Of a stretch of DNA of 64,000 nt, positions 1 through 64,000 are shown one piece after another. The position numbers and the translations under genes are program-made. The notes under the pieces are model-generated. The model was not told the DNA's origin. It saw nothing but the letters and a program-made list of their open reading frames with translations, and made no database searches. Each line of letters begins with the position of its first letter. Position 1 is the first letter of the stretch. The stretch comes from Prorocentrum cordatum (taxonomy: Eukaryota): assembly GCA_963575745.1 (NCBI GenBank), contig CAUYUJ010000225.1, forward strand, positions 1,116,001 through 1,180,000. The letters run 5' to 3'.

Positions 1-456
1 CGCGCAGGTCATGTGCTTTGCGGCGGTTTCATCAAGATCCTACCGGTACTGCGTGCACTCGGCGTCACAGCGCCTGCGCGATTACAGTCTAGGCTGGATT
101 GTTGTTTTAGCAGTGGGGGCTTCGCTTGAAAATGCCACTGGGCATTCGAGCGCAAGGACCGTGCAGGTCACGTGTTTTGCGGCAGTTTCCTCCAGATCCT
201 AACGGTACTGCATGCACTCGGCGTCCCAGCGCCTACGCGATTACAGTCTAGGCTGGATTGTCGTTTTAGCAGGGAGGGCTTCGCTCGAAAATGCCACTGG
301 GCATTCGAACGCAAGGACCGTGCAGGTCATGTGTTCTGCGGCGGTTTCATCAAGATCCTAACGGCGCCGCATGCACTCGGCGCCCCAGCGCCTGCGCGAT
401 TACAGTCTAGGCTGGATTGTTGTTTCACTAGGGGGGGCTTCGCTTGAAAAACCACT
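1..456. repeat. 159-bp tandem repeat, ~2.9 copies, runs off the left edge
   Basis: The unit start cg(c/t)gcaggtca recurs at 1, 160 and 319; the internal gattacagtctaggctggattg is shared by all copies. Confidence 0.92.
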
Positions 457-1929
457 GCGCCGATCCGAAAGTTTCCCCAATTTCGCCACCGTGCTCGCCG
501 CGGCCATCTGGGGCGGCGCGCGCAGGATTAGACTCGCGGGGCCCGAGGGCGGACGGGGGCGATGTCGCGAGGGCAGAGTCGGCGCGCCGACGGGCAGCCC
601 AGCACCCCGCTTGGCCGGAGGGGCCCACTACAATGCAAAGGCAGAGCCTAACCCCCGCCCAGGGTCGCGGGATCGGGTTCCCCTTCGCACTTAAATTTCA
701 AATCCCAAGCGGTGTGCTGACCCGAAAATGAACAAACGGCATCGGACTTCCTCGAAAAAAGCTGTCGGTCTCGGTCATGCGACGAACCGAAAAATTTACC
801 GGCCGACCTGAAAGTGGCCAAATCCCGCAGGACTTATGCAAATAAAGAATCGGGCCCGGCTCGAACGACCCGAAACTGTGCGAACCGCCTAGGGCCCCTT
901 GCGAAAAACATCGTTCTCGAGGTCTTCGGGTCCACTCCGAAGGAACCGAGCGTGGGCAAACCGCCTAGAACTTCCTGTCAAAAGCGGTTTCTCGGTGGTT
1001 CCGGGCCTCGTCCGAAGGAGCCGCCGATGGGCAGACCGCTCGGGATTTCCTGCGCATGAAACGGTTTCCCGGGTGAGCCTTTGTCAACGGGAACGCGCCC
1101 CGCGCGGGATCGGGGTTCGCACGGGGGCGCGGCTGCTCTCGCCTATCCAGGGGGCAGGCGTTGCCGCGCCCTTCCAGCATAGCGTTTGCGCTGCGTTCGC
1201 GCGGCGCCGCGCCTCTCGAATCGGAATGAACTTTCGGGGCGCCGATGTATTATGTACCAGTAGAGGTCATAACCACTGTATGTGTGATACGGTGGCACAT
1301 GTAATCACGAGCTCGGAGTTCAGCGCAGGCTGTCCGTGTGTCCTCAATGGCAAATGCACGAGAATGAGAATGACGTGATGAGCTTTTATTTACTGCAGCG
1401 GCCACACAGCCGGGCCCACTGCTGTCTTTGGCAGCCGCACAGCCGGGCTTGCCAGCGCCCCTGGCGCGCGCAGCTGGCGCCTGGGAAAAATATGCAGGTA
1501 TCCCCGCGCTAGACGACAGAACCTCAGCATTCGGCCTGTCGGAGCAAGCGCGAGTGGCCGTGGCGCGGGCCTGCCCCCGCCACTCATTCTCAAGCGATGG
1601 GGGCGTCCAAATGCCCGTGCCATGCTGCGCTGCTGAGCCGCTGCTCGAAGTGAAAATATCAAACTTCTCAGCGGCATCATCCCCTCCTGCAAGTGTCCCT
1701 GCCTTCACGTCGGGCGGCGTCCACTTGCTGCTCTCCTCGTAGATGGCCTGATAGACCGTCGCCTGCAAGTTCCGCAAGGCGAAGTCCTGGTCGGCCGGCG
1801 TGGGAACATTCCCGCAGGACGTATTCCTGCGATGCCAGATCTTCACGGTGTTATTCACCAAAGACTGGATCGTGAAAGCAAACGTCTCCTCGTTAATGGA
1901 GAAGCAGATGCCCTTGGGATCCTGAGACA

Positions 1930-2835
1930 TCATATATGCATGGGCCTCGTTAGTAGCGGGCGCCCCCGCGCTGTTCGAGGCAGGTTGCCCTGCGGTTGGC
2001 TCTGCGCCAGCTGCCTCCTTGACAAGCAACGGGGCATCTTCGCAGTGAGGGATTGGCCGTAATAGTAAACGCCATTGAGCCTTTTATCCTTTGTTGTAGC
2101 CCCGCACTCGTCGACCTCGGGCGCCAAGTGCCCAGAAGGCGTTTTCATCAAATCAAATGCCCCAGCGCCTTTCCCAAGGAGGGGCATGTGCATCTCAGAG
2201 CCGGGAATGATCATCTTCTCGTGCCCCTGCTCCAGGATCAGGATAGTCCTCATGTTGGACATGCCCCTAAGACCCAGGATAGCAGGGATATTTCCCCCTG
2301 AACCCTCAGTCACGTGAGCTGAGTATGTGTCCAGTCTCGGCGCAGCGGCCTTCCCCGCAGGACCTCCTTTCTCCTTGCACGCAATTTTGCTGTGCAAGGA
2401 TTTGTCGCAGACAGCGGCGCCATGTCCCACTCCCGACGCGCAAAGCCTCTTCGTCAAATTCAGCTTCTTGATGTCGCGTCCGCGAGAGCGGGACACGCGC
2501 TCGAATGTCTGCGCCGTTTTCAAACCGACGCTGTTGATGTCGCTGCCGATGTCCAAAAGGATCGTCAGCATTCCGTCCACTATGGTACCACTGTTCGCGG
2601 CCAGGGCCAATTCATGGCGTTCTCCGAATATACCTGGTCCTTCGGACAGCGTAGTTCCACACAGGCCCTTGCGACGCCTCTGCTCTAACACCCAATCGTC
2701 CCTCGTCAGGGGCGTGAAGACGCCAATGTATCCGCGGGCCTCCTCCTCGGTGATGGGGTTCCTCTCGAATATCCAGGCCGTCGAGTACTCGTCGTACATG
2801 TGAGGGTGTGGTGCAGATGAGAGCGGCAAGTTCAT
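1930..2835 (-). pseudogene. Retropepsin-like aspartic protease region
   Basis: ILLDIGSDINSVG (degenerate hh-D-[TS]-G), flap-like SGVGHGA and C-terminal IPAILGLRGM (ILG motif). Confidence 0.72.
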
Positions 2836-2844
2836 GAACGCATA

Positions 2845-4290
2845 CTAATCGGCGCGCGTGGCTACCTGTCCGTCTGCGTTCACCATCGACACAGTGCGTA
2901 GCATGTCACGCTCTGATATAGCACTGTTGCCGCTGCGTACGCTTACCGGGCTTTCCGTCCTGCGCTGGCTGCGCGGGCGGATGTCTCGCCCGTAGGGCAT
3001 GTACGTATGTGGAGCTAGGAGCCACTGCGCACTTCTCTCGGTGGCTCGCTCCAGAAGCCTCAGCCACATATCCTCGGCAGGCAACGCTGCTGGTGTCGTC
3101 GCAGCAGGTGCCCCTGCGTTGTTGGCTGATTCAGCTACCAATGGCATAGGCGTATCTGTAGCAGGCGCGGTAGCTGCTGTCGCCTGCACCGCATTAAATG
3201 ATGAAGCAGGTTGCCCCGCAGGTGTCGTTGTGACAACTGCCGCGTTGTTCGTCACCATCGCGGCGATGCGGTTGAGCTCTTCGCGAGGGTCCCTGAGCTC
3301 GTTAGCCCCGCGGAGTATCTCTTCATGGCGAGTTGCTGCATTTTGATCCCCGGCGAGGGCGCAATGGAACCCAGCTGCACTGAGACCAACGCCCTTGCAA
3401 ATAGCGCAGGGGGCCTCAGTGGCGGCACCTTCTAGCGCACCAGCCAACTGCCGATCAATATGTGCGTGAGCCACTCGGTCCCAGCACTGTGCATGAAATT
3501 TGTGGCCACACTGTAGCCTCCAGACCTTGTCGTGATTGATGAAGTTGTCCAGGCATATGGCACACTCGTTAAAGTCACCGTCGCTGATGACCGGCGGCGT
3601 TGCCGATGGCCTGCCACGCGTCTGGCGCTCCAGAGTGGATTCGCCAATTTCGTACTGGATCGGTGGAACCGACGGTGGGTGCATGGCTGCGAGCGCTGCC
3701 AGATTGAACGCAGGTGCCCCCGCAGAAATTGGAGTAGCAGGTCGCCCCGCACGACCCATCAGCCGGCGTGGCTGCCGTTCCTGGTTGCGGCTCTGGCGGG
3801 CCAACTGTATTGTGAGGTTGGCCTGCTGCGCCTCGTGGGTGGCTAGGACCTCCGGGTGCAATTCCCCCATGGATGATGGCGCTACCAGGCCGGGGGCCTG
3901 TTGCATCACATCAGGATCCATGGGGGTGGCAAGATAACCGCAATGAGGAATCTGGCCCAATACTCCAGACTCGTACCCAGAGCCGCGTGTCAGCTGAGAC
4001 TGATAGAAGTCGTCGGCTGTGGCCCGAACATACGGATTATCTGGCTGCGCTCCCACGCGAGGATTACCCGTCACCTGAGCATGATAGTCAAGAAACAACG
4101 GGGTGTCCATCGGTGGCGCTGTAGGTCGCTCGGCAGCTGTCGGATCGCATGTCGGGTGACTGAAAAACGCTGGGACATACCCGTACCTGTTGGGATTGTC
4201 CAGCGATGGATTTGGGTCTGGAACAAACTCCCAAGGTGGTGTCCAGCTGGCGTTCGGGAGGTCGATGCCGTCCCTACGCATACTCTCCAC
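2845..4290 (-). pseudogene. Polyprotein segment containing a RING-H2 (C3H2C3) finger at ~3397-3564
   Basis: CAICLDNFINHDKVWRLQCGHKFHAQCW...PCAIC; all eight Zn ligands are present. Confidence 0.85.
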
Positions 4291-4915
4291 GGCCTCGCAT
4301 CTGCGGGTACATCCACTGTTGCTGACCTACTAAACTTTCAGTCCTCTGGGCAGCGTCGTGGTCAGGGAAAGCAGGTTGCCCCGCAAGTGGGCGCGGCGAT
4401 GCGAACGGCGATGTCGCTTGTAAGGCCTGGTAGAGCTGTGGGTCCATCCGAATGCTCTGGAGCCTCGCCTGGAGGCTGTTGGTGCTCCCAGCACTCTGTG
4501 GAGTCCCAAATTGAATCGTAGCCCTGCTCATAAGCGCAAACGAAGCAGGTTGCCCTGAAGGTACTGGCAACTGCTGCGTCTGAGCACGCCACGGGTCGTT
4601 GGCGTACAACCCGTCGTTGGGCGTGATCCCATTAGACGTCATACCAGACACGTCCGCGCCCTGGCCCTGAATCCATGATCCGTCTGATCCCCCTGCAGGT
4701 GTCCCCGCTTGGTATCCCTCTTGCAGCAAATCTACCGCGGTGAACTCGACTTCCTGCATGGGCGTCGGTTCGGGACACTTCAAATTGTAGAAGGTCTTTG
4801 GAAAAAAGCCAATTCTTCAAGGATGGTGTATCATCTGGAAACGCACAAATATATATATATATATATACACATATATATATACACACATACATACATACAT
4901 ACATACATACATACA

Positions 4916-4945
<30 letters not shown>

Positions 4946-4946
<1 letters not shown>

Positions 4947-5010
4947 CTATACAATTATATACATATATACTAGAACCATCGCGCGCGCTTCGCGCGCGCT
5001 CAGGCTCTAG
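4946..5010 (+). mobile_element. Mini Helitron-like element or terminus
   Basis: A|TCTATAC...CGCGCGCG-CTT-CGCGCGCG hairpin, 8 nt, then CTAG|T; the same terminus occurs at 32117-32147. Confidence 0.55.
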
Positions 5011-5259
5011 TTGAGGTCGCCGCTCAGGTGCGATGCCCGCGACGATTCTTACCGCGAAAATGGCGGCGTGCACTGCGAGCCTACAAGGCTGCGCCGAAGA
5101 CGGCGACCACGACGGCTTCGACGACGACGGCGGCGACCATGCCGCTCACGTTCGCACGCCAATTCCCGGAGGAGCGTTCCCGGAGCATGGGGCGCCAGAG
5201 GCTCCCCCAGTCTTCCCCCCTCCCGGACTAACCTGCCGAGGAACTCTTGGGTTGCGCAG

Positions 5260-6240
5260 GGCCAGTCTTGCGGGCTCCCCGGGGCTCTCCGGGCCCGCTT
5301 AAGGCTGTTTGGGAGCGGACCTGGAAGCGCGCTGGGCCCTATTGGAGCGTCGGAAAACCGAAAAGACAAGAAGGCCCAAATCCTCTAATTCCTACGTGAA
5401 ATGAACGATTGTGGCCTGTTGGGACCCTTTTGGGGGTGCTCCTGGAAGCGTATTGAGCCATGTTTGAAGCCTCTTGGGAGCTACCTGGGGCCTCCTGGGG
5501 CTCTCTTGAGGCGGAAGCCCTGGGTTTTCCGGACGCGGTCCGTCTCTTGGACACCATTCGGGTCTGTTTTGGGGCACTCGTGGGCTGCCCTGTGCGCTTC
5601 TCGGGCCAGCCTTGGGCTCTCCGGGACCGCCTCGGGGCGGCCTCGGGCGTTTCTGGGGCTGTTTGGGGGCGGTCTCGGAGGCCTCCTGGGCCGCCTAGGA
5701 GCGTCGGATAGCCGCAAAGATCAGAAGGCCCAAACCCTTCCAAAACTATTGTAAAACCAGCATTTTTTGGCCTGCTGGGGCCCTCGTGGGAGTGCTCTTG
5801 GAAGCGTTTGGAGCCATGTTGGAGGACTCTTGGGGGTTGCCTGGGGCCTCCAGGGTCGCTGTTGAGGCGGGAGCCCTGGGTGTTCGGTGCGCGGTCCCTC
5901 TCTCGGGCCCTTCTTGGGCTTGTTTTGGAGCCTTCTTGGGCTGTCGTGGGTGCTTCTTGGGCCAGCCTTGGGCTCTCCGGGGCCGCCTTGGGCTTGTCTT
6001 GGGGGCCTCTGGGGCTGCTTGGGGGCGGACCTGGAGACCTCCTGGGCCGTCTTGGAGCGTCGTGCAACCGAGCAAAACCAGAAGGCCCAAATCCTTCCAA
6101 AACCTTTCGGGTAACCATGTTAGCCTCCCGGGGCTCTCTTGGGATTGCTCCTGGAAGCGTCTGGAGCCATGTTGGAGGCCCCCCGAAACCTCTACCGCGT
6201 GCTTCGGCGACATGGGTCGAAAATGGGAACCATTCCTAGT
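5260..6240 (-). repeat. Degenerate GGCCCCAAGA-type satellite (TCTTGG orientation)
   Basis: Recurrent tcttgg/gggcc motifs, same family as 12.1-13.3, 18.8-19.4, 23.4-24.0 kb and others. Confidence 0.8.
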
Positions 6241-6383
6241 GCTGAAACATCACCAGGGCCTGCCAGAGCCGCTCGGGAGACGCCCCGGAGCGGCTTTGGA
6301 GAGGCCCGGGGGGGGGGGGGCATGGCGAGTCGATGCAGCTGGCCAGAGGCCCCCGGCCTCGTACCCCGACGTGTGTGTATATA

Positions 6384-6424
<41 letters not shown>

Positions 6425-6468
6425 GTATATATACACATATATAAACGCATATAGAATTATACATACAC

Positions 6469-6502
<34 letters not shown>

Positions 6503-6605
6503 GTATATATGTATGTATGTGTATATATATATATATGTATGTATGTATATATATATATATATATCGTCTGGAAGGACAGCGTTTGCACGCAGATTTCTCC
6601 ACTCG

Positions 6606-7390
6606 TTATCCCATTTGCACAACGCAACTGATCCACACATGTCCCACCCGGTCGTATCTACACTGTTCCGTGTTCGGCAGGATGCCTATGAGCTGGACTA
6701 TGTGGATCGGCGGAATTCTGCCGCCCCGACCTGCCATCATAATAATATCATTTGCTGAGCGCCAAATTGCTATATTGTCGCGGAGTCGGTTTTTCAGACT
6801 TATCATGACCAATACTTCGGAATCGACGCGCAGGCCGGACTGAATCCTGTTATCTCCAAGTAGATACGGACATCCATGAACAAACTGTCTGCCCCTTTTA
6901 TTAGCAATGTCATCAACACGGCATGACAGTCCCGCATGCAGTCTGTTCGGGATATTAGCCCATTGGGCACCATGGACAAATAACTAGGTGCACCTGGTGC
7001 TGTCAAATCAGGTATCCTCATGTATAAGGACTCGGGGCACTTTATACCTGGAAAGTACGTCGGATGAGTCTCGCTCGCAAACTGACACTTCTTTACCTGG
7101 AGCCTGTTCTTCTGCATGCCGGCGTTGTCAAACATGCCGATCAAGTTCAGCACGGTCAATGCCTGATATGCCCAATGGCGTTTGCCGAGGCATCGCCGGA
7201 CAGTCTCCAGGTGGTGGCCGCGATAATAATCGCGGCCTTCGGGCGGCCAGTTGTCGAGCAACTCCGAGAGCTCCACCCATCCATCGATCTCGTCGAAAAA
7301 CGGCACTGCTGCCAAGAACCTATCAGAAATATGACCGTTATGAAACGGCTTGTGGCGAGTAGCTGTAGTGAGCCACTGTGAACAACTGCG
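6606..7390 (-). pseudogene. kptA: Tpt1/KptA-family NAD+-dependent RNA 2'-phosphotransferase-like domain, frameshifted, inside the retroelement polyprotein
   Basis: N-lobe: SQWLTTATRH...DGWVELSELL...QKNRLQV. After a frameshift near 6985, C-lobe: FVHGAQWANIP...AGLS...GRQFVH...[52 protein letters not shown]. These match the LRH, DGWV, KxRF, HGT, GL, RxxVH, SGxR, SxNxV and PP motifs. The IRAxQGHS motif was not found. Confidence 0.82.
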
Positions 7391-10068
7391 CTATTCCTCA
7401 GCGTTCAGTTTTGGTCCAACAAGTCTCAATATATCGAAGGTCTCTCTCAGGCATCCCTTCTCGGAGTGTTAGCTGAGAGCAGGCGCTTCACGGGGGGGCG
7501 CGCGCAACCTGGCGCGCGTGAGCTGCCTCATCAGCAATGACGGCAGTATCCTTGGTGTTGCACTGCGCCAATGTATCGATCAGACCCGTCGTCGATGTGA
7601 GGATGACGCGCTGGGTTGATCTTCATTCGGTTGGTGGCGCGTATATTTCCCCAATGCTGCCTACATTCCGCAGGCATTTCGAGAGCAAGAGCAGGTTGCC
7701 CCGCAGAGCCCGGATCTGGCTCATCAGACCTTCTTGCTGACTGGGCTGCTGCAGGTGATGCTGACGAGCTAGCGCTTGCAGATGATGAGCCATCGGCTGC
7801 AGATCCCCTGGGACTTCGAGAAGCACGAATGTCGAAATCCCAGCTTTTCTTTTCACCAACGTCGTAGAGCTCGAACTTATTGGCCTTGGGAGCTGCCCCT
7901 GATGCCTTCGACGCAGTTTCCAATACCTTCTGCTTGGCACCATACCTTGATGAAGAAGCGCCCCTCGATGATCCCATCCAGCGCTGGCGTCCAGCCTGTC
8001 CTGGGCGCCCGGCCAGGTGTGGGACCACGACGGGCCGCGGGCCCATTTGGAGTAGGCTTGCTGGCGCCCTGAAATACAGCTGCTGCGGCGCCACTGCTGG
8101 TCCTCTGGATCGATCGCAGATCGCTGATGCTTGCTGCTACCAGGATTGGGATCACCTGGGCCATTGTTCTTCTTCTGTTGGGGCGATGGCGCAAGTTGAT
8201 CAGGTCCGAACGACTTGGGCTGAGTCGAAGAATTCGAAGCTGGAGATAGATCAGTAGGTTGATCCGTCTTCGGCCTGGGAGGAGGTGTCTTTGGCAGTGC
8301 CCCAGCGGGTATGCATGGCCGATAACTTACAGGCTTTCTGACACTCCAGGCTTTCTGAGTGCCATGTTCTTGATATTGGCCTTGCCTCTGCAAGCCAAAT
8401 TATATCCACCAGCGCCAGCCCTTTGTTCAACAGAGGTTTTTAACCCACCTACAGTCCCAGCATGGCAGACTCTTCTGCCCGGGGGAAGATCCATGTCTTC
8501 CGTGACTATGTCAATAGGGTCGATGGTGGTGTCCGCAACGTGAGTGACGTCCGTGACAGAGGTGAGGGCCGTGTCGGAGTAGTCCGAGTCGTACCCTGGA
8601 GGAGCCCCTGCTGCGGGGTCAACTTTTTCGGCCAAGTCCTCAGCGCGATCTTCTGGCTGATCGTCATCTTCTTGCTTAGACGAAGCAGGTCCCCCTGCAT
8701 GCCACTCGCGATTGAATACCTCCAGGTAGTGAGTAGGAGAAAAGTTCTTCCATATCTCTGGTGCGAGCTTCTTCATGACCTTCAACTGCCTTGTGATCCG
8801 TTCTCGTCAATCGCTCTCTGCGTGGAACTTTGTTCGGATCTGCGACGCGACCCCGACCGTCACCGTGAAACCAGACCCATGGTGTCCTGTTGAAGTCGGG
8901 GCTCCTTGTTGGACGCCTCGCGGGGCAGCCGGGCCCGCGGTCGGCGCTGGCGAAGCAAGTGCAAACAATATTTCGGTAAAGCTGCCGCCCTTCGATGATG
9001 GCCCTCTCGCTGCCCCGCCCCCCCCAAGGGCATCTTGTGATTTGACGGCCCCTTTCCTGTTTGAGCAGGTGATCTTGCCTTCGTAATTTCGTTCAACGCT
9101 GCGAAGAGAATACCAGCGACGAATCTGGTGTTCGGACCAACCTTGGCCCAGGTAGCATCGCACTGTGCCAGGGGAGGGTCTATGTTGACGAGCTGATCCA
9201 GTAGTATCATAGCTGACAGGGCGCGGTACTTCTCCTTCTGGGCACTCTTCTGGAGGGTGCCCCCTCCGAGGCGGGCCCCCCCGCAGGCGCTCCTCTCTCG
9301 GCGGAGCATCAAGTCTGATATCCCTCGGTTGGCGGGGTCTCGGGGGCCCGCGCATCCGGAGGGCGAGGGCGCTGAAGGCCGCTAGAGCGAGCGCCGCTGG
9401 AGCGCGCGCGCGACTGTTCGCGTGAGTAGCTGCGGACAAGACCGCGACGTAGCATACGTTGGTCAACTTCCCACTCGTCGTCGTCGTCGTCCGAGCGGCC
9501 CGCGCGTCTCCAGACTTGACGGCTTGCTGGTCGCTCCTGGCGGCTCAGGGAATGCCGCGCGGTCACAATGTAAATTGACGTTATTTGTCGTGGCCGAGCT
9601 CGCGCTGGATGCGCTCTGGCAAGTCGCCGGCAGCTCGCGGGGTTCCCCGCAACGGATCATCGTCAAATGCTTCCATGTTTGTCGGGTTGTCAACTACCCG
9701 AGGATAAAGCATCCTTTGTATTTCCTCATCTGTCGCAGGAACTGCTGCTTCCGAATCCGCAGGTCCCCCCGCCATGTCTTGATCTACTTCGGCGGGCATA
9801 TATAAATTCTCGACACATTCCGCATGTGCGGCTTGGCCCGCGATGGGCATGCCCCATTGCGGCCAGCGAATATCTCCTCGAAGAGCTCGTCGGCGTACTT
9901 CTCGAGAGACATACTGGCACCCAAATATCTGGCATCCGTGAAGTTTACAACTGTAGCTGGGCCGTCGGCAGGGTCGGCCAACAGTTTTCCCCAATCAACA
10001 TGCTGCATGTCCGAATCAGTTTGAGCCACGTGCATCGGCGGACCTCTGCCTCTCCCATCGCCCCGAAG

Positions 10069-10145
10069 GCGTTCGCGGCGAGAATGTTGCGTGCCATGGC
10101 AGAATATCACGGCCCCGTGTTTTGCCGTTAGCATCTTTCGGGTTG
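10069..10145 (-). other. Degenerate Gag CCHC zinc knuckle
   Basis: NPKDANGKTRG[R]DI/C HGTQH[S]RRE[R]L across a frameshift, giving CX2CX4HX4C with two TGY->CGY changes; it follows a KGKGKG basic tract. Confidence 0.6.
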
Positions 10146-10697
10146 TCCCGACGTCCCTCGCCCTATCCTGAGTGCGCCCGCGGTTTCTGCCTGCGCCTAG
10201 GAATAGTTCTTCGCGCTGCGGACCAATAAGGTATGCCAAGAAAGACGCTGTCGCCGTCGTTTGCCCTCACCCGTGCCTCGACCCTTACCTTTTCCCTTAA
10301 GTGCCCGTCGGATAGTACGTCGTACCTTGCGAAATGGTTTCTTCATACATCGTCTCCACTTGCGCTTAAGTTTTGACATCCTAGGAATAGCCATTGAGCC
10401 TGTTGTTCTTCCGTAAGATACGTGGGCATGTCGGAGCAATCTAGGGCATTCGCCTCGTCGTCTGATGACGTCTCGGCGTCGGTTCCAGAGTCGAAGTCGG
10501 GCTCGGCGGGCTGCCCCGTTGAGCCTGCAAGGACAGTGGCTCGCGTAGGAGCCGCCGTTGCCAGCGGTCCGTGATACCTGGCCCAGGAGTCGTGCGACCC
10601 CGCGGCCGAACCACCATTCTGAGTTAATAGCGTGGTGGCTTCCGTTGGTTGCGGATCGTCGTTCCGGACGTTCGTTGCAGGCTGCCCTGCGTTAGCT

Positions 10698-11909
10698 TCA
10701 GCATGACAGGTCTCGGCGCGATGACCGTGGCTGAAGATAACACCAATGTTTTCCAAGTGTTCGCTCAGCGATGTGAGCGTATGATCTCATGCGTCGAAGC
10801 AGAGAGTCAAGTTGCTGCTGGCCCCTCGGCATGCGGTGGTTAAGTGGTTGTAGAAGTTGTCGCGCACGCAACGTCCCCACTCCTAAGGCTCTGAATAGGA
10901 TAACAGTTAGAATTTGGAAATTGGGGATGTTAAAGCCTGCCGTTTCAACCTCATGGCGGGTAATCTTGACACGTGCGAATGTCTGGTCGATCCGCTCTCC
11001 CGCATGGACTCGGAAGTCAATGAAACCTGTACCCGAGTTGAATTGGCGTTCCTCTGCTAGGTTCTCGAACTTCGTGCTCAGGAGGAACATAATAATGTAG
11101 GTGACACCGTCAGTATGGCGGCCACCTATGTTGACGCCAAACTTGATAACTTCTGGGGGAACTCTCATGGCCATGGTCCGTGCGAGGCCTCCCAGTCCAG
11201 GCTGCAGCGCTGCAGCTTGTTGGGAGGGCGTCATAGTGCCTGTGGCCACGTTGATCCAGGCATGCACCTCGCGAGCGAATTCGCGGAAAGGTACTTGACC
11301 AGCCGGGCCCCAGTGGGGACCGGTCGTTCTTGCGTCGTCTCCGCCGCGCATGTGTCCCACAGCGCGCCCGATAGCAACCCATATGAGACCAAAGGTAGTA
11401 ACGCCAATCTCATGGCCCCGTAGGTCGTGGTCGGATGTGGTTGGCTGAGGTTTGCGGTGTTTTGTCGTAAGCCTGCGCGGGGGTGGAGGCGGCGCTATAT
11501 CGTATCGCATGTTTCCATGCATGGCATCTTCAAAGAAGCTTCCAAGTGGAGTAGGTGGGTGGACTTCAGGAGTGTAGTAGCGCAGGGGTGTAGGACTCGA
11601 GTAAGAGGCCTCTGCGAGGGCAGAGGTAGCACTACAAGTGTCCTTGCGGTTGTGCATAGTTATGTACATTCCTCCGACCAGACCCACTGCACCCTGATGC
11701 TCCACCATGTCAGTAGTCCACCAGATAGTGCCGTGGATGGTGAGGAGTAGAGCAAGAGCTGACCACCATAGGCCAGCTCCACTATCAAGTTTGAAGGGGG
11801 CCAGTAGGCCCGACCAAAAGCTACGCCTCAGGCGAAGCACAGCTCCAGCTCTGTTGTATCGTAGTAGCGATAGTCCCAGTAGTAGGTCGTCGCGGGAGCG
11901 GCGGGCCAT
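10698..11909 (-). pseudogene. Gag-like protein with a long hydrophobic leader
   Basis: GPHWGPAGQVPFREFAREVHAWINV...QQAAAL...LGGLAR...FIDFRVHAGERIDQTFAR resembles LTR-retrotransposon capsid motifs (FRxxxGExI). Confidence 0.65.
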
Positions 11910-11990
11910 CTCAAGCGAAGGATGTTTTCGGTCTTGACAGCGAATCGTACACCTCGTCCTGAGGTATAGTCAGATATCAGCGGCCGGCCG

Positions 11991-12011
11991 CTTGAGCACA
12001 AACGGCCGCGG
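11991..12011 (-). promoter_or_regulatory. Possible relict dinoflagellate spliced leader upstream of gag
   Basis: CCGCGGCCGTTTGTGCTCAAG vs DinoSL CCGTAGCCATTTTGGCTCAAG, 16/21 ungapped, ~80 nt before the ATG at 11909. Confidence 0.45.
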
Positions 12012-12059
12012 ACACACGCTCGTTACCTCTCGCCTGTATCCCAGCTCACTTTAGAATCT

Positions 12060-13320
12060 AACGGCCCGCCCTGGAACTCTCTTGGGTGCCTTTTGAGGCG
12101 TTCTGGAAACCCTGGAGGCCAGCTCAAGAGGCCCAATCGTCTAATCCGTCATGAGCGTGCGCGATGTTGCTAATGGTATCGCATTGTCGCTTGCAAGAGC
12201 GTCTGAAACGGCTGGGGAGGCATCAAACATCGCCCCAAGTCGGCGTCTAAGTCCCCAAGAGGGACAGGAGGCTCCCGAGACGGGCCCAAGAGGGGAAACA
12301 CGAACTAACATTTGGAGCCCTGAACCATAGGATGGCCTCCTCTGAGACAACCAGAAAGCCCGCAAGAGGCCCCAAGAAGTCTCGAATAGTGACCCAAGAG
12401 GCCTCCAAGAATCCCCCAGGATACCCCCGATAGGCCTGCAAGAGGCTTCCAAAGAGACCCCAGGAGGTATCTTGAGAGGCCTCTGGTCCAGAACCCAGGC
12501 ACTGCGGCGGGTTGGGCCGAAGCCTACTAGATCCGCCGCCCCCTCTTGGCTTGCCACGGGGGTCCACGGCGTGCCAAATGAATGGTAATTGTTGGTCGGT
12601 GCCCAATGGGGCATCGGCCGATCGCGTCGGACACCTGGAAGGACGCGCAAGGCGGGGAGCAACCGGAAGACTCGCCTCCAAGACGGCCAAGATGGTTCCG
12701 ATATGGCCTCCAAGATACCTACAAGACGGCCGGGGTGGCCCCAAAAGAGCCCGAGATGGTCCCAAGACGCCTCCAAGATGGCCCTCAGACGGACCAGGAT
12801 GCCTTCCAGACTGCTCCTGGACGCCACACCCAAGACGGCTCCAAAGGACCTCTAGGAGGCCAGAATCATCTTTGCATTGCTTGGGATTGCTTTGCACCGC
12901 GTAGATTGCACCAGATGGATTGCAAGAGGTCGCTGTTTGGAGTCCAGGCTGGATATCACTGATGTTCATCAACTGTTTCAATAAGTTGAGGGTTCTCGTC
13001 TGTTTTGGCCTCCCACGCTCCGAGACGGCCCCATAGGCCCCCAAGATCGCCTCAAGACGGCCCAAAAGACCCCAAAAGACCCGCAAAACAGCGGAAGAAG
13101 AGGACCCCAATACGGCCCAAGAAACTGCCAAGACGGCCCAAAAACGGTCCCAAGGGGGCCCATTGACCTCCAAAGGTCCCCGATAGGCCCAGGAGGCCCC
13201 CAAGCGGCCCCAGGAGGCCCCCAAAAGGACCCTCGGAGGCCCCCAAAAGGCTACCACGAAGCCCCCAGGAGGCTCGAAGAAGGCCTTGAAAGGCCTCATG
13301 TGGCCTCATCAGATTGCGAA
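12060..13320 (+). repeat. GGCCCCAAGA-type degenerate satellite
   Basis: Dense ccaaga/ggccc motifs; the overlapping ORFs are low-complexity artefacts. Confidence 0.8.
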
Positions 13321-13329
13321 CTAACATCC

Positions 13330-16065
13330 GTGCCTAAGAATGCAATGCCCTCTCGCGCTCGTGTTGCTTTGTGCCAGCTTTGATGCCAGCGTGCCGCTGC
13401 TATTTCTGGCTCTATGTATGCCTACAGGGAGCCCCTTTGCTCGCATGCTCGACCAAACATCGCGGGGCATCCATCTCATCCAACGGTGGTGCTGTGTGGC
13501 GGGGACGCTTGTCACGACGGCGCTGTTGCAGAAGAGTGTATTTCACATTGGTGTGTGCGGAACGGCGGTGCACGGCACCACTATCAGCGCGTTGCTCCCG
13601 ACAACCCTGACGATCGCCTCTCTCGCTTTGGCCGCCTTCATCATGCCGCCGACGCTGTCCTTCGAGCAAGGAATCCCAATGTACGACTGCACGCCCGAGT
13701 TGCTGGAAGAGCACCTGGACAAAACCGACAGCTTGCGTGTCGGTACGACGGAAGAAACGTAGTCAAGAAGACGGGGCCGCTAGGCCCGAGGCTCTACAAT
13801 GCTCTGAGAGGCGAAGCCTGCGGTCAAGGCCGCCAACATCGACAAGATGGACCTGGGCACGGACTCAAATATAGAAACAATCGTGATGGCGCTGAAGGCT
13901 GTCATCGCAAAAAACGTTCCGAACCGTATTGGCGAGTTGTTCGACAGATATTTCGACAGGTCAGGCCGACGCAGCGCTGAAGCAGTGGGTTCGTGGCTGA
14001 CGAAGAGAACCAGGATCCGACAGCAGCTGCTGGGAGCCGACAGGACGACACAGTTGAGCGACAATACCGAGGTCTACTTCCTGATGAAGTTGAGCAATTT
14101 GACCAAGGTTCAGCGATCCCAGTTGCTCACGAGTTGCAGCAACGTCTACGACACGAATAAGCTGACGGAGGCCATCAGAGTGCATTTCGCTGATCTACAC
14201 AAGGCTGAAGGACGTCCGCGGCATGGAAACGTTCGCCGAGAAAGGAAGCACTAGAGGAGGTACGCCAAACTCGCAGAGAGACATATCGAAGACGCAGTAG
14301 AGCCAGAGCCAGACGACGAATATGGAGAAGACGGCGGCTACGGTGAAGTCATGACAGACATTGAGGACGAACTGAATGAGCTACAAGCTCAGCGAGTGCT
14401 CCGTTGCGGAGCAGGTACTGGACCTTCATGAGCTAAAGGACCAGGCCCGAAGGCCCGATCGTCCTTGGAAGCTGATGAACACTAAGCGGGAGACGGCGGA
14501 AAATAGGAAGAAACGAATCGAGGAGTCCAAGAAGACGACCCGATGCAGGGTGTGGAGCTCTCGACCACTGGGCAGGAGATCCTGGCTGTGCTCAGTCGGA
14601 TCGACCGCTCCCGCCGCGAGGAAATGGAGGCCGATTCCAGCCACATGGTGGCAAGGGCAGCGGCGGAAAGAAACAAAAAACGAGGCGGAGGAAGAACCCA
14701 AAAGAGCTTCTTCGCCGACAGGGACGACACGGACGACGACGCCGAAAAGGCGTGTTTTGTGGCCAGCGTAGGGCACGACAAGGACAAGGACAAGAAACGC
14801 TGCATGTCGCCAGAGCACTACTGGATGGTGGAAGAGCCGCCTGGGCAGACCGTGCTTGGTCCGCGACCGTCATCATCGGCGGCAGCGGCGGCGGTGCCAA
14901 TGCTCCGACCCAAGGCCCGACGAAAAACTAGACGGACGGCAAAAAAGCATGGTCAAGGTCGAAGCACCGTGGGAGAGCAGCGGACGCCAGTCAGGCACGA
15001 AGGTGCCGAAGAGATGCGGCAACCCCTGTGGTGTGGCGGATTGCGCGTGTGAAGGTTTCGGCGCATGTGTTGGCCGAGAGGGCCACACCAGGAGCTGTCG
15101 GTGCTGTCCCCGATGGGGCAGCCGCGGCGACGTCCAGTGGAGCGAGCGGCAGTGCGTCGCAGGCAAGCAGAGCGTGGATTGCAGGTGAATGCGGAACGAC
15201 TACCCACATACGAGCTGCAGGAGTGTGCATGTCGGTCCAAAGGGACCGTCAAGCGCCAGTGACTCCAAAGGTAAGTGCACCGGGGACGCCGAAGGCGGGT
15301 GTTAAGTATGACGTACCAGAAGGTGACATCAGGCCTTGGCTCATCAAACAGAAGTGGCCACCTGACGACCCCAGACGGTGCAGGAGATGCTCCGATGGCG
15401 GAACGGTGCAAGGTTACAGGAACCAGTACGACATCGTGTGGAACTGTGACTGCGGTGCGCGAACGGCCGAGAGGTACTTTCCGACGAGCAAGAAGTACCA
15501 TCACGGACAGATCGAGAGGCGTTTCCATTACATGTCGATCGAGGAACCCGACGATCGCGACCTCGAAGAGTTCGCGGCCGTGGCTGACGCCACCTGCAAC
15601 CAGAGTGAGTGCGACGATGACGAGATCGCTCGTTTGGATGCGATGTGCAGAGTACCATACACGGGGACGAGTGGCTGGAGCGGTACTCGGCGAAGCTGAA
15701 CGAGAAGTACGGATTGTGTGGTGAGTCCCACCCGTACAAGGTGAAGTACTGGTTTGGCGGCGGAGAACGTAAGGAGGCGAAGTTCAAGGATGTACTGCCG
15801 ATCGGTATCGGTGGAGGATGTGGAGATCAGCTTCAATCGGATCCCAAGGTCACCTACGAAGATGCTGCTGTCGCTCAAGACGCAGAAGGCGCTGGGCATC
15901 GACCTAGTCGAAAGGACGGCAGACTTCAGGAAGCTCGGCCTCAGTGGAAGCTACGGAAGACGAGTGACGGGTGCTGGGGTGTGGAGACCACTGACATTGT
16001 CAACGTGGGTTTTGACCAGCCGGAGCGGTTGGGGAAGGAGACTGTCACGGTACTGAACCCGGTGC
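13330..16065 (+). mobile_element. Decayed Copia-type gag-protease fragment
   Basis: GIPMYDCTPELLEE...GPLGPRLYNALRGEA...ELFDRYF gag; knuckle TRCRV..GHWAGDPGC (~14540-14590); protease AVADATCNQS, EWLERY, YWFGGG, MLLSLKTQKALG; multiple frameshifts. Confidence 0.8.
13549..13560 (+). promoter_or_regulatory. Putative primer-binding site after an LTR-like CA end
   Basis: ...tttcaCA t TGGTGTGTGCGG lies ~90 nt upstream of the gag start; no second LTR is available to confirm it. Confidence 0.4.
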
Positions 16066-16508
16066 TCGCCAGCCCGATTGCCCGCGCGGCCACGCGTCGT
16101 CGGGGCCTGGCTGCGGCGGCGGGGGGCGCCTCGTCGTTCCCATATCGCGAAACGGTCATGCCCTTGTCCCCCGACAGCCGACCGTGGCTTCGCCGACCTG
16201 GGCTCTTCTCCCGCGCGGGGCGCAGAGAGATTCGGCGCATCGCCAACTCGGCACCCCGCCTCTTGCCTCAGACGCTGCGCGCCGGGGGATGGTTGTTTCA
16301 ACATCCCCCGTTCCCCAAGGTGCGCACCGCCGCCGAGAGTGCGATGGCGGCCTCGGCTACCGCGGTAGCCCGCTGTCGACGGGACTCCGGTTTACTTGTC
16401 CGCTGTCTCCCTGTCTCCCTGTCTCTCTCTCTCTCTATCCAAATTCCTTTTGACCCCCCCCGCCCCCGATTCTGCCGCCGCAATGCGACCGCGCGCGCGA
16501 TGCAATAC

Positions 16509-17315
16509 CCGTGGGCGCATTCTTGTAGCATGTCCTGACGTGCTCAACTTGCGAGCCCGTCAATTTTTCGTTGAGGCACCCGTGCGTGCATTTACTTGTA
16601 GGATGTTCTGGCAGGCCCAACTTTCGAGTCCGTCAATTTCTCGCTGCCGTGATCCGTCGCAAGCGTGTTTCCAGCGCTTGCGCACATTTCTTCCTGGATA
16701 CTCTGATCGGTTGAATTTTCGAGTCCGTTAATATATCGCTGCAACACCCGTGGGCGGATTCCGCGTTGGATACCCTGATGGGATAACTTGTCGAGCCCGC
16801 CGGTTTTTCGCTGCAACACCCGTGCGCGGATTCCCTTTTGGATACTCTGACGGGCTCAAATCTCGAGCCGGTCAATGTTTCGGTGCAGCGCCCATGCGCG
16901 CATTCCTTCTTGGATATCCTGACGGGTGGAATTGTCGAGCCCTCTAAAGTTTCGCTGCAACACCCGCGCGCACATTCCTTGCCAGACAATCTGACGGGCT
17001 CGATGTTCGAGCCCGTATGTGTTTCGATGCAGCACCCGTGCGTGCATTTACTTGCTGGATGTTCTGGCGGGCCCAACTTTCGAGTCCGTCAATTTCTCGC
17101 TCCCGAAATCCGTCGCGCGCGTGTTTCCAGCGCTTGCGCGCATTTCTTGCTGGATATTCTGTCAGTGTTTCGCTGCAGCACCTGTGCGCGCACTCCTTGC
17201 CAGACAATCTGACGAGCTCAATTTGCGAGCCCGTCAATTTTTCACTGCAGCACCTGTGCATGCATTTTCTTGTTGGACGTTCTGACGGGCTCGATTTTAG
17301 AGCCCGCCAGATTGT
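16509..17315. repeat. ~72-bp tandem array (~11 units), each unit containing a hairpin
   Basis: Units start ccgtg(c/g)g at 16748, 16820 and so on; consensus core TGACGGGCTC-N5/6-GAGCCCGTCA. Confidence 0.85.
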
Positions 17316-17719
17316 CGTTTCCCAGGGAAGCGAGCACGCAGGAGATTCCAATAATCCCATCGAGAATGCGTCCTTTCCCATGGAACCCAAACGCCCCAGC
17401 CCAAGTGCAAAATAATACATAAGAAATGGCATCTATTCAATAGGTCTCATCCCCGATCTCGCTCAGCTGATAGCTGACAACATTCTGTCTGACACTCTGT
17501 AGGTGCATGGCTTAAATCTGGGTTGATCTACATAGGCTTGGCTCCACCACACCCTTCACGGACGAATCCTATGTTGGGCCGCCGCGCGAACCTAGGTAAT
17601 CCCACGAGCACACAGGCCTTGCGGAGGCAGAGATAGCGACCACGCAAAGACACAAGATGCGCACACATTCAACGCCATGTTTCGGAAAAAGCTGGGCTTG
17701 TAAGACCACGCATGGCTCT

Positions 17720-17870
17720 TCCTCCCTCAAGTGTTCCGGCAAGGGGTTCCAGGACGGCTGGGAAAACACATGGTCCAATAGCTTGGCCAGGCTCCAGCCC
17801 AACGTTTGCCCGCATGGGCGTTTCGAACAGGAAGGGGGCGGCGGTGATTCCCCGCGGGCGTCTTCGATTC
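17720..17870 (+). repeat. Dispersed repeat terminus (other copies at ~19462-19611 and ~55860-56010)
   Basis: Shared aagtgtt..aaggggttcca..tagcttggc..gggggcggcggtgatt..ggcgt(c/g)ttc ending in a small hairpin. Confidence 0.7.
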
Positions 17871-18319
17871 ACCGCCCCCTGCGGCTCGTCACAAGGGCAC
17901 AAAAAGGTGCACGGCGTGCGGGTGCACGGCGTGCCGATCATGTGATTGTTTGGGTCCTTTTAAATTCTTCCAAAAACCTCCGCCCTGACCCACCTGTCAC
18001 CCGAAAAAAACCGCAAGGCGCGGAACAAACGGAAAAGTTGTCTCCAAGACGGGCAATATTCTTTCCAGAAGGAGAAGACAGGAGGAGCGCGCGACCACTG
18101 AACCTCACCACGGCGTGACTAGCACAGTAGCGCGAAACAGACGATCGCCAGTAAACCAGGAGCGCTACACGAACCGACCTGCAGTAGGCGAGCTCGTGCG
18201 ATGAACTGTGGCCTGGGAAACAAAGAAATGACGATTCGTGGGAAAAACCACAAGGGGAGGTGAATGGGGACTGGAAGATGAGGAGGAAAGAGGGTGGGGG
18301 GGAGCGGAGAACACGCTCA

Positions 18320-18508
18320 TAAACACAAACACAAACGCACAAACACGAACACGAACACAGACAAACACGCACACACACAAACACACACACACACACACAC
18401 ACGCAAACACATACACACACATGTTTGGCGTCGCGGCCCTACGCGCGGCGACAAGGCGTAGAAAGTAGGGTGCAAACACACACACACACACACATACACA
18501 CACACACA

Positions 18509-18604
<96 letters not shown>

Positions 18605-18615
18605 CACACACGCAC
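18320..18615. repeat. (CA)n/(CACG)n microsatellites
   Basis: Directly visible. Confidence 0.95.
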
Positions 18616-19609
18616 AAAGAGAATCGAATCCGAAACGTATATGATCCGTGACATGACGACCGATCGAAGCTGCAAGACCCCAAGATAAATCTGGAAATCG
18701 CGTTGCCGAAGACAAAGCGCGCGAGGGAGAGATATCTCTCAAAGTGAGACAATTGAAATAGAAGCCAAACACGAGATGAGTCTCGGAACAATCGGTGGCC
18801 AAGACGCGCAAGATGACCTCAATATGGCCTGCCAGACGTTGAAGATGGTCCACGATGTCTCCAAGACAGTCCCAAGATGCCTCCAGGACCGCCTAGGTTG
18901 CCTCCAAGACGGCTCAAGGCAGTCCAAGCACGGCCCGAGATGGCTCCCAGACGTCTCAAGAAGTGCCCAAGATGGCCCAATAGGCCTCCATGAGGCCCAA
19001 ATCGTTGATTTCTAGTGGATCTTCGATGACTTCAGCGTTCTGGCAGTTTCGGGCCTCCGACGCTTCAAGACGGTCCCAACGGCCCCGAGATCGCCCCGAA
19101 AGGTCCCAAAGAGGCCCGCCAGGCAGCCAAAGAGGGCCCCCAGGCGGCCCAAGAGGCCCCCAATACGGCCCTGAGGCGACCCCGTAGATCTTTCAAGACG
19201 GCCCAAAAGCGCCCAAATAAGGATGAACCCACGACTGCCCAGACAGGGCCCCAAGACAGCCTCCGAAGGCCAAAAGAGGTCTCTTAGAGGCCCTCCCCAG
19301 AGGCCACCATGAAGCCCCAGACGGCCCCCAAAAGGCCACATGAGGTCCCCAACAGGCGCCTCAGAGGCCCCCAAGAGAGCTTCAAGAGGCCTCCTCTTCT
19401 TCCTCCTCCCTCCTCCGCCTCCTCCTCGTCCTCGTGTCCCTCCCCCTCGTCCTCCTCCTTTCTCTTCCTCGCCCAAGTGTTTCCCCAAGGGGTTCCACAA
19501 CAGTGAGAACCTACGATTCAATAGCTTGGCCAGACTTCGGCACAACGTCTGGCCGCATGAACTTTCCGACAAGGCAGGGGGCGGCGGTGATTTGCCGTAG
19601 GCGTCTTCA

Positions 19610-22600
19610 ATACTTGCTGATCCATTCCTTGCTGGCATGACGTCTCTTGGCCTGCTCTATGAAGAAACTCATCGCCACGACGTCTCCTGGCCGCAAAGTC
19701 CTGGCAACAATTTGCTGCAGCTCCGTCCGAACGCCACTCCACGGGTTCTCCTCGGAGTTCGTCTCGATCATATTCCTGGCACCTTTGCTGGCCCAGCTGC
19801 GAATGTCGAATCCAACCAGCCCTCTGTGTGCAGGTGGTCTAGACAGGCTCCTCTTCCAACCTCCTTCTTCCCCTTCGGGGAGGGGTTTATCACTGTTCCC
19901 TATAACTATACACCCCCTGCCCCAGGCGACCGGCAGCCAAGCCAACCAGGAACAGTGCGCCCCCCCACCATCCCTTTGACAAAAACGGTGCAAAACGCAC
20001 TCTGCCTCCATGTTTGGAGCATGCGCGGCCAACCCGATGCGCCCCCCCCCCCATCCCTGCCAAAAAGTAATGCACAATACACTTTTGGGCAAAGTCTTGA
20101 GTCATGTTCGTGAGGCCTGCGATCATTTTATATGGCTTTTGACAAGGGCGGCGGGGGTGTCAGCATATTGCCTGCTGTGCGCAGGGCTACCATCCCTGAC
20201 AAAAAACCATACAACATGCACCTCGCGGCTAAATCTGGATCATGTGCGGGCGGCCACCCCGCGATCACTGTCTTGCGGTTTTTGATAAGGACGGCGGGGG
20301 TGGTGGCGTATGGCCTGCTGTGCGCAGGCCCACCATACACAATGATGGGCTGTGCTTGTCGACAAGGATGGTGGGGGCCGACACGTGTCCCGATGTGTGC
20401 TGTCACGTGCGCAGGCGCACCTGACACACTCTGCACATGCCCCGAACGTGTCGCACCTGGCGCGGCTGGGGTTTGCGGCACACCTGGCGAAAGCGGAGCA
20501 CGTGGCGCATCTGGCGCACCAGGCGTGCCTGGCGCGCTCGGGCCCCAGGCGTGCCTGGCGCGTCTGGCGCGCCTGGCACGCGTTGCGCACCTCGCCCCAA
20601 CGTCGCGCACATGGGGTCGGTTTTGGTTCCCAGCAGCCTTCCATCCAAAGACGACCGCTGAACATGAGCAGGCTCGGGTGTTACTGATGTGTTGGGAGGG
20701 CGGGTGGGAGCGAGCTGGACGGCTTGCTATCTAGAGGTGTCTTGATCACTGTTCCCTATTACTGTACACCCCTTGCCCCAGGCGACCGGCAGCCAACCAG
20801 GAACAATGAGAACACCAGACGGCCCCCCCCCCCACCATCCCTGTCAGAGAACAACGCAAAACGCGCTCTGCCTCCACGTTTGGAGCATGCGCGGCCAACC
20901 CGATGCGGCCCCCCCACCATCCATGTCAAAAACCAATACACTGTACACTTCGGGGCAAAGTCTTGAGTCATGTTCGTGAGGCCTGCGATCACTTTGCATA
21001 GTTTTTGACAAGGGCGGCGGGGGTGTCAGCATATTGCCTGCTGTGCGCAGGGCTACCATCCCTGGCAAAAAAAACCATACAACATGCACCTCGCGGCTAA
21101 ATCTGGATCATGTGCGGCCACCCCGCGATCACTCTCGTAATTTTTGAAAGGGACGGCGGGAGTGGTGGCGTATGGCCTGCTGTGCGCAGGCCCACCAGAC
21201 ACAATGATGGGCAGTGCTTGTCGACAAGGATGGTGGGGGACGACATGTTTCCCGATGTGTGCTGTCACGTGCGCAGGCGCACCTGACACACTCTGCACAT
21301 GCCCCGAACGTGTCGCACCTGGCGCGGCTGGGGTTTGCGGCACACCTGGCGCACGCGGAGCACGTGGCGCATCTGGCGCACGCGTGCCTGGCGCGCTCGG
21401 GCCCCAGGCGTGCCTGGCGCGTCTGGCGCGCCTGGCACGCGTTGCGCACCTCGCCCCAACGTCGCGCACATGGGGTCGGTGTTGGTTCCCAGCAGCCTTC
21501 CATCCAAAGACGACCGCTGAACATGAGCAGGCTCGGGTGTTACTGATGTGTTGGGAGGGCGGGTGGGAGCGAGCTGGACGGCTTGCTATCTAGAGGTGTC
21601 TTGATCACTGTTCCCTATTACTGTACACCCCTTGCCCCAGGCGACCGGCAGCCAACCAGGAACAATGAGAACCCCAGACGGCCCCCCCCCCACCATCCCT
21701 GTCAGAGAACAATACAAAACGCACTCTGCCTCCACGTTTGGAGCATGCGCGGCCAACCCGATGCGGCCCCCCCACCATCCATGTCAAAAACCAATACACT
21801 GTACACTTCGGGGCAAAGTCTTGAGTCATGTTCGTGAGGCCTGCGATCACTTTGCATAGTTTTTGACAAGGGCGGCGGGGGTGTCAGCATATTGCCTGCT
21901 GTGCGCAGGGCTACCATCCCTGGCCAAAAAAACTTTACAACATGCACCTCGCGGCTAAATCTGGATCATGTGCGGCCACCCCGCGATCACTCTCGTAATT
22001 TTTGATCAGGACAGCGGGGGTGGTGGCGTATGGCCTGCTGTGCGCAGGCCCACCAGACACAATGATGGGCTGTGCTTTTTGACAAGGATGGTGGGGGCCG
22101 ACACGTGTCCCGATGTGTGCTGTCACGTGCGCAGGCGCACCTGACACACTCTGCACATGCCCCGAACGTGGCGCACCTGGCGCGGCTGGGGTTTGCGGCA
22201 CACCTGGCGAAAGCGGAGCACGTGGCGCATCTGGCGCACCAGGCGTGCCTGGCGCGCTCGGGCCCCAGGGGTGCCTGGCGCGTCTGGCGCGCCTGGCACG
22301 CGTTGCGCACCTCGCCCCAACGTCGCGCACATGGGGTCGGTGTTGGTTCCCAGCAGCCTTCCATCCAAAGACGACCGCTGAACATGAGCAGGCTCGGGTG
22401 TTACTGATGTGTTGGGAGGGCGGGTGGGAGCGAGCTGGACGGCTTGCTATCTAGAGGTGTCTTGATCACTGTTCCCTATTACTGTACACCCCTTGCCCCA
22501 GGCGACCGGCAGCCAACCAGGAACAATGAGAACCCCAGACGGCCCCCCCCCCACCATCCCTGTCAGAGAACAATACAAAACGCACTCTGCCTCCACGTTT

Positions 22601-25600
22601 GGAGCATGCGCGGCCAACCCGATGCGGCCCCCCCACCATCCCCGTCAAAAAACAATACACTGTACACTTCGGGGCAAAGTCTGGAGTCATGTTCGTGAGG
22701 CCTGCGATCACTTTGCATAGTTTTTGACAAGGGCGGCGGGGGTGTCAGCATATTGCCTGCTGTGCGCAGGGCTACCATCCCTGGCAAAAAAAGCCATACA
22801 ACATGCACCTCGCGGCTAAATCTGGATCATGTGCGGCCACCCCGCGATCACTCTCGTAATTTTTGAAAGGGACGGCGGGAGTGGTGGCGTATGGCCTGCT
22901 GTGCGCAGGCCCACCAGACACAATGATGGGCAGTGCTTGTCGACAAGGATGGTGGGGGACGACATGTTTCCCGATGTGTGCTGTCACGTGCGCAGGCGCA
23001 CCTGACACACTCTGCACATGCCCCGAACGTGTCGCACCTGGCGCGGCTGGGGTTTGCGGCACACCTGGCGCACGCGGAGCACGTGGCGCATCTGGCGCAC
23101 GCGTGCCTGGCGCGCTCGGGCCCCAGGCGTGCCTGGCGCGTCTGGCGCGCCTGGCACGCGTTGCGCACCTCGCCCCAACGTCGCGCACATGGGGTCGGTG
23201 TTGGTTCCCAGCAGCTGCCCATCCAAAGACGACCGCTGAACATGCGCAGGCTCGGGTGTTACTTATGTGTTGGGAGGGCGGGCGGGAGTGACCTAGACGG
23301 CTTGCTATCTAGGAGGGTGCCTTGACCCCTCCCCCTACCCACTCCCCTGGACCTGGACGGGGCGCTCCGCGAGCGGTCAGAGCATCTAAGATGGCCCAAG
23401 ACGGCTCCAAGAGGGCCTCAGAGAGCCCAAGCTGACCTCCAAGATGGCACACGATAGCCCACGATGCCTCAAAATAGCTCCCAAAATGCTCCAAGATGCC
23501 CCAAGACCATTCCAACACGGTTCCATGTGGCCACGGAGCGTCTCACGGGGCCGCCAAGAGGCCAAAACCCTTCAAAACCTACGGATAATCAATGATGAGT
23601 GCCTTCTCGCCTTTTTGCTTTCGATGGCCTTCCGAGGCCTCACGACAGCTCCAAGAGAGCTCCAGAGAGCCCCAAGAGAGGCCTGAGAGAGCCCCAAGAC
23701 GGCCCCGAGAGCGTCCCAAGAGCGCTCCAAGATGGGTCCAAGAGACGATTCTAGGCACTCTAGAGGGGCAAGGCTGATTGAAGACCCTCCCTTTTTTAAT
23801 CGATGTCCTCCAAGATGGCTCCAAGAGGGCCCCCGAGCCTCCCAAGAGCGCCCCAAGAGGGCCCAAAGAGGTTATAAGGAGGCCCCAAGAGGCGCTCGAG
23901 AGGCCTCCAAGAGGCTCTCAAGAGACCCACAAGAGGCCCCAAGAGGCTCCCCGAGGCACGCAAGTGGCCCCCAGGACCGCCAAGAGGCCCCCCACGCGCC
24001 CCAAGAAGCCCCAAAGCTCGCCATTGTACTCCTCCTCCTCCTGCTCCTCCTCATCTTCCTCCTCCTCCAGCTCCTCGTCCTCTCCCTCATCCCTCGTCCT
24101 TCTTCCCCACCTTTCCTCATTCGGCAGGTCCGCGAAGGCGCATACTCTTCGTTCCTGGGTCTGCGCAGGCTGATCCAAGACTTCAGTTTGACGGCTTCCC
24201 CAGCTCTTGATCCACTGCATGCTCCTCCGCTTCCCTGATCAAAGCAACTCGCCTGGGCATTGTTTGTGGATGGGCCGGAGGGGATACGCGAAGCGTCAAG
24301 AATTCGCCTCGCAGGGCAAGCGACAATCCTGGAAAGAGCCTCTTCGAATGCGAGTCGCCTAGGAGAAAGAGGATCGGCTTCCTATGAGGATCTGCACTGG
24401 GCTCCAGGCAAGGCGACATCATGCCTATGATTTCAACTCGAGCTATCGACAGGTTGGGTTCTCGGGAGCATTTCCGCTGGGGGTCTGTGTGCGGCAAGTG
24501 GCAGTGCGTTCGGCTTTGGCAAAGCCAGCCGTCGCAATTAACGAATGATGCCCAACAGCCCTCGGGAGCTGCAGACCAGCTCAGGTCGAAGCATGAAGGC
24601 AGATCCGACCTGCTGTCGTTCACCGCCGCTGGCGGGGCGTGGAAGAACTCTGGTACTCTAGTGCACGCGCATCCTGTGCTGGGCAGCTGAATGTGTGGGG
24701 TCTTGAGGAGGTCGTACGCCTCGATGTCGAAGCGCGCCGCGGGCGAACTCCAGGACAGAACGGTCTCGAACAGCGGGGTCCTGAGCAAGGGCCAGCTGAG
24801 CAACAGGAGACAGGCCACAAGGGCCAGCGAGGCAGGCATCATCGCTGCGAAGACGCTCTGGTGCCTGCTCGGGCGCCAGGAGCGAAAGCCCGCCTCGACA
24901 AAATGATAAGTTAAGGCGGACAACGCGAACGTGATCGATGCCAAAACGAAACACCCAGCTGGACTTGCCGGATCGGCTAATAAGAATTCCCTGGCAAAAC
25001 ACAAAACCGGCCAATGCCACAAATAGAGCGGGTAAGACAACTTCCCGATGTACACCGGCACCGTGCCGCCCACTATGCTGTGATTCAGAAAACTGTCGCG
25101 GCTCTGCCCCGCGACGATGAAACAGACCGCCGCGGCGACGGGGAAAACGGCGCCAGGGAAGGGGAAGCCCATGGTCTCCGGCGTGACGAGCCAGAAGCTC
25201 GAGCCCAGAAGCAGCAGCGCCAGCAGCTGGGCCGCCAGAGCCGCCGTGCATACCCAGGTCTCGCGCCAACAGGCTCGCTCGGACGCCTCCACCTCGGCGA
25301 TGATAGCTACGGGAACAAAAAGTGGCATGAACATAAAAACTCGGAAGTCCGCGCGGATTCCTCGGATCGGCGCTGGACCCCCCTCCATGGCGCGCGGAGC
25401 GCGCCAGGGGCGGCGCCGGAGGCGCCACCCGGGAGCCCCAGCGCCGATCCAACGAATCCGCGCGGACCTCAGAGCTTTTATGCCGATGCCACTTCTTGTT
25501 CCCCCGACAGCGCCAGCGGCGAGCTCCCAGAACCTGAGGGGCAACGATAGGGGGGATAGGCATAGGGGAGGAAACATCGTCCTGGAATCGGCGATACACC

Positions 25601-27219
25601 GCCGATAGATCGGCGATAGGCCCCCGACAATGAATCCGAACGTTCCCGGGCAGGTCGGAGCTATCGGGCCCTTATCGGCGATCCATGGGCGATTGGGGTC
25701 AATGCGTCCCCCCCTGTGCCTATCCCCCCATTATCGTTGCCCCTGAGAACCGCGCGGGCAGGGCGTAGAACGCTAGGTCGGGCACGCGCTCGGTCATCCA
25801 CCAGCAGACGCACACCGACAGCGCCGCGCACGCTGCGAGTGCGGCGGCGGGCGCGGGCCGCGCGGGGCGAGGGTCTGATCCGGATGTGGCGCGAGGCCAG
25901 CGGTGCAACAGTAGCAGGAGCAGAGGGAAGACGAGGTAAAATTGCTCCTCGACAGGGCTGGATCTAAACTAGGTCGGGCGTGTCCCCCTACAGGCGGATC
26001 TTGGACGACAGCAAATACGTACGAAATGCACCAAAAATGCTATCACATACTCAAACAATCGTCCCCTGACAATTTGTTGCTATTTTTGAATATGCCTCGT
26101 GTAGAGGGACAGGCCCGACTTACACCCAAGCGCTGTTTTTCGTTTTGTTGTCGTTTAGCTCTTCGCTCCGCCCTGCCCGCTTTCGTTGGCACCTCCCTGC
26201 GAGGAGCGAACAGCAAAGCACGGCCGGAGTCCGGCAGAACTGAAAGGACCCTGGGACACACAAAGAAATACACACAACTAAAAGGATTTCCCATATTTCC
26301 CCATATTTTCTGGGTTTTTGTCTTCCCCCCACTTCCCATATTTTCCCATATTTTCCTGGGAATCGACGATTAATTGTGTCTGTGTGTCTTTTCCCCTTCT
26401 GAAGAACAGCGTTCAGGTCCAGCCCTGTGCTCCTCGACCCCCAGGGACCACGTGTGCACGTAGGGGCTGGCGGCTGCCCTGTCCTCGCCCGTCATCTGGT
26501 CCCAGTACCCCCCGTCGCCCTGCTGCGAGAGGAGTCCGAAGAACAGATTGTAGGGGGCCACATGCGAACCCTGCCCCTACACCCCACGACTTCTGAGGGG
26601 GAGGGTGGGGAGAGGCGAAGTGAACCCCACCCTCCCCCTCTGAAGTCGTGGGGGGTAGGGGTAGGGTTCGCATGTGGCCCCCTAGATTGGCGACGCCGCA
26701 CACGGCACACGCAGCACCTGTAAAATAGTCGTCCAAGTGAGGAAGACCGGGCGGTTCGGTGAGCGCCAGGATGAGCCCACTGACGCCGATCATCAGCAGC
26801 AGTGCAGGGGTCAACCTTTTGATCCGTCGTGCGTAGAAGCCACAGAGAAAGTCTGATAAGCTGATGCTGTGATGGCTGAGCAAAGAGCCCGTGACGACGT
26901 ATCCAGAGATGACGAAAAACACGTCGACCCCTGTAAAGCCGCCGGGCAACCATTCCTCGTTCATGTGATATATAATGACGCTGATAACTGCTACAGCTCG
27001 CAAGCCATCCACGTCGGGGCGATACTTGATCACCGACGCACCCAAGCTGCCGTGCAAGCCGCAGCTGTCACCTTGTTCGCTGCTGGAGAAATCGCTAGAT
27101 GAGCTCTGGCTGTCACTATTGTCATCCACCCATGGATCGTATCCAATCGCCTTCATTGAAGAAGCTATAGCCGAACGACAGGGAACGCACGGGCCGCCCC
27201 CCGCAAGAGACAGGGCCAT
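19610..27219 (-). CDS. oatA: OafA/OatA-like O-acyltransferase (acyltransferase-3 membrane domain + SGNH domain), multi-exon, 3' end unresolved. Approximate exons 27156-26685, 26545-26433, 25947-25751, 25533-~25506, ~25301-24308, 19821-19610
   Basis: YRPDVDGLRAVAV, GGFTGVDVFFVISGYVVT, FYARRIKRLTPAL, AN|LFF..GYW, HTWSLGVE|EQFYLVFP, LPAR|FWELAAG, YIGKLSYPLYLWHWPV, LTYHFVE, LLGDSHS. The 19821-19610 exon (LRPGDVVAMSF) is joined via a predicted AG|GC..AG|G intron and is less certain. The gene may be inactivated by the 134-bp MITE. Confidence 0.88.
19885..23313. repeat. ~860-bp tandem array, 4 copies in ABAB arrangement, inside a predicted intron
   Basis: atcactgttccctat at ~19889, 20745, 21604 and 22465; copies 1/3 and 2/4 share diagnostic variants. 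Confidence 0.95.
25308..25505. mobile_element. 198-bp TIR element inserted in frame in the acyltransferase gene
   Basis: ~65-bp imperfect inverted repeats (gggaacaa.aagtggcat...atcggcgctgg); flanking direct repeat gatagc/gacagc. Confidence 0.8.
25534..25750 (-). mobile_element. Introner-like TIR element forming a precise GT-AG intron
   Basis: TIR (c/g)aggggcaacgata..ggggggataggca.agggg; duplicated GGTTCT; CG|GTTCTCAGG...CCCTCAG|GTTCTGG restores A-R-F-W-E-L. Confidence 0.85.
25948..26432 (-). mobile_element. Introner-like TIR element forming a precise GA-AG intron
   Basis: TIR cagggctgga(c/t)ct(g/a)aac (15/17); duplicated TCGAGGAGCA; GAG|GAGCAC...TCGAG|GAG CAA restores V-E-E-Q-F-Y. Confidence 0.85.
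26551..26684. mobile_element. 134-bp near-palindromic MITE with a 5-bp TSD
   Basis: tagggggccacatgcgaaccct...agggttcgcatgtggcccccta; gattg at 26546-26550 and 26685-26689; removal restores V-A-N-L-F-F. Confidence 0.9.
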
Positions 27220-27238
27220 TGAGCCAGAATGGTTAAGG
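27218..27238 (-). promoter_or_regulatory. Relict DinoSL upstream of the acyltransferase
   Basis: CCTTAACCATTCTGGCTCAAT vs CCGTAGCCATTTTGGCTCAAG, 17/21 ungapped, ~60 nt upstream of ATG 27156. Confidence 0.7.
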
Positions 27239-29042
27239 AAACTTTCCCAAGACCCTCCTGGGGCTGCTTCGGAGACCCACCAGGGCATCTTGGGACCCCG
27301 TGGGACCTCTTGGAGCTGCGCTTGGGCATCGTAAGGGTCCTGAGATCAATGTCGAAACGGATCCAGCGTGAGAACCTCTTTGGCGCTAAACATGTCAGAC
27401 AGCACGATGTCTGTGCCTTGCCCCCCACCGAGCTTTGAACAGGGTCTTCTGAAATCATGTGGGGGGCATGTTGGATCTCTCTTGAACTTCACTCGGCTCT
27501 CAGCCTCGGAATGATCTTTGCGTTTTTTGGCATGACCGCGCGCCTCTTGGAAAACCTGGCTACCAGGACAAAGGGCAACGGGGAGTGGATGGAAGGACCC
27601 ACAGTTCACGTTGTGAACATGTCGCAACAGATCGCAACAGAAACTGTTCATCCTTACTGGGCCTGGGGTCCGCAAAGAGAAAACCAGCCCGAGATGAAAC
27701 ACCGGTCCTGGGGAAAGGGTCAAGACCTTCCGGACCCCGCGTTCTGGAAGAATGCAGGAGGTCTGGGCAGGAGGAGAGGAGCAGCGACCACATGAGGCGA
27801 CGCGCGCGTCGAACCGAGATAAGAACAGCAGCAAGCGGGAAGAAGTGAAAACGAACCCTCGCTCACAGAACGAGCGGGGCGACCCGAAGCGCTCGCTGCC
27901 CAGCACAGAGCGCAATTTTCACGGCAACGAGTCGGATGACCCAGTACAGCCTGGGCAGCCCAGGTTATGATGTTGTTCCAACCAACTTTAGCTTTGATCA
28001 CCAGAAAGAGTTTCGAGCACCAAGAAGTACCGAAACTGGAGGGTTTTCGCGTGTCGGGCCCAGGGAGGCGATACTCGTTCGACACTATCTCGATACTTTT
28101 CTGGGTGCTGGAAATTATGTCTGGGATGTGATCCTCAAGTGCGATGGGAGCATCAAGAAGACCAGGGCGAAACAGAGCACAACGTGACATCAATAACCCC
28201 AACCACTGCACGGCAAGATCTGAATTCCGGAGCCCACGGGGCGTGGAGACGAGACGCCGCTTTCCTCCCCTGGGGCGGCGGCCCGCTGCGAAGGCATATC
28301 GGCGCCATTCTCGCTGAGGGCTACGATGTGGTGTCATTCTGGAGGGAATGCGCGGGGCATTTCGCCGGTGGACACGAGCGACGAGAGTGGCCACGCATCC
28401 TGGCTACGCAGCCCCGAACTAGTGTCGCGGGGTGGAACAGACGGAGGATCCTGCGGGTGCGGCTGCGGGTGCGGCTCGCGGGGCCCTTGCGAGCAATCCC
28501 TCCGTCGGGTGCAGGATCGTGCTGAAGGTTGCCGGGTGGCTTGCACAGGTGGGCCCCCGCCACGCAACATGGCGGCGACGCCAGGGTACGGCTGAAGGAC
28601 GCACACGTTGGCTGCGCCGAGGGGCGGTCCTTGAGACCTTCCGAGCCCAGCGCGAGGGCTACGCTGCAGCACATCGGGGCCGCATTCGAGAAACAGCCGA
28701 GAACTTTGGAGGGACGTAAAGGTGGGGCACAGCCAACCCGTATAAGAAGGACGCACGATAAGGATGCAGGGGCCTTGAAGGCCACGTCGACGCTGGGCGA
28801 GCAGGGCGCGGCCAGCGAAAGCGGCAAGGAAGGGCCGAAGGAGAAGGGTGCCAAGGGGTACCCGTCAGTCGGAAGAAGTGGGCAAAAACATTAGGTAGGA
28901 AGGCGCTGAAGTAGATAGGGTCTCCGCCCGCCCCCTGAAGAGGAGGGAAGAGGGACAACCGCTCGACTGTTGAAGCAGGAAGGCGACTGAAGTAGATTGG
29001 GATCTGGGGATCCCCAAATATCTACTTTCAACAACCAGCGTG

Positions 29043-29043
29043 C

Positions 29044-29074
<31 letters not shown>

Positions 29075-29097
29075 TATATTTATATATATATGTACAT

Positions 29098-29131
<34 letters not shown>

Positions 29132-29590
29132 GGTCGCCCCCCCCCCCTGCAACCCCAAACCACCAAAATCACAAAACCTTGACTGATCGTTTGCTCGTCG
29201 TCTTTCTCCTCCTCCTCCTCCTCTTCCTCCTCCTCCTCCTCCTCCTCCTCCTCCTCCTCGTCCTCGTCGTCCTCCTCCTCCTCGAACGCCTTCGAATACC
29301 TGCGAGAAATGAGCGACATTGCGAAAAACAGCGAAAGCCATTGGAAAAAAAACCCAAAAAACTAGGATTTCGGGAGAACCTTGGCCTCCCCCCCCCCCGA
29401 AGTTCTCCCGAAATCATAGTTGTTTTTGCTTTTTTTGTTTTTTTTTGTTTTCTCAAGCGTTTTTTGTTGACTCCTCCTCCCCCCCCCCCCCCCCTCCGCC
29501 CCCCTCTCCCCTTCCTCCTCCCCCCCCCCTCCTCTTCCTCCTCCTCCTCCTCCTCCACCTCCTCCTCCTCCTCCTCCTCTTCCTCCTCCT
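29043..29590. repeat. (TA)n, poly-C and (CCT)n simple repeats
   Basis: Directly visible. Confidence 0.9.
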
Positions 29591-30319
29591 CACCCTCTGA
29601 CGCATTGCGGAGTACTGCCATACCTTGACCCCTACCTTGCTCCCCCCCTCCCCGTCTTCCTCGGACAGTGTGCCAGGCAGGAAACCCTGAAAAAAACACA
29701 GATGATTCTAATAGGTTTGGTGGTTTTCTTAAGGAAGCAGTATAAACACACAGATAATGATGATAGCGTTGGTGGTTTTCTGTAGGACACCCGGTAAAAA
29801 CACAGATAAAACTGATAGTTTAAGGTTTTTTGGATATGGCAGCCCCCCTCCCCCTCCTCCCCGTCTTCCTCCACCTCCCTCAGGGACGGTGTGCCAGGCA
29901 GGAAACCATGTAAACAAACACACATAATTCAGATATCTGTGGTGGTTTTCTTGAGGAAACCATGTAAAAAACACAGATATGTCTGATATGGTTGGTGGTT
30001 TTCTGTAGGAAACCTGGTAGAAAAAACACGCACACACATAACACTTATATTTTAAGGTTTTCTGCGGATGGCGCCCATCCTGCGCGGAGGAGGACAAGGG
30101 GAGGGGCGGCGCGCCATCCCCAGAAAACCTTAAATTATCAGTTTCGTATGCGTTTTTATATGGTTTCCTTTTAGGAAGCCATCAACATTATCATAATCAT
30201 CTGTGTTGTTACCACGTTTCCTTAAGATAACCACCAACCTTATCAGACTTATCTGTGTTTTCGCCAGCTTCCCCAAAGGAAACAACCCCACATAACAATT
30301 TTACCTGCGTTTCTCCCCT

Positions 30320-31558
<1,239 letters not shown>

Positions 31559-32116
31559 GGCCACGGACTGGCCTCCAGGCCAGAGCCGGTGCTAACGGAC
31601 CGGACTCCAGGCCGGGGCCGGTCCAACGACTACCCTTAAGGTATCCAACGGATGTCTGGGGAAACTACAGACATGGATCCCCTCCTGGATGCGAGGCGAA
31701 AGAGGCGAAAGAGGCGATAGAGGCGAAAGAGGCGAGGCGAGGAGGACGAAATATGAGAGTCGAGGTGCGAAGAGGGAGAAAAGGAGAAAGGGGGGAGGGA
31801 GCACAGAGGAGCAGTGATGAGGATGAACAGAGCGAGAGCATAGAGGGAGCATAGAGGGAGCATAGAGGGAGCACATATGGGGATGAGGAGGCTAGAAAAT
31901 AGAGGGAGCATAAAGGATCATGAGAGGGATCAGGAGGAGGATAAATATCATGACAGGGACCAGGGGGAAGAATAGGATCATGAGAGGGAGCGGGAGGAGG
32001 ATGACATGAGAGGGAGCAGGAAGAGGAAGAGGAGCAGGAGGAGGACGATAAGGATGACGAGGAGGATGCCCCCCTCCCCCTCCAGTCCGTGGTTTGGGGG
32101 TGCTGGGGGGGGACCA

Positions 32117-32147
32117 CGCGCGCGCTTCGCGCGCGCTTAGGTTCTAG
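32117..32147 (+). mobile_element. Helitron-like 3' terminus
   Basis: CGCGCGCG-CTT-CGCGCGCG hairpin, 8 nt, then CTAG|T; same structure as 4980-5010. Confidence 0.6.
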
Positions 32148-32364
32148 TCGACTCCGAAGACGTTGTCAATGAGCATTGTGTGCATCCCAGGATGCAGCTG
32201 CGCCACGGCTCCCTTTCCCGCTTGGTTGATGGCCTCCGGGGGGTTCCTGGGGGCCTGAAGGTCCCTCTCCCGAAGCCGTCTCCTGGGTTGCCTCCTCCCC
32301 GTCCTCCTGCGCCGTCCGTGAAAGCTTTCTGACGGGCCTTTTCATGCTTCGTGAAATGTCAGCG

Positions 32365-32696
32365 CAACAATCATCATCAGCAGCAGCATAATCATCAGAA
32401 TCATGGTGACCATCATGGTGATATTCATCGCCATGATGAATATTACCATCAACAACAAAGTCATCCCCTAACCTTCTTAAGGATAATGATAGTATCAATA
32501 CTGATACGAAAAATAGATTCATCATAATTTTCAGCTTCAGCATCACCATCATCACCACGATCATCATGAGCATCGTAGCGAACATCATCAGCATCATCTT
32601 CATCATCGTCGTCATCATCAACCTCATCATTATCATGGTCATCATCATCATCATCATCATTATCATCATCATCATCATCATCATCATCACCATCAC

Positions 32697-32752
<56 letters not shown>

Positions 32753-32856
32753 CCAGAACCATCACCATAATCATCATCACCATCGGCATCATCATGCTCA
32801 TAATCACAATCATCGCCATCTCCATAATAATTAGCATCATCGTCATCATCATCATC
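32365..32856. repeat. (ATC)n microsatellite
   Basis: Directly visible. Confidence 0.95.
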
Positions 32857-34284
32857 TGGACCACCCGTGCCAGAGTGGCGTTTCCGAACGAGGCCTTTCG
32901 GAAGCATTGTTTCGGGGAGGGGGGGGGGGGCAGAAGCCTGATGAATCATTTTCCAAGAAAATCTCCTGGAAACATGAGTGGTTTGGGGTGTCTCGTGGGG
33001 CCTTTTCGTATTTCCCGGGGAGCTTCTTGGGGACCTCTTTGGGCTTCCTGAGGTCCTCTTGGGTGCCTCACGGGGCTTCTGGGGAGCCTCTGGATGGCCT
33101 TCGGGGGCTTCCTGGGGGCCTCTGAAGGGAGACCGCGAAATATTGGTTCGCACCCAGCGGCGCCCGGAGGGCGAGGCGGACGGGAAGAGCAACTTCCTCC
33201 CTCGAGTTTTCGTCGAACGTCGAGGGCTGACCTCCTCGGGCAGCCACGTCGCCACGGTTGGAGTCCCCTCGCAAGTCTGGCCCAAACACATTCCACAACA
33301 GGTCCTGGGGTTGATATTGTACTCCCTGGGCCCGAAAACGGACACCTTGGGGCCGAAAACTGCGAAAAACCTTCTCGAACTCCGAACCCCGAATCTCTAC
33401 CAAAAACCTACGAACAGTTTCAAGAAGAACCGACGACGACGACGACGCCCACGATGACGACGACTACGACGACGGCAAGGGGCAAGGCGTGGATCCTCGC
33501 CCCCCCGAAGCAAATGTTCCCGGAGGCCCCTTCGGGAACATCTCCCGGAACCGCCCAGGCCCGAGAGGTTTGCGCGACGGCGGTCTGCGTAGCGCGGCGC
33601 GAACGCAACTTGACGAAGGGGGCGGGGGTGGCGCTCGTGTTGGGGCCTCTTGGGGTCTTTTGGGGGCCTCTTGGGGACCTCCTCGGGGCCTCTTGGGGGC
33701 CTCCTTGGCGCGTCTTGAGGCTCTCTCGGGACCTCCTGGGAAGCTTTCAAGGCAGAAAAATAGATCCTTGACTTTTTGTTCCCCCTCGTGGGCCCCTCTG
33801 GAAGCCTTCTCGGGGCCCTCTTGGGCTATCTAGGGCCCTCTGGGGCGCCTCTTGTGCTGTCTTGGGGCTGTCCAAGGCCGTCTTCAGGCCGTCTGGGGGG
33901 CCTCCCGGGCAATCTGGGTGCGCTCTTGAGGACCTGCTGGGCCTTGTTTGGAGCGTCGGAAATTTAAAAAGGCGATCATAACCAAAAGCGTAGAAAAACA
34001 CAATGGAAAATCACAGATTTTGGCCTCTCGGGGTTCTCTTGGGACGCTTCTTTGAAGCCTCTTGGGGCGGTTTCGGGGCTTTTTGGGCTGTCTTGGGGCC
34101 ATTTGGGGCGTCTTCGGGGCCTCTTGAAACTTTTTTGACCATCTATACGGCCCGCGTGGCCTGTCGTGGGCAATGTGGAATCGACCCGGGGAAATCCCGG
34201 GGGGTTTGTGACCCTCCAAAGGTCCTGGGGGGGCGCCCATGGGGGAGGGTGGCACCGGCCCTGTCCCCCCCCCCCGGCCTACTC

Positions 34285-34416
34285 CTATATATGTATGCTT
34301 GTATGTATGTATGTGTATATATATACACACATACATACATACATACATACATACATACATACATACATACATACATACAAACATGCATGCATGCATGCAT
34401 GCATGCATGCATGCAA

Positions 34417-34462
<46 letters not shown>

Positions 34463-34625
34463 ACACACATTTATACACACATACATACATACATACATAC
34501 ATACATACATACATACATACATACATACCATCCATCTATACATACATACATACATACATACATGCATACACACATACATGTATGTTTATATACTTATATA
34601 CATATATATACATATATATATATAT
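34285..34625. repeat. (TA)n/(TACA)n/(CATG)n compound microsatellite
   Basis: Directly visible. Confidence 0.95.
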
Positions 34626-35295
34626 GGATATGGATACGGATGGGATTTAGAAGTTCCAAATTCGGAAGGCGCCTAAAGTAGATTGGGATCTGGATGTCCC
34701 AAAATCCGCCACCGTGCCTCGAGGCACGCAGCGGAGTTACCCCCAGGCTCTCATGTGTTCTCTGTTCTCTGTACTCAAGACTGGGGAATTGTAGAAATCT
34801 GGGGGCCGGGTCTCCAAAATTTCAAATTTCCTGGGCGTTCGAACTCCTGGGCTGCATCGCGTGACTTTTTCAGAAGCCAGAGAGCTCCTAGACGGGCCCA
34901 GAAGGTCCCAGAAAACACCCACAAGAGTCCAAGAAGCCTCCAAAACAGCCCAAGAGCGCTCCAAGACGCCCAAAATGGCCCCAAGACGGCCGCAAATAAG
35001 CCCCAAAAGCGTTCTAAGAGGACCCCCAAGAGGGCCCAAAGAGGCAACAATCATATACAATCATTGATGTTCCTTGTGTGTTTCTGTGTTTTGTTTTGCG
35101 TTCTCGCGTTTTCAAGCTTCCGACGCTCCAAGATGATGACCCCAGAGGCCCCCAAGACGGCCTCAAGACGGCCCAGGAGTCCCCAGAAGGGCCCCAAAAC
35201 TGTCCAAGAGGGCCCCCCACAACGGCCCAAGAAACCCTCAAGATCGCCTCTGAAGGCCGAGGCTCCCAAGACGGCCCCAGGAGGGCCCCAATACG

Positions 35296-35489
35296 TGTGC
35301 GTATAAGGATGCGACCGAAAGGGTCGATCCTATACCTGAGTCCGAAGGTAAAGGCGAAGGAAGAAGAGGTTAGCTACTCCTTTTTTCCTGGGTTATGCGC
35401 AAAGAGCAGCGGTATGTGTGTGCGCCGATGCCTGAGCCGATGCGTTACCGGTATATGACGATGTAATGGCGATATGAGCAGACTTCACA
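35296..35489 (-). repeat. 3' LTR of the outer element
   Basis: tgtgcgtata...gggtcgatcctatacctgagtccg...gacttcaca matches 55011-55204, roughly 85% by eye. Confidence 0.9.
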
Positions 35490-36204
35490 CGCGCGCACCC
35501 CTTTTCCGAGTCCTGCCAGCTCCACGATGGCCTCGGGCCCATGGGAGAGAACGGCAAGGCTCGGGGGCAGAGGTGCGAGGTCCACTCAAGACACCGTCAC
35601 ATCTACCGCAACTCCAAACGAGGTCGCATCGGCTAGGAAGGGAAGAAAGGGGCCAACCCCGCCACACAGGGTACTAAGGGGAGTCTACCCGCCTCTAGCG
35701 GGCCCAGGGTGCGCCCCCCCAAAAACGCTTCGGCACACCTAGGCGACTCCCCGTCGCCGCGGGCGACGAGGCTGGGAGAGCTAGGGGAAGGATACGAAAA
35801 AAGAGAACATTACTGCATCCTTCGACGCAGGTGTCTCCACTGGCGCACGGTGGCACGTGCGAGAAATATCGTGAATCAGAATACGATGGATCAGAGTTGC
35901 GACGACAACTCGATCAAGGTTTAAAGAACTCTTTCATTGACGGGGGACTCCAGGCCCAGAACTAACGCCGGGGCTCTCCCGGCCCAAATTTACACGATAT
36001 TACGATCAAAGTTGCGATGGCAACTGATCAACTAGGTATGGTCACACGCGTAGTTTGAGACGCTCCAGGCCTCAAAAGTTATGCGATAATGTCCAACAGA
36101 ATGCGCGTTAGAGTCGCCCCCCCAAAATAAGAGCCACTGGGGGGATGCTATGCGTCGGTCGTGCTCATGCGCCTTCCCATGACAGAAATTGCACGGGCGC
36201 AGTT

Positions 36205-36430
36205 GATGCGATTGTTGGCGGGCGGCCTGCTGGGGTGCATTTACGCCATAATACCAACATTGCAATGATTGAAACGCGTTCAACAAGATTGTTGGCGGGC
36301 GACCTGCCGGGGGGCGTTTATGCCCTGCGTGCCGAACCGTAGTGCATGAATTGCGTTCGATAAGATTGTCGGTGGGCGACCTGCCGGGGTGCGTTTATGC
36401 CCTGAGTGCCAAACCGTTGTGCATGACGTC
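36205..36430. repeat. ~78-bp tandem repeat x3 in the 3' region of the outer element
   Basis: gattgt.gg.gggcg.cctgc.gggg.gc.ttta.gcc recurs three times. Confidence 0.75.
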
Positions 36431-38619
36431 ATGCCCATGAAAATGTATAATGGACAAAAGTGAAAGGCAACGCACAGTAAAACTCCAAAGATGCATGGTA
36501 GAAATGCCAATGAGAAAGAATGTACACAACGATACACAATCATGCACTTCAAATCATCAAAACACGCATCGGTCACAGTGCGCGGGATCCCACATGTTTG
36601 CTGCGAGTGTCAAATTCTCCAACAGTGCGAATAGCAATGTGATCAAACCAGTCAATTGCACAATCATGCTTTTCGATCTAGATCCAGTTGTTGAGATAGC
36701 ACGACCAGTAGCGGCACGCGTTGTCGCTTTAGTGCTCGAGGTTCGCAGCTCCGCCGCTCCAGTCTGCGTCGCCAGGGGCAGGGCCGCCGGAAGACGCCGC
36801 GCCCGAGGAAGAGGCGGCGCCCATGGCAGGCCCACCGCGGCGCGGCGGCGGAGGAGAGGGTGACGGGGTAGAGCAGGGGTTGGTGAACCTCCTTGCCGAA
36901 GGGTTTACCCCCTGCGGCGGTCGCAACGGTGCGATGCCCCTTTCTGAGCTGCGCCAATGTCACGCGGTACTGGCCCGATTCGCCGATCCGGATGGCGCCT
37001 GCGCACATCTTGCACATGTGCTCATCGAAATTGGCAATGATGTCGGCGCGTGCTATTGTGTCCGTCTGGAATTTGGGCGCTCCTGCCTGGGCCGGTGCGT
37101 CAATCCGCTTGAAGGCGTTCCCACCAGCGCTCAACTCACGACCGAGATCACGGAAGGCCTGATCAGGGATAGAGCGAGCGCCGTCAGTGGCCAGATCGGC
37201 GGAAAGAGAGTCGCATCCCTTATCGGTCGTCTGATCTGATCTGGGAGATCGCCCATCATAAGGTCTCTGCGAGATAGGCGTATCGCTGTCATCACGGAGC
37301 ACTTCGGCGATTTGTGCCTGGGTGGGGGCGGCAGCTGATGAAGAGTTTCCTGGGTCAGACTTGGGCCCTGAGTCGAAGATCCCTCAGCATCGATCTCTGC
37401 AGATGGGCGCGGGGGACGATTGGCGTCAGCCGTGGAGATAGATGCGCAAGGGTGTTGTGCGTGCTCGAGACAGTCGTCTGGCCGATCCTGCCACAACGGG
37501 AACGTTGACTGAAGATATCCCTGGGGCGACACATCGAGCGCAAATGAGTCGGCCCACAGCGTTCGCACTGCACAGAGTCTCGGATGATTAGAGCCCCGCG
37601 AGCAATGGCGCGAAGGATCTTTGACGACACGCGCGCGTCATCGGACGGAGTTACCGAGAAAGGGAGAACGAAGGTAGGCGACATCAGTAACAGGCCTGGC
37701 AACCGTAGCGGTCTCCGTTGTCTTCTCGGTCTTCAGGCTGCGAATGACGTAAGGCATGGGGTCAATGGGTGGCCGCGGTCGGCCAGGTAGCGTCGTGTCA
37801 CGAGGTGGTGGCATAGGCGCGGGCGCGCCCGCCAGCGCTGAATCACCAGACGTCAGATCGCTCACAAGGGGCGCAGATGCAGGTGTGCCCACCAGCGCAA
37901 TGGCATCACCCACGCAACACTTACGCATATGACGGTATGAATCATCATCTCCATCTCGTCGCACTCGTCGCGGGCGTCGTGATCCACGTCCGTGACAGCG
38001 CTGCAGTGGATCGTGTCGCCGCAGTAGACCCGGCTGTGGGTGTTGCCACCGACGCTGGGCTGTCGTCTGGTGGCGGGACAGGGCTAAGCTGTCGTCGGGT
38101 GGCAGGTTTGGTCGGGGTGGTAAAGTAATCGCGCCACTTCTGCGCCGCGAGCTGGCAGACCTGGAGCGCCTCGGCGCTGTCCTGCAACCACCCGTCCGGC
38201 AACTTGTCGGGTGTGATAACGGGGTCACCCTCGCTGGCTTCGGAATGCAATTGGGCCAGTTGTCGTTTGGGCACCGCGTCGGTGATGACGTCGATGTTGT
38301 CGAGGTCGAAACGTGGGCGCCGTGGTTGTTGGCCTGTGATGACCAGAGTCTCTTCACGGATCACGCACGCTCGGTCCCGTCGTCGGACGTATTCTGTCGC
38401 AGCAGGGGATCGAGGCCTGTAGCGCATCGAAGGTGACCGTTCGCTGTTGCTGATGCTGCTTCCGTCGCCGCGAGAACGTTCTCGACTGCATCCGCGACTG
38501 GAGGCCCGCAAAAGTGAACGGCATTTTTGCGGGCGCCGCGCCTTCCATCGCATGTCCATCGCAACCTGATTAATCCACCTGCGGCCCCCCGGACTCCGCG
38601 AGCCCTGGCACCCCCCGCG

Positions 38620-39441
38620 CTAGGAGCGTCGATTGCTCCCCGCACGTCCAGGGGAGGACGCCCCGTTGTGGCCGCCCTGACTGCAGGCGCGGCTAGGGCT
38701 CCTCTTGGGGGCCTCTGCGTCAGACGCGATGTGGGCGTAGCGGCAGCTGTTGCCCTGCTTGCATTGTTTGCCCGGGTCGGCAATGAAGCTGTATTTCTCG
38801 ACGTGAGGCCATCTGCGCTGGTCTCGTCGCGGGCAGGTGCCATGTTTTGCGAAGGAACAACAGCAGTTCTTGGAGCCTCCGTCTGTGGCCGGCCGATGTG
38901 CGCCTCGCCCCGCGGAGGGTCGCTTCTCGCGGGGATCCGCGTCGATCTGCGACGCGCGCCCACGAGGTCGCGGCGTAGAACGGTTGCCAGAGTCAGTGCG
39001 CAGCAGTTTGCACCCTTCGCCGTTTTGGCAACGACCTGCCTTATTTGCTGCGCATGCGGCCAATTCGTGACGAGTTGTCTCGTCCTTGAGGTTGCGTTGG
39101 TTACGCTCGAGCTGGTACATCTCGACGTGGGCCAAAACGCGCCCTCGCAGCCAATCGTACGAGCGATTGGGGTCGCCCATCTTCATCTTGTTGCAGTCGT
39201 GCATGCCTTGCTTCATCCATGGGTGTCTGCGGATCTGAGCTCGAAACAATGACTCGAATATCTTCGTGTCCGGTGGGTCACGGCACTCCACAAGTAATTT
39301 GTCCCAGTCTACAATAAACCGTTGGAGATCATCGTCCAGCATGCGAATGAGCTGTAGACGTTCAAAATCGCGCATCGTGTCGTCGACGCCAGTGACCTTG
39401 TAGCCTTGCAGCATCGCCCAATAGATCTGTCCACCTTTCAA
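38620..39441 (-). pseudogene. Gag with three degenerate CCCH zinc fingers (outer element)
   Basis: GQIYWAMLQGYK...DDDLQRFIVDWDKLL...LFRAQIR...RSYDWL; fingers CAANKAGRCQNGEGCKLL[R], CCSFAKHGTCPRRDQ[R]RWPH, [Y]SFIADPGKQCKQGNSCRYAH. Confidence 0.75.
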
Positions 39442-41076
39442 CGAGCGGTCGGCATTATGCTCTCGAGCTTTGAAGCTCTTCGTTATTTAACGGACCTCAG
39501 TATTGAGAACGGTCGATAGTCCGGCGGCAAGCTTACAATCGATGCTCTCGAAATCGCCACTGTCTTGTAAGTCCTCAAATGTAGTGCCAGGCTGTTCGGC
39601 AACGCAGAGGACTGCGTTTGCCTTGGCAGGGCGTCCGGAGGCACTGCCAACATGTCCCCTGACAGTTTGCTGCCACTCCAAAACCGAGGAATGCGTGGCA
39701 GTTGAGGAGTACGTACAGTATCTGCTTCCTGGATCTGGGTGGTACCACCATGAGAATGCTGCGATGGAGTCTGTGATGGAATTGGTGGCATCGGCGATGG
39801 TGCACGCACAGGAGATACGTGACGTGTCTGTGTTGAGGCTGCTGCAGAGGCAGCTCCTGGTGACTTGCGTCGCGGTTGTCCTGCGCGGTTGTTGCCATCG
39901 GCGAGGGTCGGGGCACTGTCGGTGGTGGGCCCTGGCGGTTGCGAAAAGCAATGGATCTCGGCGTCGCTAACGCGAGCCTTCATGGCGGCTTCGGTGGTCG
40001 TGAGATCGACCTGCAACTGCTCGACGCTCTGTCGTAGACCACGTACCTCGTCGTTGGTGTCATAAGATCGCTGGGAGTACTGGCCCAGCCGATGCTCTAG
40101 GTCCTGGAATCGTCGGTTGTGTGCTTCGTGCCCTTGTTCCAATCGGTGAAGGCTTCCTCCGCCCGTGCCTTTTCAACGATTTTGTACTGGGGTCTCTGGG
40201 TGAGTCGTGGCTGCGCGTGGTCCGCCGCCCTCCTTACCTCGGCCATCTCGGCAACCAGGGGGGCGAAATCGTAAACCGAAGTCGGGGTGCCCAGCTGGCC
40301 AGTCTGGGTCCGTACAACGTGCAGCTCAGCCAGTGCAGCCTGCATTTCAAGTAACTGCTGCCCGACCGTGGAGAGTCGGTTCTCACGCGCTGGCACACGT
40401 CCCTCTGATGCATCAAGATGTTGAGCAATAGCCATCTCGGTCTCGGCAGTACACGGCTTGCCGTGCAACTCGGACGTGGTTGTGGCATGCTGGGAGTGGA
40501 GGTCGGCAGTGGTCCCACCAACGTGATCACGAAGCGCAATGAGGTCATCGCGGAGCTGTTGATCCGCACAGTCAGGGGCTCATCGTGCACTGTCCTGACG
40601 GCGGCAGAACCCGTGTTCCTGACGCTCACGAAATGCGCCTCCACTCGAAGGTGGTGGTCGTGAAGCGTCTGGATTGCAGCGAAGTCGGAACCTCGGTGTT
40701 GCTCGACGCAGTCGACTTGAAACTGGACCTGGGCGAGGATCGATCGATCTTCAGCGACCCGAGCGTCGACTAAGGCAAGGGCGCGGTGTAGCTCTTGCAT
40801 TGACGTGGCTGTCTGCGCAGCCAGACCCGAGTTCTCTTGGGCCGTGAAAGTTGTAACCTGGTCTCGAAGCTCGGCCAAATCGCTGGCTGGGGGCGACGCA
40901 CGCGGTGCAATGTCGTGTCGCTGGGAGCCTTGCCGGGAGCGCCTCTGAAAGGGGCTGCAACTATTGCCCCTACTGTGAGAATGGATGTGATACCGTTCTG
41001 GGGCCCTTCGCTGAAATGTCCGTCCCGCGCGATCTCCAACGACGCGCGCGTGTTCGGATGCAGACGCGTTAGTGGG

Positions 41077-41306
41077 CCTCGTTATCGCTCTCGCTTCTTC
41101 CTCGCTCGTGTCCTTCTCGTCGAGGCGGGGCCAGATCCATAGAACCTCGGCCGTCTGACCGAAGCCCACACTTGCGGCCAATCCCCCGCTGCTTCTGCTC
41201 TGGGAGATAGGCGCTCCTTTCTGCTTGGGCCCAAACGCCGGCGCAAAGGTAAGCGTGTCAGTGCAATGAAACAAGGGGAACATGGGTCTTGACCCCCCAC
41301 AGCCCA
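41077..41306 (-). repeat. 3' LTR of the inner Copia
   Basis: Matches 54283-54467 apart from a ~43-bp indel. Confidence 0.9.
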
Positions 41307-42374
41307 CGCTCATATTAGTTTCTCTGACTAAGTACGCCTGCGAGCCGACGCTGGCTCAGTTCAATACAAAGAAATGCATAGAGAGCGAGCCGACACTCTG
41401 TTCAACAACAAGAGATATACATATAGAGCGAACCGACACTGGTTCGGTTCAACACATCAAGAAGGGGGATATGCATGAATATGGAGGTGCCGCTCACTCA
41501 TGAGAGACTGCATCAAACAATCTCATCCCGTCGAGGATCGCCCGGCCGTCGGTGTCCTGGCACGGCCCAAGAGCTCCTGCTTCTGCTTCTCGAGGCGGAT
41601 CACCTTGACGTCAGCGCGCAGCTCCTTCTCCTCGGGACACCACTTCGTGTCTCTGTCCACGAGTTGTGCGTCGCATAGACGGCAGCGCACCTTCCCCCTT
41701 CTCCTTGTACTGGGTGCACACGCTCATCTGGGTCAAGTCGACTTGAAGTCCTGAACTTGCCCTTTCCTTTCTCGGTGCCTTTTCCCTTCGGGAGGTCTTC
41801 CGTGTCGTGACTGGCTCTGCGGCACTTGCTGCGTCCGGCAACCACCTGCAAATATGCCTCTAAGATCTCTTCCTCCAGTACATCGCCCCGGTCGTGCTCC
41901 ACCTGCTTGTGGGATTCGTGCCTCGACCGCCCATGCAGTCTGCGAGCCCTGTCCATCGGCAATTCCGTAGTCTTCTTCCTGGTGGTCGATCCTCTGGACT
42001 GCTGTCTGCCCGGGAATCTCGACCCATTCATCGCCATCGTTCGGAACAGGGCTGTTGTGGTTGGCCTCCTTGCGGGTCCTCGGCCGACGCTCGCACTGGC
42101 CCACCGCCATCCGACATGCTGCACATGCCACCATAGCAGCACTGGCTCCAGCGGCGCCTCCTCCGATCTCCTCGGTCTCGGCGCCCGCGGCGTCCATCAT
42201 GTAGATCTCCTTCACGTCGTCCAGATCCGCCGGGTCGTCCGTGCTCTGGTTCTCGTCCGAAATGATGTTCACGTCCTCGCGGTGCTCGATGTCGCTGGTC
42301 GCGTCCATCTCCTTCAGGTTATGTTTCTCCGTAAAATCCTTCCCGTAGCGCTCGAGAGCCTCCTTGGTCGGTGC

Positions 42375-44338
42375 TTATATTGTCAGCAACTTGCGCGCAT
42401 GGGTCGGAGTCCTCCGATGCTTTGCCCCTTGGTCCAGTCCCGACCAATCGACCATGTCCTCGAGCTTCTCGTAGTAGACGTCGTCCTCGCGCTGGCCCAG
42501 CATCATCCGCCAACGGAGGTAGTGCTTAGGCGCTGGTCGAGCTGCTCGCGCAATGCACCCCAAGTCCGCGATGCAGTCCTCGAAGTAGGCGCAGCCTTCC
42601 CGTACGAAGGGCTGGTCGGCAGGCCGATGCCGACGAGAATACTTCGAGCGGTAGCACTCGCCCCTGCGACCCTTCAGCTCCATCCGTTGCTCGGAGATCA
42701 CCTGCCCTGCCATGGGGTCCTCCGTCAACCGGCACTCGCCCGTCCGGAGCGCGTGCCTCATGTAGTCGCCCGTGCGGACGTCCTGCTTGGTAAGACAGTC
42801 GGCGAGCATCTGCTCGGTGTTCACCCACTTGCTCACCACGTCGCTGAACTCTACTTCGTTTCTAAGCGACTCGATGTCGATGAGCAGCCGCTTCTCGGAC
42901 GGGACCGCCCGTCGCTTCTGCAGCAAAACGTAGAGCGACTTACAATCCGTGACCTCCACCTTATTGATCGCCTTTTCGTCGTCCATGTGGGTCCGGTAGC
43001 CCAGCCCGCGGTGCAACTTCACCAGGTGCTGTCTCAACAGGTCGCCACTCTCGACTGCTTCCAGCGCTGCCATCGTCTCGGCTGCCAGGGTACTCCGTAC
43101 CACTCGCTTGATGCGATGTGATCGCCACAACATCGGGGTAACCTTAGCAGGCTGCCCACGTGGGAACTGATCGCGAGTGTTGTCAGCGAGCAAGATGACC
43201 AGGCCAGCCTGGCTAGCGGTCTTCGTCTTGCTCATGTTCCCGTGGCTCGAGTCTCCCAATGCCACCGCAATCACGTTGATCATGTCCAGCTTCTGGAAGG
43301 TTCTGTCCACGTGGACGGTCTTGGCGTCGCTCGCGAGCTCGCTAAAATCGAACAGGTCCTGCCCCTTCAAGTCGCTGTCGCGAGCCCGAGCTTGACTTTC
43401 CAACGGCCGAAACGCCAAATCCATCCTCGTAGAGCGGACCAGCCACTGAATCTGGCCGTTGCCACTGTGGACCATAGCCCTTTCCTCTGCCGTGGCATTT
43501 GCCTCCTTGGTCTTGCGACGCTCGGCCGAGATGGGTATTTTCTCGATGCTCTCCGTGTGCTCCTTCTGGCTGCATGATCGCGCCGTCGTCGTTCTGCTTG
43601 AGGAGGCGCCCGCCAGTGGTGGAAACCAGTCTTCGCCGTCTGTCACTTGCCGCAGCAGTGCACTTTCCTCAGCATGGCCACCTGGTTCGCGAAGAACTCG
43701 GGCGATCCCGCGACGAGGTCGTCGTCGACGTGCGTCCCGATCAGGCCGATTAGCTCCCCCCTCTCGTCGTGGAAGATGAAGCGGGCCGGGCAGAGCTTGG
43801 ATCTCGAATCCCTGGGAAGCGACAGGATGGCATCGCGATGCTCCAGGCACCACAACAGGGGTGCATCGTTCAACCCGTCGATGCCCTTCTTCGCCTTCAG
43901 GACAGTCCCTTCTGGGACGAATGGCCATCCCAGCTCCGGCACCGCGGGCATGCCGCCCTTGGGAACACGAAGGTACACTCGCCTGGAGCTGTCGAGTCAT
44001 CTCCCCTTCAAAAATGCCGCATCCACGTCCCCCTGCTCAAGACTCCAGCCAGGCTGGCTGGCGGCTTCCTGGGTGATCACCGCCGTGGCCGTGTCTGTGA
44101 GCGTCGGTGCGTTCGTCTGCAGCTCGCCCGCGGGCAACTGCTTGTCCTTGTAGCCCGGGACGATGTTCCGTGACTTCGCCTTCAGATGCTGCTCGCACGA
44201 GAGGCTTCCTCTCGCAGGTTCATTCTTGTCGGCGCAGACGCGCCCCATGGGCAGGATGTCCGCCTTCTCGACGCCCACCAGCTCCTCTTCATGCGTCGCA
44301 CTGAATCCACTCACGCCACTCTGCCAGGTCACTCGCAC
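42375..44338 (-). pseudogene. Copia reverse transcriptase + RNase H (frameshifted)
   Basis: KAKSRNIVPGYKD, TNAPT, GDVDAAFLKG, KKGIDGLNDAPLLW, HVDDDL; RNase H GDSSHGN, RVVRSTLAAE, VTDCKSLY, WVNTEQMLADCLTK. Confidence 0.93.
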
Positions 44339-45112
44339 CGACTGCCGTCTTCCATTCTGGCGGGATGCTGCGCAGTGCCCGACCTTCCTTCGGGATGACC
44401 TGCTTCTTCGCGGTGTCAGTCTTCCTGGCCACGAATGCGTCCCTCGAGCGATTCTTCACCTCGAGGAAGAGTACTTCGTCGTCGATCTCGTCGTCCTCGA
44501 TCATCGTCGTCAGGTAGCGATCGCTGTACAGGGGCCCTCGAGAACCAGGCTGTGGTGCAGGTTCTGGCTGTCCTTCTTGCTCAGGTTGTTGCTGCGGATC
44601 GCTCGGCACAGCTGCCGCGCCCAAGTCCGCGGCGCGCCCCCGCCCAACTGCATCAGGCACAGGCCGGGCCGTTAGCCGTAACATCTTGCATGTCGTCTCC
44701 ATCCCCAGGTGTATCTTCATCTCTAACATCCTGCATGTCGTTTCCATCTCCAGGTGGTGGTGGTACTTCGGGTAGCACTCCAGTTTCAGGTGCGTCATCC
44801 TCCTTGACCTGCTTCTCTGACCTGGGAATAGCCTCGTGCCTCCTCGGGGGACGCAGTGCAGCTTCCTCTGCCCGTGGCGCCTTGGTAGCCGACGCGTCGC
44901 CCACAGCGTCCTCGTTGTCGGAGTCGCCGTCGCCCGTCTTGCGACGCCTGCCGCGCTGGCCATCGAGCCCGTCAAGTCCAAGCCGCGCTAGTCCCCGAAG
45001 CCCTTCAGGAGGGTAGGTCCTCCGCGCCACTGCGACAACTGCCTGGCGGCGAGGTCCTCGTTCTCCACCACCTCGGCTTCGCCGCGAGAGGCATGCCGCA
45101 CCTGCTCAGGCG

Positions 45113-46173
45113 TCACGAGCACCGGCCTGGCACCCCGCGGCAGCTGGGGCGTAGCCTCGCATGGCCCTCGGCCGCCAGCGCAATTGCTGGGCCGCGCCAC
45201 TGGCGCTCGCCTTGTAGCCGCTTCGACTTCACGTGCTTCACCTCAAGCCAATAGAACACCAGCTGGCCCGGCACGAACGGCCCGCGCGGCGGACGAACCC
45301 GACCAACCGTGGCCCTTCTCGCTGCATCGTCGCTGTCCAGCTCGAAGGACGCCCGGTTCGCCGCAGCGCGAATCTGCTCGGCCCCTCTGGGACCGCCCTC
45401 GAAAAGTGCTGCGCTCTGCGCCACCAGCTGCCTCCGATCGCCCTCCGTCGCCTCGATCAGCGAGGCCGGGACGTTAGTAGGCGATCGTCCCAGTACATGC
45501 TGATAGGGCGTGAAACCATTCCGTCGAGCGCGGTTGTTGCACGTGCTCGCTATCGCCGAAGTCCACGCGGATGGGTCGTCACTCTTGGTGAGCTGCACAT
45601 CGCGTTTCAGGCGCTGGAAATGGTCCTTGAAGAAATCGATGGCCCGCCCCACTCATCCTTTGAGCTGAGACGCCTCTGCCGGGACCGGCCTCATCAGGAT
45701 GTTGCGCTCTTCGCCGATCTCCGCGAACCGCTGCGCGATGTGGCCCTTCGCTGCATCGTAGCCCTTCGCTGTATCGTAGTATAGTACCTTCAGAGGGCCA
45801 GCCCATGCTAGCCATCCTTGCCAGAAGCAGCGAAGGCTCTCCTCACCCGAGATGGATCGCATTGCCGCAGTATTGCATGATGACCCTGAACCTCGACGCG
45901 ACCTCCAGAATCGCCATCACCATCAACCATGTCCTGTCTGAGAGAATCGCCTCGGCTTCGTCCAGAAACATATTCTCGTTGAGCTCTGTCGAGAGCTTCA
46001 GGTTGGCCGATCTCGTCGCGCTGGGCCTCCCGAGCTCCTTGCACACGACACAGCCCAATTTGTCCACCGCGTCGAGCACCTTCTGCGACGGCCCGTTGGG
46101 CGTCAGGCGTCGCTTGAGCGCGTGCGCCGACGGATGGCTCAGGTTCAAGTGGAGCTTCCTCAGGGCGCCCCAC
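45113..46173 (-). pseudogene. Integrase (HHCC + core, frameshifted)
   Basis: LRKLHLNLSHPS...LGCVVC; WLAWAGPLKVLYYD; PAEASQLKG; NGFTPYQHVLGRSP; GQLVFYW..WRGPA. Confidence 0.88.
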
Positions 46174-46619
46174 TGAGCCGCGGTGATGTCCGAAGGTTTG
46201 TCGCCAAAGCTCTCACCTGCGCGATGTAGGTCTCGATGTACTGCGTCTGCTTCACGATCGTCGGGCTTGAATGCTTCCGGTCGGCTGCCGAGTAGGGGTA
46301 CCGCCCCGGGGAGGGACGTCTGCACCGTCGGCTCCTTCACATAGATCGCGACCACCGTGTCGGCTGGATGCCTGACGGCCAGCTCGACTGTCGCGAAGTT
46401 CGGGTCGTCCGCGTAGGAGTCGGAGAAACGGGCAGCGCGCCCGCGTCGGTGCACGTGCCGTAGATGCGCCGCAAAGCTCCGCGAGGCGCAGGGATAGCCT
46501 CGTTCTGTCTCAGCAAGCGTGCGTCGATCAGGTCCTTCCTCAGCTTGAACTCCTTGGCCACCAAACCTTCGTTGCACCGCCTCCGACCCCCAGCTTCTCC
46601 AGGTCGGTGCGCCGCGCCA

Positions 46620-47275
46620 ACTCATGAGTACCAGCACTCACCAGGGTCTTGCCCAAGTCGTCCGGCCAGGCGCTGGCCCTCGAGATCAACGCGCCTCGTC
46701 CGACCGCGTCGGCACGTCCGTGGCGCTGGTCGCACTTGCGATCGAGCCACCGCGGAAAACATGAACCGTTGGGTACCAGCATACGCGTGGCCTTCCGAAT
46801 CGGCGTGCCGCAGTCATCCGCCAGTCCGAACATGCACTGGTGTAGCGTAACCATCTCGCACAGTGGAGGTCGCTCACAATGCCACCGCAACAGATCCATG
46901 ACCGGCTCGTCGTTCCAAGCACGGCTCGTGAGAGGGCCCTCGCCGATGCCGATGCGTCCACCTTCAGCTTGAGTCTGGAGCACCTTCGCCGAAAATTCAA
47001 ACAATGGCCTGAACTCATCGATGAGATCGTCCACCCGGTCGCCCATGCCCTGAGCTCGCTGAAACTCTTGCACGTTCGAGAAAGGTGCGCGCGGGAACGC
47101 GACCGAGACCATCTAAGGCTCCAAGGTCTTTATCAGGAACAGAAAATCCGACTGGGTCTGGGCGTCGTCGAAGTTAACCCCGATCGACAAATCCGAGGGG
47201 GTCGCGTTCGCATGGCCACCCTTCGAGGCCACGCGAGTGAAGCGAGCCTCTTTCGCAAGCAACTCCCACAGGAAT
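46620..47275 (-). pseudogene. C5 DNA-methyltransferase-like domain between protease and integrase
   Basis: Motif I-like LWELLAKEARFT; IV-like VAFP[R]APFS (CGC for TGC); VI-like IGEGP (ENP); VIII-like HQCMFGL..PIRKAT; X-like ASAWPDDLGKTLV. One in-frame TAG at 47113-47115. Confidence 0.6.
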
Positions 47276-47559
47276 GTCTCCAGGTTGTCCCGAAGTACGT
47301 CGAAGATGGCCGAGTACTCCTTCATCAGCTTGTCGACCCGTTTGGGCGCGTCCTTCTTGAATCTGCCCGTGCTGCCGTTCTTCAGAGCCTCCGCGACCCA
47401 CGAATCGGCGTGCTCCTTCACCTGGAAGCCCGGCTCGTACTCCTGCAGCGTCTCCGCGACCAGGAACGCGCCCGGCTCGAACTGCATCTCGCCCACGCGG
47501 AACCTCTCGAAGAGAGTCTTCGACTCGTACGACTCAAGGTCGTAGTCGAAGAGGTCGAG

Positions 47560-48057
47560 CCCAGCATGCCCACCAGGCAGCTTCACCAGCTCCTTGCCGT
47601 GCACCCCAAGCTCCGGGAAGTCCGCCCAGTGCCCGTCCTCGCGCATGTAGAGGTTTGTTTTCCACTCGGCGAGGTCCTTCCTGCTCGTCAGGCCGACCAT
47701 GTCGCCAGGGATCTCGAAGTACTCCTGCAGCACGTGCGTCTTCCCGATGCCCACTGGGATGATCCACTTCTGTTTCGACTCACGTCGTGCTCCACCGAGT
47801 CCCTTGAACTTCTGGCGTGCCTCCACCTTGATGGGCCTAAGACCGTACATTGCCAGCTCTGCCTCGACGCGATCAAGCCATCCGCGTCCTGCAACTGCGA
47901 TCGAGGCCCCGCTGTCCACTTGGGAAGCTGGCGTGACGTCGCTGGAGATCATCACCTCGAGATCGGGCCTGTCCGGCACGATCGGATCGCTGTCCAACTT
48001 CACCATCATGGTGTCGTAGTCCTTCTCGAGCTGCATGTGGATGTAGGTCGCGTGAGG
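47560..48057 (-). pseudogene. Copia aspartic protease
   Basis: QVDSGASIAVAGRGW...FKGLGG...IPVGIG...GLTSRKDL. Confidence 0.85.
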
Positions 48058-48483
48058 ATGGTGCACCCTGCTGCCCCAGTCCGGTGGGCCCGGCCGGATC
48101 CGGCGCTGCTGTCAGATCCGGTGGGTCCGGTGGGTCCGGCGAGTCCGGTGAGTCCGGCGGGTCCGGGGAGTCCCGTGTGTCCGACGAGTCTGGTCCAGCG
48201 GGTCCTGTGAGTCTGGTGCCCCCTCCGCTGGCGCCGGTGGGTCCGGTGAGTCCGGTGAGTCCGGTGAGTCGGGCGAGTCTGGTGAGGCCATATGAAACCT
48301 GTTTTCGGGCCCTGGGACCGCTGGAACTCGGTCCGGGACGCACTCAAACTCCAGATTCAAGGCCCGACCTGCACTCACACTCAGACTCTCCCACCCTCGC
48401 ACTCAGTCATATCTCATACTCAGACTCATCCGCACTCAGACTCACTCACACCCAGACTCAAGCACAATCGAACTCAATAGCAC

Positions 48484-49324
48484 ACAGACCTATTCACACA
48501 GACCACTCACACTCCTAGAATCTTAAGCTCATACACTCACACTCCGGCGCGCACTCATATACACTCACACTCCACTTCTCCTCCGCCCTCTCATTCTCGT
48601 ACTCCTCATCCTCCTCCCGCTACCCAATTCCGTTCGCTCTCCTCTCCCCCCTCGTTTTCCTCCTTCTCCTCATCCTTTTTCCCCCTCCTCGCTCCCCTCG
48701 TCATTCTCTCCCTGATCAAGATCATTCGCCTGGGCATCGTTGCTGGATGGACATCGACGCATACAGACCCATTCACAAACAGACCACTCACACTCCTAGA
48801 AGCTTGAGCTCATGCACACTCACACTCAGGCGCACATCCATATACACTCACACTCCACTTCTCCTCCGCCCTCTCATTCTCGTACTCCTCATCCTCCTCC
48901 CGCTACCCAATTCCGTTCGCTCTCCTCTCCCCCCTCGTTTTCCTCCTTCTCCTCATCCTTTTTCCCCCTCCTCGCTCCCCTCGTCATTCTCTCCCTGATC
49001 AAGATCATTCGCCTGGGCATCGTTGCTGGATGGACATCGACGCATACAGACCCATTCACAAACAGACCACTCACACTCCTAGAAGCTTGAGCTCATGCAC
49101 ACTCACACTCAGGCGCACATCCATATACACTCACACTCCACTTCTCCTCCCCCATCTCATTCTCGTACTCCTCATCCTCCTCCCGCTGCCCAATTCCGTT
49201 CGCTCTCCTCCTCCCCCTTGTTTTCCTCCTTCTCCTCATCCTCTGTCCCCCTCCTCGCTCCACTCCCCATCCTCTCCCTGATCAAGATAATTCGCCTGGG
49301 CATCGTTGCTGGATGGGCATCGAC
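48484..49324. repeat. 283-bp tandem repeat, ~3 copies
   Basis: Identical ORF translations offset by 283 (48606/48889) and near-identical ones at 48747/49030. Confidence 0.93.
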
Positions 49325-49369
49325 TGCAGGGGCCGATAGACGCATTAGGGCCACTTGTGGCAATCGTCT

Positions 49370-49935
49370 GCCATCGTCTGCAGCAGACGATAGCAGACGA
49401 TAGGACCAGCTAGCGGCCGCCAGGAACCGCTGCAGACGATTGCAGACGATAGCAGACGATAGGTCCAGCTGGGGGCCGCCAAGAACTGGTGCAGACGATT
49501 GCAGACGATAGGATCTGATAGGGGCCGCCAGGGGTGGCTGTCGTCTGTTACCGTCTGCAGCAGACGATAGCAGACGATAGCAGACGATAGGGATAACTAG
49601 GGGCTGCCAGGGCCCGCTGCAGACGATAGAGAAACGGTGCAGACGATAGCAGACGATGGGATCTGATAGGGGCCGCCTGGGGTGGCTGTCGTCGGCTATC
49701 GTCTGCAGCAGACGATAGCGGACGATCTCAGACGATTGGACCAGCTGGGAGCTGCCAGAACCCGCTGCAGACGAAAACTGACGACAGCACGAAACCAGCT
49801 GTGGGGCCGGCATGAATCGCAAGGGGCAAACAGCAGGCAACAAGACACTTGGGTGCAATCGTCTGCTATCGTCTTCTATCGTCTGCTATCGTCTTCTATC
49901 GTATGCTTTCGTCTGCTATCGTCTGGCACCAAATA
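49370..49935. repeat. 10-bp GCAGACGATA repeat cluster in both orientations
   Basis: gcagacgata arrays, with tatcgtctgc copies at ~49850-49925. Confidence 0.85.
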
Positions 49936-50339
49936 GCCGACAGCGTTTGCAACTACAATGTGCTTTTTTAGCCTTTCAAGATGGGCCCAAGGTAGTCCAC
50001 GGGAGCCCCAAGAGGGGCTGAAGAGGGCCCCAACACGGCCCCAAGAGCTCCCAAGAGCGCTCCAAGAGCGGCCAAAGAGGGTCCCAAGATGCCCTTTTTA
50101 AGCCTCCGAGGGAGAGGACCTGAATTGGGGACATCCCTCTTTTTGAACAAATGGGGGCCAAGACGGCCCAAGAGACCTCCCAGACCCCCACAAAGAACCC
50201 CAAGAGGGCCCCAAGACACCCAAAAAGAGCCCCAAGAATGCCCCAAGAGGGCCCCCAAGAGAACTCCAAGAGACCCCCAAGATGGCCCCAAGAGACCTCC
50301 GAGAAAATGCGTCCGAGGCGATTGTTACACAGCCTGCTT

Positions 50340-51312
50340 CCACCATCACCGTCAGCACCAGCAGCAGCACCAGCAGCAGCAGCACCACAACCACCACCAA
50401 CAGCACTAGCCGTAGCGGCAGCACCAGCAGCACCACCATCACCACCAGCACTAGCAGCAACACCAGCGGCACTAGCAGCACCAGCAGCACGAAACCCGGC
50501 AACACCAGCAGCAGCACCAGCAGCACCAGCACCAGCAGTACCAGCAGAGGCAACAGCACCAGCAGCAACACCAACACCCTTCAGTACCAGGGATCTCCCA
50601 ATTCACCGTTGCTGCCCGCGCTATTTCACCATGTGCGTCTCTCCCCCCCTTCTCCCGTCAGCTCTCCTGGGCATCGGTCCTGGATGGGCTGGTGGGAACA
50701 CGCGAAGCGTCAATAAATGCCCTCCAGAGGCCTCCGAGAATACTCTGAAGAGGCCCGAAAAGCATCCCCGAAACTCTGGCCCACAACCCAAGCACTGTGG
50801 CGGGGTGGGACAAAGCCCATTGGGATGATCATGAACATCATCAGCATCGTTGTCATTTGCATATTCGACCACATCATGGGCAGCATCAGTGCCATCAGTA
50901 TCCACACCAACAACACATGTCTCATCATCGTACGCGTCAGCATCCCATCAGCATCAACATCCGCATCGCGGAAGCCAAACTGACCATCAACAGCATCCTT
51001 GTCACCACTATCCACACCAACAACATGCGCATTGTCATAGTAAGCGCCATCACCCTAACCAGCATCAGCGTCCACGAACAAATCGCCAGAAACATCATTA
51101 TCGTGAGCGTCGCCATCTGCAACATCCGAGTCATCATCGTACTCCAGCATCATCGAAATCATTATCACAACTATCAGCACCATCATCACAACCAAAATCG
51201 TAACAATGAGCGTCATCAGCAGTACCACCATCGACAGAATCATCGCCACGATCGTCCAAACCCTCCTCATCGTAATAAGCTGAAACTTCGGCCTCATCAT
51301 CATCGTTGTCAC

Positions 51313-51397
<85 letters not shown>

Positions 51398-52670
51398 GGC
51401 ATCACCACCACGAACACAGGATCTCCGGGGAGCTCCGGGGACCTTCGTGGATCTCTGGGGGTCTAGGTCCAGGGCGGGAGCAAAACTAACCATCAACAGC
51501 TAACTTGTCACCACTGTCCACACCAACAAAATGCGCATTGTCGCAATAAGCGTCAACACCCTAGTCAGCATCAGCGTCCAGAAGCAAATCACCAGAACAT
51601 ACTTATCGTGAACGCCGCCATGTGCAGCATCCAAGTCATCATCGTACTTGACATCATCGCCCAAATCATTATGTCAATATCAGCAACACCATCGTCACAA
51701 TCAAAATCGTTACAATGATCGCCATCAGCAAATCCTCGTCGACGGAGTCATCACCGCGATCGTACAAACCATCCTCATCATCATAAGCACACGCTTCAGC
51801 CTCATCATTAGCATCATGGTCGTCGTCGTAATCATCATTGCCATGGGCATCACCGCAACGAACACAATCAGCATCATCACTACCATCGTCGTCGTTATGA
51901 TTCTGACATGCCTCATCAATAGTTATCATCTACTTATTTCCCTCCCTTCCTCCTCACCAGCACCATTCATGCTGTCGTCCTCCTCATCACTTTTTCAACA
52001 ACGAGAGAATTGCCATACTAAGGGCCATCACCCTGATCAGCATCAACGTTCAAAAGCAAGCCACCCGAAATATCACTATCATGAACGCCGCCATCTGCAG
52101 CATCCAAATCATCATCATCGTACTCATCATCATACTCATGATCCAAGTCGGGCATCTCGACATCAGCACCACCATCATCATCACAACCAACATCGTTGCA
52201 ATGATCGCCATCAGCATTTCCCTCCCTTTCGACGGAATCAACACCACGATCGTACAAACCATCCTCATCATCATAAGCGCATTCTTCAGCATCAGAAACA
52301 TCATCGTCGTCATCATCACTGTCATGGGCATCACCACCACGAGCACAATCATCATAATCAGTACCATCGTCGTCGTTATGATCATCATCTCCCTCATCAT
52401 TACGATGGTCCTGATAACATGCTATCCTCTACCTGCTTCCCTCGCTTCCTCCTCACCAGCACCATTCATTTTGTTGTCATCCCCCCGCTTCTTCAACAAC
52501 GGGCGCACTGCCATAATAAGCGCCAGCACCCTGATCAGCATCAGCGTTCAAAAGTAAAACACCATAACACAAGTATCGTGAACGCCGCCAGCTGCAGCAT
52601 CCAAGTCATCATCGTACTCATCATCATCATCATCATCATCATCATCACCATCATCATCACCATCATCATC
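50340..52670. repeat. (CAG/CAC)n and degenerate (ATC)-rich repeats
   Basis: Directly visible; the ATC-rich block has ~3 diverged higher-order units. Confidence 0.85.
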
Positions 52671-52970
52671 CAAATCTTTATCTCAATACCAACACTATCA
52701 CCAATCTAATCAAAATCGTCGGGTGATCCGGGAATCTGGTGAATCCGGGAGTCCCGTGGTCCTGCGAGCCCGGCGAGTCCGGTGGGTCCGGTGGGTCCAT
52801 TGTGTCTGGTGTCCAGTGTGTTTGGTGTGTTTGGTGTGTTTGGTGTGTCCGGTGTCTCCGGTGAGTCCGTTGCGTCCGGTATGTCCGGTGTGTCCGGTAT
52901 GTCCGGTGGCCGGCGTGTCCGGTGAGTCCGCTGAGCCCAGCGCGGTGGCTGGGGCAGCAAGGAGGACCAT

Positions 52971-54208
52971 TCTGGTTCGCGTCTGGGCCTCGCGTCTGGT
53001 GTCTCAAGTCCGCGCGCGACGGCACTGCACGCGCCACAGCGCTCATTGCCCAGAATCCAAGCCGTCGTGGACGAGGGGTCGAAATCGATCCGTTGCCCTT
53101 GCCCGACCACCTGCTGCAGCGATTGTCCTTCGACTTGCCGCCGCCCTTGCCCTTTAAAGGGCAACGGCGGCGGCAAGGACCCCGGCAGAGGCAAAGGAAT
53201 TCCTTTGCCTCTGCCGGGGTTCTTGCCTGCTGCCTGACCGCCGGCTGCCGCACTCTCGTCCACCGCGCGTCCGATCCTTCCTTTGAAGAACCCCCTTGCC
53301 GCCCGCAGTTTGTTCATCTTGAGGCGGCTCTCTCGCGTCGTGATGAGGGTTTGGTGGCAGTCGTCGTCTTCTTCCGCCACGAACGCGTCAGCTTCATCCT
53401 CGAGGTAGAACAGGTGATTGCTGTCCCGGTCGCCTTCCTCGTCCTCCTCCGTACACGTGTAGACTCCGTGGCCTTCGCCCCATTCATACCAGTACCCGTC
53501 GTCGTCCTGGACCCATTACTCACCGTGGTGCGGGTCCTCTCCATCAGCTTGTCCGTGTTCGGTATCATTCGCATGCATCGTCCATTTCCAGCCCGTCCTG
53601 TTACCTTGTCCTCGGTGCCTGCTTCCGCCGCAAGGGAAGAGGTTCTTCAGCGTAGTTGAGATCTTCACAGAATTGAACATCCCATCCGCCCTCGCGATCA
53701 CCAGGTTACGCTCAACCTTGTCCAAACCGCTACGCTTCAGCGTGTGGTACCGTAGCTCGTTCGAACTGATATTCGTGTCCGGGTCCACTTCCTCCAAGTT
53801 CCGTTTCGCCACCTCCATGGCCGCGCAGAACGTCGCCATCGGCTCTTCACCTTTCCCTTCGATGTGTGCGACGTCGAAGAACGTGCCGAACGCCTTTGGT
53901 AACTCACGGAAACTGCACTGTGCGAAGCGTTCGGTTTCTAGAAACTTCAGCAACACGTTAGCCCCACCCTCCACGGCGTAGTCAGTCCCTCGGGTCCGTC
54001 TGCTCGATCAGCACGCTGATCGAGTTGTCTGCGCCGAAGAGGTTCCGATACAATTTCGGGCCTAGGGTTGTACGTTGTTCTTTCGACTCGCATCCTGGCT
54101 CCGCCGCCCGAGCAGCCCCTTGTACCTGGTGAAAACCTTCAACGTTTCGCCCTTCAGCGCCAGGATCTTGGGATCGACTGAACTGTCGTCGTTCTCTCCA
54201 GTCGCCAT
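52971..54208 (-). pseudogene. Gag of the inner Copia (frameshifted)
   Basis: MATGENDD...TLGPKLYRNL...ELPKAFGTFF...EEPMATF...LKRSGLDKVER...LKNLFP...KMNKLRAARGFF. Confidence 0.82.
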
Positions 54209-54270
54209 GGCACGTGGGGATGGCCAGTCTTCGCAATCTCGTCCCGGAGTCCATGGGGCCAACCACGGAA

Positions 54271-54281
54271 CTCCGCTACCA
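54271..54281 (-). promoter_or_regulatory. Primer-binding site, initiator tRNA-Met type
   Basis: TGGTAGCGGAG, 1 nt after the 5' LTR; the canonical iMet PBS is TGGTAGCAGAG. Confidence 0.8.
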
Positions 54282-54282
54282 A

Positions 54283-54467
54283 CCTCGTTATCACTGTCGC
54301 TCCCTCCTCGCTCGTGTCCTTCCCGTCGGGGTGGGGCCAAATCCAGAGAACCTCGGTCGTCTGACCGGAGATAGGCGCTCCTTTTGCTTGGGCCCAAACG
54401 CTGGCGCTAAGGTAAGCGCGTCAGTACAATGAAACAGGGGAACGTGGGTCTGACCCCCCACAATCCA
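54283..54467 (-). repeat. 5' LTR of the inner Copia
   Basis: Direct repeat of 41077-41306, bounded by the PBS and the TSD. Confidence 0.9.
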
Positions 54468-54998
54468 GTGGGTGATGTGACCTGAACCCAGCGGCGGGGG
54501 CGCGCGAAAGCGTTGTCTGGAAACGTTTCACTGGCGCCGCCGCTGCGGGTGCTCCCACCGACACAACGTTCATCAACGAAGGTTGGGGAAGAGGAAGAAG
54601 GCGAGGCGAATCCAGCCGTGACTCCGAGGCCAGTTGCAGGCGTTCCCACCAGAAGCATGAGAACGATCAAAAGCGGCGCCAGGACGCGTCCCAGCGGGCG
54701 TCTTAGGTTCCGCAACAGTATGAGAGGTCCTCGGCATGCGAGCGCGCGCGCGAAGCGGCTGCAGCGGAGAGTCTGGTAAAAGTTCGCCAAGAGCAACCGC
54801 GAGCGAGGCGGTGTTTCCTTCTCCTGAGAGAGGGGGGAAATGGGTATCACAAGTTCTCTCGCCCTCTCCGTAGTGTCGTCGCGGCCGCGCGCCGTCGAGG
54901 ACGCCGCGCGCATAGAGGCACTGCTCCCCGAGTGGGGCAGTGCCCTGCAGCGGGGTCAACGATGACGCGAGTCGCAACGGCGAAGAGCGTAAAATAAT

Positions 54999-55010
54999 AG
55001 GCTGGTAACC
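54999..55010 (-). promoter_or_regulatory. Putative half-tRNA-type PBS of the outer element
   Basis: GGTTACCAGCCT immediately after the LTR's CA; resembles the Drosophila copia GGTTATGGGCCC internal-tRNA PBS. Confidence 0.5.
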
Positions 55011-55356
<346 letters not shown>

Positions 55357-56303
55357 ACGGCCCAAGAGGCCTCCAAGACGGCCCCAGGATGGCCAGCACC
55401 CCAAGAGGGCCCCAAGAGGCCTCCAAGACGGCTTCCGACGGCGTCAGACGAGCCAGGGGACCATCAAAACGGCCCAAGATGGCCAAAAGACAGCCCGAGA
55501 GGCCCCCGAGAGGCCTCCGGGACGCCCCACTAGACCTCCAAGAGGGCCCCCAGGAAGGCCCGCAGAGGCCAACATCATTGATTATCCTTAGGTTCTCGAA
55601 GGATGTTGGCATTTGCTTCTCTTCTGCCTTTCAATGGACCGACGCGGCCCCAGAGCCCCAAAGATCGTCCCAAGATCGCCCAAGAGGCCTCCAACATGGC
55701 CCCAGAACGGCCCGAGATGGCCCCTAAGACGGCCCAAGAGGCCCCCAAGACGGCCCCAAGAGGGCCCCAAGACGGCCAAGATGGCCTCCAAGACGGCCCT
55801 GGAGCACCCCAAGAGGGCCCCAAGTCGGCTCAGAGAGGCCCTCAAGACGGCTTCCCCGCCATCCTCCCCAAAGTGTTCCCCAAAAAAAATCCACAACGGC
55901 TGGGGGAACACATGGTCTGTTAGCTTGGCAGAGCTCTTGCCACAACGCTTAGCCACATGGGCGATTGCAGAGGGCAGGGGGCGGCGGTGATTCGCCCTGG
56001 GCGTGTTCGGTACCTACTTTCAACGACCGACCTGTAACCTTGGAAACTTCCACCCTGGGCTAACCCCCCCTCCTAAAAAAAACCCTGAGAGCGAACTTCG
56101 GCGACTCCGAAGGGTGTGGTTTGCAAAAAGGGTGTGGTTTGCAACCAGCACCCTGGGGTGCGGGCGAAGACCTCGACAGAGCTCTCCGCCGCGCTCCGAC
56201 GAGGCCCGACCAGGGCAACGGGGTGCCCCAACCCACCCAGATCGCAGACAACACCCCAGCGCAACCATGCCTATAGTGTTGGGAAAGCGAGCTCCCCCCG
56301 TCA

Positions 56304-56439
56304 CGACCCCATCCCCGAACCTGCGATCCAGGGGGTCGGGACTGGGGGTGGGGGTGGGTTTTCGGGGTCCGAGGATGGAGAAAACGCCCCCGCCCCCAGT
56401 CCCGACCCCTCGAATCGCCGGCTCAGGGATGGGAGTCGG
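56304..56439. repeat. Inverted repeat with ~50-bp arms (MITE-like hairpin)
   Basis: cgaccccatccc..gggtcgggactggggg / cccccagtcccgaccc..gggatgggagtcg. Confidence 0.7.
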
Positions 56440-56869
56440 GACTCGGGGTGAGGGTGGGTTTCGCCCTCTGGCATGTAGTCGCCGAGAGCTGCGCGCCCCG
56501 AAGACGACCCGAACCCGGCGCCACCGATCACCTTGCCAGAACGAGACAGAATGCGGCCTCGGGTGCTCGGGCACACCCCGCGAAGACGGGAACACCTGGC
56601 GGCGAAGGGAAGCGCCGGCCCGGCCAGGGGCCGCAGCGCGAGGGCCCTCTGCCGAGCCAGGCCCCGACGTGCTCCGACAGCCAGAGCAGCCCGTCTGACG
56701 ACCTCTGGCGGCCCAGGGGCTTGCTCGAGCCTGACGCGAGGACGCCCCCGACGCGCAACGAAAGCCCCGCCACAGTTTGCAAGGGCCATAGTCTGCGGGT
56801 TGCGCGGCTGAGACGCGGGAGAGGGAGGAGGGGGAGGAGGAGGCGGAGGAGGAGGAGGAGGAGGAGGAA

Positions 56870-57200
56870 TAATACTAATAATACTAGTAATACTAATAAC
56901 ACTAATAATACTAATAATACTAATAATACTAATAATACTAATAATAACAACAACAATAATAATAATGATAATAATAATAATGATAATAATAATGATATTA
57001 ATGATAATAATAGTACTAGTAATAATAATACTAATAATAATAATACTAATAATACTACTACTACTAATAATAATAAGAATAATAAGAATAAAAATCATAA
57101 TAATAATAATAGTAATAATAAGAATAATAATACAAATAATAATACGAATAATAAGAATAATAATAATAATAAGAAAAATAATAATAATAATAATAATAAT
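56870..57200. repeat. (AAT)n microsatellite
   Basis: Directly visible. Confidence 0.95.
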
Positions 57201-58544
57201 ATCAAGAGGAGCATCAGACAGAACCGGGAGACTCGGAAGCGAGGGGTACGGATGGCCCAAGAATCCTGCAAGACGCTCAAAGAGGCCTCCAGGAGCAGTC
57301 CCAAAGAGCGCCTCGAAAACAAAAACAATAGATTTCCCATGTATTTTCGATTATTTCGGCGTTCTCGCCTCCCGCTCCCCGACGCTCCAGGACGGCCCAA
57401 GCGGCCTCCGAGATCGCCCCCAGGCAGCCCGAGAGGGCTCCTCGAGCGACCCAAAACGGCCCAAGAGAGTCCCAAGACGCCTCCAAAAGGGCCCCAGAGG
57501 CCCCCAAGACGGCTCCAAGACGGTGCCGAGACGACGGACCAAAACGGACATTTCGAGCCCTCCGCCCCGAGTGCTCCCAGGAGAAACCAAGAGGCCCCCG
57601 AAAGGCTCCCAAGGAACCCCGAAGAGACCCCAAGATGTTCCCGAAAGCCCCCCGGGAAGCCCCAACAGGCCCCAAAGAGGCCCCCAAGAGACCCCTGCAC
57701 TGTCCCCCGAGGCCCCCAAGAGCGTTTCACCCACACCCCAAGAAGCATTCCTGAGGACTCTGACCCACGTCAGCGTCGTCGTCGTCGGCAGCCCGACGGT
57801 ATATACACAGTAGAGTCGTCGTCGGCAGCCCTTCGGCATCCTGGTAGATTGCGAATCCATTGCGACTCCTCCGCCATCCAGCTCCTCATCCCTCCTCCTC
57901 ATCCCTCCTCCTCCTCCTCCTCCTCCTCCTCCTCCTCCTCCTCCTCCTCCTCCTCCTCCTCTTAATCATCTTCCTTCCTCCATCCCTTTCCCCGTCCCCT
58001 TCACCCTTCACCTCCTCCGTCCCCCTCTCCTCCTCCCTCCCATTTCTTAGCTGTTTGAATTTTGTTCATCGTCGCTGTCTTCGTTGCCGTCCCCCTTCAG
58101 GGTCGGCGGCACGGGCCGTAAGGCCTTCGCAATATCAGGAGGAGCATCAGCCAGGACTGGGAGACTCGGAGGCGAGGGGCTCGGGTCGATCCTGAACCCA
58201 TCCCTCCCATCCTGATCTTCGGTCCTTTGGGCTGCTGGCGTCTGGGGCCAAGTCGCCCGCTTCTCGACCCAGCGGGGCGCGCAGAGCCGAAAAGTGGTAC
58301 CCCTGGGAGGAGGTGCGGCACTGAAGGGGGGAGCAGGGAGCGGGGAGGGAGGGAGGAGCTCCCAATGCTGGAGATCCCGCTTCCTTCCCTGGACGCTCCA
58401 GCGCTACGAGCACGCGGGCACGGGGCACCCAGATAAGGCCCGGGTTCTCCAGCACGGCCATGGAGGTTGTGAGCGAGGTGTCCTGTCGCGAGCAACCACT
58501 GCGAAGGGCGGATGACCCCGAGCACCACCGCGCTGCTGCTCACT

Positions 58545-58707
58545 CCTCCTCCTCCCCCCTCCTCCCTCCTCCTCCTCCTCCTCCTCCTCCTCCTCCTCCT
58601 CCTCCTCCTCCTGCCTCCTGCTCCTGCTCCTCCTCTTCCTCCTCCAAATCCTCCTCCTCATCAGCATCACAACCACCACCACCGTCATCATCGTCATCAT
58701 CATCATG

Positions 58708-58794
<87 letters not shown>

Positions 58795-58999
58795 GTCATC
58801 AACATCATCATCAACAACATCATCAGCAGCAGCAGCAGCATCATCAGCATCATCAGCATCATCAGCATCATCATCATCATCGTCATCATCGTCATCATCA
58901 TCATCATCATCAGCACCATCATCATCATCACCATCAGCATCATCAGCATCATCAGCATCATCAGCATCATCAGCATCATCATCATCGTCATCGTCATCG

Positions 59000-59033
<34 letters not shown>

Positions 59034-59228
59034 TATCATCGTCATCATCATTATCATCGTCATCAACATCAACAACAACAGCATCATCATCAGCAACAGT
59101 AGCGTCATCATCATCATCAGCATCATCAGCATCGTCATCATCAGCATCATCATCATCAGCAGCATCACCATCACCATCCCCATCCCCATCCCCATCCCCA
59201 TCACCATCACCATCACCATCACCATCAC

Positions 59229-59283
<55 letters not shown>
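58545..59283. repeat. (CCT)n + (ATC)n microsatellite
   Basis: Directly visible. Confidence 0.95.
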
Positions 59284-59285
<2 letters not shown>

Positions 59286-61359
59286 TCTCCCTCCTCCCTC
59301 CCCCTCCCCTTCACCAGACCGACAGCGCTGCATGAGAACGAGGAAATCCGGGACGAAGATGAGAATGACTTGACGGGGTGCAGGATGAGGATGACGTGCC
59401 CCTGGTCCCGTCGAGGCCTTGGGATACTTCGAGGAAACACATGCAGGTCTACAAATGCCTCCAAGAGGCACCGGGAGTCCAGGTGCCCAGAACTGCGGCT
59501 CATCAAGGCCCCGCGAAGGCACCACTGGTTCTGCTTCAACTGATGAGTTCGGTCCGGCGCTTTCGCGCGGAGTGTCCTTGGAGAATTGGAACCCTCTTGG
59601 AGGGCCATCGTGGAACTACCTTGGGTCGAAAACAGGGACAATGAAATCATGAAAACACACGGTGTGTTTCAGCCATGTGGGCCTCTCGAGCCCAAAAAAG
59701 CATCGAGGAAGCACAAAAAGGCATCGAATGGGGAAACCAAAACGTACCGATACCGCTACTCCCGAGACCTCCCCTGGGGTGCGTTCTGACCAGAATTCCG
59801 AGGCGAATCCAGCGGTGGCGACGAGGGCCTCCCAGGAAGCCCCCAAAAAGGGTAAAACGGGCAGAGGGTAGCGGTATTGGTACCTTTTTCCTCCTGAGCT
59901 TAGTGCTCTTCTAGGCCATCCCCACCCAGACGTCGCCCGCCGCCCCTGTAGGATGTGTGGCTAGTCGGCTACTTACGTGGTGAACCATGAGGGGGGCGGG
60001 CTCACATAACCGTTCCAGACCACCCCGTCAACGAGCTTTCGTGCTTCATTTGGAGCTCCAATTGGGTCAGCACGGCTTCCAGACAGCCCAGGCTGCCTCC
60101 AAGAAGGCCTCAAGATAGCCTTGTGCAGTCCAACATGGCTCAACGATGGCCCAATCAAGTCCCCGATAATTAGCCTCGAATATGACACTAAATGGCCAAC
60201 GATGGCTCAAGATAGACGACTCATGACGACTCAAGTGGCCACGGAGCCTCCCAAGGAGGCCCTCGAGAGGCTCAAATCCTCCAACAACCTAAGAAAAAGT
60301 AATACGTGTTGCAGTCTCGCGTCTTCGCATCCGATGGGCCTCTGAGGCCTTTTGCGAAGTTGGCAGCCCCCCAGGACGCGCGAGGTCCACTCTGGATATA
60401 CGTGTGCCCCCAGTCTGCTGGGCCTCCCAAGATCTCACGAGCGTGGCGACAGTTGCGCAGGTGGCAGCCCCCCAGAGAGCGCGAGAGGGCGCAAGTTTTT
60501 AGGCAGGGCAGGAAGGAGGAGCCAGACGGGGCAGGGGAGACGGAGGGGGAGTCGGGAAGGAGAGCGGAGGCGGGAGGAGAAGGAGGCGCGAGCAGTGTTC
60601 CATTAAAGACGAGGACCTGGCCAGAAGGAGGGTCGGTACTTGGAAGTTTCGCGCAGGAGGTAAGTCTCTGCCGAGTATCAGCATGTCCACCCCACCTTGC
60701 TGAGCACACCCGCTGTGTGGCATCTCTGGCTCGAAGACGCGTCTGCTCTCAAGGGGGGCAGGCGCAAGTTTCACCTACCGACTACTTCAGTATACATGTG
60801 TTGACCAGGGCAATGTGTGAGTGGGATGGCTATCATGAGCAATCGCTCTTACTTGTTGTGCGAGTGTGTGTGTGTGCATCTGTCTGTGTGTGCGCATGTC
60901 TTGGAGGAATGGAACCAATTTGTGGGACCCAATACCTGCCGATCGAAGCCATACCGACCCAAGCCAAGCCGAACCAAGAGCGAATGGTCGACCGCGGCCA
61001 CTAGGGTCAAGTCCTTAGAGCACACATCAGAGCCTTTATGTGCAAGGCCTGCTTAGAAATGGAGGATGGATCAAACAATGCAAATGTCGTCTCGGGATCC
61101 AACGTTGCTGATCCACCCAACGCGGGGAGTCTAACCTATCAAGAGCTATGTGATCAGATGAGCAGAAGGGGTGGGATGCCAGATGATGTCAGCTGTGTTG
61201 GGCGCGCAGCTTTGGACCACCCTGATTCCAAGCAGCAACAACACGATACCAAGCTGCCGTGTGGTGGCCCGCACTGGCCTGGCTGCTTGACGAGGAGGCG
61301 CGTGGTACGAATTGGTTCTGCACCGAAGCGCAATCCGGCTCTCTCTCCCCTCCTCATCC

Positions 61360-61397
61360 CTCCTCCTCCTCCTCCTCATCATCATAATCATCATCAT

Positions 61398-61477
<80 letters not shown>

Positions 61478-62541
61478 GCATCAGCATGATCATCATCATC
61501 ATAATTCCCACCACCGCCACCACAATCACCATCAGCATCATCATCAGCATCATCATCATCTTGATCATGATCGTTATCATCAGCAGCATTATGATCATCA
61601 TCATCACTACCACCACCACAATCATCATCAGCATCATAATCAGCATCATCATCAGTGTCATCACAATCATCATCATCATTATCATGATCATGATCATGAA
61701 CATTATCATCATCAACAGCATCATCCTCCTCATCATCATCAGCAGCATCATCACCATCATCATCAGTATCATGATCAAGAGCATGATCACTATCAGCAGA
61801 GCATCATCATCAGCATCATCATCATCAGCATCAGCATCATTATCATCATCATCATCATCAGCAGCAGCATCAACAGCACCATCACCTTCAGCATCAGCAT
61901 CATCATCAGCATCATCACCAACATCATCGTCGTCGTCATCATAAGCATCATCAGCAGCAGCAACATCACCACAATCACCATCATCATCATCACCATCATC
62001 ATCATGATCATCATCATTATTACCATCGCCAATCCTGAGAATAACAGGACATACCTGGTCAGTCGGCCACGTGCGCACGAGGGCAACAACCAAGAAACAC
62101 AAAAACGCACAAAGACAGAAAACAAGGAGAGCGGCTATCCCTCCAAACCGTCAAGGTGAGGGGCCCCTCCTCCTCCTCCTCCTCCTCCTCCTTCTCCTCG
62201 TCCTCGTTCTCGTTCTCCTCTGATGCGCTCCTCCTCTTCCTCGTCCTCGTCCTCTTCCTCCTTCTCTCCTCCAAACCGTCAGGGAGATGGGCCCCTCCTC
62301 CTCCTTCCTCCTCCTCTCCAAACCGTCAGGGAGATAAGCCCCTCCTCCTCCTCCTCCTCCTCCTCCTCCAAACCGTCAAGGCGACAAACCCCTCCTCTTC
62401 CTCGTCCTCCTCCTCTCCTCCAAACCGTCAGGGAGAGGTCCCCCTCCTCCTCCTCGTCCTCGTCCCCCTCCTCCTCCTCCTCCTCCTCCTCCTCCTCCTC
62501 CTCCTCAGCATCATCATCATTCCCACCACCACCATCATCAG

Positions 62542-62588
<47 letters not shown>

Positions 62589-63945
62589 GCATCATCATCA
62601 TCAGCAGCATCATCATCGTCAGCATCATCATCAGCGCCATCAACACCATCATACTATGTAGCAGCATCAACATCATCATCATCATCGCAATCATCAACAG
62701 CAGCATCAGCATCACCATCAGCCTAATCGTCATCATCATCATCATCAGCATCATCAGCATTATCATCACCATTACAATCATCAACATCATCATCAGCCTC
62801 ATCATCAGCATCATCATAAACAGCATCATCCTCATCATCAGCGTCATCCTCATCCTCATCCTCATCATCATCAACAACATCTGCATCAGCATCAGCATCA
62901 TCAACATCAGCACTCTCATCATCGTGCTCGTCCTCCTCATCATCCTCCTCAGCATCATCATCAGCAGCATCGTCATCCGCATCGCCAGCCTCAGCATCAG
63001 CAGCATCAGCATCCTCACCATCATCAGAGCAGCAGCATCATTATCAGTATCGACATCTGCATCATCATCATCACCTTCAGAATCCGCACCATCATCAACA
63101 TCATCGTCGTCATCATCATCACCATCATCATGGCCATCGGAATCATCGTTATTGTCATCGCCAATCATGGAACATAACATGAGACGAATGGTCAGTCTCC
63201 CTCGTGGGCAAGAGGGCGGCAACCAAGAACATCAACGACGAACCAAACCACAAAACAACGACAACGTTTGTCTCCTCCAAACCGTCAGGGAGAGGGGCCC
63301 CTCCCCCTCCTCCTCCTCCTCCTCCTCTGACGCGCTCTTCCTCCTCATCGTCCTCTTCCTCGTCCTCCTCCTCCTCTTCCTCCTCCTCCTCCTCCTTCTC
63401 CTCCTCTCCTCCAAACCGTCAAGGAGAAGGGCCCCTCCTCCTCCTCCTCCTCCTCCGTTGATGCGCTCCTCCTCCTCCTCGTCCTCCTCATCTTCCTCCT
63501 CCTCTCCTCCAAATCGTCAGGCAGAGGGGCCCCTCCTCCTCCTCCTCCTCCTCGTCCTCCTCATCCGACAAGCTCGACTTCGCTGGCCCTCGCTCCTCGA
63601 CGGCGAAGGCGGGCAGGGCCGCCGCAACGGGAGCCAGCCCAGCGGCGGTGGCGACAGCGGCGCCTCGGCCGAGCAGCGCCGCGGCAGAGCGAGTTCGCAG
63701 TGGGCTGCTATCCCCTTTGACTTCATCCATATGAGCGTGTTTCGTCCAACCCCTGGGTTTTCTTGTTTTACTCCTCATCATACGCCTCCTCCAACGGGTG
63801 CCCCCTCCCTCACCATCTTCTTATTATCCTTCTTATTCGTCCTCCTCCTCCTCCTCCTCCTCCTCCTCCTCCGTATCATCATCATCAGCATCATCCTCCT
63901 CCTCATAATCATACTCATACTCATCACCATCACCATCACCATCAC

Positions 63946-64000
<55 letters not shown>
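61360..64000. repeat. (ATC)n/(CCT)n-rich region with a recurrent ctccaaaccgtca(a/g)gg motif
   Basis: Directly visible; the motif recurs about 8 times from 62141 to ~63520. Confidence 0.9.

What the first reader, a model, noticed from the sequence alone, without database searches (positions are those of the whole stretch)
6606..7390. Retrotransposon polyprotein carrying a Tpt1/KptA RNA 2'-phosphotransferase domain
Seen: reading across a stop and a frameshift that the ORF track hides gives nearly the whole Tpt1/KptA motif series in order (SQWLTTATRH, DGWVELSELL, KNRLQ, VHG[A], [35 protein letters not shown]). It is co-oriented and lies between a Gag/CCHC region (10-11.4 kb) and a RING finger + aspartic protease (2-3.6 kb). 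Established: Tpt1 uses NAD+ to remove internal RNA 2'-phosphates; some members also remove terminal 2'/3' phosphates or ADP-ribosylate 5'-phosphate nucleic-acid ends. Inference: an LTR-element family has captured an RNA end-healing/ADP-ribosyltransferase enzyme. It might heal cleaved tRNA-half primers, cap cDNA ends or counter host RNase defences. I know of no characterised system like this, though KptA-labelled models may already sit in dinoflagellate annotations. This copy is decayed and lacks the IRAxQGHS motif.
Basis: partly seen in the sequence, partly recalled or inferred. Interest (0 to 1): 0.9.

Follow-up and report, generated by a model that had tools for sequence, protein, structure and literature searches.

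The report
Retrotransposon copy carrying a Tpt1 enzyme domain
The window holds a dead copy of a very abundant, probably dinoflagellate, copia-like retrotransposon family whose giant first protein carries an RNA 2'-phosphotransferase (Tpt1) domain, an accessory enzyme that our paper searches did not find described for retrotransposons.

Summary
On the minus strand, 6606-7390 encodes both lobes of a Tpt1/KptA domain. The C-lobe passes Pfam PF01885 (E 4.5e-6) and matches TRPT1 structures (E 5.4e-8).

This copy is dead. It has a frame change near 6980, a 9-residue deletion that removes the IRAxQGHS-type motif, and a 1.7-kb repeat insertion just downstream.

A metagenome contig (L001) carries the intact relative: one uninterrupted reading frame of at least 2653 aa. 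Window 11819 to 2107 is colinear with it. In order, it holds a Gag-like region, a CCHC knuckle, a full Tpt1 domain (E 1.1e-16, Arg-His-Arg-Arg motifs kept), a RING finger and a protease-like region.

Tpt1 changes as slowly as the Gag-like part (pN 0.24 against 0.25). The stretch is highly repeated in one DNA run: 9667 contig pieces lie on window 1-14000.

In L001 the end of a Ty1/copia-type polymerase lies just upstream of this reading frame. Not shown are LTRs, the join from the first reading frame to the polymerase, and the protease and capsid folds.

What the enzyme does is inferred only. I rate it a new variant of a known kind.

The parts
10749..11819 (-). Gag-like region of ORF1, the best-kept part of the element
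   Evidence: tblastn against L001 ORF1 residues 55-419: 58% identity over 369 aa. No Pfam hit. The Gag label rests on its position before the knuckle and on my reading of the sequence. The fold model was unusable.
10069..10104 (-). Decayed CCHC zinc knuckle (FCHGTQHSRRER)
   Evidence: Lies where L001 has CDICGSTQHFRREC at residues 637-650. The first and last Cys are lost. No intact CX2CX4HX4C in any of the six frames of the window.
8651..9283 (-). Middle part of ORF1, function unknown, read in changing frames
   Evidence: tblastn against L001 ORF1 residues 877-1098 in three pieces, 33-40% identity.
7013..7381 (-). Tpt1 N-lobe (frame of ORF 6803-7390), with the LRH-type motif TATRH at 7366-7352
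   Evidence: 48% identity to L001 residues 1389-1522. L001's whole domain passes PF01885 over profile positions 5-177. Aligned with cellular Tpt1 proteins.
7040..7069 (-). Place of the 9-residue deletion (between 7052 and 7051) that removed the IRAxQGHS-type motif and its catalytic Arg
   Evidence: P0017, P0006, P0007, P0003 and L001 carry [IVL]R[AP]xNGH here; the window does not.
6978..6986 (-). Frame change inside the Tpt1 domain, in a T run; the stop TAG 6986-6984 lies in the incoming frame
   Evidence: Frame A reads GAPSY and frame B reads LFVHGAQW. Relatives read GAPxYF(T/M)HGTxW without a break.
6633..6983 (-). Tpt1 C-lobe (NAD+ lobe), ORF 6606-6983
   Evidence: PF01885 E 4.5e-6. 7yw3_A E 5.4e-8. 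58% identity to L001 residues 1535-1651. 145 library hits, 38 at E <= 1e-10.
4841..6562 (.). 1.7-kb insertion that splits ORF1 after the Tpt1 domain: microsatellites at both ends and a 356-bp tandem repeat inside, flanked by an 11-nt duplication (6573-6563 and 4840-4830, TTCCAGAyGAT)
   Evidence: Tandem repeats. Junction sequences. P0003, P0010 and P0012 run from Tpt1 straight into the sequence that the window holds at 4807-4370.
3205..4807 (-). Post-Tpt1 part of ORF1, with a RING finger (C3H2C3) at 3570-3394
   Evidence: tblastn against L001 residues 1697-2240, 38-42% identity. zf-RING_11 E 2e-8 and zf-RING_2 E 8.5e-7. Coordinates.
2107..3072 (-). Protease-like region of ORF1 (LLDIGS from 2559, AILGLRGM from 2283)
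   Evidence: 34-36% identity to P0147 and P0148. D-I-G-S is invariant in 4 of 4 true homologues. No profile or PDB match. Fold model unusable. The Atlas gave only weak RVP_2 leads.
1655..2005 (-). C-terminal part of ORF1 (ends near AEKFDI)
   Evidence: 22-26% identity to the ends of P0146, P0147 and P0148, which all stop at ...FDIxS..D.

Best explanation
Window 11.8 kb to about 1.65 kb, minus strand, is a decayed copy of a high-copy Ty1/copia-like retrotransposon family. The host is probably a dinoflagellate.

Shown: the family's first reading frame is one protein of about 2850 aa. In order it holds a Gag-like region, a CCHC knuckle, a long spacer, a Tpt1/KptA domain, a second spacer, a RING finger, a protease-like region and a tail. 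In intact copies the Tpt1 domain is complete, keeps the motifs that hold the Arg-His-Arg-Arg catalytic set, and has stayed under purifying selection as strong as on the Gag-like part. In the window copy it is dead: one catalytic motif is deleted, the frame changes at least seven times along ORF1, and a 1.7-kb insertion splits the ORF.

Inferred, about 0.75: ORF1 and a roughly 2000-aa pol (an extra N-terminal domain, then integrase-like D,D35E, RVT_2 and RNase H) belong to one LTR element.

Inferred, about 0.3: the enzyme is made as part of the Gag-protease polyprotein and is packed with the element's RNA. There it uses NAD+ to remove 2'-phosphates, which would otherwise stall reverse transcription, from the template RNA or the primer tRNA. 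The next most likely role is ADP-ribosylation of 5'-phosphate ends of RNA or cDNA.
For: Tpt1 identity:
- Window C-lobe: PF01885 E 4.5e-6; TRPT1 chain 7yw3_A E 5.4e-8.
- L001 domain: PF01885 E 1.1e-16, 61.8 bits, profile positions 5-177 of 177; 7yw3_A E 2.9e-13, with IRASNGHA aligned to IRANQGHS and GRQFIHG to GRTHIHL.
- LRH, KxR, IRAxNGH, HGT, GRQxxHG, SGLR and RSAND line up with cellular Tpt1 proteins.

One protein: L001 820-8778 is open for 2653 codons. The window is colinear with it from residue 55 to 2240 and onward through P0147 and P0148. P0146 (1627 aa, a separate record, 98% identical to L001) runs from Tpt1 through the RING and the protease-like part to the stop.

Constraint: between L001 and L002, pN for Tpt1 is 0.24 while pS is 0.71-0.82, which is saturated. 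Between L001 and the window, pN is 0.25 for Gag-like, 0.375 for the RING part and 0.41 for the protease-like part. Arg is kept in 16 of 19 library fragments that show the GxQxxHGCP context.

Copy number and decay: 45 of the 145 library hits carry family-specific words, and all are fragments of 59-277 aa. In run X1, 9667 contig pieces lie on window 1-14000 at 80% likeness or more, and all 30 bins are covered; 4864 of the pieces are under 90% identical.

Retroelement link: L001 2-694 is the C-end of a pol. Of its 34 longer relatives, 19 carry PF07727 RVT_2 on record, and one is named as a Polarella glacialis Ty1/copia-type reverse transcriptase. My own scan confirmed RVT_2 above the cut-off in P0150 and P0159.
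Against: - No contig shows ORF1 followed by pol. In L001 the pol end lies before ORF1. That fits a collapsed or shared LTR, but it also fits a chance neighbour.
- No LTR-like direct repeat lies around the window copy, and no pol follows ORF1 there.
- The Gag-like and protease-like parts have no Pfam, PDB or profile-profile match. The protease-like motif is D-I-G-S, not the canonical D-T/S-G.
- The PBS-like word is no more frequent in the window than chance allows: 8 matches against 6.19 expected.
- The element's Tpt1 scores far lower (62 bits) than cellular ones (120-200 bits). It has about 55 extra residues in the N-lobe and N in place of Q in the IRAxQGHS motif, so activity is not assured.
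- No RNA or biochemical data exist here. The role in reverse transcription is pure inference.
Confidence: 0.7

Rival explanations
1. The Tpt1-bearing giant ORF belongs to a separate repeated unit, either a non-autonomous element mobilised in trans or another kind of mobile or amplified gene. It only happens to lie beside a copia-type pol in L001, through nested insertion or an assembly join.
For: ORF1 is never seen followed by pol. In L001 the order is pol end, then ORF1. The window copy has no pol within 1.2 kb after the end of ORF1 and no LTRs. Gag and protease are not confirmed by any profile.
Against: A CCHC knuckle follows a conserved helical region, and a protease-like block sits at the ORF's end; this is the Gag-PR layout expected ahead of an IN-RT-RNase H pol. 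Only about 130-300 nt separate the pol stop from ORF1 in L001. P0150, from another record and 97% identical, continues into the same sequence after the pol end. The Atlas leads around P0148 are copia-type clusters (a lead only).
Confidence: 0.17
2. The anatomy is the same, but the enzyme acts on the host or on defence rather than on the element's own template. For example, it ADP-ribosylates 5'-phosphate ends of RNA or DNA to shield cDNA or genomic RNA from exonucleases or sensors, or it reverses a host RNA mark. The neighbouring RING finger serves a second host-directed function.
For: Some Tpt1 enzymes ADP-ribosylate 5'-phosphate nucleic-acid ends (recalled from published enzymology, not read here). 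The C-lobe, which binds NAD+, is the better-kept half (58% against 48% identity to L001). Earlier notes of this scan describe Tpt1-like modules in jumbo-phage multi-enzyme proteins thought to be packed and delivered (unchecked leads).
Against: Both lobes and the 2'-phosphate-binding motifs (LRH, IRAxNGH, GRQ) are kept, not only the NAD+ lobe. No test can separate the two roles here.
Confidence: 0.25
3. A host Tpt1 gene or pseudogene, perhaps with an intron (GT at 7096, AG at 6984, phase 0), that merely lies among repeats.
For: A GT..AG pair 113 nt apart would join frame A to frame B in phase (my reading). The window holds no RT, integrase or RNase H by Pfam.
Against: Relatives read straight through the supposed intron as coding sequence that includes the catalytic motif (P0017, P0006, L001). 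The domain is in frame with Gag-like and RING parts in L001 and P0146. The family consists of dozens of diverged fragments and is highly repeated in run X1.
Confidence: 0.02

Closest known systems
Tpt1 / KptA / TRPT1 RNA 2'-phosphotransferases (Pfam PF01885; PDB 7yw3, 7yw2)
   Same: The full two-lobe domain matches the profile (L001). The motifs LRH, IRAxxGH, HGT, GRxxxH, SG(M/L)R and RSAN are aligned. The best solved matches are the two chains named tRNA 2'-phosphotransferase 1.
   Different: It is one module of a roughly 2850-aa mobile-element protein, not a free 180-250-aa enzyme. The N-lobe has about 55 extra residues and the C-lobe about 8. The third motif has N in place of Q. The score is low: 62 bits against 120-200 bits for cellular or fused Tpt1 domains.
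Ty1/copia-like LTR retrotransposons of dinoflagellates (SmTCL elements; Chen et al. 2018, PMC5776459, passages read)
   Same: The neighbouring pol is of the RVT_2 type, with an integrase-like D,D35E stretch before the RT and RNase H after it. Copy number is high.
   Different: The passages I read describe SmTCLs as integrase, RT, RNase H and LTRs, with no Tpt1 or RING. Here ORF1 is giant and carries both, and the pol has an extra N-terminal domain of about 550 aa.
SymbioLINE-Dnmt and SymbioDIRS-Dnmt3 (de Mendoza et al. 2018, PMC5890265, passages read)
   Same: Dinoflagellate retrotransposons that took up a nucleic-acid-modifying enzyme and kept its catalytic residues.
   Different: The enzyme differs (C5 DNA methyltransferase there, Tpt1 here) and so does the element class (LINE and DIRS there, copia-like here). 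That paper states that Copia elements lack any DNMT domain.
Tpt1-like ADP-ribosyltransferase modules in jumbo-phage multi-enzyme proteins (earlier notes e1-5340834, e1-5367597, e1-5770303)
   Same: A Tpt1-type module embedded in a large mobile-element protein and thought to be packed into the particle.
   Different: Those are phage proteins with only the NAD+ lobe and no sequence kinship to this family (one search found no look-alike). They are unchecked AI notes.

Membership tests
Tpt1/KptA (PF01885) | Profile match above Pfam's gathering score | tested here: met
   Window C-lobe: 27.3 bits against a cut-off of 26, E 4.5e-6, so only just above it. L001: 61.8 bits, E 1.1e-16. P0146: 62.9 bits.
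Tpt1/KptA (PF01885) | Both lobes present (RNA lobe and NAD+ lobe) | tested here: met
   L001 covers profile positions 5-177 of 177. In the window the N-lobe is recognised only through 48% identity to L001; alone it has no Pfam or PDB hit.
Tpt1/KptA (PF01885) | Catalytic Arg-His-Arg-Arg set (in the LRH, IRAxQGHS and RxxxH motifs; the residue roles are recalled from the literature) | tested here: not met
   This verdict is for the window copy: the third motif with its Arg is deleted between 7052 and 7051. Intact relatives keep all four by alignment: L001 and P0146 have ALRH, YIRASNGH and GRQFIHG. Arg is present in 16 of 19 fragments showing the GxQxxHGCP context.
Tpt1/KptA (PF01885) | NAD+-dependent 2'-phosphate transfer activity | not testable with these tools
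   Needs a recombinant domain from an intact copy.
Ty1/copia-type LTR retrotransposon | RVT_2-type reverse transcriptase with RNase H in the same element | tested here: inconclusive
   A pol C-end lies directly upstream of ORF1 in L001. Of its 34 longer relatives, 19 carry PF07727 on record. P0150 scores 47.6 bits and P0159 32.2 bits against a cut-off of 31.6. The order ORF1 then pol was never seen, and none follows ORF1 in the window.
Ty1/copia-type LTR retrotransposon | Long terminal repeats with a target-site duplication | tested here: not met
   No LTR-like direct repeats around window 1-14 kb. The copy may be truncated at its 3' side. L001 cannot show both ends.
Ty1/copia-type LTR retrotransposon | Gag with a CCHC zinc knuckle | tested here: inconclusive
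   The knuckle CDICGSTQHFRREC is present in L001 and decayed in the window. There is no Pfam or PDB match for the Gag-like part. The fold model had pLDDT 37.
Ty1/copia-type LTR retrotransposon | Retropepsin with a D-T/S-G active site | tested here: not met
   The family motif is D-I-G-S, invariant in L001/P0146, P0147, P0148 and the window. No profile, PDB or hhalign match. The fold model had pLDDT 35. The Atlas gave only weak RVP_2 leads.
Ty1/copia-type LTR retrotransposon | Many diverged and decayed copies in a genome | tested here: met
   9667 contig pieces of run X1 lie on window 1-14000, most at 80-95% identity. There are 45 fragmentary cluster representatives. The window copy and L002 are frameshifted.

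The most novel reading that the evidence does not exclude
A retrotransposon lineage keeps its own RNA 2'-phosphotransferase/ADP-ribosyltransferase and packs it with Gag. That would imply that in these hosts 2'-phosphorylated or 5'-phosphate RNA ends decide whether reverse transcription succeeds: either as the product of ligase-type RNA repair after host nuclease attack, or as a protective ADP-ribose cap on the element's RNA or cDNA. It would give Tpt1 enzymes, whose substrates outside fungal and plant tRNA splicing are unknown, a concrete natural substrate.
Probability: 0.25. Interest if true: 0.85.

Novelty: new variant of a known kind. Interest (0 to 1): 0.68.

Why it matters
Retroelements are known to pick up accessory enzymes, for example DNA methyltransferases in dinoflagellate LINE and DIRS elements (PMC5890265, passages read). 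Five full-text searches found no paper describing a Tpt1/KptA domain in any retrotransposon.

From my own knowledge, not from a paper read here: Tpt1 homologues occur widely in organisms with no known 2'-phosphate RNA pathway, and their natural substrates are an open question.

Here the domain has stayed under selection inside a selfish element whose only business is copying RNA into DNA. That narrows the search for a substrate and can be tested at the bench. It also shows that the most abundant repeat class of these very large genomes has an unusually large and enzyme-rich first protein.

Tried and rejected
**Dead ends**
- Intron reading: GT at 7096 and AG at 6984 would join the frames in phase. 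Rejected because relatives code straight through that stretch.
- Host pseudogene: rejected.
- Whole genome of the window: not held.
- RNA evidence: no RNA holder listed, so expression and splicing could not be examined.
- The search for homologous proteins with the N-half, longer proteins only: none.
- The listing of cluster members: switched off, so sources and names of the P0001-P0046 hits are unknown.
- Scans for further loci: viral contigs with the Tpt1 alignment and the ORF1-end alignment, none; prokaryote genome contigs with the ORF1-end alignment, none.
- The metagenome scan gave two true loci (L001, L002) and two weak ones (L003, L004, 38-40% identity over 40-45 aa) that I did not use.

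**Structure and profile tests that failed**
- Fold of the protease-like part: pLDDT 34.6. Fold of the Gag-like part: pLDDT 37.1. Both were too poor, so no fold search was run.
- Profile searches of PDB with the ORF1-end alignment, the Gag-like alignment and the pol alignment: no hit.
- hhalign of the protease-like profile against P0065, which has a Pfam retropepsin domain: probability 0.2.

**Weak or negative signals**
- PBS idea: TGGTAGCGGAGC at L001 1014-1025 resembles, from memory, an initiator tRNA 3' end. The window gives 8 matches with up to 2 mismatches against 6.19 expected, and no tRNA gene was available for comparison. It stays a guess.
- Nucleotide alignment of the region upstream of ORF1 in L001 and the window: too diverged to define an LTR.
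- Supplements of the papers were not opened.
Full report
**The observation**

The second ORF alone passes Pfam PF01885: E 4.5e-6, 27.3 bits against a cut-off of 26, profile positions 104-176 of 177. It also matches the solved tRNA 2'-phosphotransferase 1 chains 7yw3_A (E 5.4e-8) and 7yw2_A. The first ORF alone matches nothing in Pfam or PDB.

The two frames meet in a T run near 6978-6983. The stop at 6986-6984 lies in the incoming frame, before the join.

A phmmer search of 1.84 billion cluster representatives with the C-half gave 145 hits at E <= 0.001, 38 at E <= 1e-10 and 5 at E <= 1e-30. Of the 145, 45 carry words specific to this family. All 45 are fragments of 59-277 aa, 46-75% identical to the window where the table gives identity. 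The rest are ordinary or fused Tpt1 proteins.

**What the close relatives show**

- P0017, P0006, P0007, P0003 and P0015 carry an [IVL]R[AP]xNGH motif between ...YF and PGxKCPESLY. The window lacks exactly these nine residues, between 7052 and 7051. This explains the missing IRAxQGHS motif.
- P0003, P0010 and P0012 run in frame from the end of the Tpt1 domain into ...AGGSDGSW..., which the window holds at 4807-4370.
- The 1.7 kb between these two points in the window (4841-6562) is therefore an insertion. It has microsatellites at both ends and a 356-bp tandem repeat inside. It is flanked by an 11-nt duplication, TTCCAGAyGAT, at 6573-6563 and 4840-4830.
- An intron reading (GT at 7096, AG at 6984, in phase) was considered and dropped, because relatives code through that stretch.

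**The intact relative**

One scan of metagenome contigs with an 8-row family alignment returned four loci. L001 (8780 bp) holds a single ORF, 820-8778, open for 2653 codons and running off the contig.

Pfam finds in it a full Tpt1 domain (residues 1387-1620, E 1.1e-16, profile positions 5-177 of 177) and a RING finger (residues 2130-2183). A canonical CX2CX4HX4C knuckle lies at residues 637-650.

The window's minus strand is colinear with this ORF:

| L001 ORF residues | Window coordinates | Identity |
|---|---|---|
| 55-419 | 11819-10749 | 58% |
| 419-794 | 10750-9674 | 33% |
| 877-1098 | 9283-8651 | 33-40% (three pieces) |
| 1389-1522 | 7381-7013 | 48% |
| 1535-1651 | 6983-6633 | 58% |
| 1697-2240 | 4807-3205 | 38-42% (two pieces) |

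The protease-like part follows at 3072-2107, matched to P0147 and P0148. The ORF's tail lies at 2005-1655. The reading frame of the window copy changes at least seven times along this path; I worked this out from the HSP coordinates.

P0146 (1627 aa, 98% identical to L001, a separate record) runs from before Tpt1 through the RING and the protease-like part to a stop after ...FDIGSLDDSD. P0147 and P0148 end the same way. L002 is a second, frameshifted copy.

**Is the Tpt1 domain a working part of the element?**

Aligned with cellular Tpt1 proteins, L001, L002, P0003 and P0015 keep the motifs LRH, KxR, IRAxNGH, HGT, GRQxxHG, SGLR and RSAND. L001 aligns with 7yw3_A at E 2.9e-13 across the last four.

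From memory of the enzymology, the LRH, IRA and GRQ motifs carry the Arg-His-Arg-Arg catalytic set. Arg is kept in 16 of 19 fragments that show the GxQxxHGCP context.

Compared with the cellular proteins, the domain has about 55 extra residues in the N-lobe and N in place of Q in the third motif. It scores 62 bits, where cellular or fused domains score 120-200 bits.

Silent sites are saturated, so no dN/dS ratio is quoted except where it could be computed: 0.135 for the Tpt1 N-half and 0.165 for the Gag-like part. The raw proportions are:

| Region | Pair compared | pN | pS |
|---|---|---|---|
| Tpt1 | L001 vs L002 | 0.24 | 0.71-0.82 |
| Stretch after Tpt1 | L001 vs L002 | 0.33 | 0.68 |
| Gag-like part | L001 vs window | 0.25 | 0.68 |
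| RING part | L001 vs window | 0.375 | 0.77 |
| Protease-like part | L001 vs window | 0.41 | 0.76 |

Tpt1 is thus as constrained as the best-kept part of the protein.

**Is it a retrotransposon?**

For:
- L001 2-694 is the C-end of a protein. Of its 34 longer relatives, 19 carry PF07727 (RVT_2) on record, and one is named as a Polarella glacialis Ty1/copia-type reverse transcriptase.
- My own scan gave RVT_2 for P0150 (47.6 bits), P0159 (32.2 bits) and P0152 (27.0 bits, below the cut-off), and none for P0163 and P0166.
- By eye, these roughly 2000-aa proteins show an HHCC-like and D,D35E integrase stretch before the RT.
- The pol stop in L001 lies about 130 nt before ORF1 opens and about 290 nt before its match to the window begins. 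This is what a shared or collapsed LTR between the 3' and 5' ends of one family would give.
- In DNA run X1, 9667 contig pieces lie on window 1-14000 at 80% likeness or more: 448 at 99% or more, 1163 at 95-99%, 3192 at 90-95% and 4864 below 90%. All 30 bins are covered. Run X2 gave 1382 pieces, X3 none and X4 21.

Against:
- No ORF of the window of 110 aa or more has an RT, integrase, RNase H, Gag or retropepsin hit. Neither do the minus-strand ORFs of 35 aa or more in 1-12 kb at E <= 0.5.
- There are no LTR-like repeats, and no pol follows ORF1 in the window.
- The protease-like block is conserved but reads D-I-G-S.
- The Gag-like and protease-like parts gave no PDB or hhalign match, and both fold models were useless (pLDDT 34.6 and 37.1).
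- The Atlas gave only sub-threshold RVP_2 and copia-type leads for P0148.

I put the single-element reading at about 0.75.

**Mechanism**

Shown: a Tpt1 domain with its motifs intact and under selection lies inside the Gag-to-protease-like polyprotein of a repeated element.

Inferred: it is made and packed with Gag and acts on the element's RNA or primer. I commit to removal of 2'-phosphates that would block reverse transcription, at about 0.3. ADP-ribosylation of 5'-phosphate ends is the main rival, at about 0.25. Nothing here tests either.

**Comparison with what is known**

- The passages I read of Chen et al. 2018 (PMC5776459) describe dinoflagellate copia-like elements as integrase, RT, RNase H and LTRs.
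- The passages I read of de Mendoza et al. 2018 (PMC5890265) describe DNMT capture by LINE and DIRS elements, and state that Copia elements lack DNMT.
- Searches with 'retrotransposon + dinoflagellate + Tpt1', 'KptA + retrotransposon', 'PF01885 + transposable', 'Tpt1 + LTR retrotransposon + NAD' and 'dinoflagellate + copia + retrotransposon + polyprotein + RING' found no paper that describes such a domain in a retroelement (listings only, and one passage). Repeat libraries and genome annotations could not be searched.
- Earlier notes of this scan report Tpt1-like modules in jumbo-phage multi-enzyme proteins. These are an unchecked parallel with no sequence kinship.

**Verdict**

LTR status, the link to pol, the Gag and protease identities and the function remain open. 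The window's own copy is dead. I rate the finding a new variant of a known kind, with interest 0.68.

Noticed in passing
window 4841-6562, flanks 6573-6563 and 4840-4830: A 1.7-kb block lies inside the dead element. It has (TA)n and (ATAC)n at its ends and 2.2 copies of a 356-bp unit inside, and is bounded by an 11-nt duplication, TTCCAGAyGAT. It looks like an insertion with a target-site duplication. Units of the same kind recur at 12.1-13.3 kb, 35.1 kb and 55.6 kb.
   Followed up: partly
window 42378-44176, minus strand: A distant copia-type pol remnant. The RT part of P0152 matches 44176-43661 (25% identity, E 2e-6), and the pol end of L001 matches 43205-42777 (32% identity, E 1.5e-5). It has no Pfam hit. 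It sits in a 10-kb run of long minus-strand ORFs (37.6-48.1 kb) that may be another large element.
   Followed up: partly
P0163, P0166, P0159, residues about 250-520 (the pol relatives of L001 2-694): The pol proteins of this lineage have an extra N-terminal domain of about 550 aa before the integrase. By eye, its words (LELCGxxGRIS, ILQPNCRSVG, FLREQPAGT) recall C5 DNA methyltransferase motifs. The Atlas's nearest named cluster is a DNA methylase family at 0.83, which is a lead only. Pfam and PDB profile searches found nothing.
   Followed up: partly
P0065, P0073, P0112, P0023 (library proteins): Canonical Tpt1 domains occur fused to other modules elsewhere: a retropepsin-type protease (P0065), a C5 DNA methylase (P0073), an RNase T exonuclease (P0112), and four tandem Tpt1 copies in one protein (P0023). 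Their organisms are unknown.
   Followed up: no
window 19880-23325: A tandem array with a unit of about 860 bp (4 copies, 90-95% identical). Its ORFs give weak collagen-repeat hits.
   Followed up: no
window 24186-27345, minus strand: Two ORFs carry the two halves of an Acyl_transf_3 domain (E 1.7e-11 and 5.4e-7). This is probably one host gene split by an intron or a frame change.
   Followed up: no
window 1-457: A 159-bp tandem repeat, 2.9 copies at 89% identity, at the window's start. It lies downstream of the element's decayed 3' part.
   Followed up: no
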